From the NCBI GenBank assembly GCA_045568075.1, contig JBJLBP010000001.1, positions 102,307 through 166,306 of the forward strand: a stretch of DNA of 64,000 nt, in the 5' to 3' direction. The translations under genes were made by a program, and so were the position numbers. The first letter of the stretch is position 1. The number at the start of each line of letters is the position of its first letter. The DNA is from Candidatus Thalassarchaeaceae archaeon. GTDB lineage: Archaea; Thermoplasmatota; Poseidoniia; Poseidoniales; Thalassarchaeaceae. Under the pieces are notes generated by a model, which was not told where the DNA came from, searched no databases, and saw only the letters and a list, made by a program, of their open reading frames with translations. Below are positions 1-64,000 of the stretch, one piece after another.

Positions 1-1196
1 CATTCGAAGTGCCCTGCCTCGGTTGGTGGGCGACCGAAGTGTCCGCCCGCGGCGGTTGCTGAGTATAGCGGGCGGTTGAGTTTGAGTTGCTGCACGATGG
101 CGGCTGGCCGGAAGTCGAAGACGTTGGCCACGCGTGTGGTCAATTCGTCATCACTGATCGTGCCGGTCCCGAAAGTCTCGACGCGCAAGCTGACAGGAGC
201 GGCCACGCCGATGACGTAAGCGACTTGGATCTCACAGCGGGAAGCAAGTCCTGAGGCAACCACATGCTTGGCCGCCCAGCGTGCGTAGTAAGTGGCGGAG
301 CGATCGACCTTGGTCGGATCCTTGCCTGAGAAAGCCCCACCGCCGTGTCGAGCCATCCCGCCATAGGTATCGACGACGATTTTCCGACCTGTGATACCTG
401 CATCTGCGTAAGGTCCGCCAGGGTCGGCGAAGCGGCCCGTTCCATTGACGTGCAGAATGTAGCCATCTCCAATCCAGTGGGCTGGAATCGCGTGCTCCAC
501 AACCTCGCTCTTGATTACCTCTCGAATGTGTGCTTGCTCGGCTTCGACATCGCCTCCGAAGCGGTCTTTCAGAGCGTCATCATGCTGCACTGCGACGACC
601 ACGGTATGGACTCGCAATGGATTCCCATCATCGTCGTATTCGACCGTTACCTGGCTCTTTCCATCCGGTCGAATCCAATCGATTTCGTCATTGGCGACAA
701 TCATATCGAGACGGCGGCAGATGCGCTGAGCGAGGGCGGCAGAAAGAGGAAAGTAGCGACCGTGTAATTGCCCGCCGGTCTCGGTTTCAGTGCAGGCGTA
801 ACCGAACATCATTCCCTGATCGCCTGCACCGACATCATCCAGTGAGTTCCCATCGACACCTTGAGCGATGTTCGCTGCCTGTGTCGTCACATTGACTTGG
901 ACATCGCACAAATCACTCGAAGTCGCATCCATGCCAATCGCGTGATTGGTGTAGCCGATACGAGCAGCTGTAGAACGAGCGATTGCCTCGTAATCGGGTG
1001 CATCGCCATCGAGACTGACTTCTCCTGCAAGGATAATCACCGCTTTGTGGCTCATTCCTTTGACCATAGTTTCGACTGCGACACGTGCGCTAGAATCAAT
1101 GTTCAGACACGCGTCGACAATCGCATCAGAGATTGCATCACAGACTTTGTCAGGATGCCCTGCGCTCACCGATTCTGAGGTAAAGAGTGCAGTCAT
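1..1196 (-). CDS. metK: S-adenosylmethionine synthetase, bacterial/eukaryotic MetK type; C-terminus cut by window edge
   Basis: Reverse-strand translation from ATG (rc of 1194-1196) reads MTALFTSESVSAGHPDKVCDAISDAIVDA... and contains the hallmark motifs GAGDQGMMFGYA and HGGGAFSGKDPTKVDRSATYYARWAAKH; frame stays open to position 1. Confidence 0.93.
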   Translation of the reverse strand, partial: MTALFTSESVSAGHPDKVCDAISDAIVDACLNIDSSARVAVETMVKGMSHKAVIILAGEVSLDGDAPDYEAIARSTAARIGYTNHAIGMDATSSDLCDVQVNVTTQAANIAQGVDGNSLDDVGAGDQGMMFGYACTETETGGQLHGRYFPLSAALAQRICRRLDMIVANDEIDWIRPDGKSQVTVEYDDDGNPLRVHTVVVAVQHDDALKDRFGGDVEAEQAHIREVIKSEVVEHAIPAHWIGDGYILHVNGTGRFADPGGPYADAGITGRKIVVDTYGGMARHGGGAFSGKDPTKVDRSATYYARWAAKHVVASGLASRCEIQVAYVIGVAAPVSLRVETFGTGTISDDELTTRVANVFDFRPAAIVQQLKLNRPLYSATAAGGHFGRPPTEAGHFE

Positions 1197-1330
1197 GGTT
1201 CATCCGGCCGTCCAGCCATATATGGGTTTTCGGCGGGCTGAATATCTCCGCTGAGATCGCTTTTGTCCATAATTCTCTCACAGAACAATTCAGCCGATGC
1301 ATTGAGAAATGGAGCCCTTTCGGAGGCAAT

Positions 1331-2068
1331 ATGGCAATCATGGCTGAATCCGAAGATCAGGGGCCGGTACTCTTCCCAGAGCAAGTCGTCAATGGCTTGC
1401 CAACAATCTATTCATTCCAGTCATGCCCATTTTGCTTCAAGATTCGTGCACTGCTTGCGAGTCGCGGAATCCGCTACGCAGACGTCGAGGTCGAGCCGAT
1501 GAAAAAGGCCGAACTCGCTTGGTCGGAATGGAGCGCAGTGCCCGTATTTGTCGACTCGGATGGAACCGCAATGAACGAGTCTAATGACATTCTGCATTAC
1601 ATCGATTCGAAGCATGGGAACCTCTTCCCTCGGGCCGGAGAGGATGCGGAACAAGACCGTTGGATGGAATTCAGCAACCAAGTTCTGGGCAAGTCGATTG
1701 TCGCAGTAATCTACCGCACTTTCAGCAGCTCCTTCCGCGCACTCGAATACGTCAACGGCATCGAGAATTTCTCGCGCAAAGACAAACTCGTCAACAAGTA
1801 TCTCGGCGGCTTCGTCATGAAAATGGTCGGCCGCTCACGAGCAAAGATGTTCGACGAACCGCCGCGTCAAAACCTCAAGACTCAGCTCGATCATCTCAGC
1901 ACCGGATTGAATGGGGATTTCTTTGGCGGCGAAAGTCCCAACGGCGCTGACTTCGCAAATTACGGAATCCTACGCTCAATGCAAGGACTGGAGGGCTCCG
2001 ACATCCTCGAATCTCACCCCACTGCCTTCCCGTGGTACAACCGCGTGCAGATGTTTTCAGGCATTTGA
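1331..2068 (+). CDS. glutathione S-transferase / Grx2-like thioredoxin-fold protein
   Basis: ORF 1187-2068, probable ATG at 1331 (MAIMAESEDQ); N-terminal thioredoxin-like domain with CPFC active-site motif (SFQSCPFCFKIRALL) followed by a helical C-terminal domain as in GST-family proteins. Confidence 0.6.
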   Translation: MAIMAESEDQGPVLFPEQVVNGLPTIYSFQSCPFCFKIRALLASRGIRYADVEVEPMKKAELAWSEWSAVPVFVDSDGTAMNESNDILHYIDSKHGNLFPRAGEDAEQDRWMEFSNQVLGKSIVAVIYRTFSSSFRALEYVNGIENFSRKDKLVNKYLGGFVMKMVGRSRAKMFDEPPRQNLKTQLDHLSTGLNGDFFGGESPNGADFANYGILRSMQGLEGSDILESHPTAFPWYNRVQMFSGI

Positions 2069-2133
2069 AACACTGGCGTGCGACCTAATTCCGCGACCGC
2101 AGCAGCGATAGATAGCAGCGGGGTGCGCTAACC

Positions 2134-2379
2134 ATGACCGAGGTCGAGACCGAGATGGCCTGGGTGGGCGACTTGGACAAGGCCGAATTTTTGCTTGCAG
2201 CAGTCGAGGGCGATGATTCGGTTGAAATCGAATTGGTAATCGGTTGCGACGAGGCTGAGGCTGGATTACGATTCCACGTCAAAGGCGATGATCTCCGAGA
2301 GGTGCGGGCGATTGTAGATGGATTGCTCGCCCGGTTGGGCGCGGCTGAGGCGGAATTCGATTCTGTCAGTCGCGCATGA
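2134..2379 (+). CDS. hypothetical small acidic protein
   Basis: 81-aa ORF in intergenic position with ATG start; no recognisable motif. Confidence 0.35.
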   Translation: MTEVETEMAWVGDLDKAEFLLAAVEGDDSVEIELVIGCDEAEAGLRFHVKGDDLREVRAIVDGLLARLGAAEAEFDSVSRA

Positions 2380-3385
2380 GCGCTTTTGCCGCCTTTCTGC
2401 CACTATCCACGGCGGCGTCTGATAGTTCGTGTGTATTTGCCACATGAGTGCCGGCGAGCACGATTCGATTCTCGAGGTATAACTCGCCGTCTAAGCGCTC
2501 TTCAGCGCTGCAAGGGTGGAGCATGATAGATTCGGTTGAACGGCGCGCTGCGACCATGTTTCTCCATCCTGAGCAGCGCGAATCGAGGAAGGATTTGATC
2601 GCGTCTAGACCTTCCTCGCCGTCTGCGTGTAAGCAGACAGCGTGTATGATTGTACATTCCTCGACGCTGCCCCTCTCGCTCAGACGATCGGGCTGCGTCG
2701 CATCGATGACGAGGACACCTGAGTCCTCTCCCCAATAACCAGAGTAAGGGCCCATCGGCTTGCCCATCAAGGCAGCATCGATGGCAGCGACTCGTTGTTC
2801 TGAACAGCTCTCAAGAGATTCCGTGGTCAGGCTTGTCTCGGTAAGTAATGCTGCAGCCGCCTTTGGTGGAATGGCGAGGACCACCGCATCGCAATCGACT
2901 TCTTCTCCAGCAACGCGAACTGCCTTGACTCTATTTTCGTCATCGAGAATTACTGCTTCGGCCGGCTTTTCGGCAAGTATCTCAACACCAAGTTCGCGAG
3001 CACCTAAAATCAGCCGGCCAACGATGCTTGACCAACCGCCAGTGGGGAGGATTAGGCGCTCTTCGCTCGACCCCTCCAATCTCATACTCGAGAGGACTTG
3101 CCGCGCGCGCGTTGCGTCGCAACCAACTGGGAATAGGCGCGCAGCATCCCATTTCTTTCCAAGTACACGCGGCGCGCGAAGCCGGCGCAATAATTGCTGA
3201 AAAGGACCGCGCCGACGCATCAAATGCAATCCTGAATCGAGGACCCATTCTCCTGATTCTTGCATGCGAACTCGACCCCCAAGAGTTCCCTTCAGATCGA
3301 CAAGAAGGACAGCGGCCCCCTCTGCTGCGAGTTGAATGGCCGCTGACAAACCCGCGACTCCCCCGCCTATGACAACGACGCGCAC
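2366..3385 (-). CDS. FAD-dependent oxidoreductase (amine oxidase / protoporphyrinogen oxidase-like)
   Basis: ORF 2366-3505; dinucleotide-binding motif VRVVVIGGGVAGLSAA near N-terminus suggests the GTG at 3385 as start; C-terminal LAGTHVANTHELSDAAVDSG resembles flavin amine-oxidase family ends. Confidence 0.6.
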   Translation of the reverse strand: MRVVVIGGGVAGLSAAIQLAAEGAAVLLVDLKGTLGGRVRMQESGEWVLDSGLHLMRRRGPFQQLLRRLRAPRVLGKKWDAARLFPVGCDATRARQVLSSMRLEGSSEERLILPTGGWSSIVGRLILGARELGVEILAEKPAEAVILDDENRVKAVRVAGEEVDCDAVVLAIPPKAAAALLTETSLTTESLESCSEQRVAAIDAALMGKPMGPYSGYWGEDSGVLVIDATQPDRLSERGSVEECTIIHAVCLHADGEEGLDAIKSFLDSRCSGWRNMVAARRSTESIMLHPCSAEERLDGELYLENRIVLAGTHVANTHELSDAAVDSGRKAAKALMRD

Positions 3386-3475
3386 CTGCGGGCGTTTCGG
3401 CTGGTGGCGAATGAGGTTTCTTCTTCGGCTTGGTGATTCGGACCATTGAAAGTGGAGGCCTGACCTCCTCGATTT

Positions 3476-4441
3476 GTGACCAGACTGCCTCATGACCGGT
3501 CTCACCTGCTCTGGGAGGGTGGTGAAAACGCTGGCTCACCGAATGATACGGGCGGACCGTCAACACTGTTTCTGCAGTCAATTGACCGCTGGGTGGATGC
3601 AATGGTTGCCGACGAGCACGGCGGTGGCGCGAGTTCTGACGAAGCGATTTCAGGGCTGGTTCGCGCCAAGGCAGCCGGTCTGATTGCAGGCTGTAGCGCC
3701 GCCGACCGGCTCGTCTCTAGGCACTTTTCTGATTGCACCTTGGATTGGGCGGTTCGTGACGGTGATTCCGTTGCGATTGGCGACTCTGTGCTGACTCTTT
3801 CTGGCCCTGCTGCTCAAGTTCTGCGCTGCGAGCGCATCATGCTGAATTTGCTCGGTCGGATGTCGGGAATTGCAACTTACACCGCTGATTGGGTCGGCTC
3901 GGCTGGCTCGATGGGAGTGGCTTGTACGCGCAAAACCGAATGGGGGCTGCTCGACAAGTGGGCGGTTCACATTGGCGGGGGTCTGACTCACCGCTTGTCG
4001 CGTGCTGATGCTTTGATGATCAAGGAGAATGATTTGGTAGCGCTCGCGCCGGATGCTGAAGATGAGGCGAGCGCTGTCGCCGCAGCGGTGGCAGGAATTG
4101 ACATGGATGCCGATGCAGCGTTCACTGTAGTCGAAGTTCGTGATGAGGCTCAGGCTGTGGCTGCTGCTGGTGCCTGGGCTGAGGCTCAGGTTGATCGCAG
4201 CGGTTGCGAGCGAATTGTGCTACTGCTAGACAATATGGGCGCTAGTGGATGTGCGCAGGCCCATTCAATACTCGTCGCAGAGGACCTGCGATCTTGGTGT
4301 ATACTCGAAGGCTCGGGCGGTGTGAGCCGTGCTGAGCTCGAAGATTGGGTGGCGAGCGGTGTTGATTTGATTTCGACAAGCGCTCTCAACAGAGGTGTAG
4401 CTCCGCTCGACCTCTCAATGAGAGTGGAAGGAGGTGACTGA
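3476..4441 (+). CDS. nadC: nicotinate-nucleotide pyrophosphorylase (quinolinate phosphoribosyltransferase) family
   Basis: Motifs CERIMLNLLGRMSGIATYT, LLLDNM, EGSGGV and GVDLISTSAL match the QPRTase/ModD fold; start may be GTG 3476 or ATG 3602; contains an alanine-rich insertion. Confidence 0.6.
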   Translation: MTRLPHDRSHLLWEGGENAGSPNDTGGPSTLFLQSIDRWVDAMVADEHGGGASSDEAISGLVRAKAAGLIAGCSAADRLVSRHFSDCTLDWAVRDGDSVAIGDSVLTLSGPAAQVLRCERIMLNLLGRMSGIATYTADWVGSAGSMGVACTRKTEWGLLDKWAVHIGGGLTHRLSRADALMIKENDLVALAPDAEDEASAVAAAVAGIDMDADAAFTVVEVRDEAQAVAAAGAWAEAQVDRSGCERIVLLLDNMGASGCAQAHSILVAEDLRSWCILEGSGGVSRAELEDWVASGVDLISTSALNRGVAPLDLSMRVEGGD

Positions 4442-5227
4442 ATGGGAGAGATTCCTGATTCACACCCGCGCAAGGCATCTCTTCTCGCGCGCGCTAAACT
4501 TACCGAGGCATCCCTACAAGGGCTTCTTGCTGAATCTGCAATGATTGCTCATGGCCGCGGTGAAGCCTTCGATTACCTTCTCGGCGAGCAAACCAGCGAT
4601 TCAGCTCGAGCAGCAATTGGTGAATCGGCGGCTCGACTGCGAGCGGCCAAACACCCGATCATTTCACTCAACGGGAATACCACTGTCCTCGCAGGAGCCG
4701 ATGCAATCAGGGCAGCAGCAATCCTTGGTTGCTCAGTCGAGGTGAACATCTACTATCGAACTCCTGAGCGAATGAGCAAACTGAACGAAACACTCGAAGA
4801 ACTTCGCGAAGAAGTTGCTAACAACGCCCCTCCAGAAGGATGGATGGGTTCGCAGTGGCCCGAATCGGTGCGTGCAGTGGAAATTCTTGGGGCAAAGGCA
4901 GATGGTCGAATCGCTGGCCTTGAAGGTCCACGCTCTCAATGTAGCTCACGTGGTATAGAAGCGGCTGATGCAGTACTGGTTCCCCTTGAAGACGGCGATA
5001 GATGTGAAGCCCTTATCGCCCTCGGCAAGCAAGTTATCGTCATTGATCTCAACCCTCTTTCGCGAACCGCACGTATGGCCCACGTTACAATCGTCGACGA
5101 AGTCAGTCGGGCGATGGCCGAACTATGCCGAGCCCTTGTTGCAGAACCCCAAGTAAGCGATTGGGATAACGAACAGGCTCTACGTGATGCCCTAGAAATC
5201 ATGGGCGAGGCCTCAAAGCGAATTTGA
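4442..5227 (+). CDS. 4-phosphopantoate--beta-alanine ligase (archaeal phosphopantothenate synthetase, COG1701)
   Basis: AHGRGEAFDYLLGE, SLNGN, LVPLEDGDRCEAL and IDLNPLSR match my recollection of the archaea-specific PPS family; ATG at 4442. Confidence 0.7.
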   Translation: MGEIPDSHPRKASLLARAKLTEASLQGLLAESAMIAHGRGEAFDYLLGEQTSDSARAAIGESAARLRAAKHPIISLNGNTTVLAGADAIRAAAILGCSVEVNIYYRTPERMSKLNETLEELREEVANNAPPEGWMGSQWPESVRAVEILGAKADGRIAGLEGPRSQCSSRGIEAADAVLVPLEDGDRCEALIALGKQVIVIDLNPLSRTARMAHVTIVDEVSRAMAELCRALVAEPQVSDWDNEQALRDALEIMGEASKRI

Positions 5228-5236
5228 GAATCGCAT

Positions 5237-6427
5237 TCAAGCCATTGCGAACTGCTCGCGTAGCATCTTTTCACAGCGGTCTGCAATGGCTTGCCCGACC
5301 TCGGAAGTACTAGCGCTTCCACCGAGGTCGTAAGTCATACATCCACTCTCTTCGAAATGCTGTTGGATTGCAGTTTGAAGAATATCAGCACACATATCGA
5401 GGTTCTCGTCCTCATTGCGGTATGCGAGGGCTTCGAACATCAACTGAACAGATTGCAAAGTCGCAATCGGATTCACAACGTTGAGTCCGGCATACTTTGG
5501 TGACGAGCCGTGTACCGGCTCGAAGAGCATGTGCTTCGGGCCAAGATTGGCGCTAGCTGCCATTCCCATTCCACCCTGTAGGACGCTGGCAAGGTCTGTT
5601 GCGATATCACCGAACATGTTGGGGAGGACGACGACGTCGAGGTTTTCTGGACTCCTCATCAGCCACATTGTGAATGCATCGATATAGGCCTTATTGGTGC
5701 TAATATCGGGGTTTTCCTCAGAAATTTCATCGAAAATACTGCGGAATAATCGGCACCCACGCGTAACGTTCGACTTGTCCACACAAGTCACCGTCTGCGG
5801 GGCACCCATCTTGCGTTGGCGATGGCGGGCGAAGTCGAATGCGAACTTGATTACCCGCTCGCTTCCCTTCCTTGAAATTGGGCGCGGGTCCCATGCAACC
5901 TCGCCATCGAGCCCAGGGAATTCATCGATTACGATGGGGTCATCCTTCCCTCCCTTCGCTTTCTGCTCCATTCTGCGAAGAAGTGAGTGGTAGAGGCCTT
6001 CTGTATTCTCACGGATCATCACCATATCGACGAGATCCGGATTCCAGATTTGCTGGTGGATTCCGTGAATCTTGTGCGGGACTCCTTTGTAGAGCTTGAC
6101 TGGACGGACGTTGGCGAATAGCTTCAGTCCACTGCGAAGGCCCAGAATTGTTTGGCCGCCAGCCATGTCTCCATTCGGAAGGCGGGCGTCGGGCCAGCCT
6201 ATTGCGCCGAGGAGAATTGCATCAGAATTGTCTCGGCAATGCTCGAATGAACCGGCTGGCCACTCTTCGCCTGTTTCGAGATAATACTGGCCTCCGCAAG
6301 GAATTTCGGTGATATCAAAGGAAGATGGGCTGTTCTCTTCAAAGACAGCGATGACTCGTAGAGCCTCCGCGATGACTTCTCGCCCAGTTCCGTCTCCGGG
6401 CAGCACTGTGAGGCGATAGGCTGTCAT
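5237..6427 (-). CDS. isocitrate/isopropylmalate dehydrogenase family protein (probably NAD(P)-dependent isocitrate dehydrogenase)
   Basis: About 396 aa from MTAYRLTVLPGDGTGREV; C-terminal LGPKHMLFEPVHGSSPKYAGLNVVNPIATLQSVQLMF is typical of beta-decarboxylating dehydrogenases. Confidence 0.75.
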   Translation of the reverse strand: MTAYRLTVLPGDGTGREVIAEALRVIAVFEENSPSSFDITEIPCGGQYYLETGEEWPAGSFEHCRDNSDAILLGAIGWPDARLPNGDMAGGQTILGLRSGLKLFANVRPVKLYKGVPHKIHGIHQQIWNPDLVDMVMIRENTEGLYHSLLRRMEQKAKGGKDDPIVIDEFPGLDGEVAWDPRPISRKGSERVIKFAFDFARHRQRKMGAPQTVTCVDKSNVTRGCRLFRSIFDEISEENPDISTNKAYIDAFTMWLMRSPENLDVVVLPNMFGDIATDLASVLQGGMGMAASANLGPKHMLFEPVHGSSPKYAGLNVVNPIATLQSVQLMFEALAYRNEDENLDMCADILQTAIQQHFEESGCMTYDLGGSASTSEVGQAIADRCEKMLREQFAMA

Positions 6428-6498
6428 CGAGTCGCGGCACCTACTCATCATTCATCAATCCGACCCATCTATTCCTTCAATGGGAGAATCGAATCTCT

Positions 6499-6536
6499 CG
6501 CCTGCGTGTAAGAGAATTTGCACCCCCTCGCAGGCG
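6499..6536 (+). promoter_or_regulatory. inverted repeat CGCCTGCG-N22-CGCAGGCG in divergent promoter region
   Basis: 8-bp perfect arms between the divergently transcribed dehydrogenase gene and the 203-aa ORF. Confidence 0.2.
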
Positions 6537-6571
6537 ATATTTCATAGACGGTCAATGCGAACAAGAAAGAC

Positions 6572-7183
6572 ATGGACCGGTCGGGAGACGACGGGAGCGA
6601 ATCTCCACGCATAGATGTGAAGACGTTGCCAGATTCAGTCGCGCGCCTTTGGGAGACGATGCTGCGGCTCGATCCTTCATGGGATTTAGCGCGCTGGCTA
6701 GACGAGAGAGCTGAGGAAGAATTGGAGCTTGTAGAGTCTCATCTTGGGCGTGAGCGCATGCGTCTAGAACAGAGACTGCATCGAATCGAGACTTTGGTCA
6801 AGCGGCTCAAGAGGCAGCGAGAAGTAACTGATCGAGGCCTGATGAATGATCCCCTGCAGAAGAATCTCTTCGATGTCTTCGATGGGCCAGCCATCCCATC
6901 GGATGAGATGTATGAGGTGGACGAAGCTGATGAGCCCGTGGTCTCGGGTGGAATACTCGGAGTCGAGGATGACCCTCTGCTGGCGATTGTTGCTGAACAC
7001 ATCCTCGGAACAATTGAAGTGGCCTCGCTGCAAAAGGCGGCGGCTGTCCATTTCGATGAGCTTATCGGGGCACTGAGTCCCATGGGAATCTCTGTTGATG
7101 AGGTCGATGAGGCGATTGCGCACCTCTTACAACATCGTATAATTATCGAGTTAGAACAGGATTTATTTGGTCTGAACTCGTAA
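6572..7183 (+). CDS. hypothetical acidic coiled-coil protein
   Basis: 203-aa ORF with ATG start ending 15 nt before the methyltransferase ORF; predicted coiled coil (LELVESHLGRERMRLEQRLHRIETLVKRLKRQ) and acidic C-terminal half; no known motif. Confidence 0.5.
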   Translation: MDRSGDDGSESPRIDVKTLPDSVARLWETMLRLDPSWDLARWLDERAEEELELVESHLGRERMRLEQRLHRIETLVKRLKRQREVTDRGLMNDPLQKNLFDVFDGPAIPSDEMYEVDEADEPVVSGGILGVEDDPLLAIVAEHILGTIEVASLQKAAAVHFDELIGALSPMGISVDEVDEAIAHLLQHRIIIELEQDLFGLNS

Positions 7184-7197
7184 TTTTTCCCTCGAAA

Positions 7198-9231
7198 GTG
7201 AGGTTGGAAGCAACCGTTCCCTTCAAAGAAGAGACCCCTGTCGGCAGTCGCGTCGATATCATGGTAAGCGACGCATCGGGATGGTACGCACGACTTGATA
7301 GGTCGTGCGAGAATAGAATCGAACAACTCGACTCGTGGCTTGATGCCTGGGAAGAGTCGATTCGGCACAATATCCCTATCGCAGCCACAATGCCCAGCGA
7401 TTGGCCCACACTGCCTGCTGGGCTACTCTCGAATCCAGGAGCGGTTCTCGACCATATGCTGGCGCGCTACGATGCTGAAATTGATGGTCGCTCGCCTCGC
7501 GGTGCTTACGCAACTCCCGCCCGCTTCGCGGATGCAATGCTCGCCGATGAGCTCGGTGAGCGAGGTGCCGGAGTATCAACTCAGATGCCAACGGACATTT
7601 CGCTGGCCGCTCTACCTCCTGGCTTCCGCGCCTTTGCCGCTCAAATGAACGAGGCAAACTCACCCGAACTGGACGATGATTTGGACGAGGCGGTGCTGGC
7701 TGGAGAGAAGACCGCCTCTGGAATCCCACTTCCCTTTGCCGACCCAGCAGTCGGAGCCGGCCTCTTCCCCGAGCGCGTACTGAAGGTTCACTACGAGCGA
7801 ATCGATGGAATGTCGGACTCGGCTCGAAAGGAGGATACAATTCGACTCCTCTCAAACATGCAACTTCTCGATATCTCTGAGATCGCCGTGAGCTGTACTC
7901 GTCGGCGTCTCTTACTGGTTCTAGCCAAATCGGGTCTCGTCGACCTCGATGGGCCTGGTGACGATTCGCGCATCGCCCGCGAGGAAGCGGAGATTCTACT
8001 CGATTCCAGCGTCCAGCATGGTGATGCACTGCGCGGCATCTGGCCTTGGAATGATGAGCCGCGCCTACTAATTTGCAATCCTCCTTGGTTGCGCATCAAG
8101 GATAGGTTCCGAGGTCATCCTGATGGTAGCAATCTGCGTAAGGAATTGTCTCGAGAGTTGCGCAGTATCACAGAGGATGATGGTCGGCTACGATTCAGCA
8201 CCCTTCTTGGTAATGTGAACCTCTACCGCCTATTCCTCGAGCGTTCCTTACAACTCGTCAGCGAAGGAGGTCGAGTTCGTATGATTGTACCCGATTCACT
8301 GTTGCGCGAGAAGAGTAGCGTACCTCTTCGAAAGCTCATCGTCGAGCGGAACGAATGGGACTCAGCTTGGTCATTCCCTGAGAGTCAGAGGGTTTTCCCT
8401 GGGGTCTCGCAGGGTGTTCTTGTCATCGGCATCACCGTTGGGGGAGAAACTTCTGCTCTGAGGAGCTGGGGTCCTTTGGAGAGCAGCGATGTTCTACCTT
8501 CGACTGGACTCGACCCAAAATCACCGGAACTCGTCCTTGAGCGCGAAATTTGGTCGGTCTGGACCGATATGAATTGGGCTGTCCCGAGAATGCCGCGCGC
8601 TGAACATGAGCGCCGCTCGGTTCTGAAGGCGATTTCGCAACTCGCTGAACTGCCTCGCCTATCTGAGGAACATAATTGGCTCAACCCGAGTGGCGAACCA
8701 ATCCGTGTTCGTGTCGGAGAAATTGACCAAACTACGTGGTCGTCTGACATCCGTGATTGGAACCCTCGCTCTCGTGGCACACCATTCATCCGCGGAATCC
8801 ACTTCAACCTCGATGGAAGCAAGGTCTCAATCAACCACCCTGGATACAACTCCTCGATCCCAAGGGACTCACTCGAGCGGTCGCAGGCTCTGTGGAAGGG
8901 GCCTATCGAGTCGCGCGGAGTAAGTCGGATCGCTTGCCAGGCCATCGTTAACGCTCAGCAAAACCGCCGACTGCGTTGGGTCGTCGTACCCCCAGACTGT
9001 GTTCTAGGGAATTCGGTGAATTTCCTCGAGTTGCCAGAGGCTGTTCTAGACAGTCTCGCAGAGCAGTATGGAACTCTCGATGATGGTCTGCTCTGGCTTG
9101 CTGAGCACCTAAACTCAGACAAACTCAATCTCTGGTCACGTGCCTGGGCGGCGAATAATAACGTCAACAATTACGAGATCGAAAACCTACCCTTCCCACC
9201 CCCAGTCAGCCTCGCTGCTATTCAACTGTGA
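7198..9231 (+). CDS. N6-adenine-specific DNA methyltransferase, gamma class (Eco57I/TaqI-like)
   Basis: Motif X GAYATPARFADAML, motif I FADPAVGAGLF and motif IV LLICNPPWLRIKD in gamma-class order, followed by a roughly 380-aa C-terminal domain; GTG at 7198 or ATG at 7261 as start. Confidence 0.7.
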   Translation: MRLEATVPFKEETPVGSRVDIMVSDASGWYARLDRSCENRIEQLDSWLDAWEESIRHNIPIAATMPSDWPTLPAGLLSNPGAVLDHMLARYDAEIDGRSPRGAYATPARFADAMLADELGERGAGVSTQMPTDISLAALPPGFRAFAAQMNEANSPELDDDLDEAVLAGEKTASGIPLPFADPAVGAGLFPERVLKVHYERIDGMSDSARKEDTIRLLSNMQLLDISEIAVSCTRRRLLLVLAKSGLVDLDGPGDDSRIAREEAEILLDSSVQHGDALRGIWPWNDEPRLLICNPPWLRIKDRFRGHPDGSNLRKELSRELRSITEDDGRLRFSTLLGNVNLYRLFLERSLQLVSEGGRVRMIVPDSLLREKSSVPLRKLIVERNEWDSAWSFPESQRVFPGVSQGVLVIGITVGGETSALRSWGPLESSDVLPSTGLDPKSPELVLEREIWSVWTDMNWAVPRMPRAEHERRSVLKAISQLAELPRLSEEHNWLNPSGEPIRVRVGEIDQTTWSSDIRDWNPRSRGTPFIRGIHFNLDGSKVSINHPGYNSSIPRDSLERSQALWKGPIESRGVSRIACQAIVNAQQNRRLRWVVVPPDCVLGNSVNFLELPEAVLDSLAEQYGTLDDGLLWLAEHLNSDKLNLWSRAWAANNNVNNYEIENLPFPPPVSLAAIQL

Positions 9232-9324
9232 CCGGGGTCGAATCCTTCTCGGATTGACAATTACTTTCGATGTCGTCTGATTTTCGCTTTGTGTCGGTGA
9301 AGTGGAAATTTAGAGGATGAAGTC

Positions 9325-9340
9325 CGGAAATTCATTTCCG
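9325..9340 (+). promoter_or_regulatory. inverted repeat CGGAAAT-TC-ATTTCCG upstream of the THEP1 gene
   Basis: 7-bp perfect arms read directly, about 100 nt upstream of the ATG at 9443; statistical support is weak. Confidence 0.2.
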
Positions 9341-9442
9341 TCGAACGGAGCAATTGACCCTTTTAGACCAAATTGATTATTACGAGCGCATCGCGTACGC
9401 AGGGCGTACCATCGCGTTAGCGTTTGTCAGATAGGCGAGATT

Positions 9443-10027
9443 ATGGGAATTCATCCAAAAATAGGCATTACTGGCCTTCCGAGGGCTGGCAAGTCTGCGG
9501 TTCTCGAAAAAGTTGTCAATATGCTAAGCGATGAGCGACGTCAAGAGAAGCGCTCTCGCAGAGATGACACCGCAGGAAATCCGATCGTTGGTGGGATGAA
9601 AACGCGCACAATTCTCGAAGATGGTCAACGCGTTGGGTTCGAATGTGTAGATATCATTACTGGAGATTCCGCAGTCATGGCACATCGAGACATAGACTCT
9701 CGAACTCGAATTCTGGGATACGGTATCAACCCCGAAGCATTAGACGAAATCGGAGTCGCCGCCATTCAACGAACAATCGAGGAGTGTGAAATCCTCGTAA
9801 TCGATGAAATCGGCAAGTATTCTGTCGAGAGCGAGGCCTTTGTCAAGGCTGTTCGTGAAGGCCTCGACAGAGATATGCCGACGATTTTGACCCTTCACAA
9901 GAAGAGTCGGCATCCGCTGCTTCAGGACATTCGTCGCCGTGATGATGCACGTATCCTCGAAGTGACTCCTGTCAATCGCGCGCTTCTGCCATACAAGATT
10001 CACAAGTTGGTCCGCGAGACTTACTGA
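9443..10027 (+). CDS. nucleoside-triphosphatase THEP1 family (COG1618)
   Basis: P-loop GITGLPRAGKS, VGGMKTRTILEDGQRVGFECVD, Walker B ILVIDEIGK and C-terminal VTPVNRALLP match the THEP1 NTPase pattern. Confidence 0.8.
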   Translation: MGIHPKIGITGLPRAGKSAVLEKVVNMLSDERRQEKRSRRDDTAGNPIVGGMKTRTILEDGQRVGFECVDIITGDSAVMAHRDIDSRTRILGYGINPEALDEIGVAAIQRTIEECEILVIDEIGKYSVESEAFVKAVREGLDRDMPTILTLHKKSRHPLLQDIRRRDDARILEVTPVNRALLPYKIHKLVRETY

Positions 10028-10089
10028 CACTGAACAGCGCGGACAGCAAAGGCGAGGCATTCATCCGCTTCGGGCTGCTCTGAGTATCG

Positions 10090-10473
10090 ATGGAATCCCC
10101 CGCGGCCCGCCTCGAGCGCGTGCTAATCGGCATCACTATCCCCGCCGCATTCCTAAGCGCGCTCGCCCTTTCAGAGGGTAGAATCGAGGTGCTCGGCTGC
10201 ACCAGCAGCTCTTGTGCAAGCATCACTGATGCCGCGCTCGTCCTGCCTATCGTCGTACTCATCTGCCTAGCAGGACTCCTCATCCTCCGCGTCTCGCGCG
10301 GACGAGAGCACGGCGAAGCACCCCTCGACCGCTGGTTCAGCCGCGAACCAGAGTCAGTGATGCGGCAACGCCTCGAAGAAGAGCGATTCGATGCTGACGA
10401 TGAAGGCATGAGTTCACGTTGGGCCCATCTTGAAAAGAAAAATCTCGAGGAGAGGTACGGCGAGGAAGAATGA
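10090..10473 (+). CDS. hypothetical membrane protein
   Basis: 127-aa ORF with two hydrophobic segments and a charged C-terminus. Confidence 0.4.
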   Translation: MESPAARLERVLIGITIPAAFLSALALSEGRIEVLGCTSSSCASITDAALVLPIVVLICLAGLLILRVSRGREHGEAPLDRWFSREPESVMRQRLEEERFDADDEGMSSRWAHLEKKNLEERYGEEE

Positions 10474-10551
10474 GGTGGTTATGGCCGCTTCACTCTCTGC
10501 TTGCGCAATCGAAACCTTGACCCATCTCCCAATCCTCGCCGACCCGATAGC

Positions 10552-10935
10552 ATGAGTGAAGTGCCCGCTGACCTGAGATACACGGAAGAGCATGAATGGG
10601 TTCGAATCGATGGTGATATCGCCATTATCGGAGTCACTGACTTCGCTCAGGATGCACTAACCGATGTCGTTTGGGTCGAACTCCCAGAGGTCGGCGCAAG
10701 TGTTGCGGCTATGGAATCGTGTGGCAGTGTCGAATCTGTAAAGTCAGTCAGCGAAATTTACGCTCCGCTCGCTGGTGAAATCACAGAGGCTAACGAGAGT
10801 CTCGAAGATGCTCCCGAGCAAATCAATCAGGATCCTTATGGCGAGGGCTGGATATGGAAAATGACGATTAGTGACGCTGGCGAATTAGACGCGCTTCTCG
10901 ACGCAGCCGGGTACAGCGAACTACTCGGTGAGTGA
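10552..10935 (+). CDS. gcvH: glycine cleavage system protein H
   Basis: YTEEHEWVRIDGDIAIIGVTDFAQDAL...VESVKSVSEIYAPLAGEI (lipoyl-lysine context) ...DPYGEGWIWKM; ATG at 10552 inside ORF 10501-10935. Confidence 0.9.
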   Translation: MSEVPADLRYTEEHEWVRIDGDIAIIGVTDFAQDALTDVVWVELPEVGASVAAMESCGSVESVKSVSEIYAPLAGEITEANESLEDAPEQINQDPYGEGWIWKMTISDAGELDALLDAAGYSELLGE

Positions 10936-11474
10936 GCCCCGTGGTTGCGGCCCTCCATATCTACGTGGATGGGTCGTGCGAAGAGAATCGAAACGTCACC
11001 GCTGAAACCCCTGCAGGATGGGGGTTCTGCGTCGTCAGAGGAGACACCGGCTTGGGCAGAGGACGTGGTGAAATCATCACCGAGGGTTTTGGGCGCGTAA
11101 TTACCGAAGAGGGTGCGAGCGGATTCATCGGAGCAGAAGTAGGCTCGAACAATACTGCCGAATTGAACGCTATCGCTGGAGCTTTGCAATGGCTTCTTGC
11201 AAAGGGAGGCGATGATTCGGTTGTCATTCGGGCCGATTCACAATATGCGCTGAATATCGCGCAAGGCGAATGGCGGGCGAAGAAGAATCGAGCCCTTGCC
11301 TCGCGCGTGCGCGCTATGTGGGAGGAGGTATCCCATCTGCGCAAGCTGGATGGAGAGCATGTACGCGCTCATCGTGGTCATCGTTGGAACGAGCGTGCCG
11401 ACCATCTTGCTTTCAGAGCAATGAGTGGCGAGGACCCCCTGCCTCTACAATTCTGGAAACCGGGTAACAGATAG
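10932..11474 (+). CDS. rnhA: ribonuclease HI
   Basis: IYVDGSC...GSNNTAELNAIAGALQWL...IRADSQYALNIAQGEW...HRGHRWNERADHLA covers the RNase H catalytic D/E/D/D motifs; GTG start overlapping the gcvH stop. Confidence 0.85.
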   Translation: MSPVVAALHIYVDGSCEENRNVTAETPAGWGFCVVRGDTGLGRGRGEIITEGFGRVITEEGASGFIGAEVGSNNTAELNAIAGALQWLLAKGGDDSVVIRADSQYALNIAQGEWRAKKNRALASRVRAMWEEVSHLRKLDGEHVRAHRGHRWNERADHLAFRAMSGEDPLPLQFWKPGNR

Positions 11475-11486
11475 GCTATGAAGCGA

Positions 11487-11930
11487 TTATTCTGCGGTTG
11501 ATTCTGGGTCTGCTAGAGGCCCGCTGGCAAGCATCGCATAAGCTCCTGAAAGTGACGTCAACAGGCCGATTAGCATCAGCACTAGGCCTGTTGGATCGGG
11601 CAAGTAGGGTTGTAATGGATTGCCCGCGACCCAAGCGAGAATAATTGTCGCAATCCCAGCAAAGAGCACCTTGCGAGATGAGCCGATTGGGTCCTGCCAT
11701 CGATCGAGCCACGGAATCAAGCCCTTCCGCTTGAAAGTGGCTCGATACCAAGCGACGTACCAAAAGCCCAATCCGATGAGTCCGATGATGCCGACACTGA
11801 AGGATTCTGAATCCCAGGGTCCAGCTGGAGCAACACCCAGAACTGCAGCATCGAGGACTAGCAAAGAACCAATCACAGCATGGACTGTAAAGTCGGGAGC
11901 ACCCTCACTCATCGCACCTCGCAGGTGCAC
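11487..11930 (-). CDS. hypothetical integral membrane protein
   Basis: 147-aa ORF with about 4 predicted transmembrane helices. Confidence 0.45.
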   Translation of the reverse strand: MHLRGAMSEGAPDFTVHAVIGSLLVLDAAVLGVAPAGPWDSESFSVGIIGLIGLGFWYVAWYRATFKRKGLIPWLDRWQDPIGSSRKVLFAGIATIILAWVAGNPLQPYLPDPTGLVLMLIGLLTSLSGAYAMLASGPLADPESTAE

Positions 11931-11990
11931 ATAGGGCTTGAACGCGCCGCAGCAGTGATGCGCTCAAGGCGCTTGGGAGGGGTGAGACGG

Positions 11991-12938
11991 ATGGCTGCGG
12001 TCGACTTTGAGGATGTTCGCGAGGCGGCGGCTCGCATCGATGGAATCGTCGCTTACACTCCTGTTCTGACATCGCCAGCACTCAACTCGATGGCTGGCCG
12101 GCGCCTCTTCTTCAAGTGCGAGAATTTGCAACATGTCGGCGCCTTCAAATTCCGCGGAGCAAGCAATGCAGTAGCGCTCCTCGGTGAGGAAGCCGAGCGC
12201 GGCATCTGCACACATTCGAGTGGGAATCACGCCCAAGCAGTAGCGCTCGCAGCCAAGCAGCGTGGCGTTTCTGCCTACATCGTGATGCCGGATACTGCCC
12301 CCCGCGTCAAGATCGAGGGGGTTCGCAGCCATGGGGCTGAAATCACCTTCTGCGAGCCCACCCTAGAGGCCCGCGAAAGAACCGCAGCAGCGGTCATGGA
12401 AAGGACTGGAGCCGCCTTCGTCCATCCATTCGACGACCCGAGGGTCGTCGCTGGACAGGGCACCGCTGCCCTCGAGCTGATCAACGAGGTTGGACCGCTC
12501 GATGCAATCATCGCACCCATCGGTGGCGGTGGCCTACTGTCAGGAACCTGCGTCACCACTCGCGCCCTGCTACCTGAGGCCCGAATTTTCGGGGCTGAGC
12601 CAACTGGAGCGGATGATGCGGCGCGCTCGCTCGCCGCGGGTCATCTCATCCCGCAGACCGGCCCAAACACCATCTGTGACGGTCTGCTGACTTCCCTCTC
12701 GGACTTGACATACGGAATTCTGTCCGAGCATCTCGAGGACATCATCACCGTCACGGACGAGGAAGTTCTCGCCGCGATGTCACTAATCAAAAACCATCTA
12801 GACATCGTAGTTGAACCGTCATCAGCAACGGTTCTCGCCGCCGTGCTGAGTCCTGAATTTAGCGCACTGAGCGGCATCGACAGCCTAGGGCTAATCCTAT
12901 CTGGAGGAAATGTCGACCCAGAACAATTCCCAAATTGA
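11991..12938 (+). CDS. threonine/serine dehydratase family PLP enzyme (fold type II; serine racemase-like)
   Basis: PLP-lysine motif HVGAFKFRGASNA, glycine loop PIGGGGLLSG; ATG at 11991 (MAAVDFEDV) inside ORF 11880-12938. Confidence 0.8.
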   Translation: MAAVDFEDVREAAARIDGIVAYTPVLTSPALNSMAGRRLFFKCENLQHVGAFKFRGASNAVALLGEEAERGICTHSSGNHAQAVALAAKQRGVSAYIVMPDTAPRVKIEGVRSHGAEITFCEPTLEARERTAAAVMERTGAAFVHPFDDPRVVAGQGTAALELINEVGPLDAIIAPIGGGGLLSGTCVTTRALLPEARIFGAEPTGADDAARSLAAGHLIPQTGPNTICDGLLTSLSDLTYGILSEHLEDIITVTDEEVLAAMSLIKNHLDIVVEPSSATVLAAVLSPEFSALSGIDSLGLILSGGNVDPEQFPN

Positions 12939-12985
12939 CTGCCTTGATGGCTATCGCAACACACCCCATTAGATTGGAGCACAAG

Positions 12986-13023
12986 CCGGGATTTGCACCC
13001 GGGTCCACGGATCTGCAATCCGT
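12986..13023 (+). terminator. two adjacent GC-rich hairpins downstream of the dehydratase gene
   Basis: CCGGG-ATTTGCA-CCCGG followed by ACGGAT-CTGCA-ATCCGT, read directly from the sequence; function as terminator is inference. Confidence 0.25.
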
Positions 13024-13189
13024 TGCATAGCTACTCTGCCACTCGTGCGACAGACGCCCGACCCCCGACCCCCTCTTGAAGAATCTTCTCAGTGATGATG
13101 AGTGTCAGCGCCGAACCTCCACTTGTGAATGGAAGGAAGAGGGAGATTTCCGGTAGTATGTTCAAAGAGTAGATTCTCTAGGGCGTATT

Positions 13190-14041
13190 GTGGAAAAAGA
13201 GTGGTGGAAAAAGGACGACCCTCAGTGGCATGAGGAAAATCAGCAGGACCCACCATCCGAAGCCGACCTAGCGGAGCAACAACGCATCGTACAGGAGCGT
13301 TATCGTAAAGAACACTCAACAGGCAATGAAGAAGACAATGAAACAAACAACATGTTTCCAAAATCTATTGTTATTGTTGGTGTTGTTGTATTGGTAATAG
13401 GCGTCATGCTCATCGGTTTTGCAGCTGCATCTGTAGGTGATCTGGGGTCTGATGAAGAATGGATATCCGTAGACTCAAAGATTGATGCAAAATACCCAGG
13501 ATACAACGAGATTCGGGTTGAAGATTGCTACACTGACGATTGGGGTGATGAATACTGCGAATATTGGTACGAATTGGAGTGCTGGGTTGATTTGGACGTA
13601 TCCTACATAGTGGAAAATACCACTTATCATGCTCAGTTCGACCAATATCATATCGAAAATTACGAAGACTACGATGGAGCCGAGGAGGATTGCTTAGAAT
13701 ATGGCCAGAATGGAACTATGATGGTGGGCACCAACTTTGAGATTTTTTACAACTCCAACGACCCAAGCGATGCACGCCTTGAACCTCCCATGAGCGGTGC
13801 TGCGATTTTGTTGATGTTTTGTGGAATTGGAGTTCTTTTTGGAATTCTAGCTTTGGTCGGCTTCCTTCGTGGGGATTGGGGAACGAGTGCTTCTAGTAGG
13901 GCAAGTACTGGAATTACGTTCAACATTGGTGGCCGTGGTTCTTTCATGGGAAGAGGAAGAAGACATCGGAAGGTAAGTCGTAAGTCACGAAGAGGTTCTA
14001 GAGGTCGGTCTGGTGGCGGCAGATCTGGCGGCGGTCGTTGA
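13190..14041 (+). CDS. hypothetical two-TM membrane protein (DUF3592-like topology) with RG/RS-rich tail
   Basis: GTG start (or ATG at 13352); TM1 SIVIVGVVVLVIGVMLIGF, Cys/Trp/Tyr-rich domain ending in FEIFYNSNDPSDARLE (resembles the DUF3592 motif), TM2 AAILLMFCGIGVLFGILALVGF, then RGRRHRKVSRKSRRGSRGRSGGGRSGGGR; local GC about 35-45%. Confidence 0.55.
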   Translation: MEKEWWKKDDPQWHEENQQDPPSEADLAEQQRIVQERYRKEHSTGNEEDNETNNMFPKSIVIVGVVVLVIGVMLIGFAAASVGDLGSDEEWISVDSKIDAKYPGYNEIRVEDCYTDDWGDEYCEYWYELECWVDLDVSYIVENTTYHAQFDQYHIENYEDYDGAEEDCLEYGQNGTMMVGTNFEIFYNSNDPSDARLEPPMSGAAILLMFCGIGVLFGILALVGFLRGDWGTSASSRASTGITFNIGGRGSFMGRGRRHRKVSRKSRRGSRGRSGGGRSGGGR

Positions 14042-14089
14042 TTTCCCAGCCCTGAAATAACCGCATTTCAAATGAGGTGAGCCTTCCGT

Positions 14090-14974
14090 GTGCTCATGAT
14101 GGAGCGCTTACAAGTTCAGTCTCGCTCCCCATTTGAGATTCATCACATACTGACTGGTTTGGAAAAAACACCTCAAACTACAATTGAGGCTGAACTATTC
14201 CTTCCGGAAGGCGATGGACCGTTTGGGTGTGTAATTGCCCATCATGGAAGCAAAGGTTGGGCAACTCATCATCAAGACCACATCGATGGTTGGATCAATG
14301 CTGGGCTGGCGGTTTGTAAGGTAAATTCATTCGCCGCAAGAGGGATTGATTCAACGGTTGACGACCAACTTTCGGTAACTCATGCAATGATGCTTGTTGA
14401 TACCTTTAGCACGCGTTCTGTATTGGCTCAAGACCCTAGGATCAACAAGATTGGAATCGCAGGTTGGAGCCTCGGTGGAACTGTTGCTCTGTACTCGGCA
14501 TGGTCTCCTATTATCGAGATTCTAGGGTCTGCATTCGATGCTCATTTGCCATTCTATCCAGCAGCTCATATTCGACCCGATATCCAAAATTGGTCGGACT
14601 CACCAATTTTGATTCTTCATGGAGATGCTGACAATTGGACTCCTGTGCATCTGGTTGAAGAACTACTTCCTCAACTTCCGAATGCTACCTTACATACATA
14701 TCCTGATGCACACCATTCTTTCGACAGTGAAAAAGAACTGACACTTCTTCCAAAGGCGGTTCGCTTAAGGAAGCGAACTGCTAGAATAGACAAGAATGGA
14801 TACATGTCTGGAGAATTATTACTTGGTATTCGATTGCCTCTGAACGAGCGCTGGCAGCGTAGATGGATTATCCGACTTTTGCGAAACAGAGGGGCCCATG
14901 TGGAAGGCAACCCCTCTGCTCGTGCTGATTCTCTAGATAGGGCTAGAGATTTCTTCGTAGAGCAACTTTCCTAG
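14090..14974 (+). CDS. alpha/beta hydrolase, dienelactone hydrolase-like
   Basis: Nucleophile elbow GWSLGG, LILHGDADNWTP and C-terminal HH as in DLH-family hydrolases. Confidence 0.6.
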   Translation: MLMMERLQVQSRSPFEIHHILTGLEKTPQTTIEAELFLPEGDGPFGCVIAHHGSKGWATHHQDHIDGWINAGLAVCKVNSFAARGIDSTVDDQLSVTHAMMLVDTFSTRSVLAQDPRINKIGIAGWSLGGTVALYSAWSPIIEILGSAFDAHLPFYPAAHIRPDIQNWSDSPILILHGDADNWTPVHLVEELLPQLPNATLHTYPDAHHSFDSEKELTLLPKAVRLRKRTARIDKNGYMSGELLLGIRLPLNERWQRRWIIRLLRNRGAHVEGNPSARADSLDRARDFFVEQLS

Positions 14975-14985
14975 GATAATTGGAC

Positions 14986-15011
14986 TGCAAATTAACTGGT
15001 GTAAATTTGCA
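14986..15011 (+). terminator. inverted repeat TGCAAATT-N10-AATTTGCA between hydrolase and aminotransferase genes
   Basis: 8-bp perfect arms read from sequence, 12 nt after the stop at 14974; terminator role is inference. Confidence 0.25.
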
Positions 15012-15044
15012 TATCTTGAAGACCGGCCTGCACTCAGTCGATGC

Positions 15045-16175
15045 ATGCCTAAGGTCTCGTCTCGCTACGATGGGTTGGGTGTGGGCTTCGCGCCTTACCT
15101 GCAACCCCCTGGTCCTGAGGTCGTCCGCTGGACTGTAGGTGAGCCGGGATTTGATACGCCGCGCGAGGTGATTGATGCGGCGATTTCCGAGCTTGAGGCT
15201 GGCAATACGAAGTACACGCGCGGGCCGGGTGCGATGGATCTGTGTCAGGCCGTAGCCGACTACATGGAGCGCCACCACGATGTCAAGGTGAGCGCAGAGG
15301 ATGTGGTAATCACGCCGGGCGCTAAGCAAGCTTTGCTCTACTCATTCATGATCACTACAATGCCCGGCGATGAAGCCATCCTTCTGGCTCCATCGTGGGC
15401 CAGTTACGAGCCGATGCTCGAATTGATTGGAGCGGTGCCTGTCCACGTACCAGTCAAGAGAGAGGATTTTCATCCAGACCTCGATGCAATTCGAGCAGCA
15501 GTTACTGACAAGACTCGGATGATTTTGCTAAACTCGCCATGCAACCCGACGGGCGCTGTCTTTACTCCGGCTGAAATTCAAGCGATTGTCGACATCGCAG
15601 TCGAACACGACCTGTGGATCGTCTCTGACGAAATCTATGCCCGCCTCAATTGGACCGATTACCCCCACGTCTCTCCAGCAGCGGTGCCCGGCGGAGCTGA
15701 GCGAACGCTCGTCGTCAATGGATGGTCGAAATCATGGGCGATGACTGGTATGCGCATCGGCTTCCTCACCGGCCCGCCCGATGCAATGAAAGCCGCAATC
15801 AAGTCTCAAGCGAATTCGGCTTCCCACATCCCAACATTCCTCATGGAAGCCGCGCGCGTCGCCCTATCGTGTGACGACGCAGTCGACCGATTCAACACAG
15901 AATACCAGAAGCGAGGCGCGATCATGACCAAGGGTCTGTCTGAGATTCCTGGTCTGCGTCTAGGGGCGTGCGAAGGGGCATTCTACGTGTTCATTGACGT
16001 CACCGGAACGGGCATGACCGATGTTGAATTTGCAGACGGGGCGCTGGCGGCTGGTGTACAGTTGATTCCGACGAGTCTAATCGCCGGCGGTGAAGGCTTT
16101 GTCAGAGTCTCATATGCGGCCGATGAAGAGGTAATTCAGGAAGGATTGCGCCGGCTCAAGGCTTGGCTTTGTTGA
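15045..16175 (+). CDS. class I/II pyridoxal-phosphate aminotransferase (aspartate aminotransferase family)
   Basis: LLNSPCNPTGAVF, PLP-lysine region VVNGWSKSWAMTGMRIGF. Confidence 0.85.
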   Translation: MPKVSSRYDGLGVGFAPYLQPPGPEVVRWTVGEPGFDTPREVIDAAISELEAGNTKYTRGPGAMDLCQAVADYMERHHDVKVSAEDVVITPGAKQALLYSFMITTMPGDEAILLAPSWASYEPMLELIGAVPVHVPVKREDFHPDLDAIRAAVTDKTRMILLNSPCNPTGAVFTPAEIQAIVDIAVEHDLWIVSDEIYARLNWTDYPHVSPAAVPGGAERTLVVNGWSKSWAMTGMRIGFLTGPPDAMKAAIKSQANSASHIPTFLMEAARVALSCDDAVDRFNTEYQKRGAIMTKGLSEIPGLRLGACEGAFYVFIDVTGTGMTDVEFADGALAAGVQLIPTSLIAGGEGFVRVSYAADEEVIQEGLRRLKAWLC

Positions 16176-16223
16176 GAATCATTGAAATCGGAACCAGCAC
16201 CGAGCACTCCTGCTTGAGGTGGT

Positions 16224-16628
16224 ATGATGACTCGTTCGCACGGCAAGCACGTCTACGTCGACTACACCGGATACCACCGCAATGGGGTCCACGATGGAGA
16301 GTGGATGCTGGAGTGTATGGTCGAGGCTGCGAACGCTGCGGGCGTGCGGATTGTGCATTCTCATGTCGAGGAATTCGACGGCAGCGTCTCACCGACGGGC
16401 TTTGCTGCCGTCGTCCTTCTTGATGAAAGCCACATCAGTGCACATTGCTACTACAACAATGGCTGGCTAGCCATCGATTCATTCACTTGTGGCGGTAGTG
16501 ATCCTGAGGTTGCTGCCGATGCACTGGATGAGGCTTTACGCGGCGCTATGGAAGGATTAGTTCAGATGCGCCGCGAAGTTGTTGAGAGATTTTTGCATAC
16601 TGATCTCGAAGGCAGTGAGGAGGCTTGA
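16224..16628 (+). CDS. speH: S-adenosylmethionine decarboxylase proenzyme (pyruvoyl type, class 1)
   Basis: VVLLDESHISAHCYYNNGWLAIDSFTCGG contains the E-S self-cleavage site and FTCG motif. Confidence 0.85.
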   Translation: MMTRSHGKHVYVDYTGYHRNGVHDGEWMLECMVEAANAAGVRIVHSHVEEFDGSVSPTGFAAVVLLDESHISAHCYYNNGWLAIDSFTCGGSDPEVAADALDEALRGAMEGLVQMRREVVERFLHTDLEGSEEA

Positions 16629-16631
16629 CGT

Positions 16632-17582
16632 ATGGCGATTAGAGAGTTCATTCAACGCCACTATCATCACTTCAATGCCGGAGCGTTGGCCGATTGCGCT
16701 GAGTCACTAAACGGCTTTCTCGACGGCGGTGGCCGAATGATGATTACACTCGCTGGAGCGATGTCGACTGCTGGAATCGGCCGATCATTGGCTCCGGCAA
16801 TTCGCGCCCAGAAGGTGCATGCGATTTGTTGCACTGGCGCGAATCTCGAGGAGGACTTGTTCCGATTGGTTGCCTCCTCGTCTTACGAGAGAGTTCAGGA
16901 TTGGCGAGACTGGAGCGCGGAGTCGGATGCTAGTTTGGCTGAGCGCGGGATGAATCGAGTGACTGATGTAGCGATTCCTGAGGAAGAGGCAATTCGCTAC
17001 ATCGAGAAGCCTCTGCTACAACTTTGGAAGGACGCGGAAGCTGCTGGCGACCGGCGTTTTCCCCACGAGTATCTCTACGACCTCTTACTTCACGGCGAAC
17101 TTGAACTCGATTCCGACCCAAAGGATTCCTGGTTGATGGCAGCCGCGGACGCAAATCTACCGATCTTTGTCCCCGGCTGGGAGGATTCGACACTGGGTAA
17201 TATTCTGGTGAGTCGTGTCATCGATTGTACAATTCAAAGTGCTGACATCGTCAAGAGTGGGTTGTTCGCAATGCAGTCACTGGCAGACTGGTATCGTGAG
17301 GATGATTCACCCACTGGTATTCTGCAAGTTGGTGGTGGCATCGCAGGAGATTTCGCAATTTGTGTCGTCCCAATGCTACGCCAAGATGTTGGTCAAGATG
17401 TGCCACTGTGGGCCTGGTTCGGACAAATCTCTGAGTCGCGGCCGTCATACGGTGGGTATTCAGGCGCGCCTCCAAATGAGAAAATTAGTTGGGGTAAATT
17501 AGGAATTGAAACGCCGAGATTCGTGATTGAGTCGGACGCAACAATTGTTTTGCCGTTGATACTAGCATCGTTAGAAAACTAA
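16632..17582 (+). CDS. deoxyhypusine synthase (or DHS-like homospermidine-synthase family protein)
   Basis: ITLAGAMSTAGIGRSL...AICCTGANLEEDLF and glycine-rich VGGGIAGDFAI match the DHS fold; starts 3 nt after the speH stop. Confidence 0.7.
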   Translation: MAIREFIQRHYHHFNAGALADCAESLNGFLDGGGRMMITLAGAMSTAGIGRSLAPAIRAQKVHAICCTGANLEEDLFRLVASSSYERVQDWRDWSAESDASLAERGMNRVTDVAIPEEEAIRYIEKPLLQLWKDAEAAGDRRFPHEYLYDLLLHGELELDSDPKDSWLMAAADANLPIFVPGWEDSTLGNILVSRVIDCTIQSADIVKSGLFAMQSLADWYREDDSPTGILQVGGGIAGDFAICVVPMLRQDVGQDVPLWAWFGQISESRPSYGGYSGAPPNEKISWGKLGIETPRFVIESDATIVLPLILASLEN

Positions 17583-17696
17583 CCTCATGAAAACGACAGT
17601 ATATATCTGACACCACGATGTCGATTCATGACCAAGAGAGCGAACAGACTATGGCAAAGGCTTGAGGAACAACTCGAGCAATTGGCAGCAATCTCA

Positions 17697-17722
17697 TTGA
17701 GTGAGTAAGATTACTCAATCAA
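17697..17722 (+). terminator. imperfect 12-bp inverted repeat between convergent DHS and enolase genes
   Basis: TTGAGTGAGTAA-GA-TTACTCAATCAA (one mismatch) abutting the enolase stop; no oligo-T tract, so termination role is uncertain. Confidence 0.2.
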
Positions 17723-18964
17723 TCAAAACAGATTCGCGTAAGTGCTACACTTCTCGCTTATTCTGAGTAGTTGATTGTACTTCGCTGTCCTGTCTGATCT
17801 TGCTGGAGCTCCTGTTTTAATTTGTCCAGCATCAGTTCCAACAGCAATGTCTGAGATGATTGAGTCTGCGGTTTCTCCTGAGCGATGGCTGATGATTGTG
17901 CCAAGGCCGGCAGCCTTTGCCATCGCGATTACCTCGAGCGTCTCTGATACCGTTCCAATCTGATTGAGTTTGATGAGAATCGCATTCGAAGCGCCCATCG
18001 CAATACCTTGAGCGAACCGCTCGGGATTAGTCACATACAGATCGTCACCAACGACCTGAACCCTGTGTCCTTCACGCTGGGTGAATTCTACCCAAGAGTC
18101 CCAATCGTCCTCACCGAATGGGTCTTCGATCGAGACGATTGGATAATCATCGAGCCAAGCAGAGTATAGTCGTCCCAATTCGGAGCCACTCATCACCCCG
18201 CCATCGATGTGGTAACCATCCTCATGGAGGAATTCTTGGCTCGCCACATCCAAAGCAATCGAGACCTGTTCGCCAGGAAGATAGCCAGCTCCTGAAATCG
18301 CATCTACAACAAAGCGCAGGCCCTCCTCATTTCGAGGTAGGTTAGGTGCAAAGCCTCCTTCGTCGCCAACTCCACCAAGTAATCCAGCATCTTTGAGCAC
18401 GGCGCGCAGTGAGTGATAGATTTCCACGCCAGCACGCAGAGCCTCTGGGTAAGAATCGAAGCCGTGTGGTACAACCATGAATTCCTGCACATCAACATTC
18501 GAATTTGCGTGAGCCCCGCCATTGAGGATATTCATCAACGGCACAGGTAGACTGGCCGAGCCATCGGAGAGGTGTTGCCAAATCTCGCCATCGCCGACTG
18601 TTGCCCTTAGACAAGCCATAGAGGCCCCGAGCATTGCATTAGCGCCGATGTCGCCCTTGTTTGGTGTAGAGTCGAGAGCTAGCATTGCGGCGTCGACTGC
18701 GCCTTGATCGCTAGCATCCATTCCGACTAGAGCATCAGCGATTCGCCCGTTGACATTTGCAACTGCTCCGTCGACGCCTTTGCCGGCCCAGCGGTCGCCA
18801 CCATCGCGCAATTCGACAGCTTCGTGACGGCCAGTGCTAGCTCCAGAAGGAACCATTGCTCGGCCTAGTGTTCCGTCTTCGGTAACGCAGTCAACCTCGA
18901 CTGTTGGGTTACCACGAGAGTCGAGGACCATTCTTCCGTGGACGCGCGAGATGCGGGTGCCCAT
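17723..18964 (-). CDS. eno: enolase (phosphopyruvate hydratase)
   Basis: MGTRISRVHGRMVLDSRGNPTVEVD, SGETADSIISDIAVG and IKTGAPARSDRTAKYNQLLRI are canonical enolase motifs. Confidence 0.95.
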   Translation of the reverse strand: MGTRISRVHGRMVLDSRGNPTVEVDCVTEDGTLGRAMVPSGASTGRHEAVELRDGGDRWAGKGVDGAVANVNGRIADALVGMDASDQGAVDAAMLALDSTPNKGDIGANAMLGASMACLRATVGDGEIWQHLSDGSASLPVPLMNILNGGAHANSNVDVQEFMVVPHGFDSYPEALRAGVEIYHSLRAVLKDAGLLGGVGDEGGFAPNLPRNEEGLRFVVDAISGAGYLPGEQVSIALDVASQEFLHEDGYHIDGGVMSGSELGRLYSAWLDDYPIVSIEDPFGEDDWDSWVEFTQREGHRVQVVGDDLYVTNPERFAQGIAMGASNAILIKLNQIGTVSETLEVIAMAKAAGLGTIISHRSGETADSIISDIAVGTDAGQIKTGAPARSDRTAKYNQLLRISEKCSTYANLF

Positions 18965-19053
18965 TGAACCGCCGACCGGCGGGTGCTTTCTCAAGATACC
19001 GCAATAATTTCACTACATAACTTGTCAAAGAAACCAGTTTAATCCAAAAATAA

Positions 19054-19068
19054 TTTGTATATTACAAA
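19054..19068 (+). promoter_or_regulatory. perfect palindrome TTTGTATATTACAAA upstream of the HTH gene
   Basis: Read directly; lies about 40 nt upstream of the GTG/ATG of the 85-aa HTH ORF in an AT-rich stretch; short palindromes of this size are expected several times by chance in 64 kb. Confidence 0.25.
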
Positions 19069-19098
19069 ACATTATAGTAAGATACCTATTCCGCTAGG

Positions 19099-19356
19099 GT
19101 GAGCAACATGGCACTGGAAGCACCCCAACTTGCAAAATTGCTGAAGCTAAGAGCGGTTGGATGGTCTCAACAAGAGATTGCGGATGCGATTGGAACTTCG
19201 CAACAAGTCGTCGCTTACCAGCTGAAGAAATTGAAGGAAGAATCTCTGAAGAAAGATCCGGAAGAGGTGTTCAGTACTGCCATAATGGGCGGGATTGCAA
19301 TCGGTGCTGGATTAGGTGCTGCTGCAATGATGTTTGCTCAACTATTGAAGAAGTGA
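19099..19356 (+). CDS. small membrane-anchored helix-turn-helix protein
   Basis: HTH-like segment GWSQQEIADAIGTSQQVVAYQLKKL (sigma-70 region 4 / LuxR-like) followed by one hydrophobic helix AIMGGIAIGAGLGAAAMMFAQLL; GTG 19099 or ATG 19108. Confidence 0.5.
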   Translation: MSNMALEAPQLAKLLKLRAVGWSQQEIADAIGTSQQVVAYQLKKLKEESLKKDPEEVFSTAIMGGIAIGAGLGAAAMMFAQLLKK

Positions 19357-19357
19357 T
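19343..19357 (+). repeat. 15-nt direct repeat TATTGAAGAAGTGAT, copy 1 (3' end of HTH gene)
   Basis: Identical 15-mer recurs at 19695-19709; both copies end a reading frame with ...QLLKK-stop. Confidence 0.5.
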
Positions 19358-19372
19358 ATTTGGAGGAATAAA

Positions 19373-19684
19373 ATGACGAACACGTATGAAGAAATGAATC
19401 GAAGAATAGAGAATGGAGAGTTTGGCACACCGCCGGACCCGAATCTATTGCACCAAGCATGGGCCAACGAGCATGAGAGAGATATTGCGAATAGAGGGAG
19501 TAAGTCTGTTTACCATGGGGTTTGCTCTCTTTGGGAAGACAAAGGAAAGGTCCTGCTATCTGGGAGGACGCAGGAAGAAACCATAGTCCCGGCTGGTGTC
19601 AAAGTTCTGGTTTTAAGGAAGGATCCTGAGCCTGGAACGCGGCAACCTAACGCTAGTATTGTTTACGTTACTTACGAAGACTGA
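19373..19684 (+). CDS. hypothetical protein
   Basis: 103-aa ORF with ATG start and GGAGG-like sequence upstream; no known motif. Confidence 0.45.
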   Translation: MTNTYEEMNRRIENGEFGTPPDPNLLHQAWANEHERDIANRGSKSVYHGVCSLWEDKGKVLLSGRTQEETIVPAGVKVLVLRKDPEPGTRQPNASIVYVTYED

Positions 19685-19694
19685 GTTATTCAGT

Positions 19695-19709
19695 TATTGA
19701 AGAAGTGAT
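19695..19709 (+). repeat. 15-nt direct repeat TATTGAAGAAGTGAT, copy 2
   Basis: Located 10 nt after the TGA of the 103-aa ORF and in frame with it (YED-stop-VIQLLKK-stop). Confidence 0.5.
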
Positions 19710-19712
19710 TTT

Positions 19713-19793
19713 GTGGTCGATATCTACGTCCTGGAATGTGAGGGCGGTAAATTCTACGTCGGAGGAGATGATTCACTCGTTCAGCCAGGATAG
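19713..19793 (+). pseudogene. possible remnant of a GIY-YIG nuclease N-terminus
   Basis: 26 codons VVDIYVLECEGGKFYVGGDDSLVQPG then stop; IY-x9-YVG spacing fits the GIY-YIG signature but the frame closes immediately and no continuation exists in other frames. Confidence 0.15.
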
Positions 19794-20243
19794 CCAACGA
19801 GCAACCACATTCTGAACACCTGGAACTTCCATCTCAGATCTGCAACATCTCTCCCAAGCTAATTGTTCGCCCTTCGGAGTAATCGAGAATAATTCAGCCC
19901 GTAACAAAACTCCATCCGGAGAGTCGCATTTACTTCGATTATCGTCAATAAAACAATGTATCAAATTCTTGGGGAAATGGTGCATCTTACCTGACTCTGG
20001 GCAGCACAACATTACACTGCGCTCGAGGAAAAGTAGCGATGATCCTGAGGACTCGTCAACCTCGTGTCCTATGATGCGAGTATCCGAGAGCATGTTGGCA
20101 ACATCGACATTGTACCATTGGGTTTGATCGGGTGAGATGTTGAGTCTTGACACGTCATCAAGATATTGCTGAACCTTCAGTTGGGTGTATCCCTCATCCA
20201 CGCCCATCGAACACTTACAAAACGGCGACCCATTTGAATGCAA
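19773..20243 (-). CDS. hypothetical Cys/His-rich protein
   Basis: 156-aa ORF and the only long frame in this AT-rich stretch; no recognised motif; could be non-coding. Confidence 0.3.
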   Translation of the reverse strand: MHSNGSPFCKCSMGVDEGYTQLKVQQYLDDVSRLNISPDQTQWYNVDVANMLSDTRIIGHEVDESSGSSLLFLERSVMLCCPESGKMHHFPKNLIHCFIDDNRSKCDSPDGVLLRAELFSITPKGEQLAWERCCRSEMEVPGVQNVVARWLSWLNE

Positions 20244-20350
20244 CTTTACATTTTAATTATGAAATTATCCGAATTCCGGAAAAAAATCATAGTTCATTTT
20301 GTGACAATAAGCACCTAACATACAAATAGGGTTCCCAAATCGGAAGGCCC

Positions 20351-20773
20351 ATGCTTGCCGTAGACTCACTTGACAGATCGATTCTCGCCGTCCTTCGCGA
20401 GTCCGCTAGAGCGCCTTTCGTAGAGATCGCGAAGAAGGTCGGAGTTACTGAAAGAACCGTCCGTACACGCATGAAGCGCATGGAAGAAGATGGAGTTGTG
20501 CGCGGGTACACAATCCGCGAAGCTGGCATCGGTTTGACTGCTCTTGTTCGCATTAAGGTGGGTCCAGGAACTGAAATCGGTACCCTCGCTGGCGAGTTCG
20601 CTGGATGGGAAGGCGTCGAGTGCGTCTACGAGATTTCTGGCGACGCTGATTTGATTGGAATTGTTCACATCGATGATACGGTCGCACTTCGCGATTTGCT
20701 CGATCGAATGTGGCTCACCGCACCCGGCGACATCACATCGACTCAGACCGAATTAGTCCTCGAACAGTACTGA
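20351..20773 (+). CDS. Lrp/AsnC family transcriptional regulator
   Basis: N-terminal HTH DRSILAVLRESARAPFVEIAKKVGVTERTVRTRMKRMEEDGVV plus C-terminal RAM-type domain. Confidence 0.85.
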   Translation: MLAVDSLDRSILAVLRESARAPFVEIAKKVGVTERTVRTRMKRMEEDGVVRGYTIREAGIGLTALVRIKVGPGTEIGTLAGEFAGWEGVECVYEISGDADLIGIVHIDDTVALRDLLDRMWLTAPGDITSTQTELVLEQY

Positions 20774-21631
20774 TTACGGCTTGCGCATCAAGTGCCTGTG
20801 ATAGGCCATTGAGCCACTAACAAATCCCTCATAGACGGGAGTTCCTTTGACTCCGGCAAATGTTTCAAAACTACGACGGACAGATTTTGGCACCTTTTCT
20901 TCGATTGCTTTCATCTTCGTCTCGTTGATTTCGTCAAGTGCTCTGATAACCTCTTGAACAACATCTGCTGATTCAACAATTTCGAATCCTCTCGATTCGA
21001 ATAAGGCTGGGAGTGAAGCCATGGTTTTGGCATCTCGGAGATCTGTCCAACAAAACATCCCACCAGGCTTGAGAACACGGTATGCTTGCTCTACGAATGC
21101 ACCCATGTCACCGTAGCAGTGTGACGATTCCACATTGTATACAACGTCGAAGGATTCGTTTTCAAAAGGTAAGTCCTGTGCATTACCTTCGATGAACTGA
21201 AGGTTGGTTTGAGCGGAATACCATCGCTTGCAATGGCCGACTGCTTCTGCTGAGAAATCAACTCCAGTAAGTTTGGCAGGAGTGTGTGTCTTCGCTATCC
21301 AACTGGCTCCACCTCCCCGCCCAGATCCTACTTCGAGGACTTGTTTTCCTTCGAGATCGACTCCTCGAATGTTCATCGAGTATAGTTGTATGAACATTCG
21401 ATTAGGCTCATCATCAGAATCTAACTCAGGCCCGTTATCATCTTCGAATCCATAATTCATGAATCGAAAATCGGATTCGTCGTTTGCCTTGGCTAATTTC
21501 TGATACCACCATTTCCACATTCGGTTCTGTAACCGGCCTGGTGCTAGGCGCAGCATGGTCACGAAAAATCGAGCGGGTAGCCCCATTTTCTTGGGAGATG
21601 CGACGTGCATGTGAGCACCTATTGCTTCCAT
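20774..21631 (-). CDS. class I SAM-dependent methyltransferase
   Basis: Motif I VLEVGSGRGGGASW, post-I acidic residue, LKPGGMF. Confidence 0.8.
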   Translation of the reverse strand: MEAIGAHMHVASPKKMGLPARFFVTMLRLAPGRLQNRMWKWWYQKLAKANDESDFRFMNYGFEDDNGPELDSDDEPNRMFIQLYSMNIRGVDLEGKQVLEVGSGRGGGASWIAKTHTPAKLTGVDFSAEAVGHCKRWYSAQTNLQFIEGNAQDLPFENESFDVVYNVESSHCYGDMGAFVEQAYRVLKPGGMFCWTDLRDAKTMASLPALFESRGFEIVESADVVQEVIRALDEINETKMKAIEEKVPKSVRRSFETFAGVKGTPVYEGFVSGSMAYHRHLMRKP

Positions 21632-22173
21632 TTGACTGAGCAGCCGATTGAATCGGTACGAGGATTTGCGATTGCCCCGCCGAATGCAAGAGCGTCCATC
21701 GCTTCTGCAAGCTCTGCCGTTGTGGCTTCCATCGGATTGCGTGGTGCGTCATCGAGGCGGCCACGGTAAACCACTGTGCCGTCGCCATCAAGTAGGTAGA
21801 ATTCGGGTGTGCGTTCGGCGCCGTATGAATGGGCAATTTCCTGTGAGGCGTCGTGGAGGTAGGCGTAGGTCATTCCCTTGCCAGCGCGTTTGACCATAGA
21901 GTCCCAGTTGTCCGATTCGTAGACAATTGGGTCATTCGAATTAATGCCGACAAAACCCATGTCCAAACCTCTGGCTTTGTTTGCTATAGCCTCTATTCGT
22001 TCCTCGGAGCCAACCACATATGGGCAGTGATTGCAAGTGAACAAGACGACTGTCCCAGAGGCTCGGGAAACGTCGCTGAGACTCATCTCTTCAGCGCCAG
22101 CTGAACTGTTGGCATTCGGTAGGTGAAAGTCGGGCGCTGCATCCCCTGGTTCTATTCCTCGTGGTCCGGGCAT
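21619..22173 (-). CDS. thioredoxin-fold thiol-disulfide oxidoreductase (redoxin family)
   Basis: TVVLFTCNHCPYV active-site region; probable ATG at 22173 (MPGPRGIEPG) inside ORF 21619-22335. Confidence 0.65.
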   Translation of the reverse strand: MPGPRGIEPGDAAPDFHLPNANSSAGAEEMSLSDVSRASGTVVLFTCNHCPYVVGSEERIEAIANKARGLDMGFVGINSNDPIVYESDNWDSMVKRAGKGMTYAYLHDASQEIAHSYGAERTPEFYLLDGDGTVVYRGRLDDAPRNPMEATTAELAEAMDALAFGGAIANPRTDSIGCSVKWKQ

Positions 22174-22198
22174 ATGTGGGCCAAGACGGGGTAGGCGT

Positions 22199-24496
22199 TC
22201 AATCCTGCGTATGCAGGTTGGGTGATGTTGATTCCATTCTCTCGCGCGATTCTTCGAGTCTTCTGCGCGCCACTTGGTGTTCGGGGTCAACATTGAGGAC
22301 GTCGCGCCAGGCTGCCATCGCCTTGGCTGGATCACCGCGATCGTGCAGAATCGCGGCGGTCCTCAACCGTGCATCGAGGTGGTGAGCATCGACTGCGGCG
22401 GCGCTCTTGAAGTCGGAGAATGCTTCTTCGATACGGCCGAAATCGAGGTATAGCAAGCCACGTTGGTACCACGCATCGGAATGCTCTGGGTCGATTTGCA
22501 GGGCCTTGTTGAGGGGGACTTCTGCTTGCTCGGCACGGTCCATTGCATTGAGGCAAGTGCCGAGATGGACGAGCGCCATTACGTGCTGTGGATTGCGCTC
22601 GGAGAGACGGCGGAGTTCTGCTTCAGCCTCAGCCCAATCTGAGAGATTCATCAGAACCTCAGCCCGACGTTGCCGAGCCATGTCAAAGTCGGGGCGTTGC
22701 TCTACGAGCAAATTCGCATCGTCTAGGGCGAGAGCGAGGTCTTCGCGAAGTAAGGCTGCAGAGCATCGGTTGAGGCGAGCGCGGGTGTGATTCGCATCTC
22801 TCTCAAGCACCTTAGTGAACATGCTGAGTGCCTCAGAAATTCGTCCTTGACGAGCTGCAATAAGGCCGCGAACATAGGGGATTGAAGGGTGATTGTGGAG
22901 ATTGGTACCTGCCTCAGCCAGCATCGTGTTGGCTTGGTCGTAGCGACCCATCTCGAGGAAGAGGCGGGCGCTCTCTAGAGGGATGGAAGGGTGGTCTGGA
23001 ATGAGGCGACGTGCTCGAACTATAGCAATCTCAGCCTCGTCATGATAGCCTTGGTAACGCAAGGTCCGTGATCGCCCTAACCAAGCCAAGCCAGACTCTC
23101 TGTCGTGCTCTATCGCCTCGTTGAAAGCAGTCAGGGCTTGAAGCAGAACCATCTCGTCATGAGTCCCGGTCTCGTCCAAGTGCTGGTCAGCATCTTCGAG
23201 ATGGAGTCGTCCGTCCATGACGTGCAGAGCCGCGCTCTCCCAGGAGAGTTCGGAGGCCTCATTGAGGACATTACGAGCCCACTCTGGTGAGCCGGCCCTG
23301 AGCAGGATTAGAGCGAGTCTACCGCGCGCTTCTGCATCGCCAGGGTCGTTCTCGAGATGCTTCTCTAGGACTTCGCGCGCAGCGTCGAGGCGGCCATCAT
23401 TCTCGAGAATCTCCGCCTCGAGTAGAATGCCGTATTCACCCAGAGCGACCGCACGACGGACGCTCTGAATGGCCTCGGATGTCTGGTCTTCGCCCGCAGC
23501 CAATAGCCTCGCATGCAGTAGCCATGCATCAGGGCTGGACTGGTCGAGCTCGAGGGCGTTCTCAACCGATTCGAGGGCGACGGGGACTTCGCCCAGTAGC
23601 ATCAGTTTGGCCGCGCGCTCTGTCCAACCAGCAGCGCTGGTAGGTTCGCTGGAAATCGGATCGACCTCTGTGCGAATCTCATGCGCTCGACTCGCGAGGT
23701 CGGCAATACTCACCTCCTGCTCAGTTGCTGCATTATCGATGCCTAGGGCCTCTAGTCGGCGACGATTGCGGACTACCCTATCGATATCGGTTCCTGAAAG
23801 GAGGAGTGTTTGCTCTTGTAGCACTTCGACATCGTCGGGGTCGATTGCAAGCAATCTCTCCAAACTCCGATCGAGGGCCTCGACATCTCCATCTTCACGC
23901 TGGATAGTTGCCAAGGATCGTAGAGCCGAGGCATCCTCCGAACCTAGTTCATGAGCTCGACGATAACACTGAGCTGCTCGGTCCGTTCGCTTGACGGCGT
24001 GGAATAATTCTCCCAGCCGCCGCTGTTCGGGACCGGTGAGTTCGAGATCTTCTGCGTGCATCTCAGCGGCGTCCAGCATCGCTGCCAGTCGCTCAACCAA
24101 AGGTGCTAGTCCCGCAGGTATCGCCATATCATCGTCTTCCTCAGTATCCTCTTGCCCGTCCAAAACAGCCCGAGCGGCATGAGTGGCGATTGCGCAAGAC
24201 TCGGAGGAACTTACTCCCACCTCCTGTTCGAAAAGTAGTGATTCAGCCGTCTCCAATGAGCGATGCACACCGAGAAGGCCGTGTAATTCCGGTGTATCTC
24301 CAAACACCGTGTCGACGCCGCGTGAGAGCAAATCAAGTCGCTGCGTCGTCGCGTTCAAATCGCCTTCCAACGAGCCCACGCGGTCAGCGATGGAATCTCT
24401 CTGGCGCAGAACCTGCTGGTGTCGTAGCCATAGGATTCCGATGGCCATACCCAACAGAGCGTATAGCGAGAGGATGCCCAAGGTGGACTGCTCCAT
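22199..24496 (-). CDS. TPR-repeat protein with N-terminal membrane anchor
   Basis: N-terminal hydrophobic helix GILSLYALLGMAIGILWL followed by many tetratricopeptide-like repeats (e.g. AWYQRGLLYLDFGRIEEAFSDFKSAAAVD). Confidence 0.75.
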   Translation of the reverse strand: MEQSTLGILSLYALLGMAIGILWLRHQQVLRQRDSIADRVGSLEGDLNATTQRLDLLSRGVDTVFGDTPELHGLLGVHRSLETAESLLFEQEVGVSSSESCAIATHAARAVLDGQEDTEEDDDMAIPAGLAPLVERLAAMLDAAEMHAEDLELTGPEQRRLGELFHAVKRTDRAAQCYRRAHELGSEDASALRSLATIQREDGDVEALDRSLERLLAIDPDDVEVLQEQTLLLSGTDIDRVVRNRRRLEALGIDNAATEQEVSIADLASRAHEIRTEVDPISSEPTSAAGWTERAAKLMLLGEVPVALESVENALELDQSSPDAWLLHARLLAAGEDQTSEAIQSVRRAVALGEYGILLEAEILENDGRLDAAREVLEKHLENDPGDAEARGRLALILLRAGSPEWARNVLNEASELSWESAALHVMDGRLHLEDADQHLDETGTHDEMVLLQALTAFNEAIEHDRESGLAWLGRSRTLRYQGYHDEAEIAIVRARRLIPDHPSIPLESARLFLEMGRYDQANTMLAEAGTNLHNHPSIPYVRGLIAARQGRISEALSMFTKVLERDANHTRARLNRCSAALLREDLALALDDANLLVEQRPDFDMARQRRAEVLMNLSDWAEAEAELRRLSERNPQHVMALVHLGTCLNAMDRAEQAEVPLNKALQIDPEHSDAWYQRGLLYLDFGRIEEAFSDFKSAAAVDAHHLDARLRTAAILHDRGDPAKAMAAWRDVLNVDPEHQVARRRLEESRERMESTSPNLHTQD

Positions 24497-24623
24497 CGCT
24501 CTCAGCGGACCTGTGGGCCTTTTGATGGCTTCGTCTGCAGAGTGCTTGCTGGCCGCCGATTACAGGCGGGACGTAGTCCCGCCGAAGCCAACGCATTGAC
24601 TTCGGCGAAATTGGCTTCGTCGA

Positions 24624-25790
24624 TCACAGGTCGTTGATTCCGAAGGCCTGGACTCCACCCTTCAGGGTGACGTCGCCAACGGTCTTACCGAGGACATTGC
24701 CGATTCCGGCGCCCGAGGCAAGTTCGAAGATTCGATTGCTGACCTTTCCAGCGAAGACGATTCCTTGCGCGCCCTCAGCATCTGTCAGAGCAGATTCGAG
24801 ACCGGCGGCACCGACTGGTTCGCTACCAGAGCCATCCTCAAGGACGATAATCGCTTGATTTCGCTTTAGGCCATCCATCATGCCAGCCCAGCCCTTGACA
24901 TCATCAGGGGCTTCGAGCGCGGCGGAGCCGCGTCCGACTGACTTGTCGTCATCCTTTGCCATTTCAGCGGTAATTCGGGAGACAGCCTTGTTCGCCGCTT
25001 CCTTCTGATTCAAGCACTTGGTGACAACCTTGCCTTCGAGGTGTTCGACCTCTCGGCTCTGCGGCGCCATTGCAACGTGTGTCAGTGACTTGCCGAGGCT
25101 GCCACTAATCTCCATCAGAAGTAGACGGCCGCCGCGGTCCCCATCGAGGAATGCGGTGACGCTCTTCTTCTTTCCAGCCAATTCGATGAGCTCCGGCTTG
25201 AGGCCAGATCCCATTGTAGCGACTGCGTTCTTGATGCCGAACTTCAGCAGGTTACGAACGTCGTTTCGCCCCTCGACGATGATAATCGCCTCGGAATTCT
25301 TCACATTCGGTCCAGCGGTCATTCCGTGGAACTCGATTTCGGTGTCCACTGTTAGGACCGCACGGACCTCGTCGAGGATATTCTTCGACTCGTCCGCACC
25401 CGTCTCGATCATTTCCATCAGCAGAGACTTTGCCCTGTCGATGACGGTATCTCTCTTTGCAGAGTGAATGTTCTCAATTCGCTGTACACGGATAACTGCC
25501 TTGCAAGGCCCAATTCTGTCGATCGTCTCAAGCGCAGCCCCGATTACAGCGGTGCTGACTTGGTCGATGGACGAAGTCATGGTGATTTCACCCTTGACTC
25601 GTCCCTTGTTGTTGTTCAGATTCACATCGACGTGTCCGATGCGTCCGGTACGCTGCAATTTGCGCAGCTGCAGATCCTCTCCGAGCAGACCCTCGGTCTG
25701 CCCAAAGATCGCTCCGACGACATCCTTGCGAGCGACTGTGCCGTCCGCCTTGATGGTCGCGTGAATCACGTATTTTCCTTCATTTGCCAT
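24624..25790 (-). CDS. dnaG: archaeal DnaG-type primase / exosome-associated Toprim protein
   Basis: N-terminus KYVIHATIKADGTVARKDVVGAIFGQTEGLLGEDLQLRKLQRTGRIG matches archaeal DnaG; Toprim motifs IIIVEGRNDV and FLDGDRGG; ATG at 25790. Confidence 0.85.
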   Translation of the reverse strand: MANEGKYVIHATIKADGTVARKDVVGAIFGQTEGLLGEDLQLRKLQRTGRIGHVDVNLNNNKGRVKGEITMTSSIDQVSTAVIGAALETIDRIGPCKAVIRVQRIENIHSAKRDTVIDRAKSLLMEMIETGADESKNILDEVRAVLTVDTEIEFHGMTAGPNVKNSEAIIIVEGRNDVRNLLKFGIKNAVATMGSGLKPELIELAGKKKSVTAFLDGDRGGRLLLMEISGSLGKSLTHVAMAPQSREVEHLEGKVVTKCLNQKEAANKAVSRITAEMAKDDDKSVGRGSAALEAPDDVKGWAGMMDGLKRNQAIIVLEDGSGSEPVGAAGLESALTDAEGAQGIVFAGKVSNRIFELASGAGIGNVLGKTVGDVTLKGGVQAFGINDL

Positions 25791-26067
25791 GTTGTTTTCT
25801 CTCCTGCAGTCAGCCGGCCCCACTCGGGGGGCCTCGCGCTGTTTTCGCCTATTGGCGGTCAGTAAATGGGTGCTCAGCACCCGCGAGTGTGACAGGATTC
25901 CTGCAATCCGGGCGACCGTGCACCCCCCTTTGAACGCTCCGACTGTGCTTCGCTTTGATTATCGGAACACGAATGTGGGGTGGTGGATGATTCTCGCAAG
26001 ACCATTTCAGGAAGGGGAAGCTCTCTCCTCGGACAAGTGATTTAGGGGGTGAGCCCTATGCATCGTC

Positions 26068-26535
26068 GTGGCTTACACGAAGGTTGGTCGGCTCGGCGTA
26101 TTCAGAGGAGCCGTAGGCCTCGCTCTGCGCGATGGGTTGCTGTCGAATGGAGAGAAGCGATTGCTCGTCAAAATGGCCCACGCACTGCGTCTCAACGAAG
26201 AACAACCCAAGGCCGCATATGACGCGGTATTGGCTGGTGAGGACATAGATGGAGGCGAAGATTTGGGTCTTGAGGAAACTCGCCGAGTCTACGAACAGGT
26301 CCTTGAGGCCTTTCTACTCCACACAGACCGCTCCGAAGCCGAGCTCATTCTCGTCGCTTACCTGCGCCACACGTTCAACATCGATGATACCGAGCACCGT
26401 GCTATTGCGAGGAGTATGGATCGTCAACTAGACCAAGTGGTTCATCGCACGGTTGCGGAAGATTTCAGGATGAAATTGGATGACTCGATGGAGCGGCTTG
26501 GAAAAATCTTCGCTGATATCATCGTCAATAATTGA
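26068..26535 (+). CDS. hypothetical protein (possibly TerB-like helical domain)
   Basis: 155 aa, GTG start; LRDGLLSNGEKRLLVKMAHALRL pattern is reminiscent of TerB-like domains; weak. Confidence 0.45.
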   Translation: MAYTKVGRLGVFRGAVGLALRDGLLSNGEKRLLVKMAHALRLNEEQPKAAYDAVLAGEDIDGGEDLGLEETRRVYEQVLEAFLLHTDRSEAELILVAYLRHTFNIDDTEHRAIARSMDRQLDQVVHRTVAEDFRMKLDDSMERLGKIFADIIVNN

Positions 26536-26549
26536 GGCGTGGATGAGGT

Positions 26550-27191
26550 ATGGCGAAGGATCCGCTCGACGAATACTTCGATTCGGTTAGCGCTCGAGGT
26601 CATCATCACGCTCGTCGGCTTGCGAAGGTTGTCCGAGCGGCCTATCCGATTGGAGTTCCAGCCTTGATCATGAAATCGAGCACCGATCGCTTCGGCGAAG
26701 CGGCTGGATATTCCTTTCACCTCGGAACCCCTGATGAGAACCTTCGGCGCATTGCCTCATGGTTGCTAACAAATGCTGGGAGCAATCAGAAGGTTCTGCT
26801 CAAACTCGTCTCGCGGCTGTGGAAGAGGCACGGGCGAGAAGATGTTGCTCTTGCCGCGCTACTCATAGCCAACCTCGATCACAAGCGACTGGGGTCCGAT
26901 CCATGGGGCCTTTTGGCCTCTAATATCTCGAGAAAAGAGCCTGCTGAGGCATTGTTGTTGACGATTGAGGAGGTCCTCAGAGCGGGTCGGCCACTTCCCT
27001 CTGATGAGACGCTTCTCGCATGGTGTAGCGGTCGAACAATCGATGGTCATCTCGCCCTGATGGTGCTTCATGCCGCAACGGTTCGAGGCGAGAGAGTGAG
27101 TTCTGATGTAGCGCAGGCCGTTCAGTCTGTGTCAGTGCCGCCGGGAGATTCACTCCTCGGCCGAATCAAGGCTCGAGTCGTCGCTGGTTGA
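26550..27191 (+). CDS. hypothetical helical protein (HEAT/AlkD-like repeat fold suspected)
   Basis: 213 aa, 14 nt after the previous gene; leucine-rich helical repeats; no catalytic motif recognised. Confidence 0.45.
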   Translation: MAKDPLDEYFDSVSARGHHHARRLAKVVRAAYPIGVPALIMKSSTDRFGEAAGYSFHLGTPDENLRRIASWLLTNAGSNQKVLLKLVSRLWKRHGREDVALAALLIANLDHKRLGSDPWGLLASNISRKEPAEALLLTIEEVLRAGRPLPSDETLLAWCSGRTIDGHLALMVLHAATVRGERVSSDVAQAVQSVSVPPGDSLLGRIKARVVAG

Positions 27192-27436
27192 GCCAAGTTC
27201 AAGCGCTCTTTGTCCTGCCGCGAGTCATGAGCGAACGCTTGCTGCCTTCGGATGATCCGATTGCTGAGCAAGTGCTCGAATGGACGATCCAGCGCGACTC
27301 GGCTGACATCAGACAATTGATGCGCTGGATCGAGCGCAGCGATGGACGCAAGGAGAGGCTGACGCTGCTAGCACGCGCATCGGAATTGATGGAAGAAATC
27401 CGTTACGCGATGCAGAGGCTTGACGACTTGCGGTGA
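27188..27436 (+). CDS. hypothetical small protein
   Basis: 82-aa ORF overlapping the upstream stop by 4 nt and ending 4 nt before the mobA-like start. Confidence 0.35.
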   Translation: MSQVQALFVLPRVMSERLLPSDDPIAEQVLEWTIQRDSADIRQLMRWIERSDGRKERLTLLARASELMEEIRYAMQRLDDLR

Positions 27437-27440
27437 TACC

Positions 27441-28010
27441 ATGCGCGCGCTGCTATTCGCCGGAGGCCGAAGTAAGCGAATGGGGCGGGACAAATCCCTG
27501 CTAGAAGTCGATGGAATTCCTTGCATTGCGAGGGTAGTTGCGGCCCTTGTCGAGGCTGGCTGCGAGCCGATTCGTATCGCTGTAGCTCAGCCGGAGGATG
27601 TCGAAAGGTACGGAGCAGTTCTACCGGCTGGAGCAGATGTCGAGTGGGTCTTGGATGCCGTTCCACACGCCGGTCCCATCGAGGCTATGGTTGAGGCATT
27701 GAGCGACCCATTGGTCGGTGAAGTTGAGTCGGTTCAATTGTGTCCAGTTGATGTTCCGTGGATTACCGCCGAGCTCTTTGGCGAGCTCGAAAAAACTCTC
27801 GGCTCTGACGATTTATTGGCCATCCCCGCAGACCCTCAACGAACACACCCTTTGCTCGCTCGGGTGCGCCCCGCGCTGGCTTCCGCGATTGGAGATGATC
27901 GCCGGCCACTGCACATTCAATTTGGCGAGTTAGAGCATTCAACGCTGCTAGCTGACCCGCTAATTTTACGGAATGTGAATACGCCGGCGGATTTGTCTGG
28001 TTCAGACTGA
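27441..28010 (+). CDS. mobA: MobA-like nucleotidyltransferase (molybdenum cofactor guanylyltransferase family)
   Basis: N-terminal LLFAGGRSKRMGRDKSLLEVDG signature of the MobA NTP-transferase fold; ATG at 27441. Confidence 0.7.
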   Translation: MRALLFAGGRSKRMGRDKSLLEVDGIPCIARVVAALVEAGCEPIRIAVAQPEDVERYGAVLPAGADVEWVLDAVPHAGPIEAMVEALSDPLVGEVESVQLCPVDVPWITAELFGELEKTLGSDDLLAIPADPQRTHPLLARVRPALASAIGDDRRPLHIQFGELEHSTLLADPLILRNVNTPADLSGSD

Positions 28011-28643
28011 AAAATCGCCGGCTGCGAGCCTGTCTAGAACCTCAGGATAGAGGACATGCTCGACTCTTTTGATGCGTTCTTGAAGATCGCTGAGAGTATC
28101 TTCGGACTGAATCGATACCTCTCGCTGGGCTAGAATATGTCCGCTATCAACACCCTCATCCACTAGATGAACTGTGCATCCCGAGACTGTTGCACCATCG
28201 GCAAGAGCGTCTCGATGGGCGTGGGCGCCTGGATACTTCGGTAGGAGAGAGGGGTGGATGTTGACCAGCCGCCCCTTCCAGTGTCGAACAAACTCTGGCG
28301 TTAGAATTCGCATGTAGCCTGAAAGCACAACGAGTTCGACATTCGCCGCAGTGAGTGCCTGGTGGATTTTCTCCTCATGCGCGAGTCGCCGCTCAACCTT
28401 GTCAGCCATCTCAGGAAGTGGAATACCATTGGTAGAAATTCCTCGTTGACGCCCGTGCTCGAGCCCACCGGCACCCTCTGAATCTGCAATCACAAGAACA
28501 GTCTGGTGGGCTCGGTCGCCCGAGTCCTGATACCGAAGAAGAGCAGCCAGACCCGACCCGCCTCCTGAGATTAGCACCGCCAATCGAAGCGGGTCTTCAG
28601 GAGAGGCGACGCGCGGCAGCACGTAACCCTCAGTCATGGCCAC
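28002..28643 (-). CDS. purN: phosphoribosylglycinamide formyltransferase
   Basis: LAVLISGGGSG, NIHPSLLPKYPG, SGCTVHLVDEGVDSGHILAQ. Confidence 0.9.
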   Translation of the reverse strand: MAMTEGYVLPRVASPEDPLRLAVLISGGGSGLAALLRYQDSGDRAHQTVLVIADSEGAGGLEHGRQRGISTNGIPLPEMADKVERRLAHEEKIHQALTAANVELVVLSGYMRILTPEFVRHWKGRLVNIHPSLLPKYPGAHAHRDALADGATVSGCTVHLVDEGVDSGHILAQREVSIQSEDTLSDLQERIKRVEHVLYPEVLDRLAAGDFSV

Positions 28644-28780
28644 GCGTCGAGAATCATCCGCTTGAGAATTGGGGCGCTCACACCACCTTTCTCAAGTGGG
28701 TGATTGCGGTCTTTCACGCCGCATCGACCACACTCAGTTCGCCTCTCACTTTATGTCCATAAGGCGGCGCGAGAGAGAAC

Positions 28781-29218
28781 ATGGAGCGCCTCGAGTCCGT
28801 TGACGAGGTAGTCGCGAAATACGCGAAAAAAACTACTACGTTACGTCGACGATTATATGTCGCAATAGGCTCTCTGTTCGTCGGTTTCTCGTTCATTGGA
28901 ATCTTCGTCCCTGGATGGCCGACGGTGTCTTGGATGGTGCCTGCGGCGTACCTGTTTTCCCTCTCGGATGAGCGGTTCTTCAGGTGGACTTTGACAAACG
29001 GTATTGTTGGTGACAAGGTCTTCGAGTACTACGCTAATGGCAAGACGCTTCCTCGCCACGCAAAGAATGGAATTATTGGATTCATTACACTAATGTCCGC
29101 CGTCTCGATTTACGTTGTCTCAATAGCTGGAGATCCTGGATATGGGCAGGCTACGATTGCTATCGCCTGGTTAGTTGGTGTTTGGTGGCTATGGAAGAAA
29201 GTTCCAGCCAGAAATTGA
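28781..29218 (+). CDS. DUF454 (YbaN-like) inner membrane protein
   Basis: FVGFSFIGIFVPGWPT motif and 3-4 TM helices. Confidence 0.6.
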   Translation: MERLESVDEVVAKYAKKTTTLRRRLYVAIGSLFVGFSFIGIFVPGWPTVSWMVPAAYLFSLSDERFFRWTLTNGIVGDKVFEYYANGKTLPRHAKNGIIGFITLMSAVSIYVVSIAGDPGYGQATIAIAWLVGVWWLWKKVPARN

Positions 29219-29292
29219 TTGTCGGAAAGTTCCGCTTATGGTCAAGAGATAGTACAATAAACCCTGAATTTTCTCTAGAAGTTAGGTGACGG

Positions 29293-30546
29293 TTGTTGGA
29301 CGCTAATGAGTTCATCAGAGAAGTCGAGGACTTCGATGAATTTGGCACTGAAACCGTGTTCGAAGATTACGAGTGGGAAGTAAATGAACGCTCAGGAGTA
29401 ACTCGCAAGGCCATTAACGAGTTCTGGACGAGCGCTCAAAGACAAGGCAATAGTCTGCATGAGATATCTTACCGAGCCTGTTTCAAACCACAACTCCCTG
29501 GCTTCTTCATCTCAAGACTCACGGAGGTTGGTGAGGGCGTTTACGACCCATTCATGGGAAGAGGAACTACGCTGCTCGAGGCGTTCTTGCAGGGAAGAAA
29601 GCCACTTGGCAACGACATAAATCCACTCAGTGCTGCACTACTTGAGCCAAGGATTAATCCACCCACATACGAAGATGTGGAGGCTCGGCTGAATCAAATC
29701 GATCTGGGGGTAGCAGAGGAGAGTTACCCCGAATTAGAGGTGTTTTTCCACCCTGATACGCTTAGACAAATTATTGCCCTGAAAGAATACTTTCTCAGAA
29801 GGGAATCGTCAGGTGAAATCGATAATGTCGACAAATGGATTCGCATGGTTGCAATAAACAGACTGACCGGTCATTCGCCTGGTTTCTTCTCTGTATATTC
29901 ACTACCTCCAAATCAAGCGGTGTCGATAAAGAGCCAAAGAAAAATCAACGAAAAGAGAGAGCAAACTCCTGAATCTAAAGAGATTAAACCGAGGATTCTC
30001 AAGCGAACGAAAGCATTGCTAAAAGATTGGAATGGGGCCCCACTGAATCACACTGGCCTCGATCTTTCACCATCATTGACAGTCGAGGATGCGGCCGGCG
30101 CTATGAGTATCCCGAGCTCGTCTGCAGGTCTGGTTGTGACCTCCCCGCCTTTCCTAGACGTTGTCGACTACCAAGGAGACAACTGGATGCGATGTTGGTT
30201 CTTGGGAATCGATGCTTCGACTGTTGAGATTACTGAGTTGAAGAAGCCTGAGGATTGGAAAGCAAAGATGACTGAAGTCATGCGTGATCTGAGTAGAATC
30301 CTGAAGCCCAGTGGTTACCTCGCCTTCGAGGTTGGAGAAGTCACTTACAAGAGAGAAAAGTTGCTTCTTGAAGAATTAGTTCTTGAGGCGGGAGTAGAGG
30401 CTGGATTAGAGCCAGTAATCATCATGATTAACGATCAGGAATTCACCAAGACTTCGAATGCGTGGGGCGTTGACAATCTATCGAAAGGAACCAATACCAA
30501 TCGTATTGTCATCTTTGAGAATGTTACAAATCATTTACCAAACTGA
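29293..30546 (+). CDS. DNA methyltransferase of the N4-cytosine/N6-adenine (pfam01555-like) type, permuted motif order; predicted N4-cytosine
   Basis: Motif I region PQLPGFFISRLTEVGEGVYDPFMGRGTTLLEAFLQGRKPLGNDINP near the N-terminus; motif IV LVVTSPPFLDVVDYQGDNW and RILKPSGYL near the C-terminus; SPPF (Ser) is more typical of m4C than m6A enzymes; local GC about 35-47%. Confidence 0.65.
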   Translation: MLDANEFIREVEDFDEFGTETVFEDYEWEVNERSGVTRKAINEFWTSAQRQGNSLHEISYRACFKPQLPGFFISRLTEVGEGVYDPFMGRGTTLLEAFLQGRKPLGNDINPLSAALLEPRINPPTYEDVEARLNQIDLGVAEESYPELEVFFHPDTLRQIIALKEYFLRRESSGEIDNVDKWIRMVAINRLTGHSPGFFSVYSLPPNQAVSIKSQRKINEKREQTPESKEIKPRILKRTKALLKDWNGAPLNHTGLDLSPSLTVEDAAGAMSIPSSSAGLVVTSPPFLDVVDYQGDNWMRCWFLGIDASTVEITELKKPEDWKAKMTEVMRDLSRILKPSGYLAFEVGEVTYKREKLLLEELVLEAGVEAGLEPVIIMINDQEFTKTSNAWGVDNLSKGTNTNRIVIFENVTNHLPN

Positions 30547-30997
30547 GGAATTTAGTTCTCGGAATCTTGCTGTTTTTGCCCAGATCACCGCTATGCCACC
30601 ATTGTTTCACTGTCTCATATCGAATGATCCAGTACGGCATTTCTGGGAAGCGTGTGATGTCGGTGACAAAGTATCCCTCAACATCATCGAGTTTGTCTAG
30701 GAATCCCAATTCATCGAACTTGCGCCCGGAACCTACCATGTATGAAGGACAAAAGTAGATGCCCCCCTTAGTGAGGCTTCTAACTTCCCAATTTCCGCCA
30801 TCTGCATCAATCAGGTCGAAGCCCGAGCCTTCGCTTGGGGCCAATTCTGAGCCGGGCATTGATTCGACTGCTCGGCGCTCAATTAGGAAGGAAACTCTAC
30901 GCCCATCAGTGAAGTACTTTCGAGTATCTTCTAGAGAAATATGCAACGACTCGGAAATTGCTTCCAGATCAAAAGTTAGCCAGCCGCTGGGTTGCAT
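30524..30997 (-). CDS. hypothetical 157-aa protein, candidate restriction endonuclease partner
   Basis: Convergent with and overlapping the methyltransferase 3' end by 23 nt; ATG at 30997; possible PD-(D/E)xK-like segment GFDLIDADGGNWEVRSLTK; assignment is inference. Confidence 0.4.
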   Translation of the reverse strand: MQPSGWLTFDLEAISESLHISLEDTRKYFTDGRRVSFLIERRAVESMPGSELAPSEGSGFDLIDADGGNWEVRSLTKGGIYFCPSYMVGSGRKFDELGFLDKLDDVEGYFVTDITRFPEMPYWIIRYETVKQWWHSGDLGKNSKIPRTKFLSLVNDL

Positions 30998-31035
30998 AAT
31001 TGTGGGAAATATGGGGCATTGAAAAGACTTCTTAG

Positions 31036-32628
31036 TCAGTGAAGGAAGAGCCTCTGCCCAGTGAATATCATCGCCATTCCATGCTCATCAGCAGCATCGA
31101 TTGATTCCTGATCTCGCATCGATCCTCCTGGCTGAACAACTGTAGTCACGCCAATCTCATGAGCGGTGTCAATACCATCACGGAATGGGAAGAAGGCGTC
31201 TGACACCATCATCGAACCCTTGGCTCTCTCGCCGGCTCTTCGTGCTGCAATTCGAACTGCCTCAACTCTGCTGGTTTGACCCGGCCCAACTCCTACTGTT
31301 GCAAAACCTGTCTCTGTCTGAGCAACCAAGACAATCGAATTCGACTTGACTTCGGAAAGAACAGTTGAGCCAAACCGTGCGAGTGCTACAAGGTCGTCAT
31401 TGGCTGGTGCCTTGGTGACGCAACGGACTGCTGACCAATCTACAGATGGAGGGCCTTGGACTTGGGCGACCCACCCTCCATCGAGCTGGCGGATTCTCAC
31501 CTCGTCTTCGCGTGGTGTGAAATTCTCTAGAGTGAGCATCCTTCGATTCTTCTTTTCGGAAAGGATTGCGAGTGCATCGGCTTCGTAGCCGGGGGCGATG
31601 ATGCACTCGAGGAAATGACCGCCGATTGCTTCGGCGGTCGCCTTCTCGACAACGCTCGTGAAAGCGATCACACAGCCGAATGCAGATTCGGGGTCGCTTG
31701 CAAGAGCGTTCTGCCAAGCACCAACCTGCGTTGCGTCAATTGCCGCTCCGCAGGGATTTGTGTGCTTGATGACGACGCAGCCTTGTGGGCGCGCTTCGTC
31801 GGTGTCGCGGAGCAATCCGCGTGCGATCCGAAGCGCACCATCAAGGTCGAGATAATTGTTGAATGAAAGTTCCTTGCCGCCGTGCTGCACGGCTGCGGCC
31901 AAGCCAATTGGACCCGTGGCACTGGCACCTGGATAGAACGCAGCCGGCTGGTGAGGATTCTCTCCATATCGCAGTTCTGTTCCGGTCTCGCTGGCAACGT
32001 GGATGCGGCTTGGAACGTCTGGCGAGTTGAATCTCTCATCCAACTCGCCGCTAACCGCCGCATCGTAAGCGGCAGTGGTTTGGAAGGCTTCCAACGCCAA
32101 TTGTTTGCGAGCCTCTAGGCTGACTCCTGATGGGTCGCCATTGGAAGCCTCCAATGCCCCCAACACTGAGTCATATTGCTCAGGCGAAGTTAGCACCAAG
32201 CAATCCTTGTGATTCTTCGCCGCTGAACGGATCATCGTTGGCCCGCCAATGTCAATCATCTCAATCAATTCAGCATCTGGAGCTGGCGGGTCCTTCGCAG
32301 CCACTGCTTCGAATGGGTACAGATTGACACAAACCAAGTCGACCGTGCGATATCCCAGCTCTTCGAGCATCTCCATGTCGTCTGCACGGTCGCGACGGAC
32401 TAGGATACCACCGTGTACTGCGGGATGTAGAGTTTTGACCCGTCCGTCGAAACATTCCGGATGTCCAGTGGCATCACTGACATCGATGACCGGCAAGCCT
32501 GCCTCACGCAAAGCACGCGAGGTTCCGCCCGTCGAGAGTAATTCCCAGCCAAGGGAGTTGAGGGACTTTCCAAGTTCGACAATCCCCTCCTTGTGGAAGA
32601 CGCTGAGCAGAGCGCGGGGCGCTGTCAT
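31036..32628 (-). CDS. purH: bifunctional AICAR transformylase / IMP cyclohydrolase
   Basis: MTAPRALLSVFHKEGIVELGKSL...GGTSRAL...GRVKTLHPAVHGGIL; ATG at 32628 inside ORF 31036-32778. Confidence 0.92.
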   Translation of the reverse strand: MTAPRALLSVFHKEGIVELGKSLNSLGWELLSTGGTSRALREAGLPVIDVSDATGHPECFDGRVKTLHPAVHGGILVRRDRADDMEMLEELGYRTVDLVCVNLYPFEAVAAKDPPAPDAELIEMIDIGGPTMIRSAAKNHKDCLVLTSPEQYDSVLGALEASNGDPSGVSLEARKQLALEAFQTTAAYDAAVSGELDERFNSPDVPSRIHVASETGTELRYGENPHQPAAFYPGASATGPIGLAAAVQHGGKELSFNNYLDLDGALRIARGLLRDTDEARPQGCVVIKHTNPCGAAIDATQVGAWQNALASDPESAFGCVIAFTSVVEKATAEAIGGHFLECIIAPGYEADALAILSEKKNRRMLTLENFTPREDEVRIRQLDGGWVAQVQGPPSVDWSAVRCVTKAPANDDLVALARFGSTVLSEVKSNSIVLVAQTETGFATVGVGPGQTSRVEAVRIAARRAGERAKGSMMVSDAFFPFRDGIDTAHEIGVTTVVQPGGSMRDQESIDAADEHGMAMIFTGQRLFLH

Positions 32629-32675
32629 ACAACGGCGTAGCCGCATCCGGCTTGAAGTGTTCGCGGAGGCCAATT

Positions 32676-34247
32676 TCAGTCGCCGCGAGCGCTGATGACC
32701 TGATCGATTCGAAGCATACTCATCGCCGTCTCGACTGAGGACTCTAGCCCTTCCTCGATAACCGCCCGTGGATGCCATACGCCTGGAACCTCTCCAACCT
32801 CTCCATCGGCCTTGATTCCAATAGCCGGACCGTCCTCTCGAGCAGCAGCGCGCATTTCGAGAACGGCGTCAAGCGAGTCTTTGCCAGCATTGTCGGCGAG
32901 TGTTGCCATGATTGTCTCCTGTGCGCGCGCGAAGGCATCCATAGCCAGCCGTGCGCGCCCCGACTCGTTCTCACTAGCCTTGCGAACAGCATGTGCAATT
33001 CGGGCGTGTGAGGCCCCTCCTCCAGCGAGCAGTTGTCCGTTTTCGAGAGCAATGCTGGTAGCTCGTAATGCATCGTGAAGACCTCGGATAATCTCCTCAG
33101 TAGCGGTCTCCCCAGCACCACCGATTGCCAATGTGACGGCGCCCGGATTGTTGCAATCATCGATGGTGATGATATCCTCGACTTGGTCGGTCGCCTGTCG
33201 GCGCTCCCAACGAACGCTACCAGCCAAACCGAGATCGCTCGCTTCGATATCTAACACTGAATCGAGGACTGTCGCTCCAGTCGCAGCAGCAGCATTTTCC
33301 AACTCGGATTCATCGAGTTCGGGGACGGCTAGAATTTTCGCATCTGCCAAATCATGCAGAATATCGCGGTCAATCTCGCCGCCAGCAAGAATCAGATTCG
33401 CTCCAGAGTCAATCAGCGCCTTTGCCAACTCGCTCTTTCGCTCGCTCTCAGCCTCGACGAATCCATCGAGCTGTTCTGCAGAAGTAATCTGAATCTCGGC
33501 GGTGCGAGTCATCTTGCGAATCTTGACATCGCCGCCGATAACAACTGTCCGAGCATTCACCAAATCATTCGGCAAGGAATCCATCAGAACTCGGCGGCGA
33601 ATAGCAACACCACGAATCAAATGACTATCGCGGAGTCCTCCTGAGCCGATCTTGAACATCGCTACATGCTCGGCTCCGGGCTTGTCGACGCTTTCTTCAA
33701 CCGCAGTCAAAGCGTCGCGCACCATCGGTGCGAAAATATCGATTGCAGCCTCGGTTCCCTTACCGGTCAAGGCGGTTTCAGCGACGCCTAAAAGACGCTC
33801 CTCATCGACATCAACAGCGTCGCTGTCCATCTGTTCGGAAGCAACCGCCATCGCCGTTCGATAGCCGTCAACGAGAGTAAGTGGGTGAAGTCCTTTGGAG
33901 AGTAAATTGTTGGCTTCTTCGAGAAGAGCACCACAGAGCATCATCGTCGTTGTGACGCCGTCTCCGCATGCCTCTTCCTGGGTATTGCCCATCGCCACCA
34001 TCATCTTAGCAGCGGGATGTTTGACCATCAACTCGGCTACGATTTTTGCTCCATCGTTGGTCACCGCGGTCGAACCATTGGTTTTGTAGAGCATCTTATC
34101 GAGGCCCCGTGGGCCATAAGTTGGCTTCAGAAGATTCGAAAATACGCGTGCTGCTGAAATGAGCTTTTCCTGAACGGCCGTGCCACTGGTTACGCTGGTC
34201 TCCTCACTGACCACGACCACCGGAGGCTTGCCTGCTTCCTCGCTCAT
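32676..34247 (-). CDS. thermosome subunit (group II chaperonin)
   Basis: LKPTYGPRGLDKMLY, GDGVTTT ATP-binding motif and overall Cpn60/TCP-1 architecture; probable ATG at 34247 (MSEEAGKPPVVVV) inside ORF 32676-34412. Confidence 0.85.
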   Translation of the reverse strand: MSEEAGKPPVVVVSEETSVTSGTAVQEKLISAARVFSNLLKPTYGPRGLDKMLYKTNGSTAVTNDGAKIVAELMVKHPAAKMMVAMGNTQEEACGDGVTTTMMLCGALLEEANNLLSKGLHPLTLVDGYRTAMAVASEQMDSDAVDVDEERLLGVAETALTGKGTEAAIDIFAPMVRDALTAVEESVDKPGAEHVAMFKIGSGGLRDSHLIRGVAIRRRVLMDSLPNDLVNARTVVIGGDVKIRKMTRTAEIQITSAEQLDGFVEAESERKSELAKALIDSGANLILAGGEIDRDILHDLADAKILAVPELDESELENAAAATGATVLDSVLDIEASDLGLAGSVRWERRQATDQVEDIITIDDCNNPGAVTLAIGGAGETATEEIIRGLHDALRATSIALENGQLLAGGGASHARIAHAVRKASENESGRARLAMDAFARAQETIMATLADNAGKDSLDAVLEMRAAAREDGPAIGIKADGEVGEVPGVWHPRAVIEEGLESSVETAMSMLRIDQVISARGD

Positions 34248-34308
34248 CGGCCCGCCGACCGAAGAGTCCGTCAAGAACCCTTGCGAATAGTACTGTATGC
34301 TGAATTTT

Positions 34309-35682
34309 TCAGCGTCGTCCGCGTTTTTGCTTCCTGCCGCCCTTGCGCTTTCCGCTGCCGTGCTCCCATTGCCTGCCGGAGCGAGAGCGCCATTCATCGC
34401 TGTCGTTTCCACCCCACGACTCGCGCTCGACCTTCTTTCTCAGGGCTCGAGGGAGCTCTGTTACTGATTTTACATTGAGTTTGATACGGCCCAGATCCTT
34501 TTCGAGGGAACGAATAGCATCGCCGCCTGGGCCGACCATGGCACCAATTGCTGAATCGTCGACATAGATGTCGGCAGATGCATCGGTGAGGAATTTTGCG
34601 TGAAGTACTGAGATCCCTGTGAGTCGGGTCGCCTCGCGCTTGAGTTCTTCCGCTGCGAGGCGCCATGCGGGGCTGCCGCCTTCGCCAGCTGCTCCACTGA
34701 CTGGAACTACTGCAATTTCCGAGCCGAAGGCGAACATTTCGTGAGTCAACTCGCCGCTCGGGAATCGCTTGATTTCGATGACCGGGCGGCTGAGATCTGA
34801 TTCCATTCCAGTTGGAGCACGTACTACCATCTTGAGTTCGAGAACCTCGCTTACCTTGCCCTTCTCGATGTTGATTACTGTGTCTAGAACTTGTGAAATG
34901 AGTCCGAGTTCGACCTTACCTACGAGCCTCTGGATGGCTTCCAGTGCGCTATTTGCGTGGGTCACACCGAGTAATCCTACACCGGCGAGGCGGACATCTC
35001 CGAAAATCTCGAAGTCGCGGGCTCGGCGAACCTCGTCAAAGATGACGAAATCTGGTCTGACGAGGAAGATGACTTCTGCTGTCTTCTCCAAATCACCTTC
35101 GAGGGGAGCGTATTGTGTAACGCGCTGAGGGACTTGCAAATCTCTTGGTGCTTCCATAGTCTTGACCATCGCACCCACCGTCTCGTCAAGGTGCGCTGCA
35201 ATCGCCTGAGCGAAGGTCGTCTTGCCGCTTCCTGGCTTGCCGACGACGAATACACCACGATGGTGATCAGATAGACGCCCCACAAGTTCGTCTTGTAGTT
35301 CGTAATCGCTGAGTTTGAGGTGTGCCACCGGTCGCACAACTGTGATTTCCCAAGCCTCCGAGAATGGTGGCCAAGCGCAGGTGACTCGTAAATCTCCAAT
35401 CTGCATGATTCGACAGCCCTCGCGCTCGATTTCGATGAAACAATCCGAGCGCGCTTCGTGCTGCTCAATCACCATCATCAACTCCTCAGACAGACTCTCA
35501 AGAGCTGGTTTGTCCCAGATATCCTTGGAAACTTCCTCTAACCGGAGAGCGCTGATGTGTCCGGCCTTCACTCTTGGAGGGCATTCCGCCTTCAGGAAAA
35601 CCGTAGACGCCGTCTCATCAGCGAGCAGATTCTCGAGCGAATCAGGAAGTGGAGGGTGGTCGCCGAAGGTTGCCATATTCAT
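34309..35682 (-). CDS. PIN-domain ATPase with C-terminal KH domain (PilT-family ATPase, COG1855-like)
   Basis: Walker A VVGKPGSGKTTFAQA, Walker B VIFDEV, C-terminal KH-like GAMVGPGGDAIRSLEKDLG and basic tail. Confidence 0.7.
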   Translation of the reverse strand: MNMATFGDHPPLPDSLENLLADETASTVFLKAECPPRVKAGHISALRLEEVSKDIWDKPALESLSEELMMVIEQHEARSDCFIEIEREGCRIMQIGDLRVTCAWPPFSEAWEITVVRPVAHLKLSDYELQDELVGRLSDHHRGVFVVGKPGSGKTTFAQAIAAHLDETVGAMVKTMEAPRDLQVPQRVTQYAPLEGDLEKTAEVIFLVRPDFVIFDEVRRARDFEIFGDVRLAGVGLLGVTHANSALEAIQRLVGKVELGLISQVLDTVINIEKGKVSEVLELKMVVRAPTGMESDLSRPVIEIKRFPSGELTHEMFAFGSEIAVVPVSGAAGEGGSPAWRLAAEELKREATRLTGISVLHAKFLTDASADIYVDDSAIGAMVGPGGDAIRSLEKDLGRIKLNVKSVTELPRALRKKVERESWGGNDSDEWRSRSGRQWEHGSGKRKGGRKQKRGRR

Positions 35683-35685
35683 TCC

Positions 35686-36012
35686 TCAATTGAGAACATT
35701 AACGCACCATCGTACAAACATGGTACCAGCAAAGGCAACTCCGAGAGATGCACCGATTGGGTATCCAAGCGTTCCAGTGTATACGGCGTACTGCGCCAAT
35801 GTCAGTGCGGTCACAGTCGCCATATCAAGAAGTGTTGAGTTGTCCCATCCTGACTCCTTACGGATGTGGTTTCGGCCAGTCCAAGTAAACCAGAGAAGAG
35901 CAACCGTACCGACGATTAACGCGTGGCCAACTACCCACCCCAGAGAGTCGCCGAAAGTCGCTACAATGCTGTCTTGGAAGTCTCCGAAGACCGCCGATGC
36001 GAGGTCGAACAT
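35686..36012 (-). CDS. hypothetical small membrane protein
   Basis: 108-aa ORF with 3 hydrophobic segments, 3 nt downstream of the ATPase gene. Confidence 0.4.
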   Translation of the reverse strand: MFDLASAVFGDFQDSIVATFGDSLGWVVGHALIVGTVALLWFTWTGRNHIRKESGWDNSTLLDMATVTALTLAQYAVYTGTLGYPIGASLGVAFAGTMFVRWCVNVLN

Positions 36013-36053
36013 GGAACTCCGAGCCGCCTATCGTTCTTCAATCAACGGGCGAT

Positions 36054-37406
36054 TCATTGACGGATGATGCGCCGAATCTCATCGAGATCGGCGCGTGCGG
36101 AGATGGGGGCATTTACGCGCCGTGATTCAATTCCTTCGAGTTCTCCGGCATGGTAATTCACTACTATATCGGGATCTTTCAACACATTACCTGTGAGAAT
36201 CCCGACGACGCGCTCGTCAGAACCAATAACTCCCTCTTGGACAAGACGACGAATACCTGCAACAGTGGCGCAGCTAGCCGGTTCTGCACCGATTCCTGCA
36301 GCGTCAACAAGCGCCTTTGCATCCATTATCTGGTCATCATTCACCTCTGTCACGACACCGTTCAGAGCCTCGAGGCCTCGCATTGATTTACGCCATGAAA
36401 CCGGATTTCCAATCTTGATGGCAGAGGCGATTGTATCGGCCTTCACAGGTTCGACGTTCTGGCCACCGAGCCATGCCGTATACAGCGGATTGGCGCCGGC
36501 TGCCTGAACAACAGCCAATCGTGGCAGCCGATCAATGATACCAAGTTCCAGCAGCTCGAGTAATCCCTTCGAGATTGCAGTGTTGTTGCCGAGGTTGCCG
36601 CCTGGGAGCACTATCCAGTCAGGAACTTGCCAGTCCAGATCTTGCATTATCTCGAATCCTATTGCCTTCTGACCCTCGATGCGGAACGGGTTGATTGAGT
36701 TCACTAGATAGATGCCTTCGCTCGCGCAAACATCCTGAACAAGCGCCATTGCGTCGTCAAAATCACCCTCGATTTGAATCGTCTTAGCGCCATACGCGAG
36801 CGCCTGACTTAGCTTTCCGAAAGCAATCTTACCTTCAGGGATGAAGACGATGGCGTCCAAGCCAGAAATCGCTGCATAGGAAGCCATCGAAGCAGAGGTA
36901 TTTCCTGTTGATGCGCAAGCAACAGCACTCATTCCTAGGCGTTTTGCAACGGTGATTGCAGTGGTCATTCCGCGATCTTTGAAGGAACCTGTTGGATTCT
37001 CTCCCTCATGCTTGAGCCACAGATCTTCAACTCCGACTTCGCTCCCAATCGCACTCGCATCGTACAACTGAGTCGAACCCTCGCCACGTGCTGCCGCTGC
37101 CGCCTCTAGCACTTCATCGGGTAGCGGGAGGATTAGTTCGCGGAATCGCCAGACTCCCGAACGGTCGAGAGGTGCTTTGGAGGCGAGGCGAGCATCGAGC
37201 ACCTCTCGGGTCAAATTGCACGCGGATAAGTCGTGGATTACGTCAAGCGTGCCGGAGCAATCGCAACGGTATCGTGGGTCAAGGCCGGGGTAAGTGGCAT
37301 CACACCTAACGCATGCCAGATGCCATGCAACCTCGCTACCCATCGTGGAGTCGAGTATGACGGCTTGATTTGAAACCCATCGAGCCGGACTCACCGATGC
37401 AGACAT
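36054..37406 (-). CDS. thrC: threonine synthase
   Basis: PLP-lysine motif GSFKDRGMTTAITVAKRLG and N-terminal Cys cluster; full fold-type II architecture. Confidence 0.88.
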   Translation of the reverse strand: MSASVSPARWVSNQAVILDSTMGSEVAWHLACVRCDATYPGLDPRYRCDCSGTLDVIHDLSACNLTREVLDARLASKAPLDRSGVWRFRELILPLPDEVLEAAAAARGEGSTQLYDASAIGSEVGVEDLWLKHEGENPTGSFKDRGMTTAITVAKRLGMSAVACASTGNTSASMASYAAISGLDAIVFIPEGKIAFGKLSQALAYGAKTIQIEGDFDDAMALVQDVCASEGIYLVNSINPFRIEGQKAIGFEIMQDLDWQVPDWIVLPGGNLGNNTAISKGLLELLELGIIDRLPRLAVVQAAGANPLYTAWLGGQNVEPVKADTIASAIKIGNPVSWRKSMRGLEALNGVVTEVNDDQIMDAKALVDAAGIGAEPASCATVAGIRRLVQEGVIGSDERVVGILTGNVLKDPDIVVNYHAGELEGIESRRVNAPISARADLDEIRRIIRQ

Positions 37407-37412
37407 AGCGAA

Positions 37413-38657
37413 TTGGCCCGACGCAATGGTGTGAATGAGCGCAGGCGTAGGCTATTGGTCGTCAAGGCGGCGATGACCGTCTATGGTGGCGCAGCACGCG
37501 ATTTGCTGCGAAATCTTCCGGCTATTGCTGAGCAATTCGAGGTTCGATTTCTTTGCCTAAACCTACGTGATTCGCAGCGCTCTCTAATTGAATCGATAGG
37601 GGTCGAAGTCCTTTGCCCGGAGCAACATTGGGAGGCTGAAGGCGGCCTGTGGAACGAGATCGTCGCGGGTCAGGAACGTAGTGCAGCGGCTGCATGGCGA
37701 GCATTTGCTCCAGCTGCCGAAGCAATCGAGTGGGCCGATGCGATTCATCTGACCGGCGGGAATGGTTCGATGGAGTTTCCAGCCCTAGTTCCCGCCGACA
37801 AGCCAATGCACTTGCATTTCCTTGAATCAAAACCAGGTATTCATGATGATATCAGCCACCTGAAGCCGGATGGCAGTGGTGGATGGCGCCCGCGCCTCTT
37901 GCATATTCTGCAAAGACGGCAGCGGGCGCGAATCGAAGCCTCATTCCGAGGCTTCGGCAACAATCCAAACTGGATAGTAAGTGCCAACTCCTCCTTCTCT
38001 GCCTCGAATCTCAAGCGAATCTACAACATTGATGGAGGAGTTCTACATCCTTCTGTAGATCTCTCAGAGTTCCCTCGCGAGCCGAGTTTTGGAGAGACTG
38101 CGGCATACGAAGCCGCAGGAGTTGGTGAGGTTGGAACGTATGCTGTGACAATCGGGCGGATTTCGAGGTTCAAGGGAACTTACGAGACGGTCGAGCACCT
38201 TGTCGGAAGCGGTCTCGAACTTGTCGTCATCGGCGGTGGTTCCGCCGATGATATCGAGTCACTACAAGCCTATGGAGAACGAAACGGAGTTACTGTTCGA
38301 GTTCTCTCTGGACTTTCATCAGAAGCCATGCGCGCTATCATGCGTAACGCCGCGGCAGTAGTCGGATTGGCTCATGGCGAGGCCTTTGGATTGACACCAA
38401 TCGAAGCGATGGCTCTTGGTGTTCCGCCTATCTTCGTCAATGAGGGAGGCTATCGAGAGACTGTAGTTGACGGTAGTAATGGGCGGCTCATTGAACGGGG
38501 CGACCTCGAATCGTGGAAGGGCGCGCTCGCACAAGCAACCGATCCGACAACTCGGAGCGCTTGGACTGAAGCAGGACTGGCCCGTATCGAAGAACTCGGT
38601 CTGACACCGGACAATCACGCACGCCGACTCGCGCAGCGAATCGCTTCACTGTTCTGA
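37413..38657 (+). CDS. glycosyltransferase family 4 (GT-B, group 1)
   Basis: C-terminal AHGEAFGLTPIEAMALGVPPI...EGGYRETVVDGSNG matches the GT4 EX7E region. Confidence 0.8.
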   Translation: MARRNGVNERRRRLLVVKAAMTVYGGAARDLLRNLPAIAEQFEVRFLCLNLRDSQRSLIESIGVEVLCPEQHWEAEGGLWNEIVAGQERSAAAAWRAFAPAAEAIEWADAIHLTGGNGSMEFPALVPADKPMHLHFLESKPGIHDDISHLKPDGSGGWRPRLLHILQRRQRARIEASFRGFGNNPNWIVSANSSFSASNLKRIYNIDGGVLHPSVDLSEFPREPSFGETAAYEAAGVGEVGTYAVTIGRISRFKGTYETVEHLVGSGLELVVIGGGSADDIESLQAYGERNGVTVRVLSGLSSEAMRAIMRNAAAVVGLAHGEAFGLTPIEAMALGVPPIFVNEGGYRETVVDGSNGRLIERGDLESWKGALAQATDPTTRSAWTEAGLARIEELGLTPDNHARRLAQRIASLF

Positions 38658-39371
38658 AGTGGGGCGCTGGTCATCGAATTCGTAGCCTAGATTGTCTATT
38701 TCCCAAGCACATATCTCAGCTATTCGAGCGATTGATTCATCATCATAAATCAACGAATAGTGATCTTTCGTTTTACGCGTCCCCGACTTCGCTCGTGGTA
38801 GAGAAATCTCGGGAAGTCCCAATTCGGCTAATGCAGCGGTCAGATCGGTATCGAGATTCTCGTAGCGGACGAATCGGTCGACCGCTGCTGCACCATCAAT
38901 CGTGAAAATATCGTAATCACTCAGAATATCTGATGGCGTCTCGCGGACAAAATCCGCGAAGCTAGTACCTTCTTTCAGTTGATCTGCATCGGGGCGGTTC
39001 TTACGCCAGAAGTAGAGTGAAACCGCCCGATCCCATGGATTTCGCACAACACAGAACTTTCGGTAAGAATCGAATGACTGTGCCCCTATCCTTTCACGAA
39101 TCTCACTAGCAGGGGCATGGTTGTAATGCCTCACGACATTCTTGCCGAGTAAACGACGAACGATTCCAGAAATCCCATTCTCTTGTATGCGTACCTCAAA
39201 ATTCTGAGGACCACGGTGGCCGAGATCGCGCCGGATTTGCTCATCCACTTCGTCAATCGGAGTAATCACGTCATCCGGCCCACAGTGTTGAGCGAGGGCG
39301 ATCTCGATGCTCGTACCCGCTGTCTTTCGGGTCTTGACGAATACGAACCTGTGCTGGTGAGAGACAATCAT
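38646..39371 (-). CDS. sulfotransferase family protein
   Basis: PAPS 5'-phosphosulfate-binding-like loop FVFVKTRKTAGTSIE and VVRNPWDRAVSLYFW motif. Confidence 0.65.
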   Translation of the reverse strand: MIVSHQHRFVFVKTRKTAGTSIEIALAQHCGPDDVITPIDEVDEQIRRDLGHRGPQNFEVRIQENGISGIVRRLLGKNVVRHYNHAPASEIRERIGAQSFDSYRKFCVVRNPWDRAVSLYFWRKNRPDADQLKEGTSFADFVRETPSDILSDYDIFTIDGAAAVDRFVRYENLDTDLTAALAELGLPEISLPRAKSGTRKTKDHYSLIYDDESIARIAEICAWEIDNLGYEFDDQRPTSEQ

Positions 39372-39450
39372 GTGGGGTTTGCGGTTTCGTGCTCATCTGT
39401 TTAACCATGACTGGATGGAATGATAGCGAAGACTGGCTTCGATTCAAACA

Positions 39451-40398
39451 ATGGCTTACACCGAGGTCGATCCAGAGGCTGCGGCTGCCATCCTGAAATC
39501 GGCTGGCTGCGCACCACTTTCGGCCGTCCAAAGCATATCGGGAGGTTGGGCAAATTCGAATTATCTGCTGGAACTTGAAGACGGAGAGCGTCTTGTGTTG
39601 AAGATCTGGGATGAACGCTCGCCTAAGGAAGTCAATCGGCTCAATTCCCATCTCGAACTAATCGCCTCGCACGGGGTACCTACACCAGTTCCTTTGCTGC
39701 TTGAAGGAGGAAGTAGAATGCTGGAAGTCGATGGCCGAGCTTGGATGCTGCTGCCTTTTGTCGATGCACCATGGCTGGCCGGCGACCGCTCTTCAATGAA
39801 GCATCTTGGCGAGTTGATGGCTCGGCTACATTCGATACCAGATGATGGGACCTTCATTTCGGAATATACGATGGGAACTGACGTTTGGCCTGAATTGTTT
39901 GAGAGAGCAGAGGCAGAGAATACTTGGTCGCCGTTTTTGCGCGAGTTGGAAGCAGAATTGGCACGACTGCCGAATCTATTGCCTGCGGGCTTACCACGTG
40001 GAATTATTCATGGTGATTTGTTTCAAGATAATGTTCTCGCGAGCGATGGAGAAGTGAAGGCCGTTCTCGATTTCGAGGATGTGTGCATCAATGTGCTCGC
40101 GAGCGATTTGGTGGTGGCCTTCATCGGTTGTGGCTGGGAAGACGGAGTGCCTGTTGAGGAACGCTGGACTGCGCTGCTCGAGGGTTACGAATCCGTGCGT
40201 CAGCTGAGTGAAAACGAACGAGCTGCGCTACCTGAATTATACTACTACGCGACGCTTTCGGTTGCGGCTTGGCGATATCGAAAATTCAGAATGGAAGTCA
40301 CCGGGACTGAACACTCTGACCGCTACAAGTTGATGACTGAGAGATTGGATATTCCACTACCATTCTTAGGCTACCAGCCGAGAGGTGGTGCTAGATGA
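39451..40398 (+). CDS. phosphotransferase (aminoglycoside phosphotransferase / homoserine kinase type II family)
   Basis: Catalytic IIHGDLFQDNVL and VLDFED motifs of the APH/CAK kinase fold. Confidence 0.7.
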   Translation: MAYTEVDPEAAAAILKSAGCAPLSAVQSISGGWANSNYLLELEDGERLVLKIWDERSPKEVNRLNSHLELIASHGVPTPVPLLLEGGSRMLEVDGRAWMLLPFVDAPWLAGDRSSMKHLGELMARLHSIPDDGTFISEYTMGTDVWPELFERAEAENTWSPFLRELEAELARLPNLLPAGLPRGIIHGDLFQDNVLASDGEVKAVLDFEDVCINVLASDLVVAFIGCGWEDGVPVEERWTALLEGYESVRQLSENERAALPELYYYATLSVAAWRYRKFRMEVTGTEHSDRYKLMTERLDIPLPFLGYQPRGGAR

Positions 40399-40862
40399 GT
40401 GCTGTAGTACATTCAATCAACATCAGCACCGAAGGAGGCGTTCCCAAGATGCCAATCAGCAAAGCAGAGGTTCGTTTTGCTGGAGTAGAGGGCGACTTCA
40501 ATCGCTTTCGAACTGAGAAAAAAGAAGGGGTTGGCAGCCGAGCAGTCACCCTATTCTCATTAGAGAGAATTCATCAATTGCAGAAAGAAGGTCACGCGAT
40601 TGGTGTTGGAACCACTGGTGAAAATATCACTGTAGAAGGTATTGATTGGGCTTCGCTATCTGTAGGAACTCGAATGATGGTTGGAGACGCAATGCTGGAA
40701 CTCAGCGAGCCGACGGCCCCCTGCAGCAAAATTGGCAAGTCATTTATTGACGGCGCTTTTTCAAGAATTGATCACGATATGGAAATTGGTTGGTCTCGAT
40801 GGTGTGCTTCGGTAATCGAAGAAGGGCATGTCGAAGTTGGTAGTCAAGTCATCATAATTTGA
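40395..40862 (+). CDS. MOSC domain-containing protein
   Basis: GVPKMPISKAEV...GVEGD...GENITVEGID...GDAMLELSEPTAPCSKIG with the conserved Cys. Confidence 0.75.
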   Translation: MSAVVHSINISTEGGVPKMPISKAEVRFAGVEGDFNRFRTEKKEGVGSRAVTLFSLERIHQLQKEGHAIGVGTTGENITVEGIDWASLSVGTRMMVGDAMLELSEPTAPCSKIGKSFIDGAFSRIDHDMEIGWSRWCASVIEEGHVEVGSQVIII

Positions 40863-40930
40863 AGGGAGCTCAATGCGAGCCCACCTATGTCGTAGGTGCC
40901 TAGGGATACATCCAGAGGACGATTAGAAAG

Positions 40931-41015
40931 TGGTGCAGAGGACAGGATTCGAACCTGTGAAGCACTACGCACTGGGACCTCATCCCAGCCCCTTTGACCG
41001 CTCGGGTACCCCTGC
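40931..41015 (-). tRNA. tRNA-Leu (anticodon GAG), type II with long variable arm, CCA encoded
   Basis: Reverse complement GCAGGGG-TA-CCCGAGCGGTCAAAGGG-G-CTGGG-ATGAGGT-CCCAG-...-ACAGG-TTCGAAT-CCTGT-CCTCTGC-A-CCA folds as a cloverleaf: 7-bp acceptor with one G-U pair, U33, anticodon GAG, canonical T-loop. Confidence 0.9.
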
Positions 41016-41192
41016 TTGGGAATTGGGCGACCGACAACGCCTATTTCAGAATGGCGAAGCGGGCTGGGCGCCCAATGTTGCAGACTGTAGAGAGCCGATT
41101 GGACTCTTACTCCATAGCTACTCAGCAGTGAGTGAATTTCTCCAATTCTATCATTTAGGCAATTTGATACCTGTACACTCTCCAAGAGGGGT

Positions 41193-43331
41193 GTGAGTAG
41201 GATTGCTACGGCGGCCTTCATGGTATTTTTCCTCTTGATTTCGATGCTTCCGATGGAGCATTCAACAAGTCTTGAGGAAGACTCTGGAATTTTCTATACT
41301 ACCAACTCAAATGATGGCTACAGTGCAATTGAGTACACCGATGAGCATACAACGATCAGTATCGGGCCATCGAATCGGCAAGCGAATCTTAGGATGCCTG
41401 GAAATCACGACTACAGTAGACCATTGCCTCTGGTAGTTTCGTTGCATGGTTACAGCGGAAATGGTTGGTCCAATGCGGCCTATATGCACCATTTTGACAG
41501 CATTCACGAAAATGAGCACCTTCTCCTCTACCCTGATGGTACAATCAATCTAGTAGGGATGCGTTACTGGAATGCTACTGATGGATGTTGTCAGTTTAGT
41601 GGCGATGTTGATGATGCAAATTACCTTCTGAACCTGATTAACGAGGCTATACAAAACTACGGAGCAGACCCCGATGGCATCGTGATCACAGGTCTATCAA
41701 ATGGTGGATTCATGAGTCATAGGATGGCTTGTGACGCGGGTGGTTCTATTCGTGCAATCGTCGCACTGAACGGAGTCACATGGGATGATTTCAGCAAATG
41801 TCCAGATACCGGTAGACCAGATATTCTCCACGTTCATTCAACCGCTGATACAGTAATCGCCTACAATGGTGGTGCGATTTGGGGGAGTGATTACCCCTCT
41901 GCTACCGAGACTGTTGGATATTGGGCCGACCGATCTGGATGTGATTCAACATGGACGTATCTAGGAACTAGAGATTTGTCGGGTAATGACGGAGTCGAAG
42001 AGAGTGATGAGTTTGAATTCCTCAATTGCAACTCTGGAAACCGAGTTGCTCATTGGAGAATCAATGGGGGTAGTCACGTACCGTCGCTAAATGACCCAGG
42101 GTGGGCAAACCAGAGCATTGATTGGGCTCTATCTGGGTTCGTTCGAGATTCCGATGGAGATAGCTATCGTGACGATGTAGATGCTTTCATCTACAATCCA
42201 AATGAATGGGCAGACGCCGATGGTGACTTAGTCGGAGATAACACAGACCAATGCGACCAAGACCCGAATGGCTGGGATGATTCGGATGGAGATGGCGTCT
42301 GCGTACCTGACGACCTGTTCCCAGATGATTCTAACGAGTGGTCGGATGCAGATGGAGATGGAATTGGAGATAATGGCGATCCCGATGATGATAACGACGG
42401 CTTTGATGACGACGTAGATGCCTTCCCCTTAGATTCGAGCGAGTGGTATGATACCGATGAGGACGGTATAGGGAATAATGCCGATTCCGATGATGATTCT
42501 GATGGGTGGCTGGATTCGGAAGATGCCTTCCCACTCGATGCAAGTGAGTGGGCGGACTTTGACGAGGATGGAATTGGCGACAATGCAGACTTGGATGACG
42601 ATAATGATGGATGGGCTGACCTAGACGAGGTAAGTTGTGAGACAAATCCTAACGATGATTCTCACATTCCACTAGACTCTGATGAAGACGGAATCTGCGA
42701 TCTAGTGGATTCGGATGACGATGACGATGGAATTGATGACTATCAGGACGTTTTTCCACTTAATCCAGAAGAGTGGTTTGATAGTGATGAGGACGGATTT
42801 GGGGATAATTCGGATGTATTTCCTGCTGACGACTCGGAATGGTTAGATTCGGATGAGGATGGAGTTGGCGACAACTCCGATGTCTTCCCGAATGACCCTA
42901 CCGAATGGGGCGACATTGATGGAGATGGAATTGGCGACAATATCGACGAATTTCCTGAGGATAGGAGTGAATGGATAGATTCCGATTCCGATGGAGTCGG
43001 AGATAATGGCGACGCGTTTCCCAATGATCCCTCTGAAACCACAGATACTGATTTAGACGGCGTCGGAGATAATTCCGATGTATTTCCCACCTACCCTTCG
43101 GAATGGATAGATTCCGACGAAGATGGCTTCGGCGACAATTCTGATGCTTTTCCAAGTGACCCCGACGAATGGTTGGATACCGATGGAGATGGTTACGGCG
43201 ATAACCGAGATTGGGCCCCTTTTGATTCGAAAGTATGGGATGAGCCTCCAGATAACACGATTATGATCGTGGGTGGAATTATCGTTCTAATTGTCGGCGT
43301 TCTTGTCTATACAGGTCGGCGGCAGGCTTGA
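41193..43331 (+). CDS. surface-anchored esterase (PHB-depolymerase-like alpha/beta hydrolase) with thrombospondin type-3 calcium-binding repeats
   Basis: Signal peptide; VVSLHGYSGNG...GLSNGGFMSH catalytic core; more than 15 DxDxDGxGDNxD repeats; C-terminal TM helix IMIVGGIIVLIVGVLVY; local GC about 40-45%. Confidence 0.7.
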   Translation: MSRIATAAFMVFFLLISMLPMEHSTSLEEDSGIFYTTNSNDGYSAIEYTDEHTTISIGPSNRQANLRMPGNHDYSRPLPLVVSLHGYSGNGWSNAAYMHHFDSIHENEHLLLYPDGTINLVGMRYWNATDGCCQFSGDVDDANYLLNLINEAIQNYGADPDGIVITGLSNGGFMSHRMACDAGGSIRAIVALNGVTWDDFSKCPDTGRPDILHVHSTADTVIAYNGGAIWGSDYPSATETVGYWADRSGCDSTWTYLGTRDLSGNDGVEESDEFEFLNCNSGNRVAHWRINGGSHVPSLNDPGWANQSIDWALSGFVRDSDGDSYRDDVDAFIYNPNEWADADGDLVGDNTDQCDQDPNGWDDSDGDGVCVPDDLFPDDSNEWSDADGDGIGDNGDPDDDNDGFDDDVDAFPLDSSEWYDTDEDGIGNNADSDDDSDGWLDSEDAFPLDASEWADFDEDGIGDNADLDDDNDGWADLDEVSCETNPNDDSHIPLDSDEDGICDLVDSDDDDDGIDDYQDVFPLNPEEWFDSDEDGFGDNSDVFPADDSEWLDSDEDGVGDNSDVFPNDPTEWGDIDGDGIGDNIDEFPEDRSEWIDSDSDGVGDNGDAFPNDPSETTDTDLDGVGDNSDVFPTYPSEWIDSDEDGFGDNSDAFPSDPDEWLDTDGDGYGDNRDWAPFDSKVWDEPPDNTIMIVGGIIVLIVGVLVYTGRRQA

Positions 43332-43712
43332 GTGCCTACCTGCACTTCACCCACCATGGAATGGCTAAAGCTAGTCGGTAAAGGACTGTTTTCTGGAGCG
43401 GTGATTGTAGCAGCGAGTGAGTTGGCAAAGAAGTCGTCAGCGTTCGGTGCATTGGTGGTCTCACTGCCGTTGACAAGCATCATGGCGATGTCTGTTCTGT
43501 ATCAAGACACGAAGGATACTGCTCGGGTTGCCGATTTTGCTGAGGGAATTCTCTGGCTAGTCTTCCCCTCCCTCGTACTCTTCGTGATATTGCCTCAAAT
43601 GCTCAGACGAGGCTATGAATTTGAGGTCGCGATGGCTGTTGGGATTTTAGGAACAATCGTAGCTTACGGTATCGGAATTTGGGCAGCACAATCCTTTGGA
43701 GACATCAGTTGA
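43332..43712 (+). CDS. small integral membrane protein (DUF3147-like)
   Basis: 126-aa ORF with 4 hydrophobic segments, starting 1 nt after the esterase stop. Confidence 0.5.
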   Translation: MPTCTSPTMEWLKLVGKGLFSGAVIVAASELAKKSSAFGALVVSLPLTSIMAMSVLYQDTKDTARVADFAEGILWLVFPSLVLFVILPQMLRRGYEFEVAMAVGILGTIVAYGIGIWAAQSFGDIS

Positions 43713-43719
43713 ATACTCC

Positions 43720-44997
43720 TCAGAGGCTAGTAAGACCCTCGTCGAGAAGGCTCAATGTTATCTCGACATCCTCCTCATTGAGCACCATCGGTGGCTTGAT
43801 TTTGATAACATTGTGAAGTGGGCCGTCTGTGCTCATCAACACACCCCGATCGCGCATGAAATCGACTAATGCCTGAGCTTCATCGGCCGCTGGCTCCAAG
43901 GTATCCGGGTCTCTAACCATCTCAAAACCTAGGAACAAACCTCGACCGCGAACATCACCGATGATTGGATGTCTGAGTTGTAACTCTCGAAGGCCTTCGA
44001 TAAAGCGTCCTCCGAGGTCCCTCGCTCGACCCATCAAGTCTCGATCTTCTATCTCATCGAGCACGGCCATACCGGTCGCGCACGATACTGGATTACCCCC
44101 AAAAGTACAGAAGAATTCCATCTCCTCAAATGAGGAAGCGATCTCTGGAGTCGTGAACACGGCTGCCATCGGATGGCCATTACCAATCGGTTTGCCCATC
44201 GTCACAATATCTGGAATCACGTCGTGTTCAGTGAAGGCCCACATGTCATCCCCAACGCGGCCGAATCCGACCTGAACCTCATCCGCTATACACACACCTC
44301 CGGCCGCCCTAACACTCTCAAAAACAGGAGCTAGGTAGCCTGCAGGAAGAGGTATCTGGCCGCCACAAGAAAGCATCGATTCAATGAGTAGTGCCCCTAT
44401 TCCTGCATCAGATTCAGCCTGCTCAATCACCTCAATAGCCTCACTAACAAAGTCACGATTACCGCCACGATATACATCGGGGAGAGGCATCACATGGACC
44501 CAAGGCTCCGGTTCGCCTGCCCCGCCGGGGCCACGGAATTTGTACGGACTCAAATCGACCAATTGTCCTGTATTGCCGTGGTATGCCCCCTCGACAACTA
44601 CTACGTCACGAACTCCTGTATGGCAGCGAGCCAAGCGTAGAGCCAATTCGTTTGCCTCGCTACCAGAATTCACTAGAAAACCGACACTCAAAGGCTCAGG
44701 CAAAGTCGCTGCTAAGCGCTCAAGATAATCGGTCAATCCAGGATACACATAGCGCGTATTCGTGTTAAGCAGAGCCATTTGGTTCGCCCCAGCAGCAACG
44801 ACCCTCGGGTTCGCATGCCCGACATGACATACATTGTTCACAAGATCCAGATATCTGGTTCCATCGTCCGCAAACAGATATTGCATCTCACCGCGGACGA
44901 TGTGAAGGGGTTGACCATGAGCAATCGAGAGCGCCTTGCCGAGATGCTTTTCGCGAGCAGCGAGCAACTCGTCCAGACGGCGCCCCTCATCATTCAT
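43720..44997 (-). CDS. class III pyridoxal-phosphate aminotransferase family protein
   Basis: [12 protein letters not shown] and [15 protein letters not shown] (PLP-lysine) motifs; ATG at 44997 inside ORF 43720-45105. Confidence 0.85.
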
Positions 44998-45412
44998 CGT
45001 CGAATACCTCGATCTCAACCTGGCGCTTGACAAGGTCGGTAAAGCGAGAGGTGTAGCGGGTTGCGCGGACGACGTGGTTGTCAATCCAGTGATAGTTTCC
45101 TCCACGAGGTTTGCCCATCAGTAAAGTGTGGTACTGAAAGTTATTCTCGGTCAGCCAACGCTCCGTCACTTCTCTATGATCCTCGGTTCTAGCTGTGAAG
45201 AAACAGATGTGATGCCCCTCGGAATACCAGCGATTGATGGTTTCGACCGCGTCGGGATAAACTTCCGCGGTCGCCATCCTCTCCGGTTCCTCATTTGGGA
45301 TGTCTTCTCCAACAGTACCATCAATGTCGATGAGGTAGTTCTTACTACCTTCAGGCAGGACTGGACTCACCTTGTTACCGTCCTCGTCGACGGTGTCGAT
45401 GAGTTTGCTCAT
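44990..45412 (-). CDS. HAD-superfamily phosphatase
   Basis: Motif [10 protein letters not shown] (DxDGT) near the N-terminus, motif II FFTAR; overlaps the aminotransferase start by 8 nt. Confidence 0.6.
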
Positions 45413-45592
45413 GCCGTAGCCTCCTGCGACGACCGTCCTTCAATGAGATGGCTGGTGCATCTCCATTCTGTATAGGTCAAAGCACGAATTTAGTGAGTGA
45501 GGCGAGGTTTGTATTAACCACATATATTCCCGAATGTGGAAGCGCGAATCCGGATTCCGAATAGTTATCAAGAGGATGTCGGACGGACGACC

Positions 45593-46390
45593 ATGCCTGG
45601 GGCATACGACAGGAGTCGTCAGGGTGCAGTCGTCCGAGAAATCTCGGCTAATTTTGACGAGGCTTTGTCTAAATTCTTCGGGACGCAAACGCCCAATCCT
45701 GTCGCCGCTCAGGGCGCTCATGATGCATACGTCGCTGCGCTGCGCGCACACGGAACTGAGGTCACAATCCTACCCAGCCTAGACGAACACCCTGATTGCT
45801 GCTTTGTTGAGGATACGGCTGTAATGATTGATGGGAAGGTGATTGTTCCCAATATGGGCCATCCATCTCGTGAAGGGGAGCAGGTCGATGTCGCCAATCA
45901 TTTGGGTCAGACGGCCGAGATCGTACAGATGCCCGCTGGAGCTACCTTGGATGGAGGTGATGTGATCTTCTTTGACGATCGCTACCTCGTCGGGCTATCG
46001 ACGAGGACTAATTTGGCCGGTGCAGAGTTCCTCGCGGAGCATGTCCGCGCGGATGATTTTGAGGTGGAGTTCATCGATATCCCCTCCTCAACCCTCCACC
46101 TCACCACCGTTTGTTCCTCCCCTCGTGAAGGGATGCTCCTCGCTGCTGAGGGTCATCTGACTCCTTCTCAAATTGAGCCTCTAACTGAGGATGTGATTTG
46201 GGTTCCAAACGAGGAAACTTATGCCGCGAATACGATTGGGTATAGAGGCGACCGAGTAATCATCGCTGATGGTTTTTCATTCACTCGTCAGGCGCTGCTC
46301 GACGAAGGATTCCGCCTGACGAGCGTCGACATGAATGAGATAATGCAGGCTGATGGTTCACTCACATGTCTCTCGGTCTTCAGCGCTTGA
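45593..46390 (+). CDS. N(G),N(G)-dimethylarginine dimethylaminohydrolase / amidinotransferase superfamily
   Basis: C-terminal catalytic Cys context ADGSLTCLSV resembles the DDAH active site; ATG at 45593 inside ORF 45536-46390. Confidence 0.6.
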   Translation: MPGAYDRSRQGAVVREISANFDEALSKFFGTQTPNPVAAQGAHDAYVAALRAHGTEVTILPSLDEHPDCCFVEDTAVMIDGKVIVPNMGHPSREGEQVDVANHLGQTAEIVQMPAGATLDGGDVIFFDDRYLVGLSTRTNLAGAEFLAEHVRADDFEVEFIDIPSSTLHLTTVCSSPREGMLLAAEGHLTPSQIEPLTEDVIWVPNEETYAANTIGYRGDRVIIADGFSFTRQALLDEGFRLTSVDMNEIMQADGSLTCLSVFSA

Positions 46391-46459
46391 AGATCTGTTC
46401 GAGTATATGTTGTAAATGAGCGCTGGAGCCGGCGGTTTCAACAACGGACCTGCGGTCCG

Positions 46460-48184
46460 TTGCACATGCGCTCGCGCGAGTCAGCGGCCATTTCGATGGT
46501 TCTGTTGATGTTGCTGACTCCGCTGAGTGGATGCTTCGGCGGCGAGACAGGGGCTCCAGGCCCAGACGATCTCGACGTGAGGGCATCAAGCGACGCCGCC
46601 GGATTCTTCGTCGACTACACATTCGAAGCCGATGCGGCGATGTCGGTCTTCATCCCATATCTTCTGATGGATCCAATGACGCAATTCGTACAGAATTCGA
46701 CCGTCATCGATCTAGAAAACGGAGGGAGCGAAACTATCGCGATTCTTGCGCCGCCCCGAACCGAATCGATGCTATTCATGGTCGGTGAACCAGGGAGAGA
46801 AAATTGGCCTGTGAGGAATCAGGAGGAGTCTTGGACAACTTGGTTTGGTCACGGAGGCTCAGACGGAAATGGCCCTGATGCGATAGTGAGGGTCGTCGCC
46901 GAGAATACTACATTCGATACTGTAAACACCAGCGCCGATACAGGCGGTGCAGTTGGAATCAAGACGGTGAATATCCAACGTGCGATGGACATTGGTATCG
47001 AACAAGGTGGAGCGCACTCAACGGGATTATTGCACGGCAGAACTGTCTACGATCGGCTTTACGAAATTACCGACCCGGCCAATACATTCGATCTGGTCGA
47101 TGGGAAGGCTGGATACTACGATAGATGGGCTGGACAAGGAAATCCAGCCTATGAAGATGCAGCGCAGTACCTCATTCAGGAATTGTCTTCCTTCGGGTTG
47201 GAGGTTCGACAACACCGCTATGAATTCACCGATATCTTCCAAGTTCAGAATCCTGAGGCGTACAATATCTGTGCTTACAAATGGGGTAGCGAAGCGGTCA
47301 ATGAATGGTTGGTCTTTGGAGCCCACTTCGACGTCGCTCCACCTGCAAATGCGGTCCTCCTAGACCCTCATACCACAGGCTCACGAACCTACGGGACCCG
47401 TGTCGGAGCCTACGACAATACCGCTGGAACTTCGATGGTTCTCGAGACTGCGCGCGTCCTCGCTGAGTTCGAGAGTCGCCGAACCATGGTTTTCTGTTTG
47501 TGGTCCGGAGAAGAAGGTGGAAAGCGCGGTTCGGATTACTGGACAGAATACTACGTAGCAGAGGATAATCCAGATGTTACAGTTACGAATTACATCAATC
47601 TCGACATGGCTGGAGTCAATTGGCCGGGTGGTGGCGGGGCCCCTCACGGAGATCCTGACCCACAAATCGACGAGGACGGATATCCGAAAGATACCGAGGT
47701 CTGGCCGATGCGAGTCTACATCGGCCCAGGGCCTAACCACGATCACCTCGATCAGCCCGGAATGGTGGGGTTGTCCAACTGGATAGGTTCGGACGCCCTA
47801 GGATTAGAGGAGCAAATGGGGACTCTGGTCGGAACCAACTACTCCGCGGACACTTGGAAGACTGATGTTTGGTTGGATATGGATAGGCCGGAAATAATCG
47901 TCTACGAGGATACCACGGCCCGAAGCGACCACGCCAGCTTCCAAGACAATCTCGGGACGGTTACTGTTGGATTCGGTGGCTTGGTGGATGGTTATTGGTG
48001 CTATCACCAGACTTGTGACACCCTCCAAGAGATGGAGGAGTGGATGGACACTACAGGCAAGGATTACGGCGAGGATAACACAGGCGTGGCCAACCTCGTC
48101 AACAGCCTCGACATGATTACGTGGTGGGCGCTGATGACCTTCTTCCATTGCGACGAGAAGCCGGTTCTCAATGCACTAGAATGA
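46460..48184 (+). CDS. secreted M28-family zinc peptidase (lipoprotein)
   Basis: Signal peptide with lipobox-like LSGC; GAHFDV, GAYDNTAGTSMVLE and WSGEEGGKRGS metal-binding motifs. Confidence 0.75.
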   Translation: MHMRSRESAAISMVLLMLLTPLSGCFGGETGAPGPDDLDVRASSDAAGFFVDYTFEADAAMSVFIPYLLMDPMTQFVQNSTVIDLENGGSETIAILAPPRTESMLFMVGEPGRENWPVRNQEESWTTWFGHGGSDGNGPDAIVRVVAENTTFDTVNTSADTGGAVGIKTVNIQRAMDIGIEQGGAHSTGLLHGRTVYDRLYEITDPANTFDLVDGKAGYYDRWAGQGNPAYEDAAQYLIQELSSFGLEVRQHRYEFTDIFQVQNPEAYNICAYKWGSEAVNEWLVFGAHFDVAPPANAVLLDPHTTGSRTYGTRVGAYDNTAGTSMVLETARVLAEFESRRTMVFCLWSGEEGGKRGSDYWTEYYVAEDNPDVTVTNYINLDMAGVNWPGGGGAPHGDPDPQIDEDGYPKDTEVWPMRVYIGPGPNHDHLDQPGMVGLSNWIGSDALGLEEQMGTLVGTNYSADTWKTDVWLDMDRPEIIVYEDTTARSDHASFQDNLGTVTVGFGGLVDGYWCYHQTCDTLQEMEEWMDTTGKDYGEDNTGVANLVNSLDMITWWALMTFFHCDEKPVLNALE

Positions 48185-48185
48185 T

Positions 48186-48707
48186 TCACCACTCTATTGG
48201 GATGTGGATCTCGTTCCTGCGCATGAATGGGAGCGTTGACATTGGGTTGTCATAAACCGCTAGCTTTGCTTGCGAAGAAGGTGTTAATCCCTCGACTTCA
48301 ATCAGATTTGTTAGTTTTCTTTGCAATCTAGACACCTTGCTGGGACGAGAAAGTCCTGAGAATTTCAGAACCGCAACGACTTCTCCCTCAACGTGGAGTA
48401 AATCTACCCCTGAATCGTTGGGTATTGGCAAGTCTTCCATCTTATGCTCAGATGGCATTGTAAAGGCCATCAAGGACTCTTCTTCTGATTTCCAAATGTG
48501 AACCGGGGCGGTCATCGCAATACTTTGCTGCCGCTCGTTTCCGCCGAATATGTAGCCTGCAATCCTTCTGAAAGGCCTTGCAGCGTTTCCGTAATCCATT
48601 CCCTGTGTTACAACTCTAGCCTGTATGGTATCGGCGTATTTTCTAACTTCGAATTTCTTGTATTTACGCAGAGTTTCATATTGCGGTTCTTCAAGATCTT
48701 CGGCCAT
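48186..48707 (-). CDS. SOUL heme-binding family protein
   Basis: AVYDNPMSTLPFMRRNEIHIPIEW C-terminal signature of SOUL/HBP proteins; ATG (MAEDLEEPQYE) at 48707. Confidence 0.65.
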   Translation of the reverse strand: MAEDLEEPQYETLRKYKKFEVRKYADTIQARVVTQGMDYGNAARPFRRIAGYIFGGNERQQSIAMTAPVHIWKSEEESLMAFTMPSEHKMEDLPIPNDSGVDLLHVEGEVVAVLKFSGLSRPSKVSRLQRKLTNLIEVEGLTPSSQAKLAVYDNPMSTLPFMRRNEIHIPIEW

Positions 48708-48715
48708 GTTAGACA

Positions 48716-49627
48716 CTACTCCAACAAGGTTGGCAAGATGTTGAGATTGAACCAAATCAACCCCGCGAATACCGAGACCCAAATCCAATACACTACGTTT
48801 GACCAAGTCTTGACTTTTCTTCCATCAAGGGGGCCGAATGGAATCATATTGAATGCTCCAAGACCCGCATTACCCCAGCACCAGAGGTAAAGTAATCCTC
48901 TTTCTTTCCCACCAATCAGAGAGGTAAATTCTGTGGTTTCAAGACCAAGGACAATCAAACCTATTCCAATACCCCACATGATAACATTACTCAGTGGTCC
49001 TGCTAGGGCTATTTTGCCAAATTGTTCCTTGGTTGTTTTACCCATCACCATGACGGCCCCAGGAGCCATGAAAACTACTCCGATTAAAGCGGCGAGAATG
49101 ACTCCGAACCTTAGCCCGCCAGGTGATGCTCTAAATTCGGCCCAACAACCATAGTGGCGAGCTGATACCTTGTGAGCCATCTCGTGAACGATGAATGCAG
49201 GGGCTATTGGAATTATCCAGAATATCCCGCCTCTTACGAATTCACTCGGATCATTTAGTGCTCCGAATATCCCACCCACATTCATGAAGGCGAGTGCGAG
49301 CGAGAAGGCAAGTGTCGCCTGAGTTAGATGCTCGATTTCGATTTTGGAAAAGTGCCATATTGAGCCCTTGTGAATGTAGACTCTGCGTGGTTGTGGCTCT
49401 TCACCAAATACTCGGAAGAAAGGCTGTCCGCCTTGGCCTTTGTTAGCGAAAACAACTCTGACGTGTGGCTTTCGCCAATTCCCATCATCGCGCGCACGCG
49501 TGTGACTTCCAGGAGACTGTGTGCGATCAAAGGGGTCGTCCTCGAGCCGGGAGGCGCGTGGGTCTCTCTCTGCCGACATCTGGTCATCCCCTCCCTCGCG
49601 ACTCGTTTGAAGGCTCGTAGTATTCAA
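48716..49627 (-). CDS. site-2 protease family (M50) membrane metalloprotease
   Basis: HExxH motif FIVHEMAHKVSA within multiple TM helices. Confidence 0.7.
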   Translation of the reverse strand: MNTTSLQTSREGGDDQMSAERDPRASRLEDDPFDRTQSPGSHTRARDDGNWRKPHVRVVFANKGQGGQPFFRVFGEEPQPRRVYIHKGSIWHFSKIEIEHLTQATLAFSLALAFMNVGGIFGALNDPSEFVRGGIFWIIPIAPAFIVHEMAHKVSARHYGCWAEFRASPGGLRFGVILAALIGVVFMAPGAVMVMGKTTKEQFGKIALAGPLSNVIMWGIGIGLIVLGLETTEFTSLIGGKERGLLYLWCWGNAGLGAFNMIPFGPLDGRKVKTWSNVVYWIWVSVFAGLIWFNLNILPTLLE

Positions 49628-50136
49628 TCCTCATCCAAGAGTTCGCCGACCTCATCCATCAAGTCGTCCCAAGAGGGCACCTCGGGCCTATCTGCGGTGC
49701 CAAACATAGCAAGCATCTCCTCCCTCTCCTCGGCATTAGGAGCTCGGTCCGACCACGGATTTTGATTTGCTACATCGCGGATGAGGGACTTGTCTTCCTT
49801 CTGGCGTTGCTTGGCAAACCTCGCCTCTACTTGCTCCATAGTAATCACTTCCTCAACGCCCTGGTGGGCATCGATCAATCGTTGGTACGCAAGCATGTAT
49901 TCTCCATGTTCGCTGTCGTCAATGTGCTTACCCGGTTCGGCGAGCATAGTGACGTGTTCGCGAGCGAGACGTTCCGCCTTACTGCTCGCGGGTCCGCTAG
50001 TCAATTTGTCCCGCGCCCTTGCATGAGAGTCGATACACTGACGGCAACGCTCTGTACCTGGCACGTCCGGAGCATCGCAAGTCAGACAGCAGACTACGAA
50101 ACCCATCTGTTCCATTGCACGACGTGGGAGCGACAT
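49624..50136 (-). CDS. hypothetical zinc-ribbon protein with acidic C-terminus
   Basis: CCLTCD...CRQC Cys cluster near the N-terminus; overlaps the M50 protease start by 4 nt. Confidence 0.45.
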   Translation of the reverse strand: MSLPRRAMEQMGFVVCCLTCDAPDVPGTERCRQCIDSHARARDKLTSGPASSKAERLAREHVTMLAEPGKHIDDSEHGEYMLAYQRLIDAHQGVEEVITMEQVEARFAKQRQKEDKSLIRDVANQNPWSDRAPNAEEREEMLAMFGTADRPEVPSWDDLMDEVGELLDED

Positions 50137-50178
50137 GATTGAACAGCGGTCATGGTAATGAGAGATGAATGCTCCCGC

Positions 50179-52644
50179 TCACTCATCGCTTTCGGACAAA
50201 TTTTTCCGGGCGATGAGAACGCCAACCAGCGCAATTGCTGCAATACCAATCGCTGCTAGTATAATCGGCATGAGCCTTGATTCTGCAACTAGAGAGGGTT
50301 CTGGGCTTGGTTGTGGCTCGGGTTCGGGCTCGGGTTCGGGCTCTGGAGTCGAGAATGTGATTGTCAATTCCTCGATTTGGAATGAGGTGCCGAAAGATCC
50401 GTTGACGACGACGGTTTGGCCGTCGTCGACCGCTACCATCAGTAGATGAGTACCTTCAGCGAGACGGCCGTATTCCTTGCCATCGACGTTTATCGAGGTC
50501 TTACAGCCGCCTTCACAAGTCAGAGTCATAGCAATTCTAGCCATTCCCGGCGCCATCATCTCATTCAGTAATTCGAGTTCAACAGTGATTGCTGGACAGC
50601 CTCCTACTGAGCCAACCGTTTCTGGACATGGGTCTTCTGAATCCATCAGACCGTCAGAATCTGTATCCCTTTGGCTGGGGCCGCAGCCATCTCGATCCGC
50701 GTCCTCACCTTCCGGGGTTTCTGGGCATTGGTCTTCAGAGTCAGTGTATCCATCTAAATCAGAATCTCGCTGACTGGCGCTGCAGCCATTTTCGTCCACC
50801 TGCTCATCGGAATCTGTTCCGGAGCATTGGTCGGACTCATCAGACACACCATCTCCATCTGCGTCTCTCTGGGCTGCAGAACAGCCGTTTTCATCAACCA
50901 GTTTTCCAGTAGCGGTCGAAGGACACAGATCGAATGCGTCCAATATCCCATCAGAATCAGTGTCACGCTGATAGGCCGAACATCCCTGGTCGTCGACCTC
51001 TCGGCCCGGTATGGTCGCACTGCAATCATCCAGAGCATTGACTATTCCATCGAGGTCGTAATCAGCTTGCATCTCACTACATCCTTGGGAGTTCACTGAG
51101 GCTCCACTCGCCGTCTCCGGGCATTGGTCATCAGCGTCGCTGACGCCGTCTCCATCACTATCGCGCTGGCTCGCAGCACAACCATTCTCGTCAACGGTTT
51201 GACCATCGGGGGTGCCAGCGCAGTCATCGTCCTCATCGAGTATACCGTCGCCGTCAGTATCGACAGGGGGTGGACAACCGTCGCTGTCGACCTCCTCGCC
51301 CGGCCGGCTGTCATCACAGAGATCTTCGTCATCGGCTAGGCCATCGCCATCGTAATCCGACTCGCCAACTAACTCCTTCACAAACATCGCGATATACTTG
51401 TGAACCGCCATAGTTGGATGCTTATCATCGAAGAAGATGAAACGGTTCGGAACTGGATCTATCGGATCATTAGAATCACAGGTGATTCCACTGTGCTCAC
51501 ATGCAGAGTGGGTGATGTTGTCAAAACCGAATGCAGATGGATTCCAGTAAATTTCCTCGAATGCTTGCCAGGCAGGTATCAGATAGACTGTGGTGCCATA
51601 CTCAGATGTCAAATCCGTCGCTAGTGTTGCTATACCTGCGTTGAACTCGTCGATGCGCTCGGCCTTCTCTGCCTTCGATTCTGCTGAGTCGTCGCGGAAC
51701 TCTGGGATTCTGTCAATAGGAGGGAGTTCGAACAGAAGCAACGTCTCAGCTCCATCATCTATGACCTGAATAGCGTGCTCCTCGATATTGTTAACAATCT
51801 CCATACCATTATCGACACCATTGCGTATGTCGTTACCTCCGGCCCAAATTCCGATCGCCTCATCAGCATCAAATGAGAAAGTATCAGTGTAATCGTCAAC
51901 CTGTCTACCGACATTCGTGACGACCCAGAGGTAGTAGCCATTCTCGGATGTCGCACCGCCATATGCACGGTTATTGCCAGAATCCGATCCTTGGCCAATC
52001 GTTGTGCTCACACCCATCCACTGGTGTACGCGATCGAGCCAAACTTTGCCATTGGTAAATCGGCCGCCGAAATATGGTGGGCTATCGGGGGTACCCCATT
52101 CTCGGTAGGAATTTCCTGTATCTGAGAGGCTGTCACCGAACATCACGAGGTCGGTCCAATCGGGTGAGAGAGATTTACGGAAGACTGCAAATTTCTGTTC
52201 TGTATCTGTAATCGAAGCCGGATCACCGGCCTTCTGGATGCTTGCGGTGAGTAAGTAGAGGTGGGAATCGGTTGAGAAATGCCAGACCTCAATCGCTTCG
52301 TAATGATTCGAACCAGATGGTTGGAAATAGAACAAATCTGAAGCGAGTGAGTTGCCTTGAGTTGTGTTTCCTTCACGAAGATTCCACGAAAGGATGTAGG
52401 TGTCTGTGCTCGACAATCCCGAGAGGCTGAAGACTGCTTGCAGCGACTCGTCCGACATCATTACCTTCTCATTGATATCGACAGAGATACCCAGAAGCGG
52501 ATCCTTCGCTGAACCTCTCGCTGTGTCACTTCCTGAATCGGCGAGTGCGGTATTACTTGAGCTCGAAAGAAGCAAGAGAGAGATCAGAATCAATGCAACT
52601 TGCCTATTCTTCAGAATCGAGGGGTTGGTTTTCGCGCCTTGCAT
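50179..52644 (-). CDS. surface-anchored GDSL/SGNH lipase-acylhydrolase with thrombospondin type-3 repeats
   Basis: Signal peptide; GDSL block VMFGDSLSDTGN; about 10 DxDxDGxxDxxDxC repeats; (EP)n linker; C-terminal TM helix ILAAIGIAAIALVGVLIA. Confidence 0.75.
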   Translation of the reverse strand: MQGAKTNPSILKNRQVALILISLLLLSSSSNTALADSGSDTARGSAKDPLLGISVDINEKVMMSDESLQAVFSLSGLSSTDTYILSWNLREGNTTQGNSLASDLFYFQPSGSNHYEAIEVWHFSTDSHLYLLTASIQKAGDPASITDTEQKFAVFRKSLSPDWTDLVMFGDSLSDTGNSYREWGTPDSPPYFGGRFTNGKVWLDRVHQWMGVSTTIGQGSDSGNNRAYGGATSENGYYLWVVTNVGRQVDDYTDTFSFDADEAIGIWAGGNDIRNGVDNGMEIVNNIEEHAIQVIDDGAETLLLFELPPIDRIPEFRDDSAESKAEKAERIDEFNAGIATLATDLTSEYGTTVYLIPAWQAFEEIYWNPSAFGFDNITHSACEHSGITCDSNDPIDPVPNRFIFFDDKHPTMAVHKYIAMFVKELVGESDYDGDGLADDEDLCDDSRPGEEVDSDGCPPPVDTDGDGILDEDDDCAGTPDGQTVDENGCAASQRDSDGDGVSDADDQCPETASGASVNSQGCSEMQADYDLDGIVNALDDCSATIPGREVDDQGCSAYQRDTDSDGILDAFDLCPSTATGKLVDENGCSAAQRDADGDGVSDESDQCSGTDSDEQVDENGCSASQRDSDLDGYTDSEDQCPETPEGEDADRDGCGPSQRDTDSDGLMDSEDPCPETVGSVGGCPAITVELELLNEMMAPGMARIAMTLTCEGGCKTSINVDGKEYGRLAEGTHLLMVAVDDGQTVVVNGSFGTSFQIEELTITFSTPEPEPEPEPEPQPSPEPSLVAESRLMPIILAAIGIAAIALVGVLIARKNLSESDE
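50302..50350. repeat. simple sequence repeat (GGCTCGGGTTCG)n encoding the (EP)n linker
   Basis: Two perfect 12-nt units plus degenerate flanks, read directly; lies inside the lipase CDS. Confidence 0.6.
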
Positions 52645-52658
52645 CGCTCATCAACTCC

Positions 52659-54515
52659 TCAATTATCTCTCTGTGGTGTGATTAGAACATTCGAGCCGTC
52701 GCGATCGATGAGTGGTAGAGAGAGTGTGCTATCGTCGATAATATGCACGTGCACTGGACAGGCTGCTCCGCAGGCTGGAGCGAGGTAGTCCTTGCCAGAG
52801 GTCGTCATCACTAGTTTGATTCCGTTTCCTGCTGGAAGAAGGTGGTCGATACCTTGGAATTCCATCATCATCGTTACTGTCTGACCTGGGATTATTCCAG
52901 TAGGTTCGTTTCCTCCGGAATGGTATCGAATATCCATCGTCGCATGACCAATCCTAATTCCAGTAATCGAATCTTGCATTTCGACGAATACTTGTCCGCC
53001 ATCATACACTGCAGAAGCGAGCAAATGTAATCGAACAAGGCCGGAAATATGCACGTCCTCATCGAAGGCTGGGCACTCAACAATGACTTCACTGACGCCC
53101 CCAATAACCGGCGCTCCCCCTACCCACGAGTTGCCTTGATTTGTGCAATCACCAAGAGATATGTCGGTCCAATTGATGTCACGGGGGGGCCAGGTTTGCT
53201 CGATTCGCCACTCGCCGTCTGTACGTTGAATCTGGGCTGAGAGATCGGGTTTCGGGCCAATTCCTTTGAGATAGTATTCGAACCACTCAAACAAATCCTG
53301 TGCCCAGTCCCAGCGCGTCATATTATCGCGAGCCTCGAAGCCATTGCCACTACTCACGCCATCGTGGCTGGAAACTTGGTCAGGGTAATGGTGACCCCAT
53401 TGACCTAGTATTCCTCTGACATCGTACCCGGCATCGATGTATTCCTGATACCAATTTACTCCAACAGGCCCTCCGAACACTTGGTGAGGATCAACGTTCC
53501 AATCTTGCATTCCCTGAACCCAGTAAATACTTCCATTCCAATTTCCAAATGCCTTGTCGATATGGCTTCTCTCGTCGTAATAATTTTGCATATAGGGATC
53601 CATTTCCCCACCAATGTAAGTTACCGGTCCCGCGAAAAGTCCCTCGGCGATATCAGGGCAAACATTGTCTAAGTCGTCCTCATTGTAGTCGACTGTGCTC
53701 GAGAAGTAATTCATGTGCATGACTTGGCTTCTCGCCTCAGCACTGCCGTTTTTGTACAATAGAGGATGTAGTGCTGTAGTCCCCGAAATCGGTACGATTG
53801 TTTTCAGATACTCACTACCCTGAGCCGCTGCCTCCCATTGAGTAGCGCCCTCGTAGGACTTGCCATATAGGCCGACGTGACCATTACTCCATTCCTGTGA
53901 TCCAAGCCATTCTACTGCGTGATGAATGCCCCATCCTTCGCCAGCTCCACGGTAATCGAAGCATCCACTGGAAAGTTCAGTCCCGAAGACGCTGGCTTGG
54001 GCCAATGCATAGCCGTGAGGAACGAAATTTCGGAAAATGAACTCCCCTCGACCGGCAGCTACTACGTTGGTTGGGTTGGATTCGTCTCCGGGCTGGCCGT
54101 AGGAGAAATATGGGCTGATTATTGCGATAACAGGGACCTTTTCACCTTCCAAGGTATTGTTTGGAAGCCAATAGGATAGGTGAACTGTGGATTGAGCAGG
54201 GCCTGTCTCCCAAACTTGACTGGTATCGACCTCTATGAATGCCTCTTGAACATCAAGGGCGTGGTATGGCCCTGGCTCTAGAAGATATGACATCGTGTCG
54301 TTAGTTTGCCACTCTAGAGTGTGTCTATCCCAAATCGATGGGTATGGATTTTCATCCATCTTTTCAGGGGTTTCTTCGGTAGCCCAGAACATGCAGCCGG
54401 AGAGGCTCATCGCTAGCAACATCAGGACCGCTGCTCCCGCGCGCGTGCGCCGCCTCATGGAGGCGGCGAGAGGAAGCAGACATCTCAAACCTGCGGATTG
54501 AAAACTAGAGGGCAA
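52659..54515 (-). CDS. CocE/NonD family hydrolase (Xaa-Pro dipeptidyl-peptidase, S15-like), secreted lipoprotein
   Basis: Signal peptide with LSGC; nucleophile motif GLYGKSYEGATQ; large C-terminal beta domain. Confidence 0.7.
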   Translation of the reverse strand: MPSSFQSAGLRCLLPLAASMRRRTRAGAAVLMLLAMSLSGCMFWATEETPEKMDENPYPSIWDRHTLEWQTNDTMSYLLEPGPYHALDVQEAFIEVDTSQVWETGPAQSTVHLSYWLPNNTLEGEKVPVIAIISPYFSYGQPGDESNPTNVVAAGRGEFIFRNFVPHGYALAQASVFGTELSSGCFDYRGAGEGWGIHHAVEWLGSQEWSNGHVGLYGKSYEGATQWEAAAQGSEYLKTIVPISGTTALHPLLYKNGSAEARSQVMHMNYFSSTVDYNEDDLDNVCPDIAEGLFAGPVTYIGGEMDPYMQNYYDERSHIDKAFGNWNGSIYWVQGMQDWNVDPHQVFGGPVGVNWYQEYIDAGYDVRGILGQWGHHYPDQVSSHDGVSSGNGFEARDNMTRWDWAQDLFEWFEYYLKGIGPKPDLSAQIQRTDGEWRIEQTWPPRDINWTDISLGDCTNQGNSWVGGAPVIGGVSEVIVECPAFDEDVHISGLVRLHLLASAVYDGGQVFVEMQDSITGIRIGHATMDIRYHSGGNEPTGIIPGQTVTMMMEFQGIDHLLPAGNGIKLVMTTSGKDYLAPACGAACPVHVHIIDDSTLSLPLIDRDGSNVLITPQRDN

Positions 54516-54526
54516 GTGGTAATTGT

Positions 54527-56041
54527 GTGGATACCGAAATAGTTCATCGCCGTCGCTGGATGATTCTCGGTGTCATGAGTCTTAGTCTTGTTATTGTGAT
54601 GCTCAATAATGTGACACTGAACGTCGCTCTTCCTGAACTCTCAAAGGATCTTCGAGCAGATAATACCGAGTTGCAGTGGATTCTAGATGCCTATGCATTA
54701 GTCTTCGGCGGATTGCTTCTTGTTATGGGTGCCCTTGGCGATCGATTCGGTCGCAAAGGCGCCCTGCAAATTGGGCTCTTGTTAGTTGCAACCGCTTCTG
54801 CCCTGACCGCGATGTATGCATCGACATCGGGCGAGGTAATTGTTGCCCGCGCGGTAATGGGAATTGGAGCAGCCCTCGTGATGCCGGCAACGCTCTCTGT
54901 GGTGGTGGTTGTATTCCCTCCTGAAGAAAGGGGCAAAGCGGTTGGAATATGGGCCGCTATGGCCGGAGTCGGCGCTCCACTTGGTCTACTTGTAGGAGGG
55001 TGGGCTGTGGAGAATTACGATTGGCAAATGGTCTTCTGGATTAATGTTCCAATTATCGCTTTAGCACTACTTCTCGGGCTATTTCTCGTGCCCAAATCTA
55101 AGGATAATCAAGAGCGCCCTCTCGATCCTATTGGGGCCTTCCTTTCCATAGGCGCATTGGGTTCAATTCTCTACGCCATAATCGAGGCCCCGAGTCATGG
55201 ATGGACGTCGCCAGAAACGATTGGAGTGGCGGGCCTCGGCTTGCTGTTTACTCTAGCATTCATCCAATGGGAGAGGCGTGTTGAGCATCCAATGCTGCCA
55301 ATCGAATTCTTCTCCTCACCTGGCTTTACCATGGGATTGATTGCAATCATGTTAGCATTCTTCGTTATGTTTTCTTTCATGTTCACGCAAATGCTTCATT
55401 TCCAATTGGTACGAGGACACACAGCCCTAGATGCGGCTTTGAGATTCCTTCCTCTACCGCTGGGGTTGATGCCTGCGGCAGCTAACTCAGATCGTCTGGT
55501 TGCGCGATTCGGAAGTAATCGAATTGTCAGTACTGGTCTAACTTTGGTCGCCATTGGAATGGTCCTCTTCACCACTGTAACTATTGATACGGAATATCTT
55601 CAAATCGCTGTCACCTTCTTCCTTCTAGGGCTTGGTATGGGACTAACTATGGCGCCTTCTACTACTCTTGTAATGGATTCAATCCCTGAAGACAAGGCAG
55701 GGGTAGGGAGTGCCACAAACGATGCAAGTAGAGAAATCGGCGGCGCGCTTGGAATTGCGATTGGCGGTTCTGTGCTCAACGAATATTACCAACGTAGCCT
55801 AGTGGTTCCTGAGGAACTAGAACATCTTGATTCCGTTCTTCGTGAATCATTCCCCGCAGCGATGAGGATTGGAGGGGATATGCTGTCAGAAGGTAATGAG
55901 GTAGGCGCCCAGTTAATTGAATCCGCAAGACTTGCATTTGTAGACGGAATGATTGCATCCGCTTGGGTAGGGGCGGTAATTGCCCTTACCAATGCGTTGC
56001 TAGTCTGGAAATTTATGCCTTCGCGTGCAATCTATGATTAA
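54527..56041 (+). CDS. MFS transporter, DHA2 (drug:H+ antiporter, 14-TM) family
   Basis: About 14 predicted TM helices, motif GALGDRFGRKG after TM2. Confidence 0.85.
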   Translation: MDTEIVHRRRWMILGVMSLSLVIVMLNNVTLNVALPELSKDLRADNTELQWILDAYALVFGGLLLVMGALGDRFGRKGALQIGLLLVATASALTAMYASTSGEVIVARAVMGIGAALVMPATLSVVVVVFPPEERGKAVGIWAAMAGVGAPLGLLVGGWAVENYDWQMVFWINVPIIALALLLGLFLVPKSKDNQERPLDPIGAFLSIGALGSILYAIIEAPSHGWTSPETIGVAGLGLLFTLAFIQWERRVEHPMLPIEFFSSPGFTMGLIAIMLAFFVMFSFMFTQMLHFQLVRGHTALDAALRFLPLPLGLMPAAANSDRLVARFGSNRIVSTGLTLVAIGMVLFTTVTIDTEYLQIAVTFFLLGLGMGLTMAPSTTLVMDSIPEDKAGVGSATNDASREIGGALGIAIGGSVLNEYYQRSLVVPEELEHLDSVLRESFPAAMRIGGDMLSEGNEVGAQLIESARLAFVDGMIASAWVGAVIALTNALLVWKFMPSRAIYD

Positions 56042-56047
56042 GAAAAT

Positions 56048-56482
56048 TCACTCTCGGTTGAGGACCATATGGAGTAAGAGTCCAACCGGCATCAGCATGA
56101 CCCCGAAGAAGACAATCCCTCGTGTTTGATTAATTCCGATTTCATTCTCAATCGCCTTGCGCCACATCCACCTAGTGGCAATTATGTCGCCTGCGACCAT
56201 ATGGGTCCATGCAAGAACCGTTCCCGACTCCGTTCCCAGAAGATTGACCATAGTATCCATCATGTCAGCAGGATTTCCAGAAAATAATTCTATCATGCCG
56301 CTTGGATCAACAATTATTGTGGCAAAATATGCAACTAAGGGTCCGATGAAAAGAGTATTTCCTTCCACCCATTTCGAAGTTCTTTCAGATGTGGGTTCAA
56401 TCATCATAAGCAACCAAAAAGGCCCAACCCAAATAGTTGGAATCAGAAACAGTACCGCATAAATCAATTCCATATCAATCAC
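56048..56482 (-). CDS. DUF4281 / ABA4-like membrane protein
   Basis: 4 TM helices and AWTHMVAGDIIATRWMW segment resembling the ABA4-like family. Confidence 0.5.
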   Translation of the reverse strand: MIDMELIYAVLFLIPTIWVGPFWLLMMIEPTSERTSKWVEGNTLFIGPLVAYFATIIVDPSGMIELFSGNPADMMDTMVNLLGTESGTVLAWTHMVAGDIIATRWMWRKAIENEIGINQTRGIVFFGVMLMPVGLLLHMVLNRE

Positions 56483-57074
56483 TCAACGCTGCTGCAACTT
56501 CTCCGGCTTCTTCCAATTGTTCAATTGAAAACCAGTAAGAGGAGGCCTGCCATACGATATCCCCGTTTTTGTCAAGCAAAATTACAGAGGGAGTTGGTAA
56601 ATTCCCAAAAGCTTCTACAACTGAAAGTTCCGAAGGCTCTCTAGTATCGAAATCAAGCGCTAGGCGCGAATGCCCATCAATAACCACCGGCCATGGCGAA
56701 TAGTGATCGCTTGAGTTGTTTCCATAAACTTGCATTATGTTTTCTGATGATTCGAAGTTACCGTATCTGTGAATTGTAATTGGTTGAATCGTGCTATAGT
56801 TGAGATTACTTTCTCGGATTCCTTCTGCCCATTCGTGGCAACCTTGACATTGCGAACTAACCCAGAACAAAAGTACCGGATTTTCTCCTAATTCGGTAGT
56901 CAGGTCTAACATCGGACCTCCATCAACATCTCTTCCCAGTGTTGGGAGTGTGAAGGTGTATCTTTTGTCTTCAATTTCCTCTTCTCCAAGCTCTTCTTGG
57001 ATTTCTTCAGCCAAACATCCTGCTGTAGCAGATAGTAGGAATAATGCAGTCAAAAGCCCAATTATTTTCTTCAT
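56475..57074 (-). CDS. thioredoxin-fold lipoprotein (TlpA/redoxin-like)
   Basis: Signal peptide MKKIIGLLTALFLLSATAGC (lipobox); SSQCQGCHEW CxxC motif; probable ATG at 57074 inside ORF 56475-57146. Confidence 0.6.
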   Translation of the reverse strand: MKKIIGLLTALFLLSATAGCLAEEIQEELGEEEIEDKRYTFTLPTLGRDVDGGPMLDLTTELGENPVLLFWVSSQCQGCHEWAEGIRESNLNYSTIQPITIHRYGNFESSENIMQVYGNNSSDHYSPWPVVIDGHSRLALDFDTREPSELSVVEAFGNLPTPSVILLDKNGDIVWQASSYWFSIEQLEEAGEVAAALSD

Positions 57075-57088
57075 TTTTCTCTCTCCAA

Positions 57089-57820
57089 TTATGGCTTGAT
57101 AGTACCTAATCCGCCATTGACTCCGATGATTTGCCCCGTCATCCATTCAGGGGCACCATTTACCAACCAACTAGCAACATCAGCAATTTCCTTTGCTTCA
57201 CCAATTCTTCCGACCGGATGCATCAAGTCACTAATTTTCCGACTTGCATCATTCTTCAGAAGGTGTTCCGACATCGGTGTATCAGTCATTGCAGGGGCGA
57301 TCGCATTGACCCTAATCCCCCGCTTTGCATAGTCTGCAGCAGAGGCGCGAGTCAATCCTTCAACAGCCGCTTTTGCTGCGGCAATAGCGGCGTGATTAGT
57401 CATACCATGAGTGGCCGCTACGGAAGAAAACAGAACAATCCTACCTCCTTCACCCCTCATCATCGGAACCGCGGCCGATCGAATCGCATTGAAAGCAGTG
57501 GTGAAGTTTTGGTCAATCGTATCTTGTACCTGTTCTGTGGATGTTGCATGTAGAGGTCTCAGAAGGATTGAGCCAACAGCGACGACGACGGCATCAAGGC
57601 GTCCATGACGTTGGAGGATTTCTCCAACCGCTTCCTTCATTGCATCTGCATCTCTGGCATCCACTGGTAGTATTTCGAGGCCACTAATTTCGTTACTAAG
57701 TGATTCTAGCGTTTCTTCAGTTCTACCACTCGCTACAATATTCCAGCCTTCTTCGGAGAGATTCTGACAAACATTACTCCCCACTCCTCCGGCGGCCCCC
57801 AATACCCATACAACAGACAA
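57089..57820 (-). CDS. short-chain dehydrogenase/reductase (SDR)
   Basis: N-terminal VLGAAGGVGS cofactor motif and classical SDR length. Confidence 0.8.
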   Translation of the reverse strand: MSVVWVLGAAGGVGSNVCQNLSEEGWNIVASGRTEETLESLSNEISGLEILPVDARDADAMKEAVGEILQRHGRLDAVVVAVGSILLRPLHATSTEQVQDTIDQNFTTAFNAIRSAAVPMMRGEGGRIVLFSSVAATHGMTNHAAIAAAKAAVEGLTRASAADYAKRGIRVNAIAPAMTDTPMSEHLLKNDASRKISDLMHPVGRIGEAKEIADVASWLVNGAPEWMTGQIIGVNGGLGTIKP

Positions 57821-57839
57821 TTCATGACCTCCTTAGGAT

Positions 57840-59432
57840 CTATCTCATTGCCTTAGGTCTACGGAGATCAGGGAACCAAGTATCTACACCATTCCAATCA
57901 ACAGGAATCCCTAGATCGGAAATTACCAGCTTACTGCTAATCCTAGCACTCTCAAAGATTGTTGGAAGACCACTTCCTGGATGAGTCCCCCCTCCAACTA
58001 AGTAGAGACCATTCAATTCCTCGAAGCGATTGTGGGGGCGCCTCCAAAGCATTTGGTCTAGTCCGTGGGCTAAATTGAAAACTGCTCCTCGATATATGTC
58101 GGAAGCACCCCAATCATCAGGAGTAACGATTGTCTTACTAACCATGTGATCTCGAAGATTTGTGTATCCTAAATGCGCCATCTGATCGATGATTAACTCA
58201 GAAAACTCTTCCTTTTCATTCTCCCAGACAATACTTGGATCTGTGTTGGGAACTGGAACTAGAACATACAGTGTGGATTGTCCCTTTGGAGCCATGCTTG
58301 GGTCGGTGATGCAAGCGTTCTGTACGTAAATAGAGGGATCATTCCAAGGAATTTTGTGATTGTCGATATTCACCAAACTATTCTCATAATCTGCAGAGGC
58401 ATAGATTTGATGATGGGGTTCATCGTATAGTTTGTCAACTCCAAGATAAAGCATGAAAGTCGAGCAAGAATACGATTTCTTCTGCAACTTTTCATCGGAC
58501 CACTTCTTTCTCTTCTGGTTTGGAATCATGGTAGTCATGGCATGACCAAAGTCTGCATTCATGATGATCTTTTCAGCCATATAATCCACATTCTTTGTTC
58601 GCAAACCTTTGACAGTCTTGCCTTCGATGATGACTTCATCGACCTCGGTCTCTAATTCGAACAGAACTCCCATCTCTCTGGCAATTTCCCCCATCCTAGC
58701 AGTAATTGAGCCGAGGCCACCTTTAGCATGGAAAATCCCGTGCTCGTACTCCAAGAATGCTAGAATAGTGAATAACGATGGTGCATGAAAAGGACTCATT
58801 CCGAGATATTTAGTTTGGAAAGACATTGCCAATCTAACTCGCTCATCGTCGAATAATCGTTCGAGATCAGATGCAACGCTGGCCCAGGGTCTCAGCACGG
58901 TAGCTGCGGAAAAGGCACGCTTGGAAAGAAGGTCGGATGGCCCCCTCCAAGGTGTTTGCAGACAACCCCTTGAACGGGCCAACTTTCTTCGATTCTCAGT
59001 GATGTAACGCTTGAATCCCTCGGCGTCTTTGTCGCCAGATAATTCCCTTACCCTTTCTGTCATCGCCTCTAAATTACAGGTGGCATCAATGGAGCCACCC
59101 CTTCCAAAGACAAGCCGATATGAGGGGTCTAGAGGTATCAGGCCAAGCTCCTCATGAGCGTCTCTTCCAATCGCTTGGAAAATTTCCTCTATAACTTCTG
59201 GATAATGGAAAAAGGTAGGGCCCCTATCGAACTTGAATCCATCATGTTCGACGATTCTTGTCCTCCCTCCTATGAAAGGGGTCTTTTCGATTACTCGGAC
59301 CTTCAAACCACTGTGGGCTAGGAGAAGGGCGGAAGCCAGGCCACCGGGTCCTGCTCCAACAATCAAAATGTCTTGCTCTTTGTTAATCGAGTTCTCAGAC
59401 TCAAGAGAAAGGGAGGGGGATTGCATGCTCAT
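57840..59432 (-). CDS. crtI: phytoene desaturase family (CrtI-like carotenoid desaturase)
   Basis: N-terminal FAD motif ILIVGAGPGGLASALLLAHSGLKVRVIEK...IGGR and C-terminal LYLVGGGTHPGSGLP. Confidence 0.8.
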   Translation of the reverse strand: MSMQSPSLSLESENSINKEQDILIVGAGPGGLASALLLAHSGLKVRVIEKTPFIGGRTRIVEHDGFKFDRGPTFFHYPEVIEEIFQAIGRDAHEELGLIPLDPSYRLVFGRGGSIDATCNLEAMTERVRELSGDKDAEGFKRYITENRRKLARSRGCLQTPWRGPSDLLSKRAFSAATVLRPWASVASDLERLFDDERVRLAMSFQTKYLGMSPFHAPSLFTILAFLEYEHGIFHAKGGLGSITARMGEIAREMGVLFELETEVDEVIIEGKTVKGLRTKNVDYMAEKIIMNADFGHAMTTMIPNQKRKKWSDEKLQKKSYSCSTFMLYLGVDKLYDEPHHQIYASADYENSLVNIDNHKIPWNDPSIYVQNACITDPSMAPKGQSTLYVLVPVPNTDPSIVWENEKEEFSELIIDQMAHLGYTNLRDHMVSKTIVTPDDWGASDIYRGAVFNLAHGLDQMLWRRPHNRFEELNGLYLVGGGTHPGSGLPTIFESARISSKLVISDLGIPVDWNGVDTWFPDLRRPKAMR

Positions 59433-60445
59433 TCCTCAAGAGGGGGTCTGATTACACCAAGAGTTGACATCAGCACGTTTGCCTTTTGGAAGGCCGTTAA
59501 ACTAAGTTGTTGCGAGACAACATCGCCACACAATATCTCTGCTTGTCTTACTAATTGGGAATAGACTGATACCATGATAGTAGGGCTCTTTCTGGAGTCT
59601 GTGTGGATCATTGGAAGTAGTTTAACAGCCTCTTCTCTGTGTGCCTTACATCTCTCGATGTAGTCTTGCATGAATTCTTGCCAATTAGGATTCGAGGCGA
59701 GGCTCGGGCTGGATAAATCGTAGGAACTAATACCATACGATTGCAACTCAGTAATAGGAAGGTAAATCCTTCCGGAAGCAAGATCGGATTGAATGTCACG
59801 AAGAATATTCACCATTTGCAAGAAAATTCCCATTTCTTCTGCGTAATGTTCAGCCTCTTGACCATCGTATCCATACAGATGGAGGAGGCATAGTCCGACT
59901 GAAGAAGCGACATTGTAGCAATAGCCACTGAGATCTTCATAGGTCTGGTAATTTGTTGGATATAGGTCATCTTCCATTCCATCGATTAGGGAATGCAGAT
60001 GCTGAGATGGAATGTTGAATTTCTCAATAGTGTGCCAGAATGCTAAGAAAAATTTCTCTTTTGGAAATGAGCAATTTGTCAACGGCTGAATGTTATCTCT
60101 GAGATATATCAGGGCACAAAGTCGGGCTATATGGGTCTCATGATCTAAAGTCCCACGAGACTCATGTTTGTCATCCAAATACTTGGATTTCTGTAGAGCT
60201 CTCAAACGTAGCGAACCCATTTGTTGAGGGGAGAAATTAGAGAAATCGGGCAACCAGTCGCCATCTGCAACATCATCTGCTCTGCGACAAAATGCATACA
60301 GCGCCTTTATCCCATCATGCTTTTCTTTTGGGAGGGTTCTGAATGCCCTCAGGAACGAGGAAGAAGACTCAGTTGCAATCCTCTCACATTCGAGGTATGA
60401 CTCACTTAATGTCGCAGCATCATTGCTTACGACATCCCCCAACAT
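59429..60445 (-). CDS. crtB: phytoene synthase (squalene/phytoene synthase family)
   Basis: Asp-rich motifs YAFCRRADDVAD and ...QMVNILRDIQSDLASGRIYLP; stop overlaps crtI start by 4 nt. Confidence 0.8.
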   Translation of the reverse strand: MLGDVVSNDAATLSESYLECERIATESSSSFLRAFRTLPKEKHDGIKALYAFCRRADDVADGDWLPDFSNFSPQQMGSLRLRALQKSKYLDDKHESRGTLDHETHIARLCALIYLRDNIQPLTNCSFPKEKFFLAFWHTIEKFNIPSQHLHSLIDGMEDDLYPTNYQTYEDLSGYCYNVASSVGLCLLHLYGYDGQEAEHYAEEMGIFLQMVNILRDIQSDLASGRIYLPITELQSYGISSYDLSSPSLASNPNWQEFMQDYIERCKAHREEAVKLLPMIHTDSRKSPTIMVSVYSQLVRQAEILCGDVVSQQLSLTAFQKANVLMSTLGVIRPPLEE

Positions 60446-60514
60446 GCATCGACATCGACCATGCTCCGTATATAATGAAATGTTTTCAAAAATTATTCTT
60501 AATTCAATAAATAA

Positions 60515-61759
60515 TCAGTTTTTATAGGGCGGATAAGGTTCTGGAATAGATAGACAGGTACGAAACTCCTCAAGATATGGACTCATTGAAAGAATTAATT
60601 TGACATCAGGGTGAGTGCGGATAACTAAACCATCGAGATACATCAGTGCACGTATGATTGGAAAGGCCTCTTCGCCGAATACTGCGCCTGCCTCCTCCAC
60701 AGCGCATCTAACCGTTTTCATCATTATTTGAGTAAGACTTTGTTCCCCGATAGAGCGCATCTCAAAGTCATGGTAAATCTGGTGCATCTTACTCATGTAC
60801 CTCTCCTTACGCAACTCGTCTAGGTCCTCCTCTGAAAGTCCAAGGAGTGACTGGAATGCATCATCATAATCACTGTTGGATAAATGTTCGAAGAATCTGA
60901 AAAGAGAGCTGCTGACATGTTTGGGAGCATGACAAATCGCTCCATTATCGATGAAGACAAACATTCCATCGTCATCGATGATACAATTCCCCGGATGTAA
61001 ATCTCCATGGAATGTTCCAATGCCGAATAGGTAGGCACCATGAATCCGGAAAAGATCTAGTAAAGTCGACCAGGACAATGAGCCAGCATCAATTCCATCC
61101 TCAAGAGAATCTCCTCTGATGAATTCGGAAACTAGTACATGATGATTTGACAATTCGCGATAGTACTTTGGGAATCTGAGTCTGTGCATTTGGAATGTGT
61201 CATCGATTTCCAATTGAATTTTCTTTAATTCATCAGCACCTGAAATCTCATTTCGCAGATCAAGCTCTCTTGTTGTGTAGTCCGCAACGTGATTCAGTAG
61301 AGCGACTGGATTACCGACCTTGCGTAACTTAGGCATGAAGATTAAGAAAATTCGCAACCATCTTCGCATTCGCCTAACATCTCGGCGGAAAGCCTTCTCA
61401 TTCTGGGCCTTGATGACCTTGATTACAACATCGTCGCCGGTCTTCAGACGAGCTCGGTGAACTTGCCCAACAGAAGCAGCCGCGATCGGAATTTTGTCTA
61501 TTTCCTCAAAGGCATCGAAGAACCCCTCGGGTGCTCTCGTCTCGAGATTTTCAAATACCGACTCAGAAGGAATGCTGGATGCGTGCTGATACAATTGCTG
61601 TAATTGTCGGCACTTCTCGACGGGAATTATATCACTCCTCAATGCAAATATTTGGGCCAACTTAACGGCGAGTAATCCTTGGGATTGAATCCAATCTAAA
61701 TCGGCTGGACCGGCCTTGAGAATCTGACGTATGAACTTGGCAAATGTCCAGACTCGCAT
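60515..61759 (-). CDS. ABC1/UbiB-family atypical kinase
   Basis: AAASVGQVHRARL...VVIKV and HGDLHPGNCII motifs. Confidence 0.8.
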   Translation of the reverse strand: MRVWTFAKFIRQILKAGPADLDWIQSQGLLAVKLAQIFALRSDIIPVEKCRQLQQLYQHASSIPSESVFENLETRAPEGFFDAFEEIDKIPIAAASVGQVHRARLKTGDDVVIKVIKAQNEKAFRRDVRRMRRWLRIFLIFMPKLRKVGNPVALLNHVADYTTRELDLRNEISGADELKKIQLEIDDTFQMHRLRFPKYYRELSNHHVLVSEFIRGDSLEDGIDAGSLSWSTLLDLFRIHGAYLFGIGTFHGDLHPGNCIIDDDGMFVFIDNGAICHAPKHVSSSLFRFFEHLSNSDYDDAFQSLLGLSEEDLDELRKERYMSKMHQIYHDFEMRSIGEQSLTQIMMKTVRCAVEEAGAVFGEEAFPIIRALMYLDGLVIRTHPDVKLILSMSPYLEEFRTCLSIPEPYPPYKN

Positions 61760-61841
61760 ATCGAGTGAGTAATCCTTTCACAATATCAAGTGCTGTTTCA
61801 GATTTGTAACAAATCAGTATTAGAATCGAAAATTCAATGAA

Positions 61842-64000
61842 TTATTTCGATTGTTTGGAAAACCAACTAGGCGTCCACCAATTCGCTTTCCCAAGTAAAC
61901 GCATTGTCGAAGGTACTACGATTGCCCTCACAATTGTGGCATCTACAATAACCGCAACAGCAAGAGCAAATCCTATCGATTTGATGATTAAAACGTCTGC
62001 GAGGATAAAACCGAAGAAGACAGCTACCATGATTGCAGCAGCGCCTGTGATTAGGCTGCCAGAGGCTTGCAGTCCCTCTGCAACTGCCTGTGTATTATCT
62101 CCCGTCTCCTCCCATGCTTCGTGGATTCTGGACAGCATCAAAACCTCATAGTCCATAGACAACCCAAATGCGATTCCGAATACCAATGGTGGCACAACTA
62201 GATCGAGTGGTTGGGCGGAATAATTCAGAACGCCAGTAAGTAATCCGTCCTGGAATACAACTACGATTATTCCGAAAGATGCAGATACAGAAAGTATGTT
62301 CATCAAGATGGCTTTGATTGGAACTAAAATCGAATTCACCTGCACGAAAACGAGGAGGACCGTCAGCAGTAGAACGAAAGCGAGAACCGCTGGAATTCGC
62401 TCCTTCAGGTGATCCTTCAGCTCCACCTCAAAGGCACTCCAACCGCCGATTAGCACCTCCATGTCCTTATCGTCTGCAATATCCATCATTTCTCTAACAA
62501 TACGCTCCGATTCGTCTGAACCACTTCGGTGTTGAACCGGGACAGAAAGCCGTATGATATTCTCAGAGACGGAGGCTGTCCATTCCTCTTGCACTTCTTG
62601 CGGCCATTCTGAGAATTGTTGTTCGAACAAAGCTGGATTACAGATTGGATGCGTAACCCCTATGACTCCATCAATTTGGCTAATCTGTTGACACAGTGGC
62701 AAAACTCGTTCAGAAAATTCTTTCGAAAATGGCTCGTCGAATTCGTCTAACACGATTACAATAGGGATACTCGAAGCAGTGTAAGCTGGGAATTCCTCGG
62801 TAAGAATCTCAAAACCAATCCGAGATTCCATGTCGGGCGGCAAGGCCTCGATACCGCCCGCACTGAGTTCGACACGGAGGAAAGGGGACGCAGCAAGAAG
62901 GAGGACAACCAGTGCTGGAACTAACCATCGAAGAGGATTTTTCATTACCTTGATTGAGAGTTTCTTCCAAAAATCAGTCTTACGGTTTGCACCGGGGATA
63001 GGAACTGGAAGAGAATTGATTCGAGGGCCAAGGTAGGATAGCATTGCAGGTAGGACTGTGAATGAGTAGAGCATTGCTGCTGCAACCGCGAGGAATGCCC
63101 CCATGCCCATCGATGGCATGTGGGTTGCTTCGAAGTAGAAGAGGCTGCAAAGACCTACGGCAACTGTGGCGCCGGAGAACATTACTGCCCTACCTGCTGT
63201 ATCCATCATTGTTGCAATAGCAGCCTCTGTCGATTCGCCCTTGGCAATCTCTTCTCTGAATCTGCTAATCATGAATAAACTGTAGTCAATTGACACAGCA
63301 ATCCCAATCAATGAAATCATACTGACGGAATATTCTGTCAAGCCGAAAAACCACCAATCTGAGATCCAATAACTAATTCCCGTGGCCAAGGCAACCATCA
63401 ACAAAGCCACCACTAACGGAAGCATTGCTGCGGTGAATGTCCCAAACACAAAGAGGAGAATGATCAAAGAAATTGGAAGACCTATTACCTCTGCACGAAT
63501 GGTATCATTTTTCATCGCTGTATCGAAATCGTTTCCAATAATCAGGCTACCAGTTACGGTGACTTCGAGGCTCTCGCTTTCAATTGATTTCAAATCCGAA
63601 ATCATATCGTTAAGCTCGGATTCAGACCCCCCTACTGAGAGATAGACTGCTGTCCTTTTCCCATCTGAAGAGCTGTGAGTTGCAATCACTTGTTGATTGG
63701 TTGGGTCATCGTAAATAGTCGAAATACTAACAATATCAATTTCTATTTCTCGTATTGATTCTATGAAAGCCTCGACTGCAGATTGAAACTCTTCTTCCTG
63801 CCATGTCATCTCTTCATGAGAGAGGATGTATGTGACGGTGTTGGAAGCTGAAACAGGTAGTTGTTCATCGATTAGACTCAATGCCTTACCTGAATCGGTT
63901 GTTGGAGGTGGCGCATTACCATCAATGAAATTCTCTCCTTGACTGAGGAGGACGCCGGAAAAGAGCAAGGAAACGGCGGCGAGAGCAAGGACTGCTCTGC
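61842..64000 (-). CDS. MMPL/RND-superfamily membrane transporter, N-terminus beyond window end
   Basis: Two 6-TM bundles with large extracytoplasmic domains; frame stays open upstream of the TTG at 63968 through a hydrophobic signal-like segment to position 64000. Confidence 0.75.
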   Translation of the reverse strand, partial: RAVLALAAVSLLFSGVLLSQGENFIDGNAPPPTTDSGKALSLIDEQLPVSASNTVTYILSHEEMTWQEEEFQSAVEAFIESIREIEIDIVSISTIYDDPTNQQVIATHSSSDGKRTAVYLSVGGSESELNDMISDLKSIESESLEVTVTGSLIIGNDFDTAMKNDTIRAEVIGLPISLIILLFVFGTFTAAMLPLVVALLMVALATGISYWISDWWFFGLTEYSVSMISLIGIAVSIDYSLFMISRFREEIAKGESTEAAIATMMDTAGRAVMFSGATVAVGLCSLFYFEATHMPSMGMGAFLAVAAAMLYSFTVLPAMLSYLGPRINSLPVPIPGANRKTDFWKKLSIKVMKNPLRWLVPALVVLLLAASPFLRVELSAGGIEALPPDMESRIGFEILTEEFPAYTASSIPIVIVLDEFDEPFSKEFSERVLPLCQQISQIDGVIGVTHPICNPALFEQQFSEWPQEVQEEWTASVSENIIRLSVPVQHRSGSDESERIVREMMDIADDKDMEVLIGGWSAFEVELKDHLKERIPAVLAFVLLLTVLLVFVQVNSILVPIKAILMNILSVSASFGIIVVVFQDGLLTGVLNYSAQPLDLVVPPLVFGIAFGLSMDYEVLMLSRIHEAWEETGDNTQAVAEGLQASGSLITGAAAIMVAVFFGFILADVLIIKSIGFALAVAVIVDATIVRAIVVPSTMRLLGKANWWTPSWFSKQSK

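Follow-up and report, generated by a model that had tools for sequence, protein, structure and literature searches.

A predicted gamma-class N6-adenine DNA methyltransferase is encoded at positions 7261–9231 of the window (the whole 64,000-nucleotide stretch of DNA that was analyzed), as judged from its sequence motifs and modeled structure. It is probably an epigenetic housekeeping enzyme and not a defense system, since no restriction partner lies nearby and the gene is passed on vertically in a housekeeping neighborhood throughout one family of ocean archaea. The explanation that we favor, and consider reasonably likely, is that of a monomeric gamma-class m6A enzyme that arose from the Alw26I/Eco31I/Esp3I branch and has been a persistent orphan since the ancestor of Marine Group IIb (Thalassarchaeaceae).

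Gene layout and identity of the methyltransferase

The window originates from an archaeon of Marine Group II (Ca. Thalassarchaeaceae). Members of Marine Group II, still uncultured, rank among the most abundant archaea of the plankton. The features of the locus are as follows:

6536..6554, + strand: GATATTTCATAGACGGTCA, a conserved non-coding element 5' of the 203-aa protein gene
6572..7183, + strand: gene of the 203-aa acidic protein, lineage-limited and matching no known family
6608–6847: helical hairpin and long helix of the 203-aa protein (residues 13–92; residues 57–92 basic)
6848–6967: disordered acidic linker of the 203-aa protein (residues 93–132)
6968–7180: acidic winged-helix domain of the 203-aa protein (residues 133–203)
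7198..7260, + strand: in-frame extension from GTG 7198, most likely a non-coding 5' region
7211..7231, + strand: CAACCGTTCCCTTCAAAGAAG, a conserved non-coding element 5' of the methyltransferase gene, putatively promoter-like
7261..9231, + strand: methyltransferase coding sequence, 656 aa plus stop (PF07669, TIGR02987, PADLOC MTase_II, AF2, Foldseek)
7261–7506, + strand: family-specific helical N-terminal extension (aa 1–82)
7507..7542, + strand: motif X (YATPARFADAML; aa 104–115 in the 677-aa numbering)
7561–7710, + strand: disordered acidic insert between motifs X and I (aa 101–150)
7711–8460, + strand: methyltransferase catalytic domain (aa 151–400)
7735..7767, + strand: motif I, FADPAVGAGLF, the AdoMet-binding loop (aa 180–190 in the 677-aa numbering)
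8077..8088, + strand: motif IV, NPPW, the catalytic loop (aa 294–297 in the 677-aa numbering)
8461–9195, + strand: target-recognition domain (aa 401–645)
9443..10027, + strand: THEP1-type NTPase gene (PF03266, E 5e-38)

Both ORFs described in an earlier, sequence-only reading of this DNA are present, namely 6572..7183 (+, 203 aa, ATG start) and 7198..9231 (+, 677 aa, GTG start), and the GC content of the region is native, as that reading held (0.54–0.56, matching the flanks). The GTG start was not retained, since conservation in the family begins at M22 of the 677-aa frame (MVSDASGWYARLD) and the database homologues are mostly 656 aa long. Upstream of the methyltransferase ATG, no in-frame start was present in 36/161 loci, and alternative starts were inconsistently placed elsewhere. 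According to the alignments, the most likely start is ATG 7261, giving a protein of 656 aa. Counted to this ATG, the gap between the two genes is 77 nt instead of the 15 nt given earlier; in the relatives it measures 60–82 nt in 64 of 65 loci and 231 nt in the remaining one.

Motifs X, I, and IV were found in the gamma-class order X-I-IV. The TP of motif X is kept across the family, the P0242 lineage excepted, and D161, P162, and G167 of motif I were invariant in 60 sequences. Some 380 aa do follow motif IV, as had been pointed out, but this C-terminal region is not a single part: approximately 105 aa carry the catalytic motifs V–VIII, and approximately 245 aa form the target-recognition domain.

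According to the Pfam analysis, PF07669 (Eco57I) matched the methyltransferase with 41.5 bits, the gathering cut-off being 25.3. The NCBIfam profile TIGR02987 matched residues 180–668 (E 1.4e-30), so the C-terminal region corresponds to the recognition domain of that family. The TIGR02987 score of 106.5 bits lies under the curated cut-off of 353.5, indicating a related branch and not a member; being so far under the cut-off, it does not allow the target sequence of the Alw26I type to be transferred to the archaeal enzyme. PADLOC reported the generic MTase_II, along with weak type IIG matches (E 1e-8 and weaker) and weak matches to mad2/mad8 (E about 1e-3). In a library of 1.8 billion proteins, the archaeal clade was isolated, the scores dropping from 720 bits to about 106, and the nearest full-length outgroups were Alw26I-like enzymes; one of them, P0313, is fused to a Dcm domain, which is absent from the archaeal methyltransferase.

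The AF2 model of the whole protein (pLDDT 84, pTM 0.81) comprises a catalytic and a target-recognition domain. The best Foldseek matches were DNA-bound CamA, M.BseCI, PglX, and M.TaqI (E 1e-14 to 1e-10, about 560–660 columns), and the C-terminal domain of the model aligned with the recognition domains of CamA, BseCI, and TaqI. This domain is about as conserved as the catalytic core (majority frequency 0.68 vs. 0.73, with 51 invariant columns), pointing to a target that is fixed. Thus, the assignment to the gamma-class N6-adenine DNA methyltransferases, already made from the letters of the sequence, is borne out by the motif order, the PF07669 score above its cut-off, and the fold matches.

A substrate other than DNA, i.e., RNA (rRNA or tRNA) or a protein amide, would suit the housekeeping-like conservation and synteny described below, and (N/D)PP(F/Y/W) motifs are likewise known from m6A/m2G RNA methyltransferases and HemK-type enzymes. 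However, no RNA or protein methyltransferase family of NCBIfam or Pfam matched at E <= 0.01, and none was among the top 50 Foldseek matches; an alignment of this kind, which the sequence-only reading had named as evidence against its proposal, was sought by both profiles and fold. In addition, the top relatives in sequence and structure are all DNA methyltransferases, with the DNA-recognition domain aligned through the C-terminus. We consider such a substrate very improbable.

Inheritance, neighboring genes, and promoter-like elements

Relatives of the methyltransferase were found in 359 GTDB species genomes, a count of carriers. The best 80 of the 359 relatives all belonged to uncultured marine archaeal MAGs whose order or family, where named, was Poseidoniales or Thalassarchaeaceae. 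The locus was syntenic in 82 loci, and the same gene order was observed in relatives down to 50% identity. The dN/dS values of 0.05–0.06, obtained for chosen pairs, correspond to strong purifying selection, and no relatives were found on viral contigs. Neighboring genes encode an isopropylmalate/isocitrate-type dehydrogenase, phosphopantothenate synthetase, the THEP1 NTPase, GcvH, and RNase H; within at least 6 kb of the methyltransferase, the neighbors are metabolic or housekeeping. The gene therefore has the features of a persistent orphan methyltransferase (no adjacent restriction gene, taxon-wide occurrence, conserved synteny, non-mobile character), as follows from its housekeeping synteny, the 359 species genomes, the absence from viral contigs, and the strong purifying selection.

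The sequence-only reading saw no nuclease, helicase, BREX, or DISARM partner adjoining the methyltransferase, and this is the case; housekeeping-type genes are located there instead. More widely, the Pfam scan of ORFs across the 64-kb window detected no nuclease-like gene, and there was none among the annotated genes of the related loci, which were inspected up to about 10 kb per side. Membership in BREX, DISARM, or MADS was rejected, the matches being generic or weak and partial and no partner genes (PglZ, BrxC/L, DrmA/B, mad1-8) being located nearby.

A place in a restriction system, either as a type IIG enzyme with an unrecognized nuclease or as a type IIS methyltransferase with its nuclease encoded elsewhere, would be in line with the ancestry in the type IIS branch of Alw26I, with the naming of the Pfam family after Eco57I, and with the weak type IIG matches in PADLOC. 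Nevertheless, the hidden nuclease that had been suggested earlier was rejected. The model shows only helices and no beta-containing domain before residue 159, the TIGR02987 match runs through to the recognition domain, the full-length protein aligns with nuclease-free enzymes, and its 656 aa are fully accounted for by the methyltransferase and recognition domains. Vertical inheritance, fixed synteny across hundreds of species, and the lack of viral copies are also atypical of restriction systems. No nuclease-like gene was present in the loci searched, and this origin appears extremely improbable. Of the options raised in the sequence-only reading, the orphan epigenetic methyltransferase is the one that agrees with the data, given the absence of a nearby restriction partner, the syntenic core neighborhood, the purifying selection, the absence of viral copies, and CamA as the best fold match.

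The product of the upstream gene is acidic, as previously stated (pI 4.45, net charge −24), and has one long helix at residues 39–92 in the model. A ribbon-helix-helix reading of its N-terminus (RIDVKTLPDSVARLWETML...) gained no support, since the monomer model contains no strand and no family matched. For the C-terminal domain, the modeled winged helix was kept and the RPA-like designation was dropped: in the search for RPA32C homology, all Foldseek E values exceeded 0.1 and the profile search of PDB sequences was empty. The Pfam RPA_C signal was present in 1/15 and 0/61 family members. This acidic winged-helix domain resembles a module for protein interaction more than a reader of DNA. In the profile search for distant homologues of the 203-aa protein, only close family members were found among the matches listed (at least 120).

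The 203-aa protein may work with the methyltransferase. In a two-protein system, it would be the obligatory partner, its long helix dimerizing and its acidic winged helix recruiting or regulating the enzyme, e.g., as a tether to replication or chromatin proteins. We regard this arrangement as possible, although on balance doubtful. It is favored by the purifying selection on the 203-aa protein (dN/dS about 0.1) and by the distribution of both families, which the searches found only in this archaeal lineage. The 203-aa gene was located directly upstream on the same strand in 65/75 loci of the methyltransferase-side sample and in 78/78 loci of the 203-aa-side sample; the opposite situation, a 203-aa gene mostly found without the methyltransferase, had been considered earlier as evidence against the proposal, and it never occurred in these 78 loci. 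However, unrelated housekeeping genes of the region are equally syntenic, and because the whole region is syntenic, the adjacency is not specific evidence. Moreover, in the P-type clade and P0241, a rearrangement has its breakpoint precisely at the junction of the two genes; the methyltransferase gene is retained in these loci, preceded by TerB-like genes, and the profile HMM found no 203-aa homologue in them. The scarcity of the RPA_C signal and the presence of a separate conserved promoter-like element for each gene also speak against such a system.

Upstream of the 203-aa gene, TT[CG]ATAGA[CG][GA] was present in 107/107 distinct sequences, and its TTSATAGA core ends 21–24 nt 5' of the start codon. 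The position of the element at 6536..6554 would fit an archaeal BRE/TATA promoter of a leaderless or near-leaderless mRNA. Before the methyltransferase ATG, TT[CG]A[AT]A[GA]A ends at a distance of 25–31 nt in 112/162 loci, and a related element, ATTGATATTCAGAAGG, is located upstream of the methyltransferase in the clade without the 203-aa gene. The proposed co-transcription of the two genes is accordingly no more than a possibility: the methyltransferase has its own promoter-like element, including where the 203-aa gene is absent from the adjoining position. As a general promoter motif of the genome, TTSAWAGA was rejected, since it was not enriched in the 64-kb window (10 sites vs. 6.9 expected). 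A few other genes carry look-alikes of this element. For these two reasons, both elements are called promoter-like only. In the favored explanation, the 203-aa protein would come from a gene that is specific to the lineage, distinct from the methyltransferase gene and equipped with a promoter-like element of its own.

The gene downstream of the methyltransferase indeed encodes a THEP1 NTPase, in agreement with the first assignment. It might be supposed that this RecA-fold NTPase, and not the 203-aa protein, forms the functional pair with the methyltransferase. In all loci that have enough flank (150/150), the NTPase gene is the next one downstream of the methyltransferase, and the adjacency survives changes of the upstream neighbor and of the genes beyond the NTPase, including lineages in which both outer flanks have changed. 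On the other hand, the protein belongs to the general THEP1/PRK13695 housekeeping family (E 8.5e-42), its defense-related PADLOC matches (PD-T4-6, mad8) are weak and partial, and the spacer between the genes is about 130–900 nt (median about 170). Where most of the region is syntenic, one adjacency without exceptions also carries little statistical weight, and the pairing seems unlikely.

Variation of motif IV, proposed mechanism, and implications

Over half of the family members carry Arg (rarely Lys or His) in place of the catalytic motif IV Asn; the window copy keeps Asn. The remainder of the protein, AdoMet-binding residues and recognition domain included, remains under strong purifying selection. 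RPPW was observed in 68/120 clusters, 47/83 loci, and 40/74 metagenome loci, and KPPW and SHPPW were also seen. The canonical NPPW is kept by the window, its whole O1 clade, and the P clade. All outgroups have NPPY or NPPF. No alternative (D/N/S)PP(Y/F/W) motif was found in the methyltransferases of the Arg, Lys, or His type. Repeated toggling between Asn and Arg, suggested by the NJ tree of the methyltransferase, was rejected: the tree of a neighboring gene unites all N-type lineages, so one Asn/Arg change suffices.

Since the Asn is replaced in most of the family, the conserved function may differ from canonical N6 methylation. Either RPPW is an unrecognized working catalytic variant, or the family is a methylation-independent base-flipping DNA-binding factor in which NPPW is ancestral; we put forward this pair of possibilities with considerable reserve. 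A factor of the second kind might act with the 203-aa winged-helix protein or with the THEP1 NTPase.

As a rival explanation for the whole family, a methylation-independent role (e.g., a base-flipping DNA binder) or a non-canonical catalytic center, with NPPW looking ancestral, is decidedly unlikely, even though several observations agree with it. Substituted motifs are common in the family against the uniform NPPY or NPPF of the outgroups. The R-type proteins are under the same purifying selection as the N-type ones (dN/dS 0.060 vs. 0.048), and the KPPW lineage has additionally lost the TP of motif X and the P of motif I. In CamA, Asn165, the motif IV counterpart, hydrogen-bonds the flipped adenine (PMC8187626). 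Against this stand the retention of NPPW in the window and in the O1 and P clades and the failure to find any second-site change co-varying with the replacement of Asn by Arg. In addition, the AdoMet-binding residues (motif I, D204, D255) are invariant or nearly so in the R-type proteins, which argues for continued use of the cofactor.

For the favored m6A enzyme, the fold and motifs suggest that the catalytic and C-terminal target-recognition domains would close around a fixed DNA sequence, which is probably short and may be asymmetric. The adenine to be modified would be flipped into the NPPW pocket, where AdoMet, held by FxDPxxGxG, D204, and D255, would donate a methyl group to its N6. In view of the missing cognate nuclease and the stable housekeeping neighborhood, the mark would most likely serve a genome-internal function, such as the timing of replication or repair or gene regulation, rather than defense.

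Searches of the literature found no paper on DNA methylation in Marine Group II or on this methyltransferase. If one orphan m6A methyltransferase is shared by the whole family, a single specific methylation motif, diagnostic of the lineage, is to be expected, and it could be read straight from long-read ocean metagenomes. Such a motif could serve methylation-based binning and virus–host linking, and its possible role in replication or gene control could be examined. The division of the family into Asn and Arg types at motif IV represents a natural, built-in experiment on what this residue is needed for: a methylome comparison of N-type and R-type genera would give the answer without cultivation.

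Comparison with known systems

The top structural match, with TM about 0.5–0.6 at the Foldseek E value of 1e-14 and about 560–660 aligned columns, is CamA (PDB 7lnj, 7rfm), a species-wide orphan methyltransferase of Clostridioides difficile with a regulatory role (PMC8187626). Both enzymes are gamma-class, combine an N-terminal catalytic domain with a large C-terminal recognition domain, have no restriction partner, and are taxon-wide. Their sequence identity is only 12–13%, and CamA is bacterial and conserved at the species level, whereas the archaeal methyltransferase is conserved at the family level. Unlike CamA, the archaeal protein has an extra helical N-terminal extension of 80 aa and an acidic insert of 50 aa between motifs X and I. 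In place of the NPPY of CamA, motif IV reads NPPW in the methyltransferase of the window and RPPW in most of its relatives.

The closest family in sequence is that of the type IIS m6A methyltransferases Alw26I/Eco31I/Esp3I (TIGR02987), with an alignment that starts at motif I and continues through the whole recognition domain. The N-terminal 160 aa of the archaeal protein have no counterpart outside the archaeal clade. In contrast to the Alw26I-type systems, neither a type IIS nuclease nor an m5C partner is located nearby, and the gene is non-mobile and fixed among housekeeping genes. With the type IIG enzymes (Eco57I, MmeI) and PglX of BREX, it shares the PF07669 catalytic domain and the TaqI-like architecture of the recognition domain. 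Unlike type IIG enzymes, it lacks a PD-(D/E)XK nuclease domain; it is roughly half the size of PglX (about 1,200 residues) and has no BREX genes nearby.

Persistent taxon-wide orphan methyltransferases are known in other archaea (PMC10609329), for example, HG1 (CTAG, m4C) in Halobacteria and HG4 (CATTC, m6A) in Natrialbales (PMC10609329, PMC6471742); the survey of persistent orphans makes no mention of Marine Group II archaea (PMC10609329). Like these enzymes, the methyltransferase described here is a solitary type II-like enzyme, conserved and transmitted vertically through a whole taxon, and such conservation of a solitary methyltransferase implies a non-defense function. Unlike HG1 and HG4, it belongs to a different methyltransferase family, and its catalytic motif varies inside the persistent group.

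Identity and fold of the methyltransferase

Two open reading frames (ORFs) follow each other on the same strand, and their GC content (0.54–0.56) equals that of the flanks, in agreement with the native appearance noted in the sequence-only reading. The three motifs named there are also present in the longer frame. The features are as follows.

6536–6554: conserved element before the 203-aa gene, core TTSATAGACGG
6572–7183, plus strand: ORF of an acidic 203-aa protein, start codon ATG
7198–9231, plus strand: 677-aa frame read from GTG
aa 104–115 of the 677-aa frame: motif X, YATPARFADAML
aa 180–190 of the 677-aa frame: motif I, FADPAVGAGLF
aa 294–297 of the 677-aa frame: motif IV, NPPW
7211–7231: conserved element in the spacer, core TTCAAAGAAG
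7261–9231, plus strand: methyltransferase gene from its probable start codon ATG, 656 aa
9443–10027: THEP1 NTPase
10090–10473: 127-aa ORF between the NTPase and GcvH

The methyltransferase matches the Pfam Eco57I methylase domain (PF07669) above threshold and, in PADLOC, the generic type II methyltransferase models. From motif I up to residue 668, the protein also aligns to the NCBIfam profile TIGR02987 (E 1.4e-30), which describes m6A methyltransferases of the Alw26I/Eco31I/Esp3I type IIS systems. In the AlphaFold model, which is based on 60 family sequences and is confident (pLDDT 84, pTM 0.81), an all-helical N-terminal part precedes a catalytic domain of the Rossmann type, and the C-terminal domain is rich in beta strands. 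According to the Foldseek comparison with the PDB, nearly the whole chain aligns to DNA-bound CamA, M.BseCI, BREX PglX and M.TaqI. Since these matches extend over almost the full length, the C-terminal region of 380 aa is predicted to be motifs V–VIII followed by a target-recognition domain of the TaqI/CamA type; no nuclease fold was detected at either end of the protein in the model or by Foldseek. NCBIfam profiles and Foldseek against the PDB also revealed no match with RNA or protein methyltransferase families.

Start codon, upstream gene and neighbourhood

The 677-aa frame represents the maximal ORF rather than the likely protein; the methyltransferase most likely starts at ATG 7261 and not at GTG 7198. 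Its database homologues mostly comprise 656 aa and start with MVSDASGWYARLD, conservation in the alignment begins at the same point, an in-frame start codon 5′ of the equivalent ATG is missing in 36 of 161 related loci, and in the other loci it lies at inconsistent positions. With this start, the spacer after the 203-aa gene is 77 nt instead of the 15 nt given earlier (60–82 nt in 64 of 65 relatives, 231 nt in one).

The spacer element ends 25–31 nt 5′ of the methyltransferase ATG in 112 of 162 loci, and a related element occupies the same place in the clade devoid of the 203-aa gene. GC-rich inverted repeats (cgcgcgcgaacgcgcgc...) also occur in that clade, approximately 60–90 nt before the ATG. 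The element preceding the 203-aa gene is better conserved than that of the methyltransferase and far exceeds the surrounding intergenic DNA in conservation; it was found in all 107 distinct upstream regions, its TTSATAGA core ending 21–24 nt before the start codon. It may be a promoter or a site bound by a regulator. The positions of both elements would fit archaeal TATA/BRE promoters producing short-leader mRNAs; this promoter role is one that we infer, since the core is not enriched across the window. As each gene is preceded by its own conserved element, independent transcription appears at least as likely as the co-transcription that had been assumed. The earlier observation was largely right; revision is needed for the start codon, the gap of 15 nt and co-transcription.

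The 203-aa protein has no match in Pfam, NCBIfam, PADLOC or PHROG and no significant sequence match in the PDB; among the matches listed, its homologues (50–99% identity) belong to this lineage only. Its model (pLDDT 72) begins with a short helix, followed by a helix of 54 residues that is strongly basic in its second half (pI 11.7); an acidic, disordered linker then leads to a C-terminal winged-helix domain of three helices.

The neighbours of the methyltransferase are all housekeeping genes, including those for quinolinate phosphoribosyltransferase, archaeal phosphopantothenate synthetase and a divergently transcribed isopropylmalate/isocitrate-type dehydrogenase; the THEP1 NTPase, the 127-aa ORF, GcvH and RNase H lie 3′. 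The order dehydrogenase, 203-aa gene, methyltransferase, NTPase, small ORF, GcvH, RNase H is held down to 50% protein identity. The 127-aa ORF has no Pfam match, is conserved at 27–95% identity, and has its counterpart on the opposite strand in the P clade (MGIIb-P).

Sampling from the methyltransferase side placed the 203-aa gene immediately 5′ in 65 of the 75 loci that have sufficient flanking sequence; sampling from the 203-aa side placed the methyltransferase immediately 3′ in 78 of 78, so the 203-aa gene is not one that mostly occurs alone. Because the whole region is syntenic, this adjacency alone carries little information. Two TerB-like genes replace the upstream block in the P-type clade (e.g., MED-G33) and at the locus of the relative P0241; the methyltransferase is kept, and a search of those loci with the family HMM gave no homologue of the 203-aa protein. 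Tandem small TerB/DUF533-like genes lie directly 5′ of the methyltransferase in L072 (4934–5883), L083 (4130–5017) and L167 (3019–3971). Of all neighbours, only the THEP1 NTPase is constant: it accompanies the methyltransferase in 150 of 150 loci, also where both outer flanks have changed. In L167, FAD-oxidase and two protein-kinase genes are inserted beyond the NTPase, which is still with the methyltransferase. A functional link to the NTPase or to the 203-aa protein, as a partner of the methyltransferase, is possible.

Elsewhere in the window, a small class I SAM-dependent methyltransferase (Methyltransf_11/25, UbiE-like; 20774–21631, minus strand), 11 kb away, has no kinship to the DNA methyltransferase. 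A tRNA-Cys gene (12975–13048, minus strand) is followed by approximately 2 kb of lower GC (0.47; region 12975–15000) with a 283-aa ORF lacking a Pfam match (13190–14041) and a dienelactone-hydrolase-like ORF (14090–14974). This stretch looks like a small insertion at the tRNA gene, since only 164 nt, with no gene called, separate the flanking genes for the PALP enzyme and the aminotransferase in the relative L001.

Variation at motif IV

The first residue of motif IV differs within the family. Asn is found in this window, its O1 clade (MGIIb-O1) and the P clade; Arg is found in 68 of 120 protein clusters, 47 of 83 loci and 40 of 74 metagenome loci; His occurs in one fragment; and the outgroups all have NPPY or NPPF. 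Lys characterizes the P0242 lineage, in which motif X no longer has its TP and motif I no longer its Pro. The P0242 protein of this low-GC lineage (L085, 8001–9980; KPPW) is still full-length with the same synteny, and a homologue of the 203-aa protein, 216 aa long, is encoded 5′ of it.

In CamA, the equivalent Asn165 forms a hydrogen bond to the flipped adenine (PMC8187626). The Arg-containing proteins contain no alternative (D/N/S)PP(Y/F/W) motif, retain motif I, D204 and D255, and are under the same constraint as the Asn-containing ones (dN/dS 0.060 vs. 0.048); no co-varying second site was found in the family alignment. In the methyltransferase tree, the Asn-containing O1 clade is nested among Arg-containing clades, a pattern suggestive of repeated toggling between both residues. 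Such toggling is not established: the neighbouring-gene tree groups all Asn-containing lineages together, so a single Asn-to-Arg change would be enough. Natural variation at a catalytic residue is unusual and open to direct test by long-read metagenomes.

Distribution and comparison with known systems

Database names of near-identical proteins assign the window to Candidatus Thalassarchaeaceae (Marine Group IIb, Poseidoniales, Thermoplasmatota), an ecologically important and epigenetically unexplored lineage. An exhaustive search over 1.84 billion cluster representatives detected only two further full-length clusters at 50% identity, after which the score fell from 720 to approximately 106 bits, to bacterial-type enzymes resembling Alw26I, among them a fusion with Dcm. 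Outside the archaeal clade, nothing matches the first ~160 residues. Scanning of one genome per GTDB species revealed relatives in 359 species; the best 80 of these are all uncultured marine archaeal MAGs, and their titles, where an order or family is named, give Poseidoniales or Thalassarchaeaceae. No relative was found in viral contigs.

Pairwise dN/dS of the methyltransferase is ~0.05. Conservation in the recognition domain equals that in the catalytic core, which points to one fixed target; in restriction systems, specificity typically diversifies. The evidence best supports an N6-adenine DNA methyltransferase of the persistent orphan type, whose target is fixed; it would have derived from a type IIS methyltransferase lineage and now have a non-defence role.

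Compared with the type IIS enzymes of TIGR02987, the protein aligns from motif I on, yet reaches 106 bits, far under the family cut-off of 353 bits. Its distribution and selection follow the “persistent” orphan pattern described for other archaea in a survey without Marine Group II (PMC10609329) and for CamA of C. difficile (PMC8187626), the top Foldseek match (E 1e-14).

What the first reader, a model, noticed from the sequence alone, without database searches (positions are those of the whole stretch)
18995..20350. AT-rich islet between eno and lrp: membrane-anchored HTH protein, palindrome, duplicated gene-end and nuclease-like remnant
About 1.35 kb of clearly lower GC carries three small ORFs unrelated to the flanking housekeeping genes: an 85-aa protein combining an HTH-like segment (GWSQQEIADAIGTSQQVVAYQLKKL) with a C-terminal TM helix, a 103-aa ORF, and a 156-aa Cys/His-rich ORF on the opposite strand. 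A perfect 15-nt palindrome TTTGTATATTACAAA lies about 40 nt upstream of the HTH gene (possible autoregulatory operator). A short frame with GIY-YIG-like spacing (DIYVLECEGGKFYVGG) closes after 26 codons. The pattern looks like the decayed remains of a small integrated element, or a minimal regulatory/toxin module.
Basis: partly seen in the sequence, partly recalled or inferred. Interest (0 to 1): 0.55.

Follow-up and report, generated by a model that had tools for sequence, protein, structure and literature searches.

The report
Archaeal regulator heading a swappable nuclease slot
In a marine Group II archaeon, the space between the enolase gene and a conserved neighbour holds a small membrane-anchored DNA-binding regulator with its own palindromic binding site. 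Behind it sits a gene slot that in other strains carries different nucleases and defence systems, so the regulator marks a previously undescribed variable, probably defensive, module in uncultured ocean archaea.

Summary

1. **orfC (19773-20207, minus strand)** is not foreign. It is a conserved Poseidoniales gene that normally sits directly upstream of eno. It has a PH-like fold, invariant Cys/His residues and dN/dS 0.04.

2. **orfA plus orfB (19108-19684)** form an intact two-gene operon under purifying selection. It is inserted between orfC and eno and is absent from all 46 related species representatives examined.
   - orfA is an 82-aa HTH protein with a C-terminal hydrophobic tail anchor.
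   - In about 110 marine archaeal loci covering 33 genomic contexts, its homologues carry a 7-1-7 palindrome abutting a TATA-like box.
   - The palindrome half-site co-varies with the recognition helix (TTTGTAT/SQQV, TTTGCAT/SRQV, TTGGCAT/SRQA), which points to autoregulation.
   - The gene immediately downstream varies (23 clusters). orfB is the commonest. Most of the others are nucleases or defence systems: GIY-YIG, HNH, NYN, PIN, PLD, NurA, MvaI/BcnI restriction-modification, MksE-containing operons.
   - Strains with an identical orfA protein carry different cargo.

3. **19685-19772** is a scar. It consists of a second copy of the orfA 3' end plus the first 18 codons of a GIY-YIG nuclease gene that is intact in other strains.

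Best reading: a defence-type cargo slot under a membrane-tethered autoregulator, functionally analogous to BrxR, RptR and C proteins. orfB's function is unknown.

The parts
18995..19107 (.). AT-rich (GC 0.29) divergent intergenic region between eno and orfA. It carries the orfA promoter elements.
   Evidence: Homology to the empty-site genome L001 ends just after the eno start. The last ~65 nt are conserved upstream of orfA homologues even at unrelated genomic sites.
19054..19068 (.). Palindromic operator candidate TTTGTAT-A-TTACAAA (7-1-7 with one inner mismatch). It lies 39 nt before the orfA ATG.
   Evidence: Unique in the window, expected 0.02. The same position holds a perfect 7-1-7 palindrome in 65 of 101 related loci and a one-mismatch version in 24, against 29 of 2220 control windows. 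Symmetric half-site changes co-vary with the recognition helix.
19072..19079 (+). TATA-box-like element TTATAGTA, 3 nt after the palindrome and about 29-36 nt before the ATG. This implies a leaderless or very short-leader mRNA.
   Evidence: Conserved as TTATAGT / TTATATA in non-identical upstream segments anchored on the palindrome. Its promoter function is inferred from general knowledge of archaeal promoters and was not tested.
19108..19356 (+). orfA: an 82-aa protein with an N-terminal HTH (residues ~10-45), a charged linker, and a C-terminal Gly/Ala-rich hydrophobic tail (residues 58-80) ending in KK. Predicted to be a tail-anchored, autoregulatory DNA-binding protein.
   Evidence: Pfam HTH_24 and others. 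40 homologues at 54-99% identity, and 592 representatives at E<=1e-3. Alignment A5. Kyte-Doolittle 1.82 and dN/dS 0.12-0.21. Named members occur only in Poseidoniales.
19338..19360 (+). Direct repeat copy 1: the true 3' end of orfA (..QLLKK stop) plus 4 nt.
   Evidence: repeat D3. Homology among all alleles of the locus ends at this stop codon.
19373..19684 (+). orfB: a 103-aa protein of unknown fold and function. It starts 16 nt after orfA with a GGAGG ribosome-binding site. It is the commonest downstream partner of orfA-family genes.
   Evidence: 19 homologues, no Pfam, PHROG or PADLOC hit. It follows an orfA homologue in every context recovered and in 21 of 103 surveyed loci. It is fused to an HRDC domain in L145. 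dN/dS 0.02-0.09. The AF2 model has pLDDT 71 and no fold match.
19685..19772 (+). Scar of an earlier cargo. It holds a second, degenerate copy of the orfA 3' end (19690-19712) followed by the first 18 codons of a GIY-YIG nuclease gene (19713-19766), truncated against the orfC stop.
   Evidence: There is a decay series: the window keeps all of it, L120 keeps only the orfA-end copy, and L118, L121 and L124 have lost it.
19773..20207 (-). orfC: a 144-aa conserved Poseidoniales protein with a PH-like beta-sandwich and invariant H48, C68, H77, H84, C85 and C122. It is the resident core neighbour of eno and not part of the insertion.

Best explanation
**What the locus is.** It is this strain's allele of a strain-variable cargo slot in marine Group II archaea (Poseidoniales, Thalassarchaeaceae-like).

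**The insertion.** A two-gene operon, orfA-orfB, has been inserted between the core genes orfC and eno.

**Proposed mechanism (inferred).**
- orfA encodes a minimal transcription factor: an HTH domain tethered to the membrane by a C-terminal tail-anchor helix.
- Glycine-zipper-like motifs in that helix probably also provide the dimer contact.
- As a dimer it binds the 15-bp palindrome abutting the TATA box of its own promoter.
- That binding sets the expression of itself and of whatever gene lies immediately downstream. That gene starts -4 to +16 nt after the orfA stop in most loci, with no room for a second promoter.

**The downstream position.** It is a swappable slot. In other strains and loci it holds nucleases or defence systems. 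Here it holds orfB, a small protein of unknown activity that is the family's most frequent partner and is once fused to a nucleic-acid-binding HRDC domain.

**The scar.** The 80-nt stretch after orfB shows that a GIY-YIG nuclease gene once followed an orfA gene here. The present orfA-orfB unit recombined in through the orfA 3' end, and the old cargo was then deleted.

**Shown by computation:**
- gene integrity and purifying selection;
- presence/absence and cargo polymorphism with breakpoints at the orfA stop and the orfC stop;
- operator conservation and covariation with the recognition helix;
- the nature of the cargo.

**Inferred:**
- DNA binding, and whether it represses or activates;
- co-transcription;
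- membrane insertion;
- an anti-virus or anti-plasmid role;
- the recombination route.
For: 1. **Insertion.** None of 46 Poseidoniales eno loci has orfA or orfB, while 27 have orfC abutting eno. The alignment with L001 shows that about 770 bp is inserted.
3. **Breakpoints.** They lie exactly at the orfA stop codon and the orfC stop codon.
4. **Survey.** In 111 loci the architecture is constant and there are 23 cargo clusters. These include orfB (21 loci), NYN (11), PIN7 (9), HNH (7+6), GIY-YIG (6+4), PLD (3+2), an REase (2) and NurA (1), plus an MksE-containing operon beside a tyrosine recombinase and a NACHT NTPase as a neighbour.
5. **Operator.** The palindrome is conserved in 89 of 101 loci. 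Its half-site co-varies with the recognition helix: TTTGTAT with SQQV, TTTGCAT with SRQV, TTGGCAT with SRQA/T.
6. **Dispersal.** The module sits in 33 different upstream contexts, so the regulator travels with its promoter and slot.
7. **Selection.** dN/dS is 0.02-0.21.
8. **Scar.**. An independent 48-nt duplicate of the orfA 3' end lies distal to the restriction-modification cargo in L082.
Against: - No experiment or transcript data supports any step.
- orfB has no detectable similarity to any nuclease, toxin or defence protein. Its model is of low confidence (pTM 0.35), so a defence role for this allele rests on guilt by association.
- Several cargo clusters are small membrane proteins or unknowns rather than nucleases.
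- The membrane anchor is predicted only from hydropathy. The tail could instead be a soluble dimerisation helix.
- Whether the regulator represses or activates is unknown.
- The loci surveyed are not de-replicated (for example, L097 and L127 are the same contig) and come from pattern-based scans, so the counts are indicative only.
- The mechanism that swaps cargo is not identified. There is no recombinase near the eno site.
Confidence: 0.6

Rival explanations
1. orfA-orfB is a type II toxin-antitoxin (addiction) module. orfA would be the DNA-binding antitoxin that represses the operon and neutralises the orfB toxin, and the module spreads as a selfish pair.
For: - It is a two-gene operon of small genes, with the autoregulatory HTH gene first.
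- The orfA-orfB pairing recurs in at least 5 genomic contexts.
- The distribution is patchy and mobile-like, with 33 contexts.
- Many alternative partners are nucleases of kinds that are used as toxins, such as PIN and NYN.
Against: - The same orfA protein, at 100% identity, is paired with unrelated partners and even stands alone in L092. That is incompatible with specific protein-protein neutralisation.
- Partners include 1000-aa helicase-nucleases, restriction-modification systems and multi-gene operons.
- orfB matches no toxin family.
- A tail anchor is not a feature of known antitoxins (own knowledge).
Confidence: 0.12
2. The orfA gene is only a landing site. Free-standing homing endonucleases (GIY-YIG, HNH) and other selfish genes target the orfA 3' end and insert there, so the cargo is functionally unrelated to orfA.
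For: - GIY-YIG and HNH proteins with zinc-finger tails occupy the slot in many loci.
- Insertion is precise, 4-7 nt after the stop.
- Presence/absence polymorphism occurs between identical flanks, including an empty site in L092.
- Partial duplicates of the orfA 3' end lie at the far side of the cargo in the window, L120 and L082, as expected from break-repair or site-directed insertion.
Against: - Most cargo types are not homing-endonuclease families: NYN, PIN7, NurA, PLD-helicase, orfB, an MksE operon and membrane proteins.
- The tight operon spacing and the conserved, co-evolving operator argue that expression of the slot is controlled by orfA.
- The regulator, promoter and slot move together to 33 contexts.
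Confidence: 0.15
3. One reading: the whole 1.35 kb is the decayed, non-functional remnant of one small integrated element.
For: - GC is low.
- There is a truncated GIY-YIG frame and a duplicated gene end.
- orfB and orfC have no annotated function.
Against: - All three ORFs are intact, widely conserved and under purifying selection.
- orfC is a syntenic core gene.
- Only 88 nt is demonstrably degenerate.
- No integrase, att-type outer repeats or viral relatives were found.
Confidence: 0.03
4. orfA is a housekeeping regulator of the divergently transcribed enolase gene, or of orfC-eno. The palindrome would be a glycolysis-related operator.
For: The palindrome lies in the shared eno-orfA intergenic region. 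The insertion separates eno from orfC, so eno needs a new promoter here.
Against: - The same regulator and operator are found in 33 contexts, most without eno.
- They are absent from the eno locus of 46 related species.
- The operator keeps a fixed distance to the orfA start, not to eno.
Confidence: 0.03

Closest known systems
Regulators encoded at the head of diverse bacterial defence systems: BrxR (PMC9122601), CapW (PMC11662680) and RptR (PMC12255303)
   Same: - It is a small or dimeric HTH regulator encoded first.
- It has an inverted-repeat or palindromic site in its own promoter.
- The same regulator family is associated with many unrelated defence systems and islands.
   Different: - There is no WYL or other ligand domain.
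- It is only 82 aa, with a C-terminal hydrophobic tail anchor.
- It is archaeal, so control would act at a BRE/TATA-type promoter.
- It has no sequence relationship to these families.
- Repression has not been demonstrated.
Controller (C) proteins of restriction-modification systems
   Same: - It is an ~80-aa HTH protein.
- Its gene is immediately upstream of, or overlapping, a nuclease gene.
- It has a palindromic box upstream of its own gene.
- It is expected to time or limit expression of a dangerous nuclease.
   Different: - Only 2 of 103 surveyed partners are REases with a methylase. Most nucleases here are solitary, and the window's partner is not a recognisable nuclease.
- It has a membrane tail.
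- The match to Xre-type HTH_3 is below the Pfam threshold.
Defence or flexible-genome hotspots between core genes, such as E. coli defence hotspots (PMC10121019) and P2/P4 prophage hotspots (10.1101/2021.01.21.427644)
   Same: The flanks are conserved (eno and orfA on one side, orfC and lrp on the other), and the content between them is strain-specific, mostly defence genes, and includes an empty allele.
   Different: - The slot is tiny, often one gene.
- It is expressed from the anchor gene's promoter.
- The anchor plus slot is itself dispersed to many genomic sites.
Free-standing homing endonucleases of T4-like phages (Seg: GIY-YIG; Mob: HNH). This comparison rests on own knowledge.
   Same: GIY-YIG and HNH genes are inserted between conserved genes, are polymorphic among close relatives, and leave truncated remnants.
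   Different: Endonuclease activity and target are untested, and many other cargo types share the slot.
Membrane-tethered one-component regulators (ToxR, CadC, TcpP). This comparison rests on own knowledge.
   Same: The topology is predicted to be an N-terminal cytoplasmic DNA-binding domain followed by a single membrane helix.
   Different: - There is no extracytoplasmic sensor domain, only 2-6 residues after the helix.
- The DNA-binding domain is not an OmpR-type winged helix.
- It is about one third of their size.

Membership tests
BrxR/CapW (wHTH-WYL-WCX) defence regulators | N-terminal winged HTH DNA-binding domain | tested here: met
   Pfam HTH_24 scores 22.0 bits against a cut-off of 21.9, and several other HTH models fall at E~1e-4.
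BrxR/CapW (wHTH-WYL-WCX) defence regulators | WYL ligand-sensing domain and C-terminal dimerisation domain | tested here: not met
   The protein is 82 aa and has no WYL hit. After the HTH come only a linker and a hydrophobic tail. It is therefore not a member, only a functional analogue.
BrxR/CapW (wHTH-WYL-WCX) defence regulators | Encoded upstream of diverse defence systems | tested here: met
   There are 23 downstream gene clusters. Most of those that could be annotated are nucleases, restriction-modification systems or MksE operons.
R-M controller (C) proteins | Small Xre-type HTH protein with a palindromic C-box upstream of its own gene | tested here: inconclusive
   Size and palindrome fit. 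HTH_3 gives E=0.001 at 19.5 bits, below the 23-bit cut-off.
R-M controller (C) proteins | Part of a restriction-modification system (REase plus methyltransferase) | tested here: not met
   There is no REase or methyltransferase in the window's slot. Only L082 and L128 of 103 loci have an MvaI/BcnI REase.
Type II toxin-antitoxin module | Bicistronic operon with an autoregulating DNA-binding antitoxin | tested here: inconclusive
   The operon layout and operator are present. Neutralisation is not testable here.
Type II toxin-antitoxin module | Cognate, co-evolving toxin partner of a known toxin family | tested here: not met
   An identical orfA protein occurs with unrelated partners and alone. 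orfB has no toxin-family hit.
GIY-YIG nuclease (for the 19713-19793 frame) | GIY-YIG catalytic domain (~80 aa, with GIY, YIG, Arg and Glu motifs) | tested here: not met
   Only the first 18 codons (the GIY..YVG part) survive in the window. The intact homologue in L086 scores 40.8 bits against a cut-off of 22.6. The window copy is a remnant, not a gene.
Integron-like cassette platform | Adjacent tyrosine-recombinase integrase, with attI/attC recombination sites flanking the cassettes | tested here: not met
   There is no integrase among the genes flanking the window locus or in the eno-site loci. Only L161 has a tyrosine recombinase next door. The repeated orfA 3' end is seen in 3 loci only.
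Flexible genomic hotspot between core genes | Conserved flanks with strain-specific content, including empty alleles | tested here: met
ToxR/CadC-type membrane-bound regulators | Cytoplasmic DNA-binding domain, a single transmembrane helix, and an extracytoplasmic sensor domain | tested here: not met
   Hydropathy supports one C-terminal helix, but only 2-6 residues follow it. Membrane insertion itself is not testable with these tools.

The most novel reading that the evidence does not exclude
Two non-exclusive readings remain open.

1. The tail-anchored HTH protein and the last ~20-50 nt of its gene form a dedicated capture-and-expression platform. It would consist of a regulated promoter plus a landing site into which promoterless defence genes are recombined, making it an integron-like logic without an integron integrase.
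2. The membrane tether makes the regulator an envelope-coupled infection sensor that releases nuclease expression when a virus perturbs the membrane.

Under either reading, orfB would be a new archaeal immune effector.
Probability: 0.15. Interest if true: 0.8.

Novelty: new variant of a known kind. Interest (0 to 1): 0.6.

Why it matters
Marine Group II archaea are among the most abundant uncultured plankton, and almost nothing is known about how they resist viruses and plasmids.

- **A marker for discovery.** This ~82-aa regulator with its co-evolving operator is easily recognised. It flags a swappable gene slot in about a hundred loci, which gives a guilt-by-association handle for finding new archaeal defence genes, such as orfB and the 421-aa MksE-linked protein.
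- **A testable specificity code.** The pairing of Q/R at helix position 32 with T/C at half-site position 5 makes a clean protein-DNA prediction.
- **An unusual design.** It is a minimal membrane-tethered transcription factor.
- **Annotation and assembly.** Current pipelines label the gene only as 'winged helix-turn-helix regulator'. Assemblies often break right after it, which would fit high strain-level variation at that point.

Tried and rejected
**orfB and orfC annotation**
- Pfam, PHROGs and PADLOC gave nothing for orfB or orfC.
- A PDB profile search for orfB gave nothing.
- The afdb50 library was unavailable.

**Viral origin**
- An IMG/VR scan found no orfB relative and only generic HTH matches for orfA.

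**Classical integrated element**
- No integrase lies among the neighbours.
- The tRNA genes in the window are far away, at 12975 and 40931.
- The insertion has no direct repeats at its outer borders.

**Duplicated gene end as a target-site duplication**
- The two copies differ at synonymous codon positions (CAA CTA versus CAG TTA).
- The second copy is contiguous with a GIY-YIG gene start, exactly as in the L086 allele.
- It is therefore better read as the leftover of a second orfA allele than as a fresh duplication.
- A systematic search found further copies only in L082 and L120, and short matches of this kind are not rare by chance: 11 control hits in 2.5 Mb.

**Low GC as proof of foreign origin**
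- Rejected, because the core gene orfC is just as low.

**Literature**
- Searches found no description of this module.
Full report
**Observation**

The stretch 18995-20350 has GC 0.441 against 0.520 for the whole window, which puts it in the lowest 3% of windows of that length. Its contents are:
- orfA (85 aa from GTG 19099, or 82 aa from ATG 19108);
- orfB (19373-19684);
- orfC on the opposite strand (156 aa from TTG, or 144 aa from ATG 20207).

orfA matches many HTH models. HTH_24 just reaches its Pfam threshold. It ends in a hydrophobic Gly/Ala-rich segment with mean hydropathy 1.82 over residues 58-76.

The 'perfect 15-nt palindrome' is TTTGTAT-A-TTACAAA at 19054-19068. It has one mismatch at the innermost arm position, is unique in the window, and has a chance expectation of 0.02. 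The duplicated gene end is a 23-nt direct repeat, 19338-19360 and 19690-19712, 87% identical. The description is therefore essentially right, with small corrections.

**Who the neighbours are**

Enolase-based retrieval places the window in the Poseidoniales (marine Group II archaea). The closest record, L001, has 90% enolase identity. tblastn of the local genes against 46 Poseidoniales eno loci gave a clear split.
- orfC is present in 27 of them at 41-86% identity. In almost all of these it lies directly upstream of eno on the same strand, between lrp and eno.
- orfA and orfB are found in none.

Aligning the window to L001 shows that about 770 bp (roughly 19002-19772) replaces a short orfC-eno spacer.

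**The regulator recurs at the same site with different cargo**

orfA has 40 close homologues, annotated at most as 'winged helix-turn-helix regulator' of Thalassarchaeaceae. I looked up contigs that encode exactly the proteins P0011 or P0007. Both show eno, then the divergent regulator, then a variable segment, then convergent orfC and lrp. With an identical regulator protein, the segment holds one of the following:
- a 1037-aa PLD-plus-helicase protein;
- a 519-aa HNH protein;
- two kinds of GIY-YIG zinc-finger proteins;
- an orfB-like gene;
- a small multi-pass membrane protein;
- nothing at all (L092).

Homology between alleles stops exactly at the regulator's stop codon and resumes at the orfC stop. 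Contigs from the window's own species (94-96% nt identity) carry either two tandem orfB paralogues (L118) or a 196-aa HNH gene (L119) in the slot. Many contigs end right after the regulator, which would fit a population-variable site.

**The scar**

After the second copy of the orfA 3' end, the window reads VVDIYVLECEGGKFYVGG. In L086-L088 and L094, a gene starting 5 nt after the regulator's stop begins LVDVYVLECEGGRIYVGK, which is 67-77% identical. That gene is a bona fide GIY-YIG domain (E=2.8e-10, above the Pfam threshold) followed by a CCHC knuckle.

So 19690-19766 is homologous to the junction 'regulator end plus GIY-YIG start' of another allele.

Related contigs form a decay series. The window retains both pieces, L120 retains only the regulator-end copy, and L118, L121 and L124 have lost everything except 5 nt. 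The two copies in the window differ at synonymous positions, which suggests that they descend from two alleles and are not a fresh target duplication.

An independent case exists in L082. There, 48 nt of the regulator's 3' end (96% identical) reappear 2.9 kb downstream, beyond the restriction-modification cargo.

**Family-wide survey**

I combined these loci with 80 from a metagenome scan, giving 111 loci. They are not de-replicated. The findings are below.
- **Protein architecture.** All regulators are 80-90 aa with the same layout: HTH, charged linker, hydrophobic Gly/Ala tail and a charged end.
- **Operator.** Of 101 loci with at least 70 nt of upstream sequence, 65 have a perfect 7-1-7 palindrome and 24 have a one-mismatch version, located 27-40 nt before the ATG. 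Only 29 of 2220 control windows reach this.
- **TATA box.** A TATA-like box (TTATAGT or TTATATA) follows the palindrome directly. This places the palindrome where archaeal BRE elements lie.
- **Covariation.** The half-site changes symmetrically and together with the recognition helix: TTTGTAT with SQQV (71 loci), TTTGCAT with SRQV, and TTGGCAT with SRQA or SRQT. This is the pattern expected of a dimeric protein recognising its own operator.
- **Downstream gene.** It starts -4 to +16 nt after the stop in most loci and falls into 23 sequence clusters.
  - orfB family: 21 loci, once fused to an HRDC domain.
  - NYN RNase: 11 loci.
  - PIN7: 9 loci.
  - A 421-aa protein that heads an operon containing MksE, next to a tyrosine recombinase: 8 loci.
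  - Two HNH families: 7 and 6 loci.
  - GIY-YIG: 6 and 4 loci.
  - NgoFVII-type PLD: 3 loci.
  - PLD-helicase: 2 loci.
  - MvaI/BcnI: 2 loci.
  - NurA: 1 loci.
  - Several membrane proteins and unknowns.
- **Genomic context.** Upstream flanks fall into 33 unrelated contexts among 68 loci. The eno context alone has at least 7 cargo types.
- **orfB linkage.** orfB homologues were preceded by a regulator in every context recovered.
- **Selection.** dN/dS is 0.12-0.21 for orfA and 0.02-0.09 for orfB.
- **Taxonomy.** The named family members are all from Poseidoniales. A profile search finds 592 representative proteins at E<=1e-3, and many divergent ones keep the HTH-plus-tail design.

**Mechanism proposed**

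The regulator most likely binds the palindrome as a dimer and controls a bicistronic or polycistronic transcript that includes whatever occupies the slot. Because the palindrome abuts the TATA box, repression by occluding TFB/TBP binding is the simplest expectation from archaeal precedents. Activation is not excluded.

The 50-residue HTH has no soluble dimerisation domain. The glycine-zipper-like tail could supply dimerisation within the membrane. The tether could also couple regulation to the state of the envelope, but that is speculation.

Most of the cargo that could be annotated consists of nucleases or recognised defence systems. This points to a defence, or at least a conflict-related, role. 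orfB's own activity is unknown, and the HRDC fusion hints at nucleic-acid substrates.

Cargo turnover appears to use the regulator gene as the homologous anchor. The distal join sometimes falls inside the resident regulator's 3' end, which would explain the duplicates. This is an inference, and no recombinase is present at the eno site.

**Rivals**
- **Toxin-antitoxin.** The layout fits, but identical regulators occur with unrelated partners and alone, which does not.
- **Landing site for homing endonucleases.** This explains the GIY-YIG and HNH genes, the precise insertion and the duplicates. It does not explain the breadth of the cargo or the co-evolving operator.
- **Decayed junk.** Contradicted by the selection and synteny data.
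- **Enolase regulator.** Contradicted by the 33 contexts.

**Comparison with known systems**

Functionally, the closest analogues are bacterial regulators that head diverse defence systems: BrxR (PMC9122601), CapW (PMC11662680) and RptR (PMC12255303). The C proteins of restriction-modification systems are also close.

Membership fails for each of them. There is no WYL domain, usually no restriction-modification pair, and no sequence relationship. The locus as a whole is a small flexible hotspot of the kind described for bacterial defence islands (PMC10121019). It differs in that the anchor gene, its promoter and the slot are themselves dispersed.

I found no paper describing this module in Poseidoniales.

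**Verdict**

The finding is a new variant of a known kind, and it is of moderate to good interest as an entry point into defence and genome plasticity of uncultured marine archaea.

Limits:
- everything rests on sequence comparison;
- the counts are not de-replicated;
- orfB remains functionally blank.

Noticed in passing
window 19773-20207 (-): orfC is an unannotated protein conserved across Poseidoniales. It has a confident PH-like fold and invariant H48, C68, H77, H84, C85 and C122, and it normally lies directly upstream of eno on the same strand, with only a short spacer between them. Its function is unknown, and it may bind a metal.
   Followed up: partly
window 20774-21631 (-): The SAM-dependent methyltransferase gene between lrp and the redoxin gene has low GC (0.47). 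It is missing from the closest relative L001 and from L002, L004-L007 and L013, so it is a second presence/absence polymorphism next to the islet.
   Followed up: partly
window 29293-30997: This is another low-GC patch (0.46-0.47). It carries a 417-aa N6/N4 DNA methylase and a convergent 157-aa ORF with no Pfam hit, and may be a restriction-modification islet.
   Followed up: partly
window 13089-14974, beside tRNA-Cys at 12975-13048: This low-GC stretch (0.47), directly next to a tRNA gene, holds a 283-aa ORF with no Pfam hit and a dienelactone-hydrolase-like protein. I did not check whether it is an insertion.
   Followed up: no
window 56001-64000: The last 8 kb of the window has uniformly low GC (0.43-0.48). 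It was not examined.
   Followed up: no
L098 7812-7893 and 1-7800: In this long-read contig, a fragment of the orfC 3' end (about 27 codons, 63-71% identical) sits just upstream of the regulator's promoter. A full orfC lies downstream, so the regulator module is flanked by orfC-end copies. Upstream of that, at least 8 kb of GC 0.36-0.39 DNA has few long ORFs and no eno.
   Followed up: partly
L161 3706-9777: The regulator heads an operon of a 421-aa protein, an MksE (condensin/Wadjet-type) protein and an 896-aa protein, with the genes overlapping by 4 nt. A tyrosine recombinase is encoded divergently next to it.
   Followed up: partly
L173 419-5469: A 1303-aa NACHT/STAND NTPase gene lies immediately upstream of a regulator-PIN7 pair.
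   Followed up: no
L145 (downstream gene, 217 aa): The orfB domain is fused to an N-terminal HRDC domain (E=2.7e-18). This is the only functional hint for orfB.
   Followed up: partly
window 19041-19047; L081 about 20 nt upstream of the main palindrome: A half-site-like ATCCAAA (consensus ATACAAA) lies 6 nt upstream of the palindrome. In L081 and others, a second degenerate palindrome (TATGTATTATTCAAA) sits about 20-21 nt centre-to-centre from the main one, and some loci (L139, L191) show two sites. Operators may therefore be tandem.
   Followed up: no
L102 upstream of 235: One allele of the regulator-NYN locus has lost the palindrome. Homology to its sister contigs L101 and L103 begins between the palindrome and the TATA-like box.
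   Followed up: no
P0139 and similar proteins: The profile search also hits long proteins made of 5-12 tandem copies of a similar HTH unit, for example a 740-aa protein with 12 repeats. Their origin and function are unknown.
   Followed up: no
L085, L083 and L082 (110 aa); L098 (122 aa); L105 921-1253: A conserved multi-pass membrane protein of 110-122 aa often occupies the end of the slot next to orfC. It is absent from the window.
   Followed up: partly

Follow-up and report, generated by a model that had tools for sequence, protein, structure and literature searches.

The window analysed here, a 64,000-nucleotide stretch of DNA from a Candidatus Thalassarchaeaceae archaeon, carries two convergent genes between a DUF454 membrane protein gene and purH, one for a putative DNA methyltransferase (MTase) and one for a small predicted restriction endonuclease (REase). 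A re-check of the open reading frames recovered both where the earlier note had placed them, with the same 23-nt overlap of their 3′ ends, and Pfam matches confirmed purN, DUF454 and purH as the neighbours it had named. The features of the locus are the following.

28781–29218, plus strand: DUF454 membrane protein gene of the host, left flank (Pfam PF04304, E 1e-19)
29219–31035: inserted cassette of 1817 bp, with the MTase and REase genes as the only genes inside
29249–29273, plus strand: promoter-like element ATAGTACAATAAACCCTGAATTTTC upstream of the MTase gene, with GTAC at 29252–29255
29293–30546, plus strand: MTase gene, 417 aa, TTG start (another TTG at 29296)
29545–29571, plus strand: MTase motif I (SAM binding), DPFMGRGTT, aa 85–93
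30139–30153, plus strand: MTase motif IV (catalytic), TSPPF, aa 283–287
30524–30546: overlap of the convergent MTase and REase 3′ ends, 23 nt
30524–30997, minus strand: REase gene, 157 aa, ATG start
30767–30835, minus strand: predicted catalytic hairpin of the REase, SEGSGFDLIDADGGNWEVRSLTK, aa 55–77
30872–30880, minus strand: REase E40-R41-R42, invariant in the alignment and within helix 32–46 of the model
31036–32628, minus strand: purH of the host, right flank (Pfam AICARFT_IMPCHas and MGS), with the right boundary of the inserted cassette at its stop codon

purN (Formyl_trans_N) lies beside DUF454, and a thermosome gene beyond purH. The insert has a GC content of 46.5%, against 55–56% in the flanks and 52% in the whole window. 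The AT-rich islet described previously is thus a real dip, but milder than the 35–47% given for it, since 300-nt windows of the insert range from 41.7 to 51%. The longest open reading frame of purH encodes 580 aa, including an extra 150 nt (32629–32778) upstream of the conserved start at 32628 (MTAPRALL...). This extension runs into the thermosome gene (32676–34412) at its 3′ end, and it is probably not translated because relatives indicate a shorter form of about 530 aa. Elsewhere in the window, a 677-aa open reading frame with an NPPW motif (7198–9231, plus strand) encodes a second candidate DNA MTase, matching PF07669 (Eco57I-type R-M methylase domain, E 2e-10) and the PADLOC MTase_II model PDLC03237 (E 1.2e-28).

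The 417-aa protein matches the PADLOC MTase_II model PDLC03325 with an E value of 2.3e-159, residues 5–409 aligning with positions 21–422 of the 426 in the profile, and it scores 54.8 bits against Pfam PF01555 (cut-off 26.7); more than 8000 homologues were found. All the motifs quoted in the earlier note were located, including GRKPLGNDI at aa 101–109 and RILKPSGYL at aa 335–343. In a PDB sequence search, motif I aligned with motif I of TTHA0409, M.PvuII and N4-cytosine MTases, and TSPPF aligned with the SPPY motif of 2zie. Motif I does precede motif IV, as had been observed, but this is the order of the alpha class and not merely a reversed beta order. Because motif I is followed by a long insert and then by motif IV, the protein is classified from its sequence as an alpha-class N6/N4 DNA amino-methyltransferase. 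Ser as the first residue of motif IV (SPP[YF]) goes with an m4C product as an empirical correlation, not as proof, and the enzyme probably forms m4C.

For the 157-aa protein, the earlier note had seen no recognisable family. This holds for Pfam and NCBIfam, neither of which gave a family match, but not for PADLOC, whose REase_II model PDLC03550 (160 profile positions) matches aa 7–152 with an E value of 6.5e-45. The segment FDLIDADGGNWEVRSLTK, which had been put forward as a possible PD-(D/E)XK-like strand, is present at aa 60–77 (30767–30820), and the predicted model (pLDDT 90) has a PvuII-like PD-(D/E)XK fold with the alpha-beta-beta-beta-alpha-beta core. The hairpin corresponds to strands 62–63 and 69–76 of the model; in a 23-sequence alignment, its residues E56, G57, D61, D64, W70, E71, R73 and S74 are invariant. 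E40-R41-R42 are candidates for extra acidic or DNA-contact residues. The spacing of the putative active site is D61-X9-E71-x-R73, with Arg where the catalytic signature D...(D/E)-x-K has Lys; the spacing in PvuII, which we take to be D58-X9-E68-x-K70, is the same. Judged by its profile match and model, the protein is a predicted type IIP restriction endonuclease with a PvuII-like PD-(D/E)XK fold. A weak, repeated resemblance of 30730–30865 (aa 45–90) to Fyn/Src SH3 domains (E about 0.01) was attributed to chance because the predicted fold is that of a nuclease and not of an SH3 domain.

The nuclease belongs to a family of about 1000–2000 members at 90% clustering, or 418 clusters at 50%, which is without annotation in Pfam, NCBIfam and the names used by NCBI and JGI. 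Homology searches, including one with a profile of the archaeal members, returned homologues named only 'hypothetical protein', and none of ten compositionally chosen members of the 50%-identity representatives carried any other name when looked up. A scan of species-representative genomes yielded 80 nuclease loci, spanning Poseidoniales, MGIII, Vicinamibacterales, Verrucomicrobia, Latescibacteria, DPANN archaea, Polynucleobacter and others. The MTase family of the window directly adjoins the nuclease in about 55 of the 80. Most of the remaining loci have as neighbour one of two other N6_N4 MTase families, either a different alpha-type enzyme of about 430 aa or a beta-type enzyme of about 270 aa (PDLC03295, E 1e-100), both with TSPPY. 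The pairing of one nuclease family with three MTase families is a classic signature of a restriction enzyme. Moreover, the motif IV Ser is common to all three (SPPF in the window, SPPY in the two alternative partners), which favours m4C chemistry.

Both genes are intact and under strong purifying selection: comparison of the window with four cassette copies gave dN/dS values of 0.05–0.09 for the REase, and with other cassette copies 0.10–0.13 for the MTase, indicating that selection maintains both.

The earlier note had proposed horizontal acquisition of the pair and suggested comparing its presence and absence at this locus among related genomes. A metagenome scan with purH gave 80 loci. The block thermosome–purH–gap–DUF454–purN is conserved across Poseidoniales and was seen in about 40 relatives. 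The site is empty in L082, L146 and L084 (purH identity 85–95%), where the gap between purH and DUF454 is 7–61 nt; in L082 and L146 the two stop codons lie 1–7 nt from each other. Against the latter two, homology to the window ends exactly at the DUF454 stop codon (29216–29218) and the purH stop codon (31036–31038), and these breaks define the insert as 29219–31035. In the insert and the empty-site alignments, there was neither a target-site duplication, nor terminal repeats, a recombinase gene or cassette remnants. L141 (purH 95%) has the same nuclease at the same site, and L180, the closest long relative, is 97.5% identical to the window over 10.2 kb with the same left context. In L081, the closest purH relative (93% nt), homology is lost at the purH stop codon, and a D12/Dam-class MTase gene (2132–3022, plus strand; PF02086, E 3e-55; PADLOC PDLC03294) directly follows in place of the cassette; the contig ends before any partner gene is visible. 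L083 has a membrane protein at the purH–DUF454 junction. Horizontal acquisition is thus upheld by a 1.8-kb low-GC insert with exact breakpoints and by related genomes in which the site is empty: the cassette was acquired recently between two housekeeping genes.

Two other candidate features of the site were rejected. The purH–DUF454 gap is not a general defence island, as in distant relatives it measures 1–2.7 kb and holds housekeeping-type genes of host-like GC content, identified by eye as DEAD-box helicase, ABC-F, photolyase, cystathionine enzymes and CoA-transferase; such ordinary genes in distant genera make swapping a feature of the close lineage. An inverted repeat (29270–29284 and 30925–30939; 15 nt, 93%) was dismissed as cassette ends or operator: one arm falls within conserved coding sequence, L166 does not preserve the other, and we estimate that about 0.1 such pairs would be expected by chance.

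The cassette also occurs at 86–92% nucleotide identity in two other contexts, and it moves as a unit among the three. In L161 (5839–8047) and L162 (1974–4182), it abuts genes for a MutH/Sau3AI-type nuclease (PF02976) and a C5 cytosine MTase (PF00145), and together with this restriction-modification (R-M)-like pair it makes up a small two-system defence islet. The REase gene call in these two loci begins earlier, adding 30 aa at the N-terminus and running into the C5 MTase gene. In L166–L171, the cassette lies beside an aldo-keto reductase gene, and a 51-codon fragment of the purH C-terminus (4953–5105 in L166, also in L167–L171) stands directly upstream of the REase gene, with 84–86% amino-acid identity, 139 nt of the 3′ end and an in-frame stop. 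The fragment indicates that this copy derived from a purH-adjacent arrangement and took flanking DNA along. The 23-nt overlap of the two genes recurs in L161 and L162, and in L166 the genes abut without overlap. The nuclease had no tblastn matches among annotated plasmids and phages and no matches in PHROGs, and only 8 distant relatives were found among 2.9 million viral contigs, which gives no evidence for a viral or plasmid vector.

These observations can be combined, though tentatively and with some doubt as to the whole, into a reading in which the junction just past the purH stop codon is, in this Poseidoniales lineage, a recombination hotspot for exchange of alternative MTase or R-M cassettes without a dedicated recombinase, the cassette spreads while dragging host DNA along, and the nuclease represents a PvuII-like lineage with Arg for Lys. 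The first element is based on the states of the site, which holds a GTAC-type pair, a Dam-class MTase (L081), a membrane protein (L083) or nothing (L082, L146, L084), and the second on the purH pseudo-fragment in L166–L171.

L180 differs from the window by a 593-bp insertion (10216–10808) exactly at the 3′ junction of the MTase and REase genes, equivalent to about 30511–30533 of the window. The MTase thereby loses its final 7 codons and gains an in-frame extension of 186 codons (P0123, 596 aa), and the final 2 REase codons are changed. A distant MTase, P0232, has a homologue of this extension (68% identity) fused to it, and P0199 and P0233 share another type, about 230 aa long and with 'EDVEVK' in its sequence. 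Neither type matched anything in Pfam, PADLOC or PHROGs, and the predicted model of the L180 extension (pLDDT 55) was too poor for a fold search. By their sequences, then, rare MTase variants carry fused, uncharacterised C-terminal modules.

Upstream of the MTase gene, ATAGTACAATAAACCCTGAA is conserved about 40 nt before the start in cassettes from different contexts, and it is followed by AGGTGA, 6–11 nt before the start codon. Inspection by eye suggests that the element at 29249–29273 is possibly a promoter and AGGTGA a ribosome-binding site. The element is conserved in L161, L166, L001 and partly in L003, in cassettes otherwise about 65–90% identical, and cassette homology extends no further to the left than this element. 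One might speculate that the MTase methylates its own promoter as a form of autoregulation. GTAC is somewhat overrepresented ahead of the MTase genes (26%, with a background of 12%), an excess due in large part to shared ancestry.

Taken together, we consider it probable (about 0.85) that the pair is a functional type IIP R-M cassette of a Poseidoniales (Marine Group II) archaeon, with GTAC as its most likely target. The R-M pair suspected in the earlier note is supported by full-length PADLOC matches to type II MTase and REase models, the PvuII-like fold and MTase linkage in most of the 80 nuclease loci; membership in type II is indicated by adjacent, co-inherited, separate MTase and REase genes together with the matches to curated profiles. 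The 417-aa MTase would use SAM to methylate an exocyclic amine in a short palindromic site of the host, most likely yielding N4-methylcytosine. The nuclease, most likely a homodimer like PvuII with a core of D61...E71-x-R73 plus E40, would cut the same site when unmethylated and so destroy incoming viral or foreign DNA. If the target is GTAC, the product would most likely be GTA(m4C), as with RsaI and MjaV, and blunt cutting would be in keeping with the fold lineage. A 1.8-kb unit with no recombinase of its own would have inserted where the convergent DUF454 and purH genes have their stop codons; in related archaea the cassette would have changed its genomic position, carrying a piece of purH with it on at least one occasion.

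We give GTAC with m4C modification about an even chance of being the actual target, based on a GTAC depletion that tracks the cassette, the size of the MTase and the conserved GTAC in the promoter-like element. The observed/expected ratio (O/E) of GTAC is 0.57 in the window and 0.77 in close relatives without the cassette (p 0.02). The median log2 O/E is −0.69 in diverse REase-positive loci versus −0.20 in controls (p 0.0026), and −0.62 in REase-positive MGII loci versus −0.19 in those without the pair (p 0.00046). M.RsaI and M.MjaV form GTA(m4C) in hosts that avoid GTAC (PMC3287169, PMC6256690, PMC2588503, PMC11033074), and arithmetic from the plasmids of PMC3287169 puts M.RsaI at about 409 aa. 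GTAC methylation has been seen in marine Euryarchaeota MAGs (PMC8919816), and m4C MTases for GTAC are common in Euryarchaeota (PMC11033074).

A plausible alternative, to which we assign somewhat less than even odds, is that the pair is a genuine type II R-M system with another target, either a different avoided 4-bp palindrome such as GATC or AGCT or a longer site. In the window, GATC (O/E 0.45) and AGCT (0.46) are both scarcer than GTAC; both REase-positive sets also have significantly less GATC (p 0.0012 and 0.0098), m4C MTases for GATC and AGCT exist in environmental DNA (PMC3287169), and the kinship with RsaI and MjaV is a presumed one. However, the scarcity of both tetramers does not follow the cassette: O/E values are 0.25–0.58 for GATC and 0.26–0.51 for AGCT in the window, L081–L096, L144 and L146, whether they carry the cassette or not. 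Equal depletion in cassette-free close relatives is lineage-wide and better explained by other systems, for example the Dam-class MTase of L081, and indicates that R-M systems other than this one have exerted pressure for a long time. This fits a report on Poseidoniia in which GATC methylation was widespread and AGCT modification weak (PMC8919816). In diverse REase-positive loci, AGCT shows no depletion (O/E 0.98), and the same plasmid arithmetic gives about 278 aa for the m4C GATC MTase and about 347 aa for the AGCT one, not about 410 aa. As to a longer site, the four palindromic NGTACN 6-mers show no depletion beyond the GTAC effect. The CGCG motif, often met in marine MAGs (PMC8919816), was rejected as a target, its O/E being 0.91 in the window without depletion in REase-positive loci.

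It is improbable that an active MTase merely stands beside an inactive or decaying nuclease. M genes often outlast their R genes, which are lost or inactivated, as with HpyAXII (PMC2588503), and the Arg at the position of the catalytic Lys could be read as such decay. Nevertheless, the REase is full length, retains every family-invariant residue and has the low dN/dS given above; R73 is invariant across phyla, which makes Arg a family trait and not a lesion. Finally, a non-restriction PD-(D/E)XK nuclease beside a solitary MTase is very improbable, since the gene is free-standing outside any intron or intein (against a homing enzyme like I-Ssp6803I), its distribution is patchy where archaeal Hjc is universal (against an Hjc-like resolvase), pairing with an MTase would be self-destructive for a methylation-dependent enzyme like NhoI or Eco15I, and both the linkage to three MTase families in most of the 80 loci and the end-to-end match to the PADLOC REase_II model speak against all of these.

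Although abundant in surface seawater, Poseidoniales (Marine Group II) have to our knowledge never been grown in culture, which leaves sequence as the only source of knowledge on their antiviral defences. The locus represents a clean, datable gain of an R-M system: its breakpoints are exact, the site is empty in near-identical relatives, and other relatives hold different cargo there. L166–L171 show cassette movement that carried host DNA along. A family of about 2000 nucleases publicly called 'hypothetical' also gains a function and, in GTAC, a likely target, which should improve the annotation of defence systems in marine metagenomes and the reading of GTAC methylation in marine metaepigenomes. 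The view of the R-M mechanism stays as it was, and the modest added interest comes from the exactly delimited insertion polymorphism, the different cargo found at the junction, the purH fragment that travelled along and a nuclease family without annotation.

Among characterised systems, RsaI of Rhodobacter blasticus and MjaV of Methanocaldococcus jannaschii are likewise two-gene type IIP systems with an amino-MTase, theirs forming m4C. The MTase here, at 417 aa, is close in size to M.RsaI, and the window and the loci with the REase avoid GTAC as do the hosts of RsaI and MjaV (PMC2588503); the likeness consists in this size and avoidance, from which homology and identical specificity may be supposed. 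R.PvuII has the same length as the REase, 157 aa, and M.PvuII is an m4C enzyme with an SPPF motif. Sequence identity between the REase and PvuII is, however, 12–18% with TM 0.40–0.48, and Arg replaces the catalytic Lys. M.PvuII belongs to the beta class, whereas the MTase here is alpha-class with an insert of about 190 aa between motif I and motif IV, and the cassette differs from PvuII in having no C (controller) gene and in its probable target. The N-terminal nuclease domains of NhoI and Eco15I are also PvuII-like, but they cut methylated DNA and have no cognate MTase, unlike the present nuclease, which is almost always linked to one. In contrast to I-Ssp6803I-like homing endonucleases, its gene stands free between purH and the MTase gene. 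The PADLOC models PDLC03325 and PDLC03550, which fit the two proteins at full length, carry no enzyme names or recognition sites; they presumably derive from REBASE enzymes, so that the family would already be catalogued as type II R-M. The cassette is thus an ordinary one, of a family already captured by defence-system HMMs, and would work like PvuII or RsaI.
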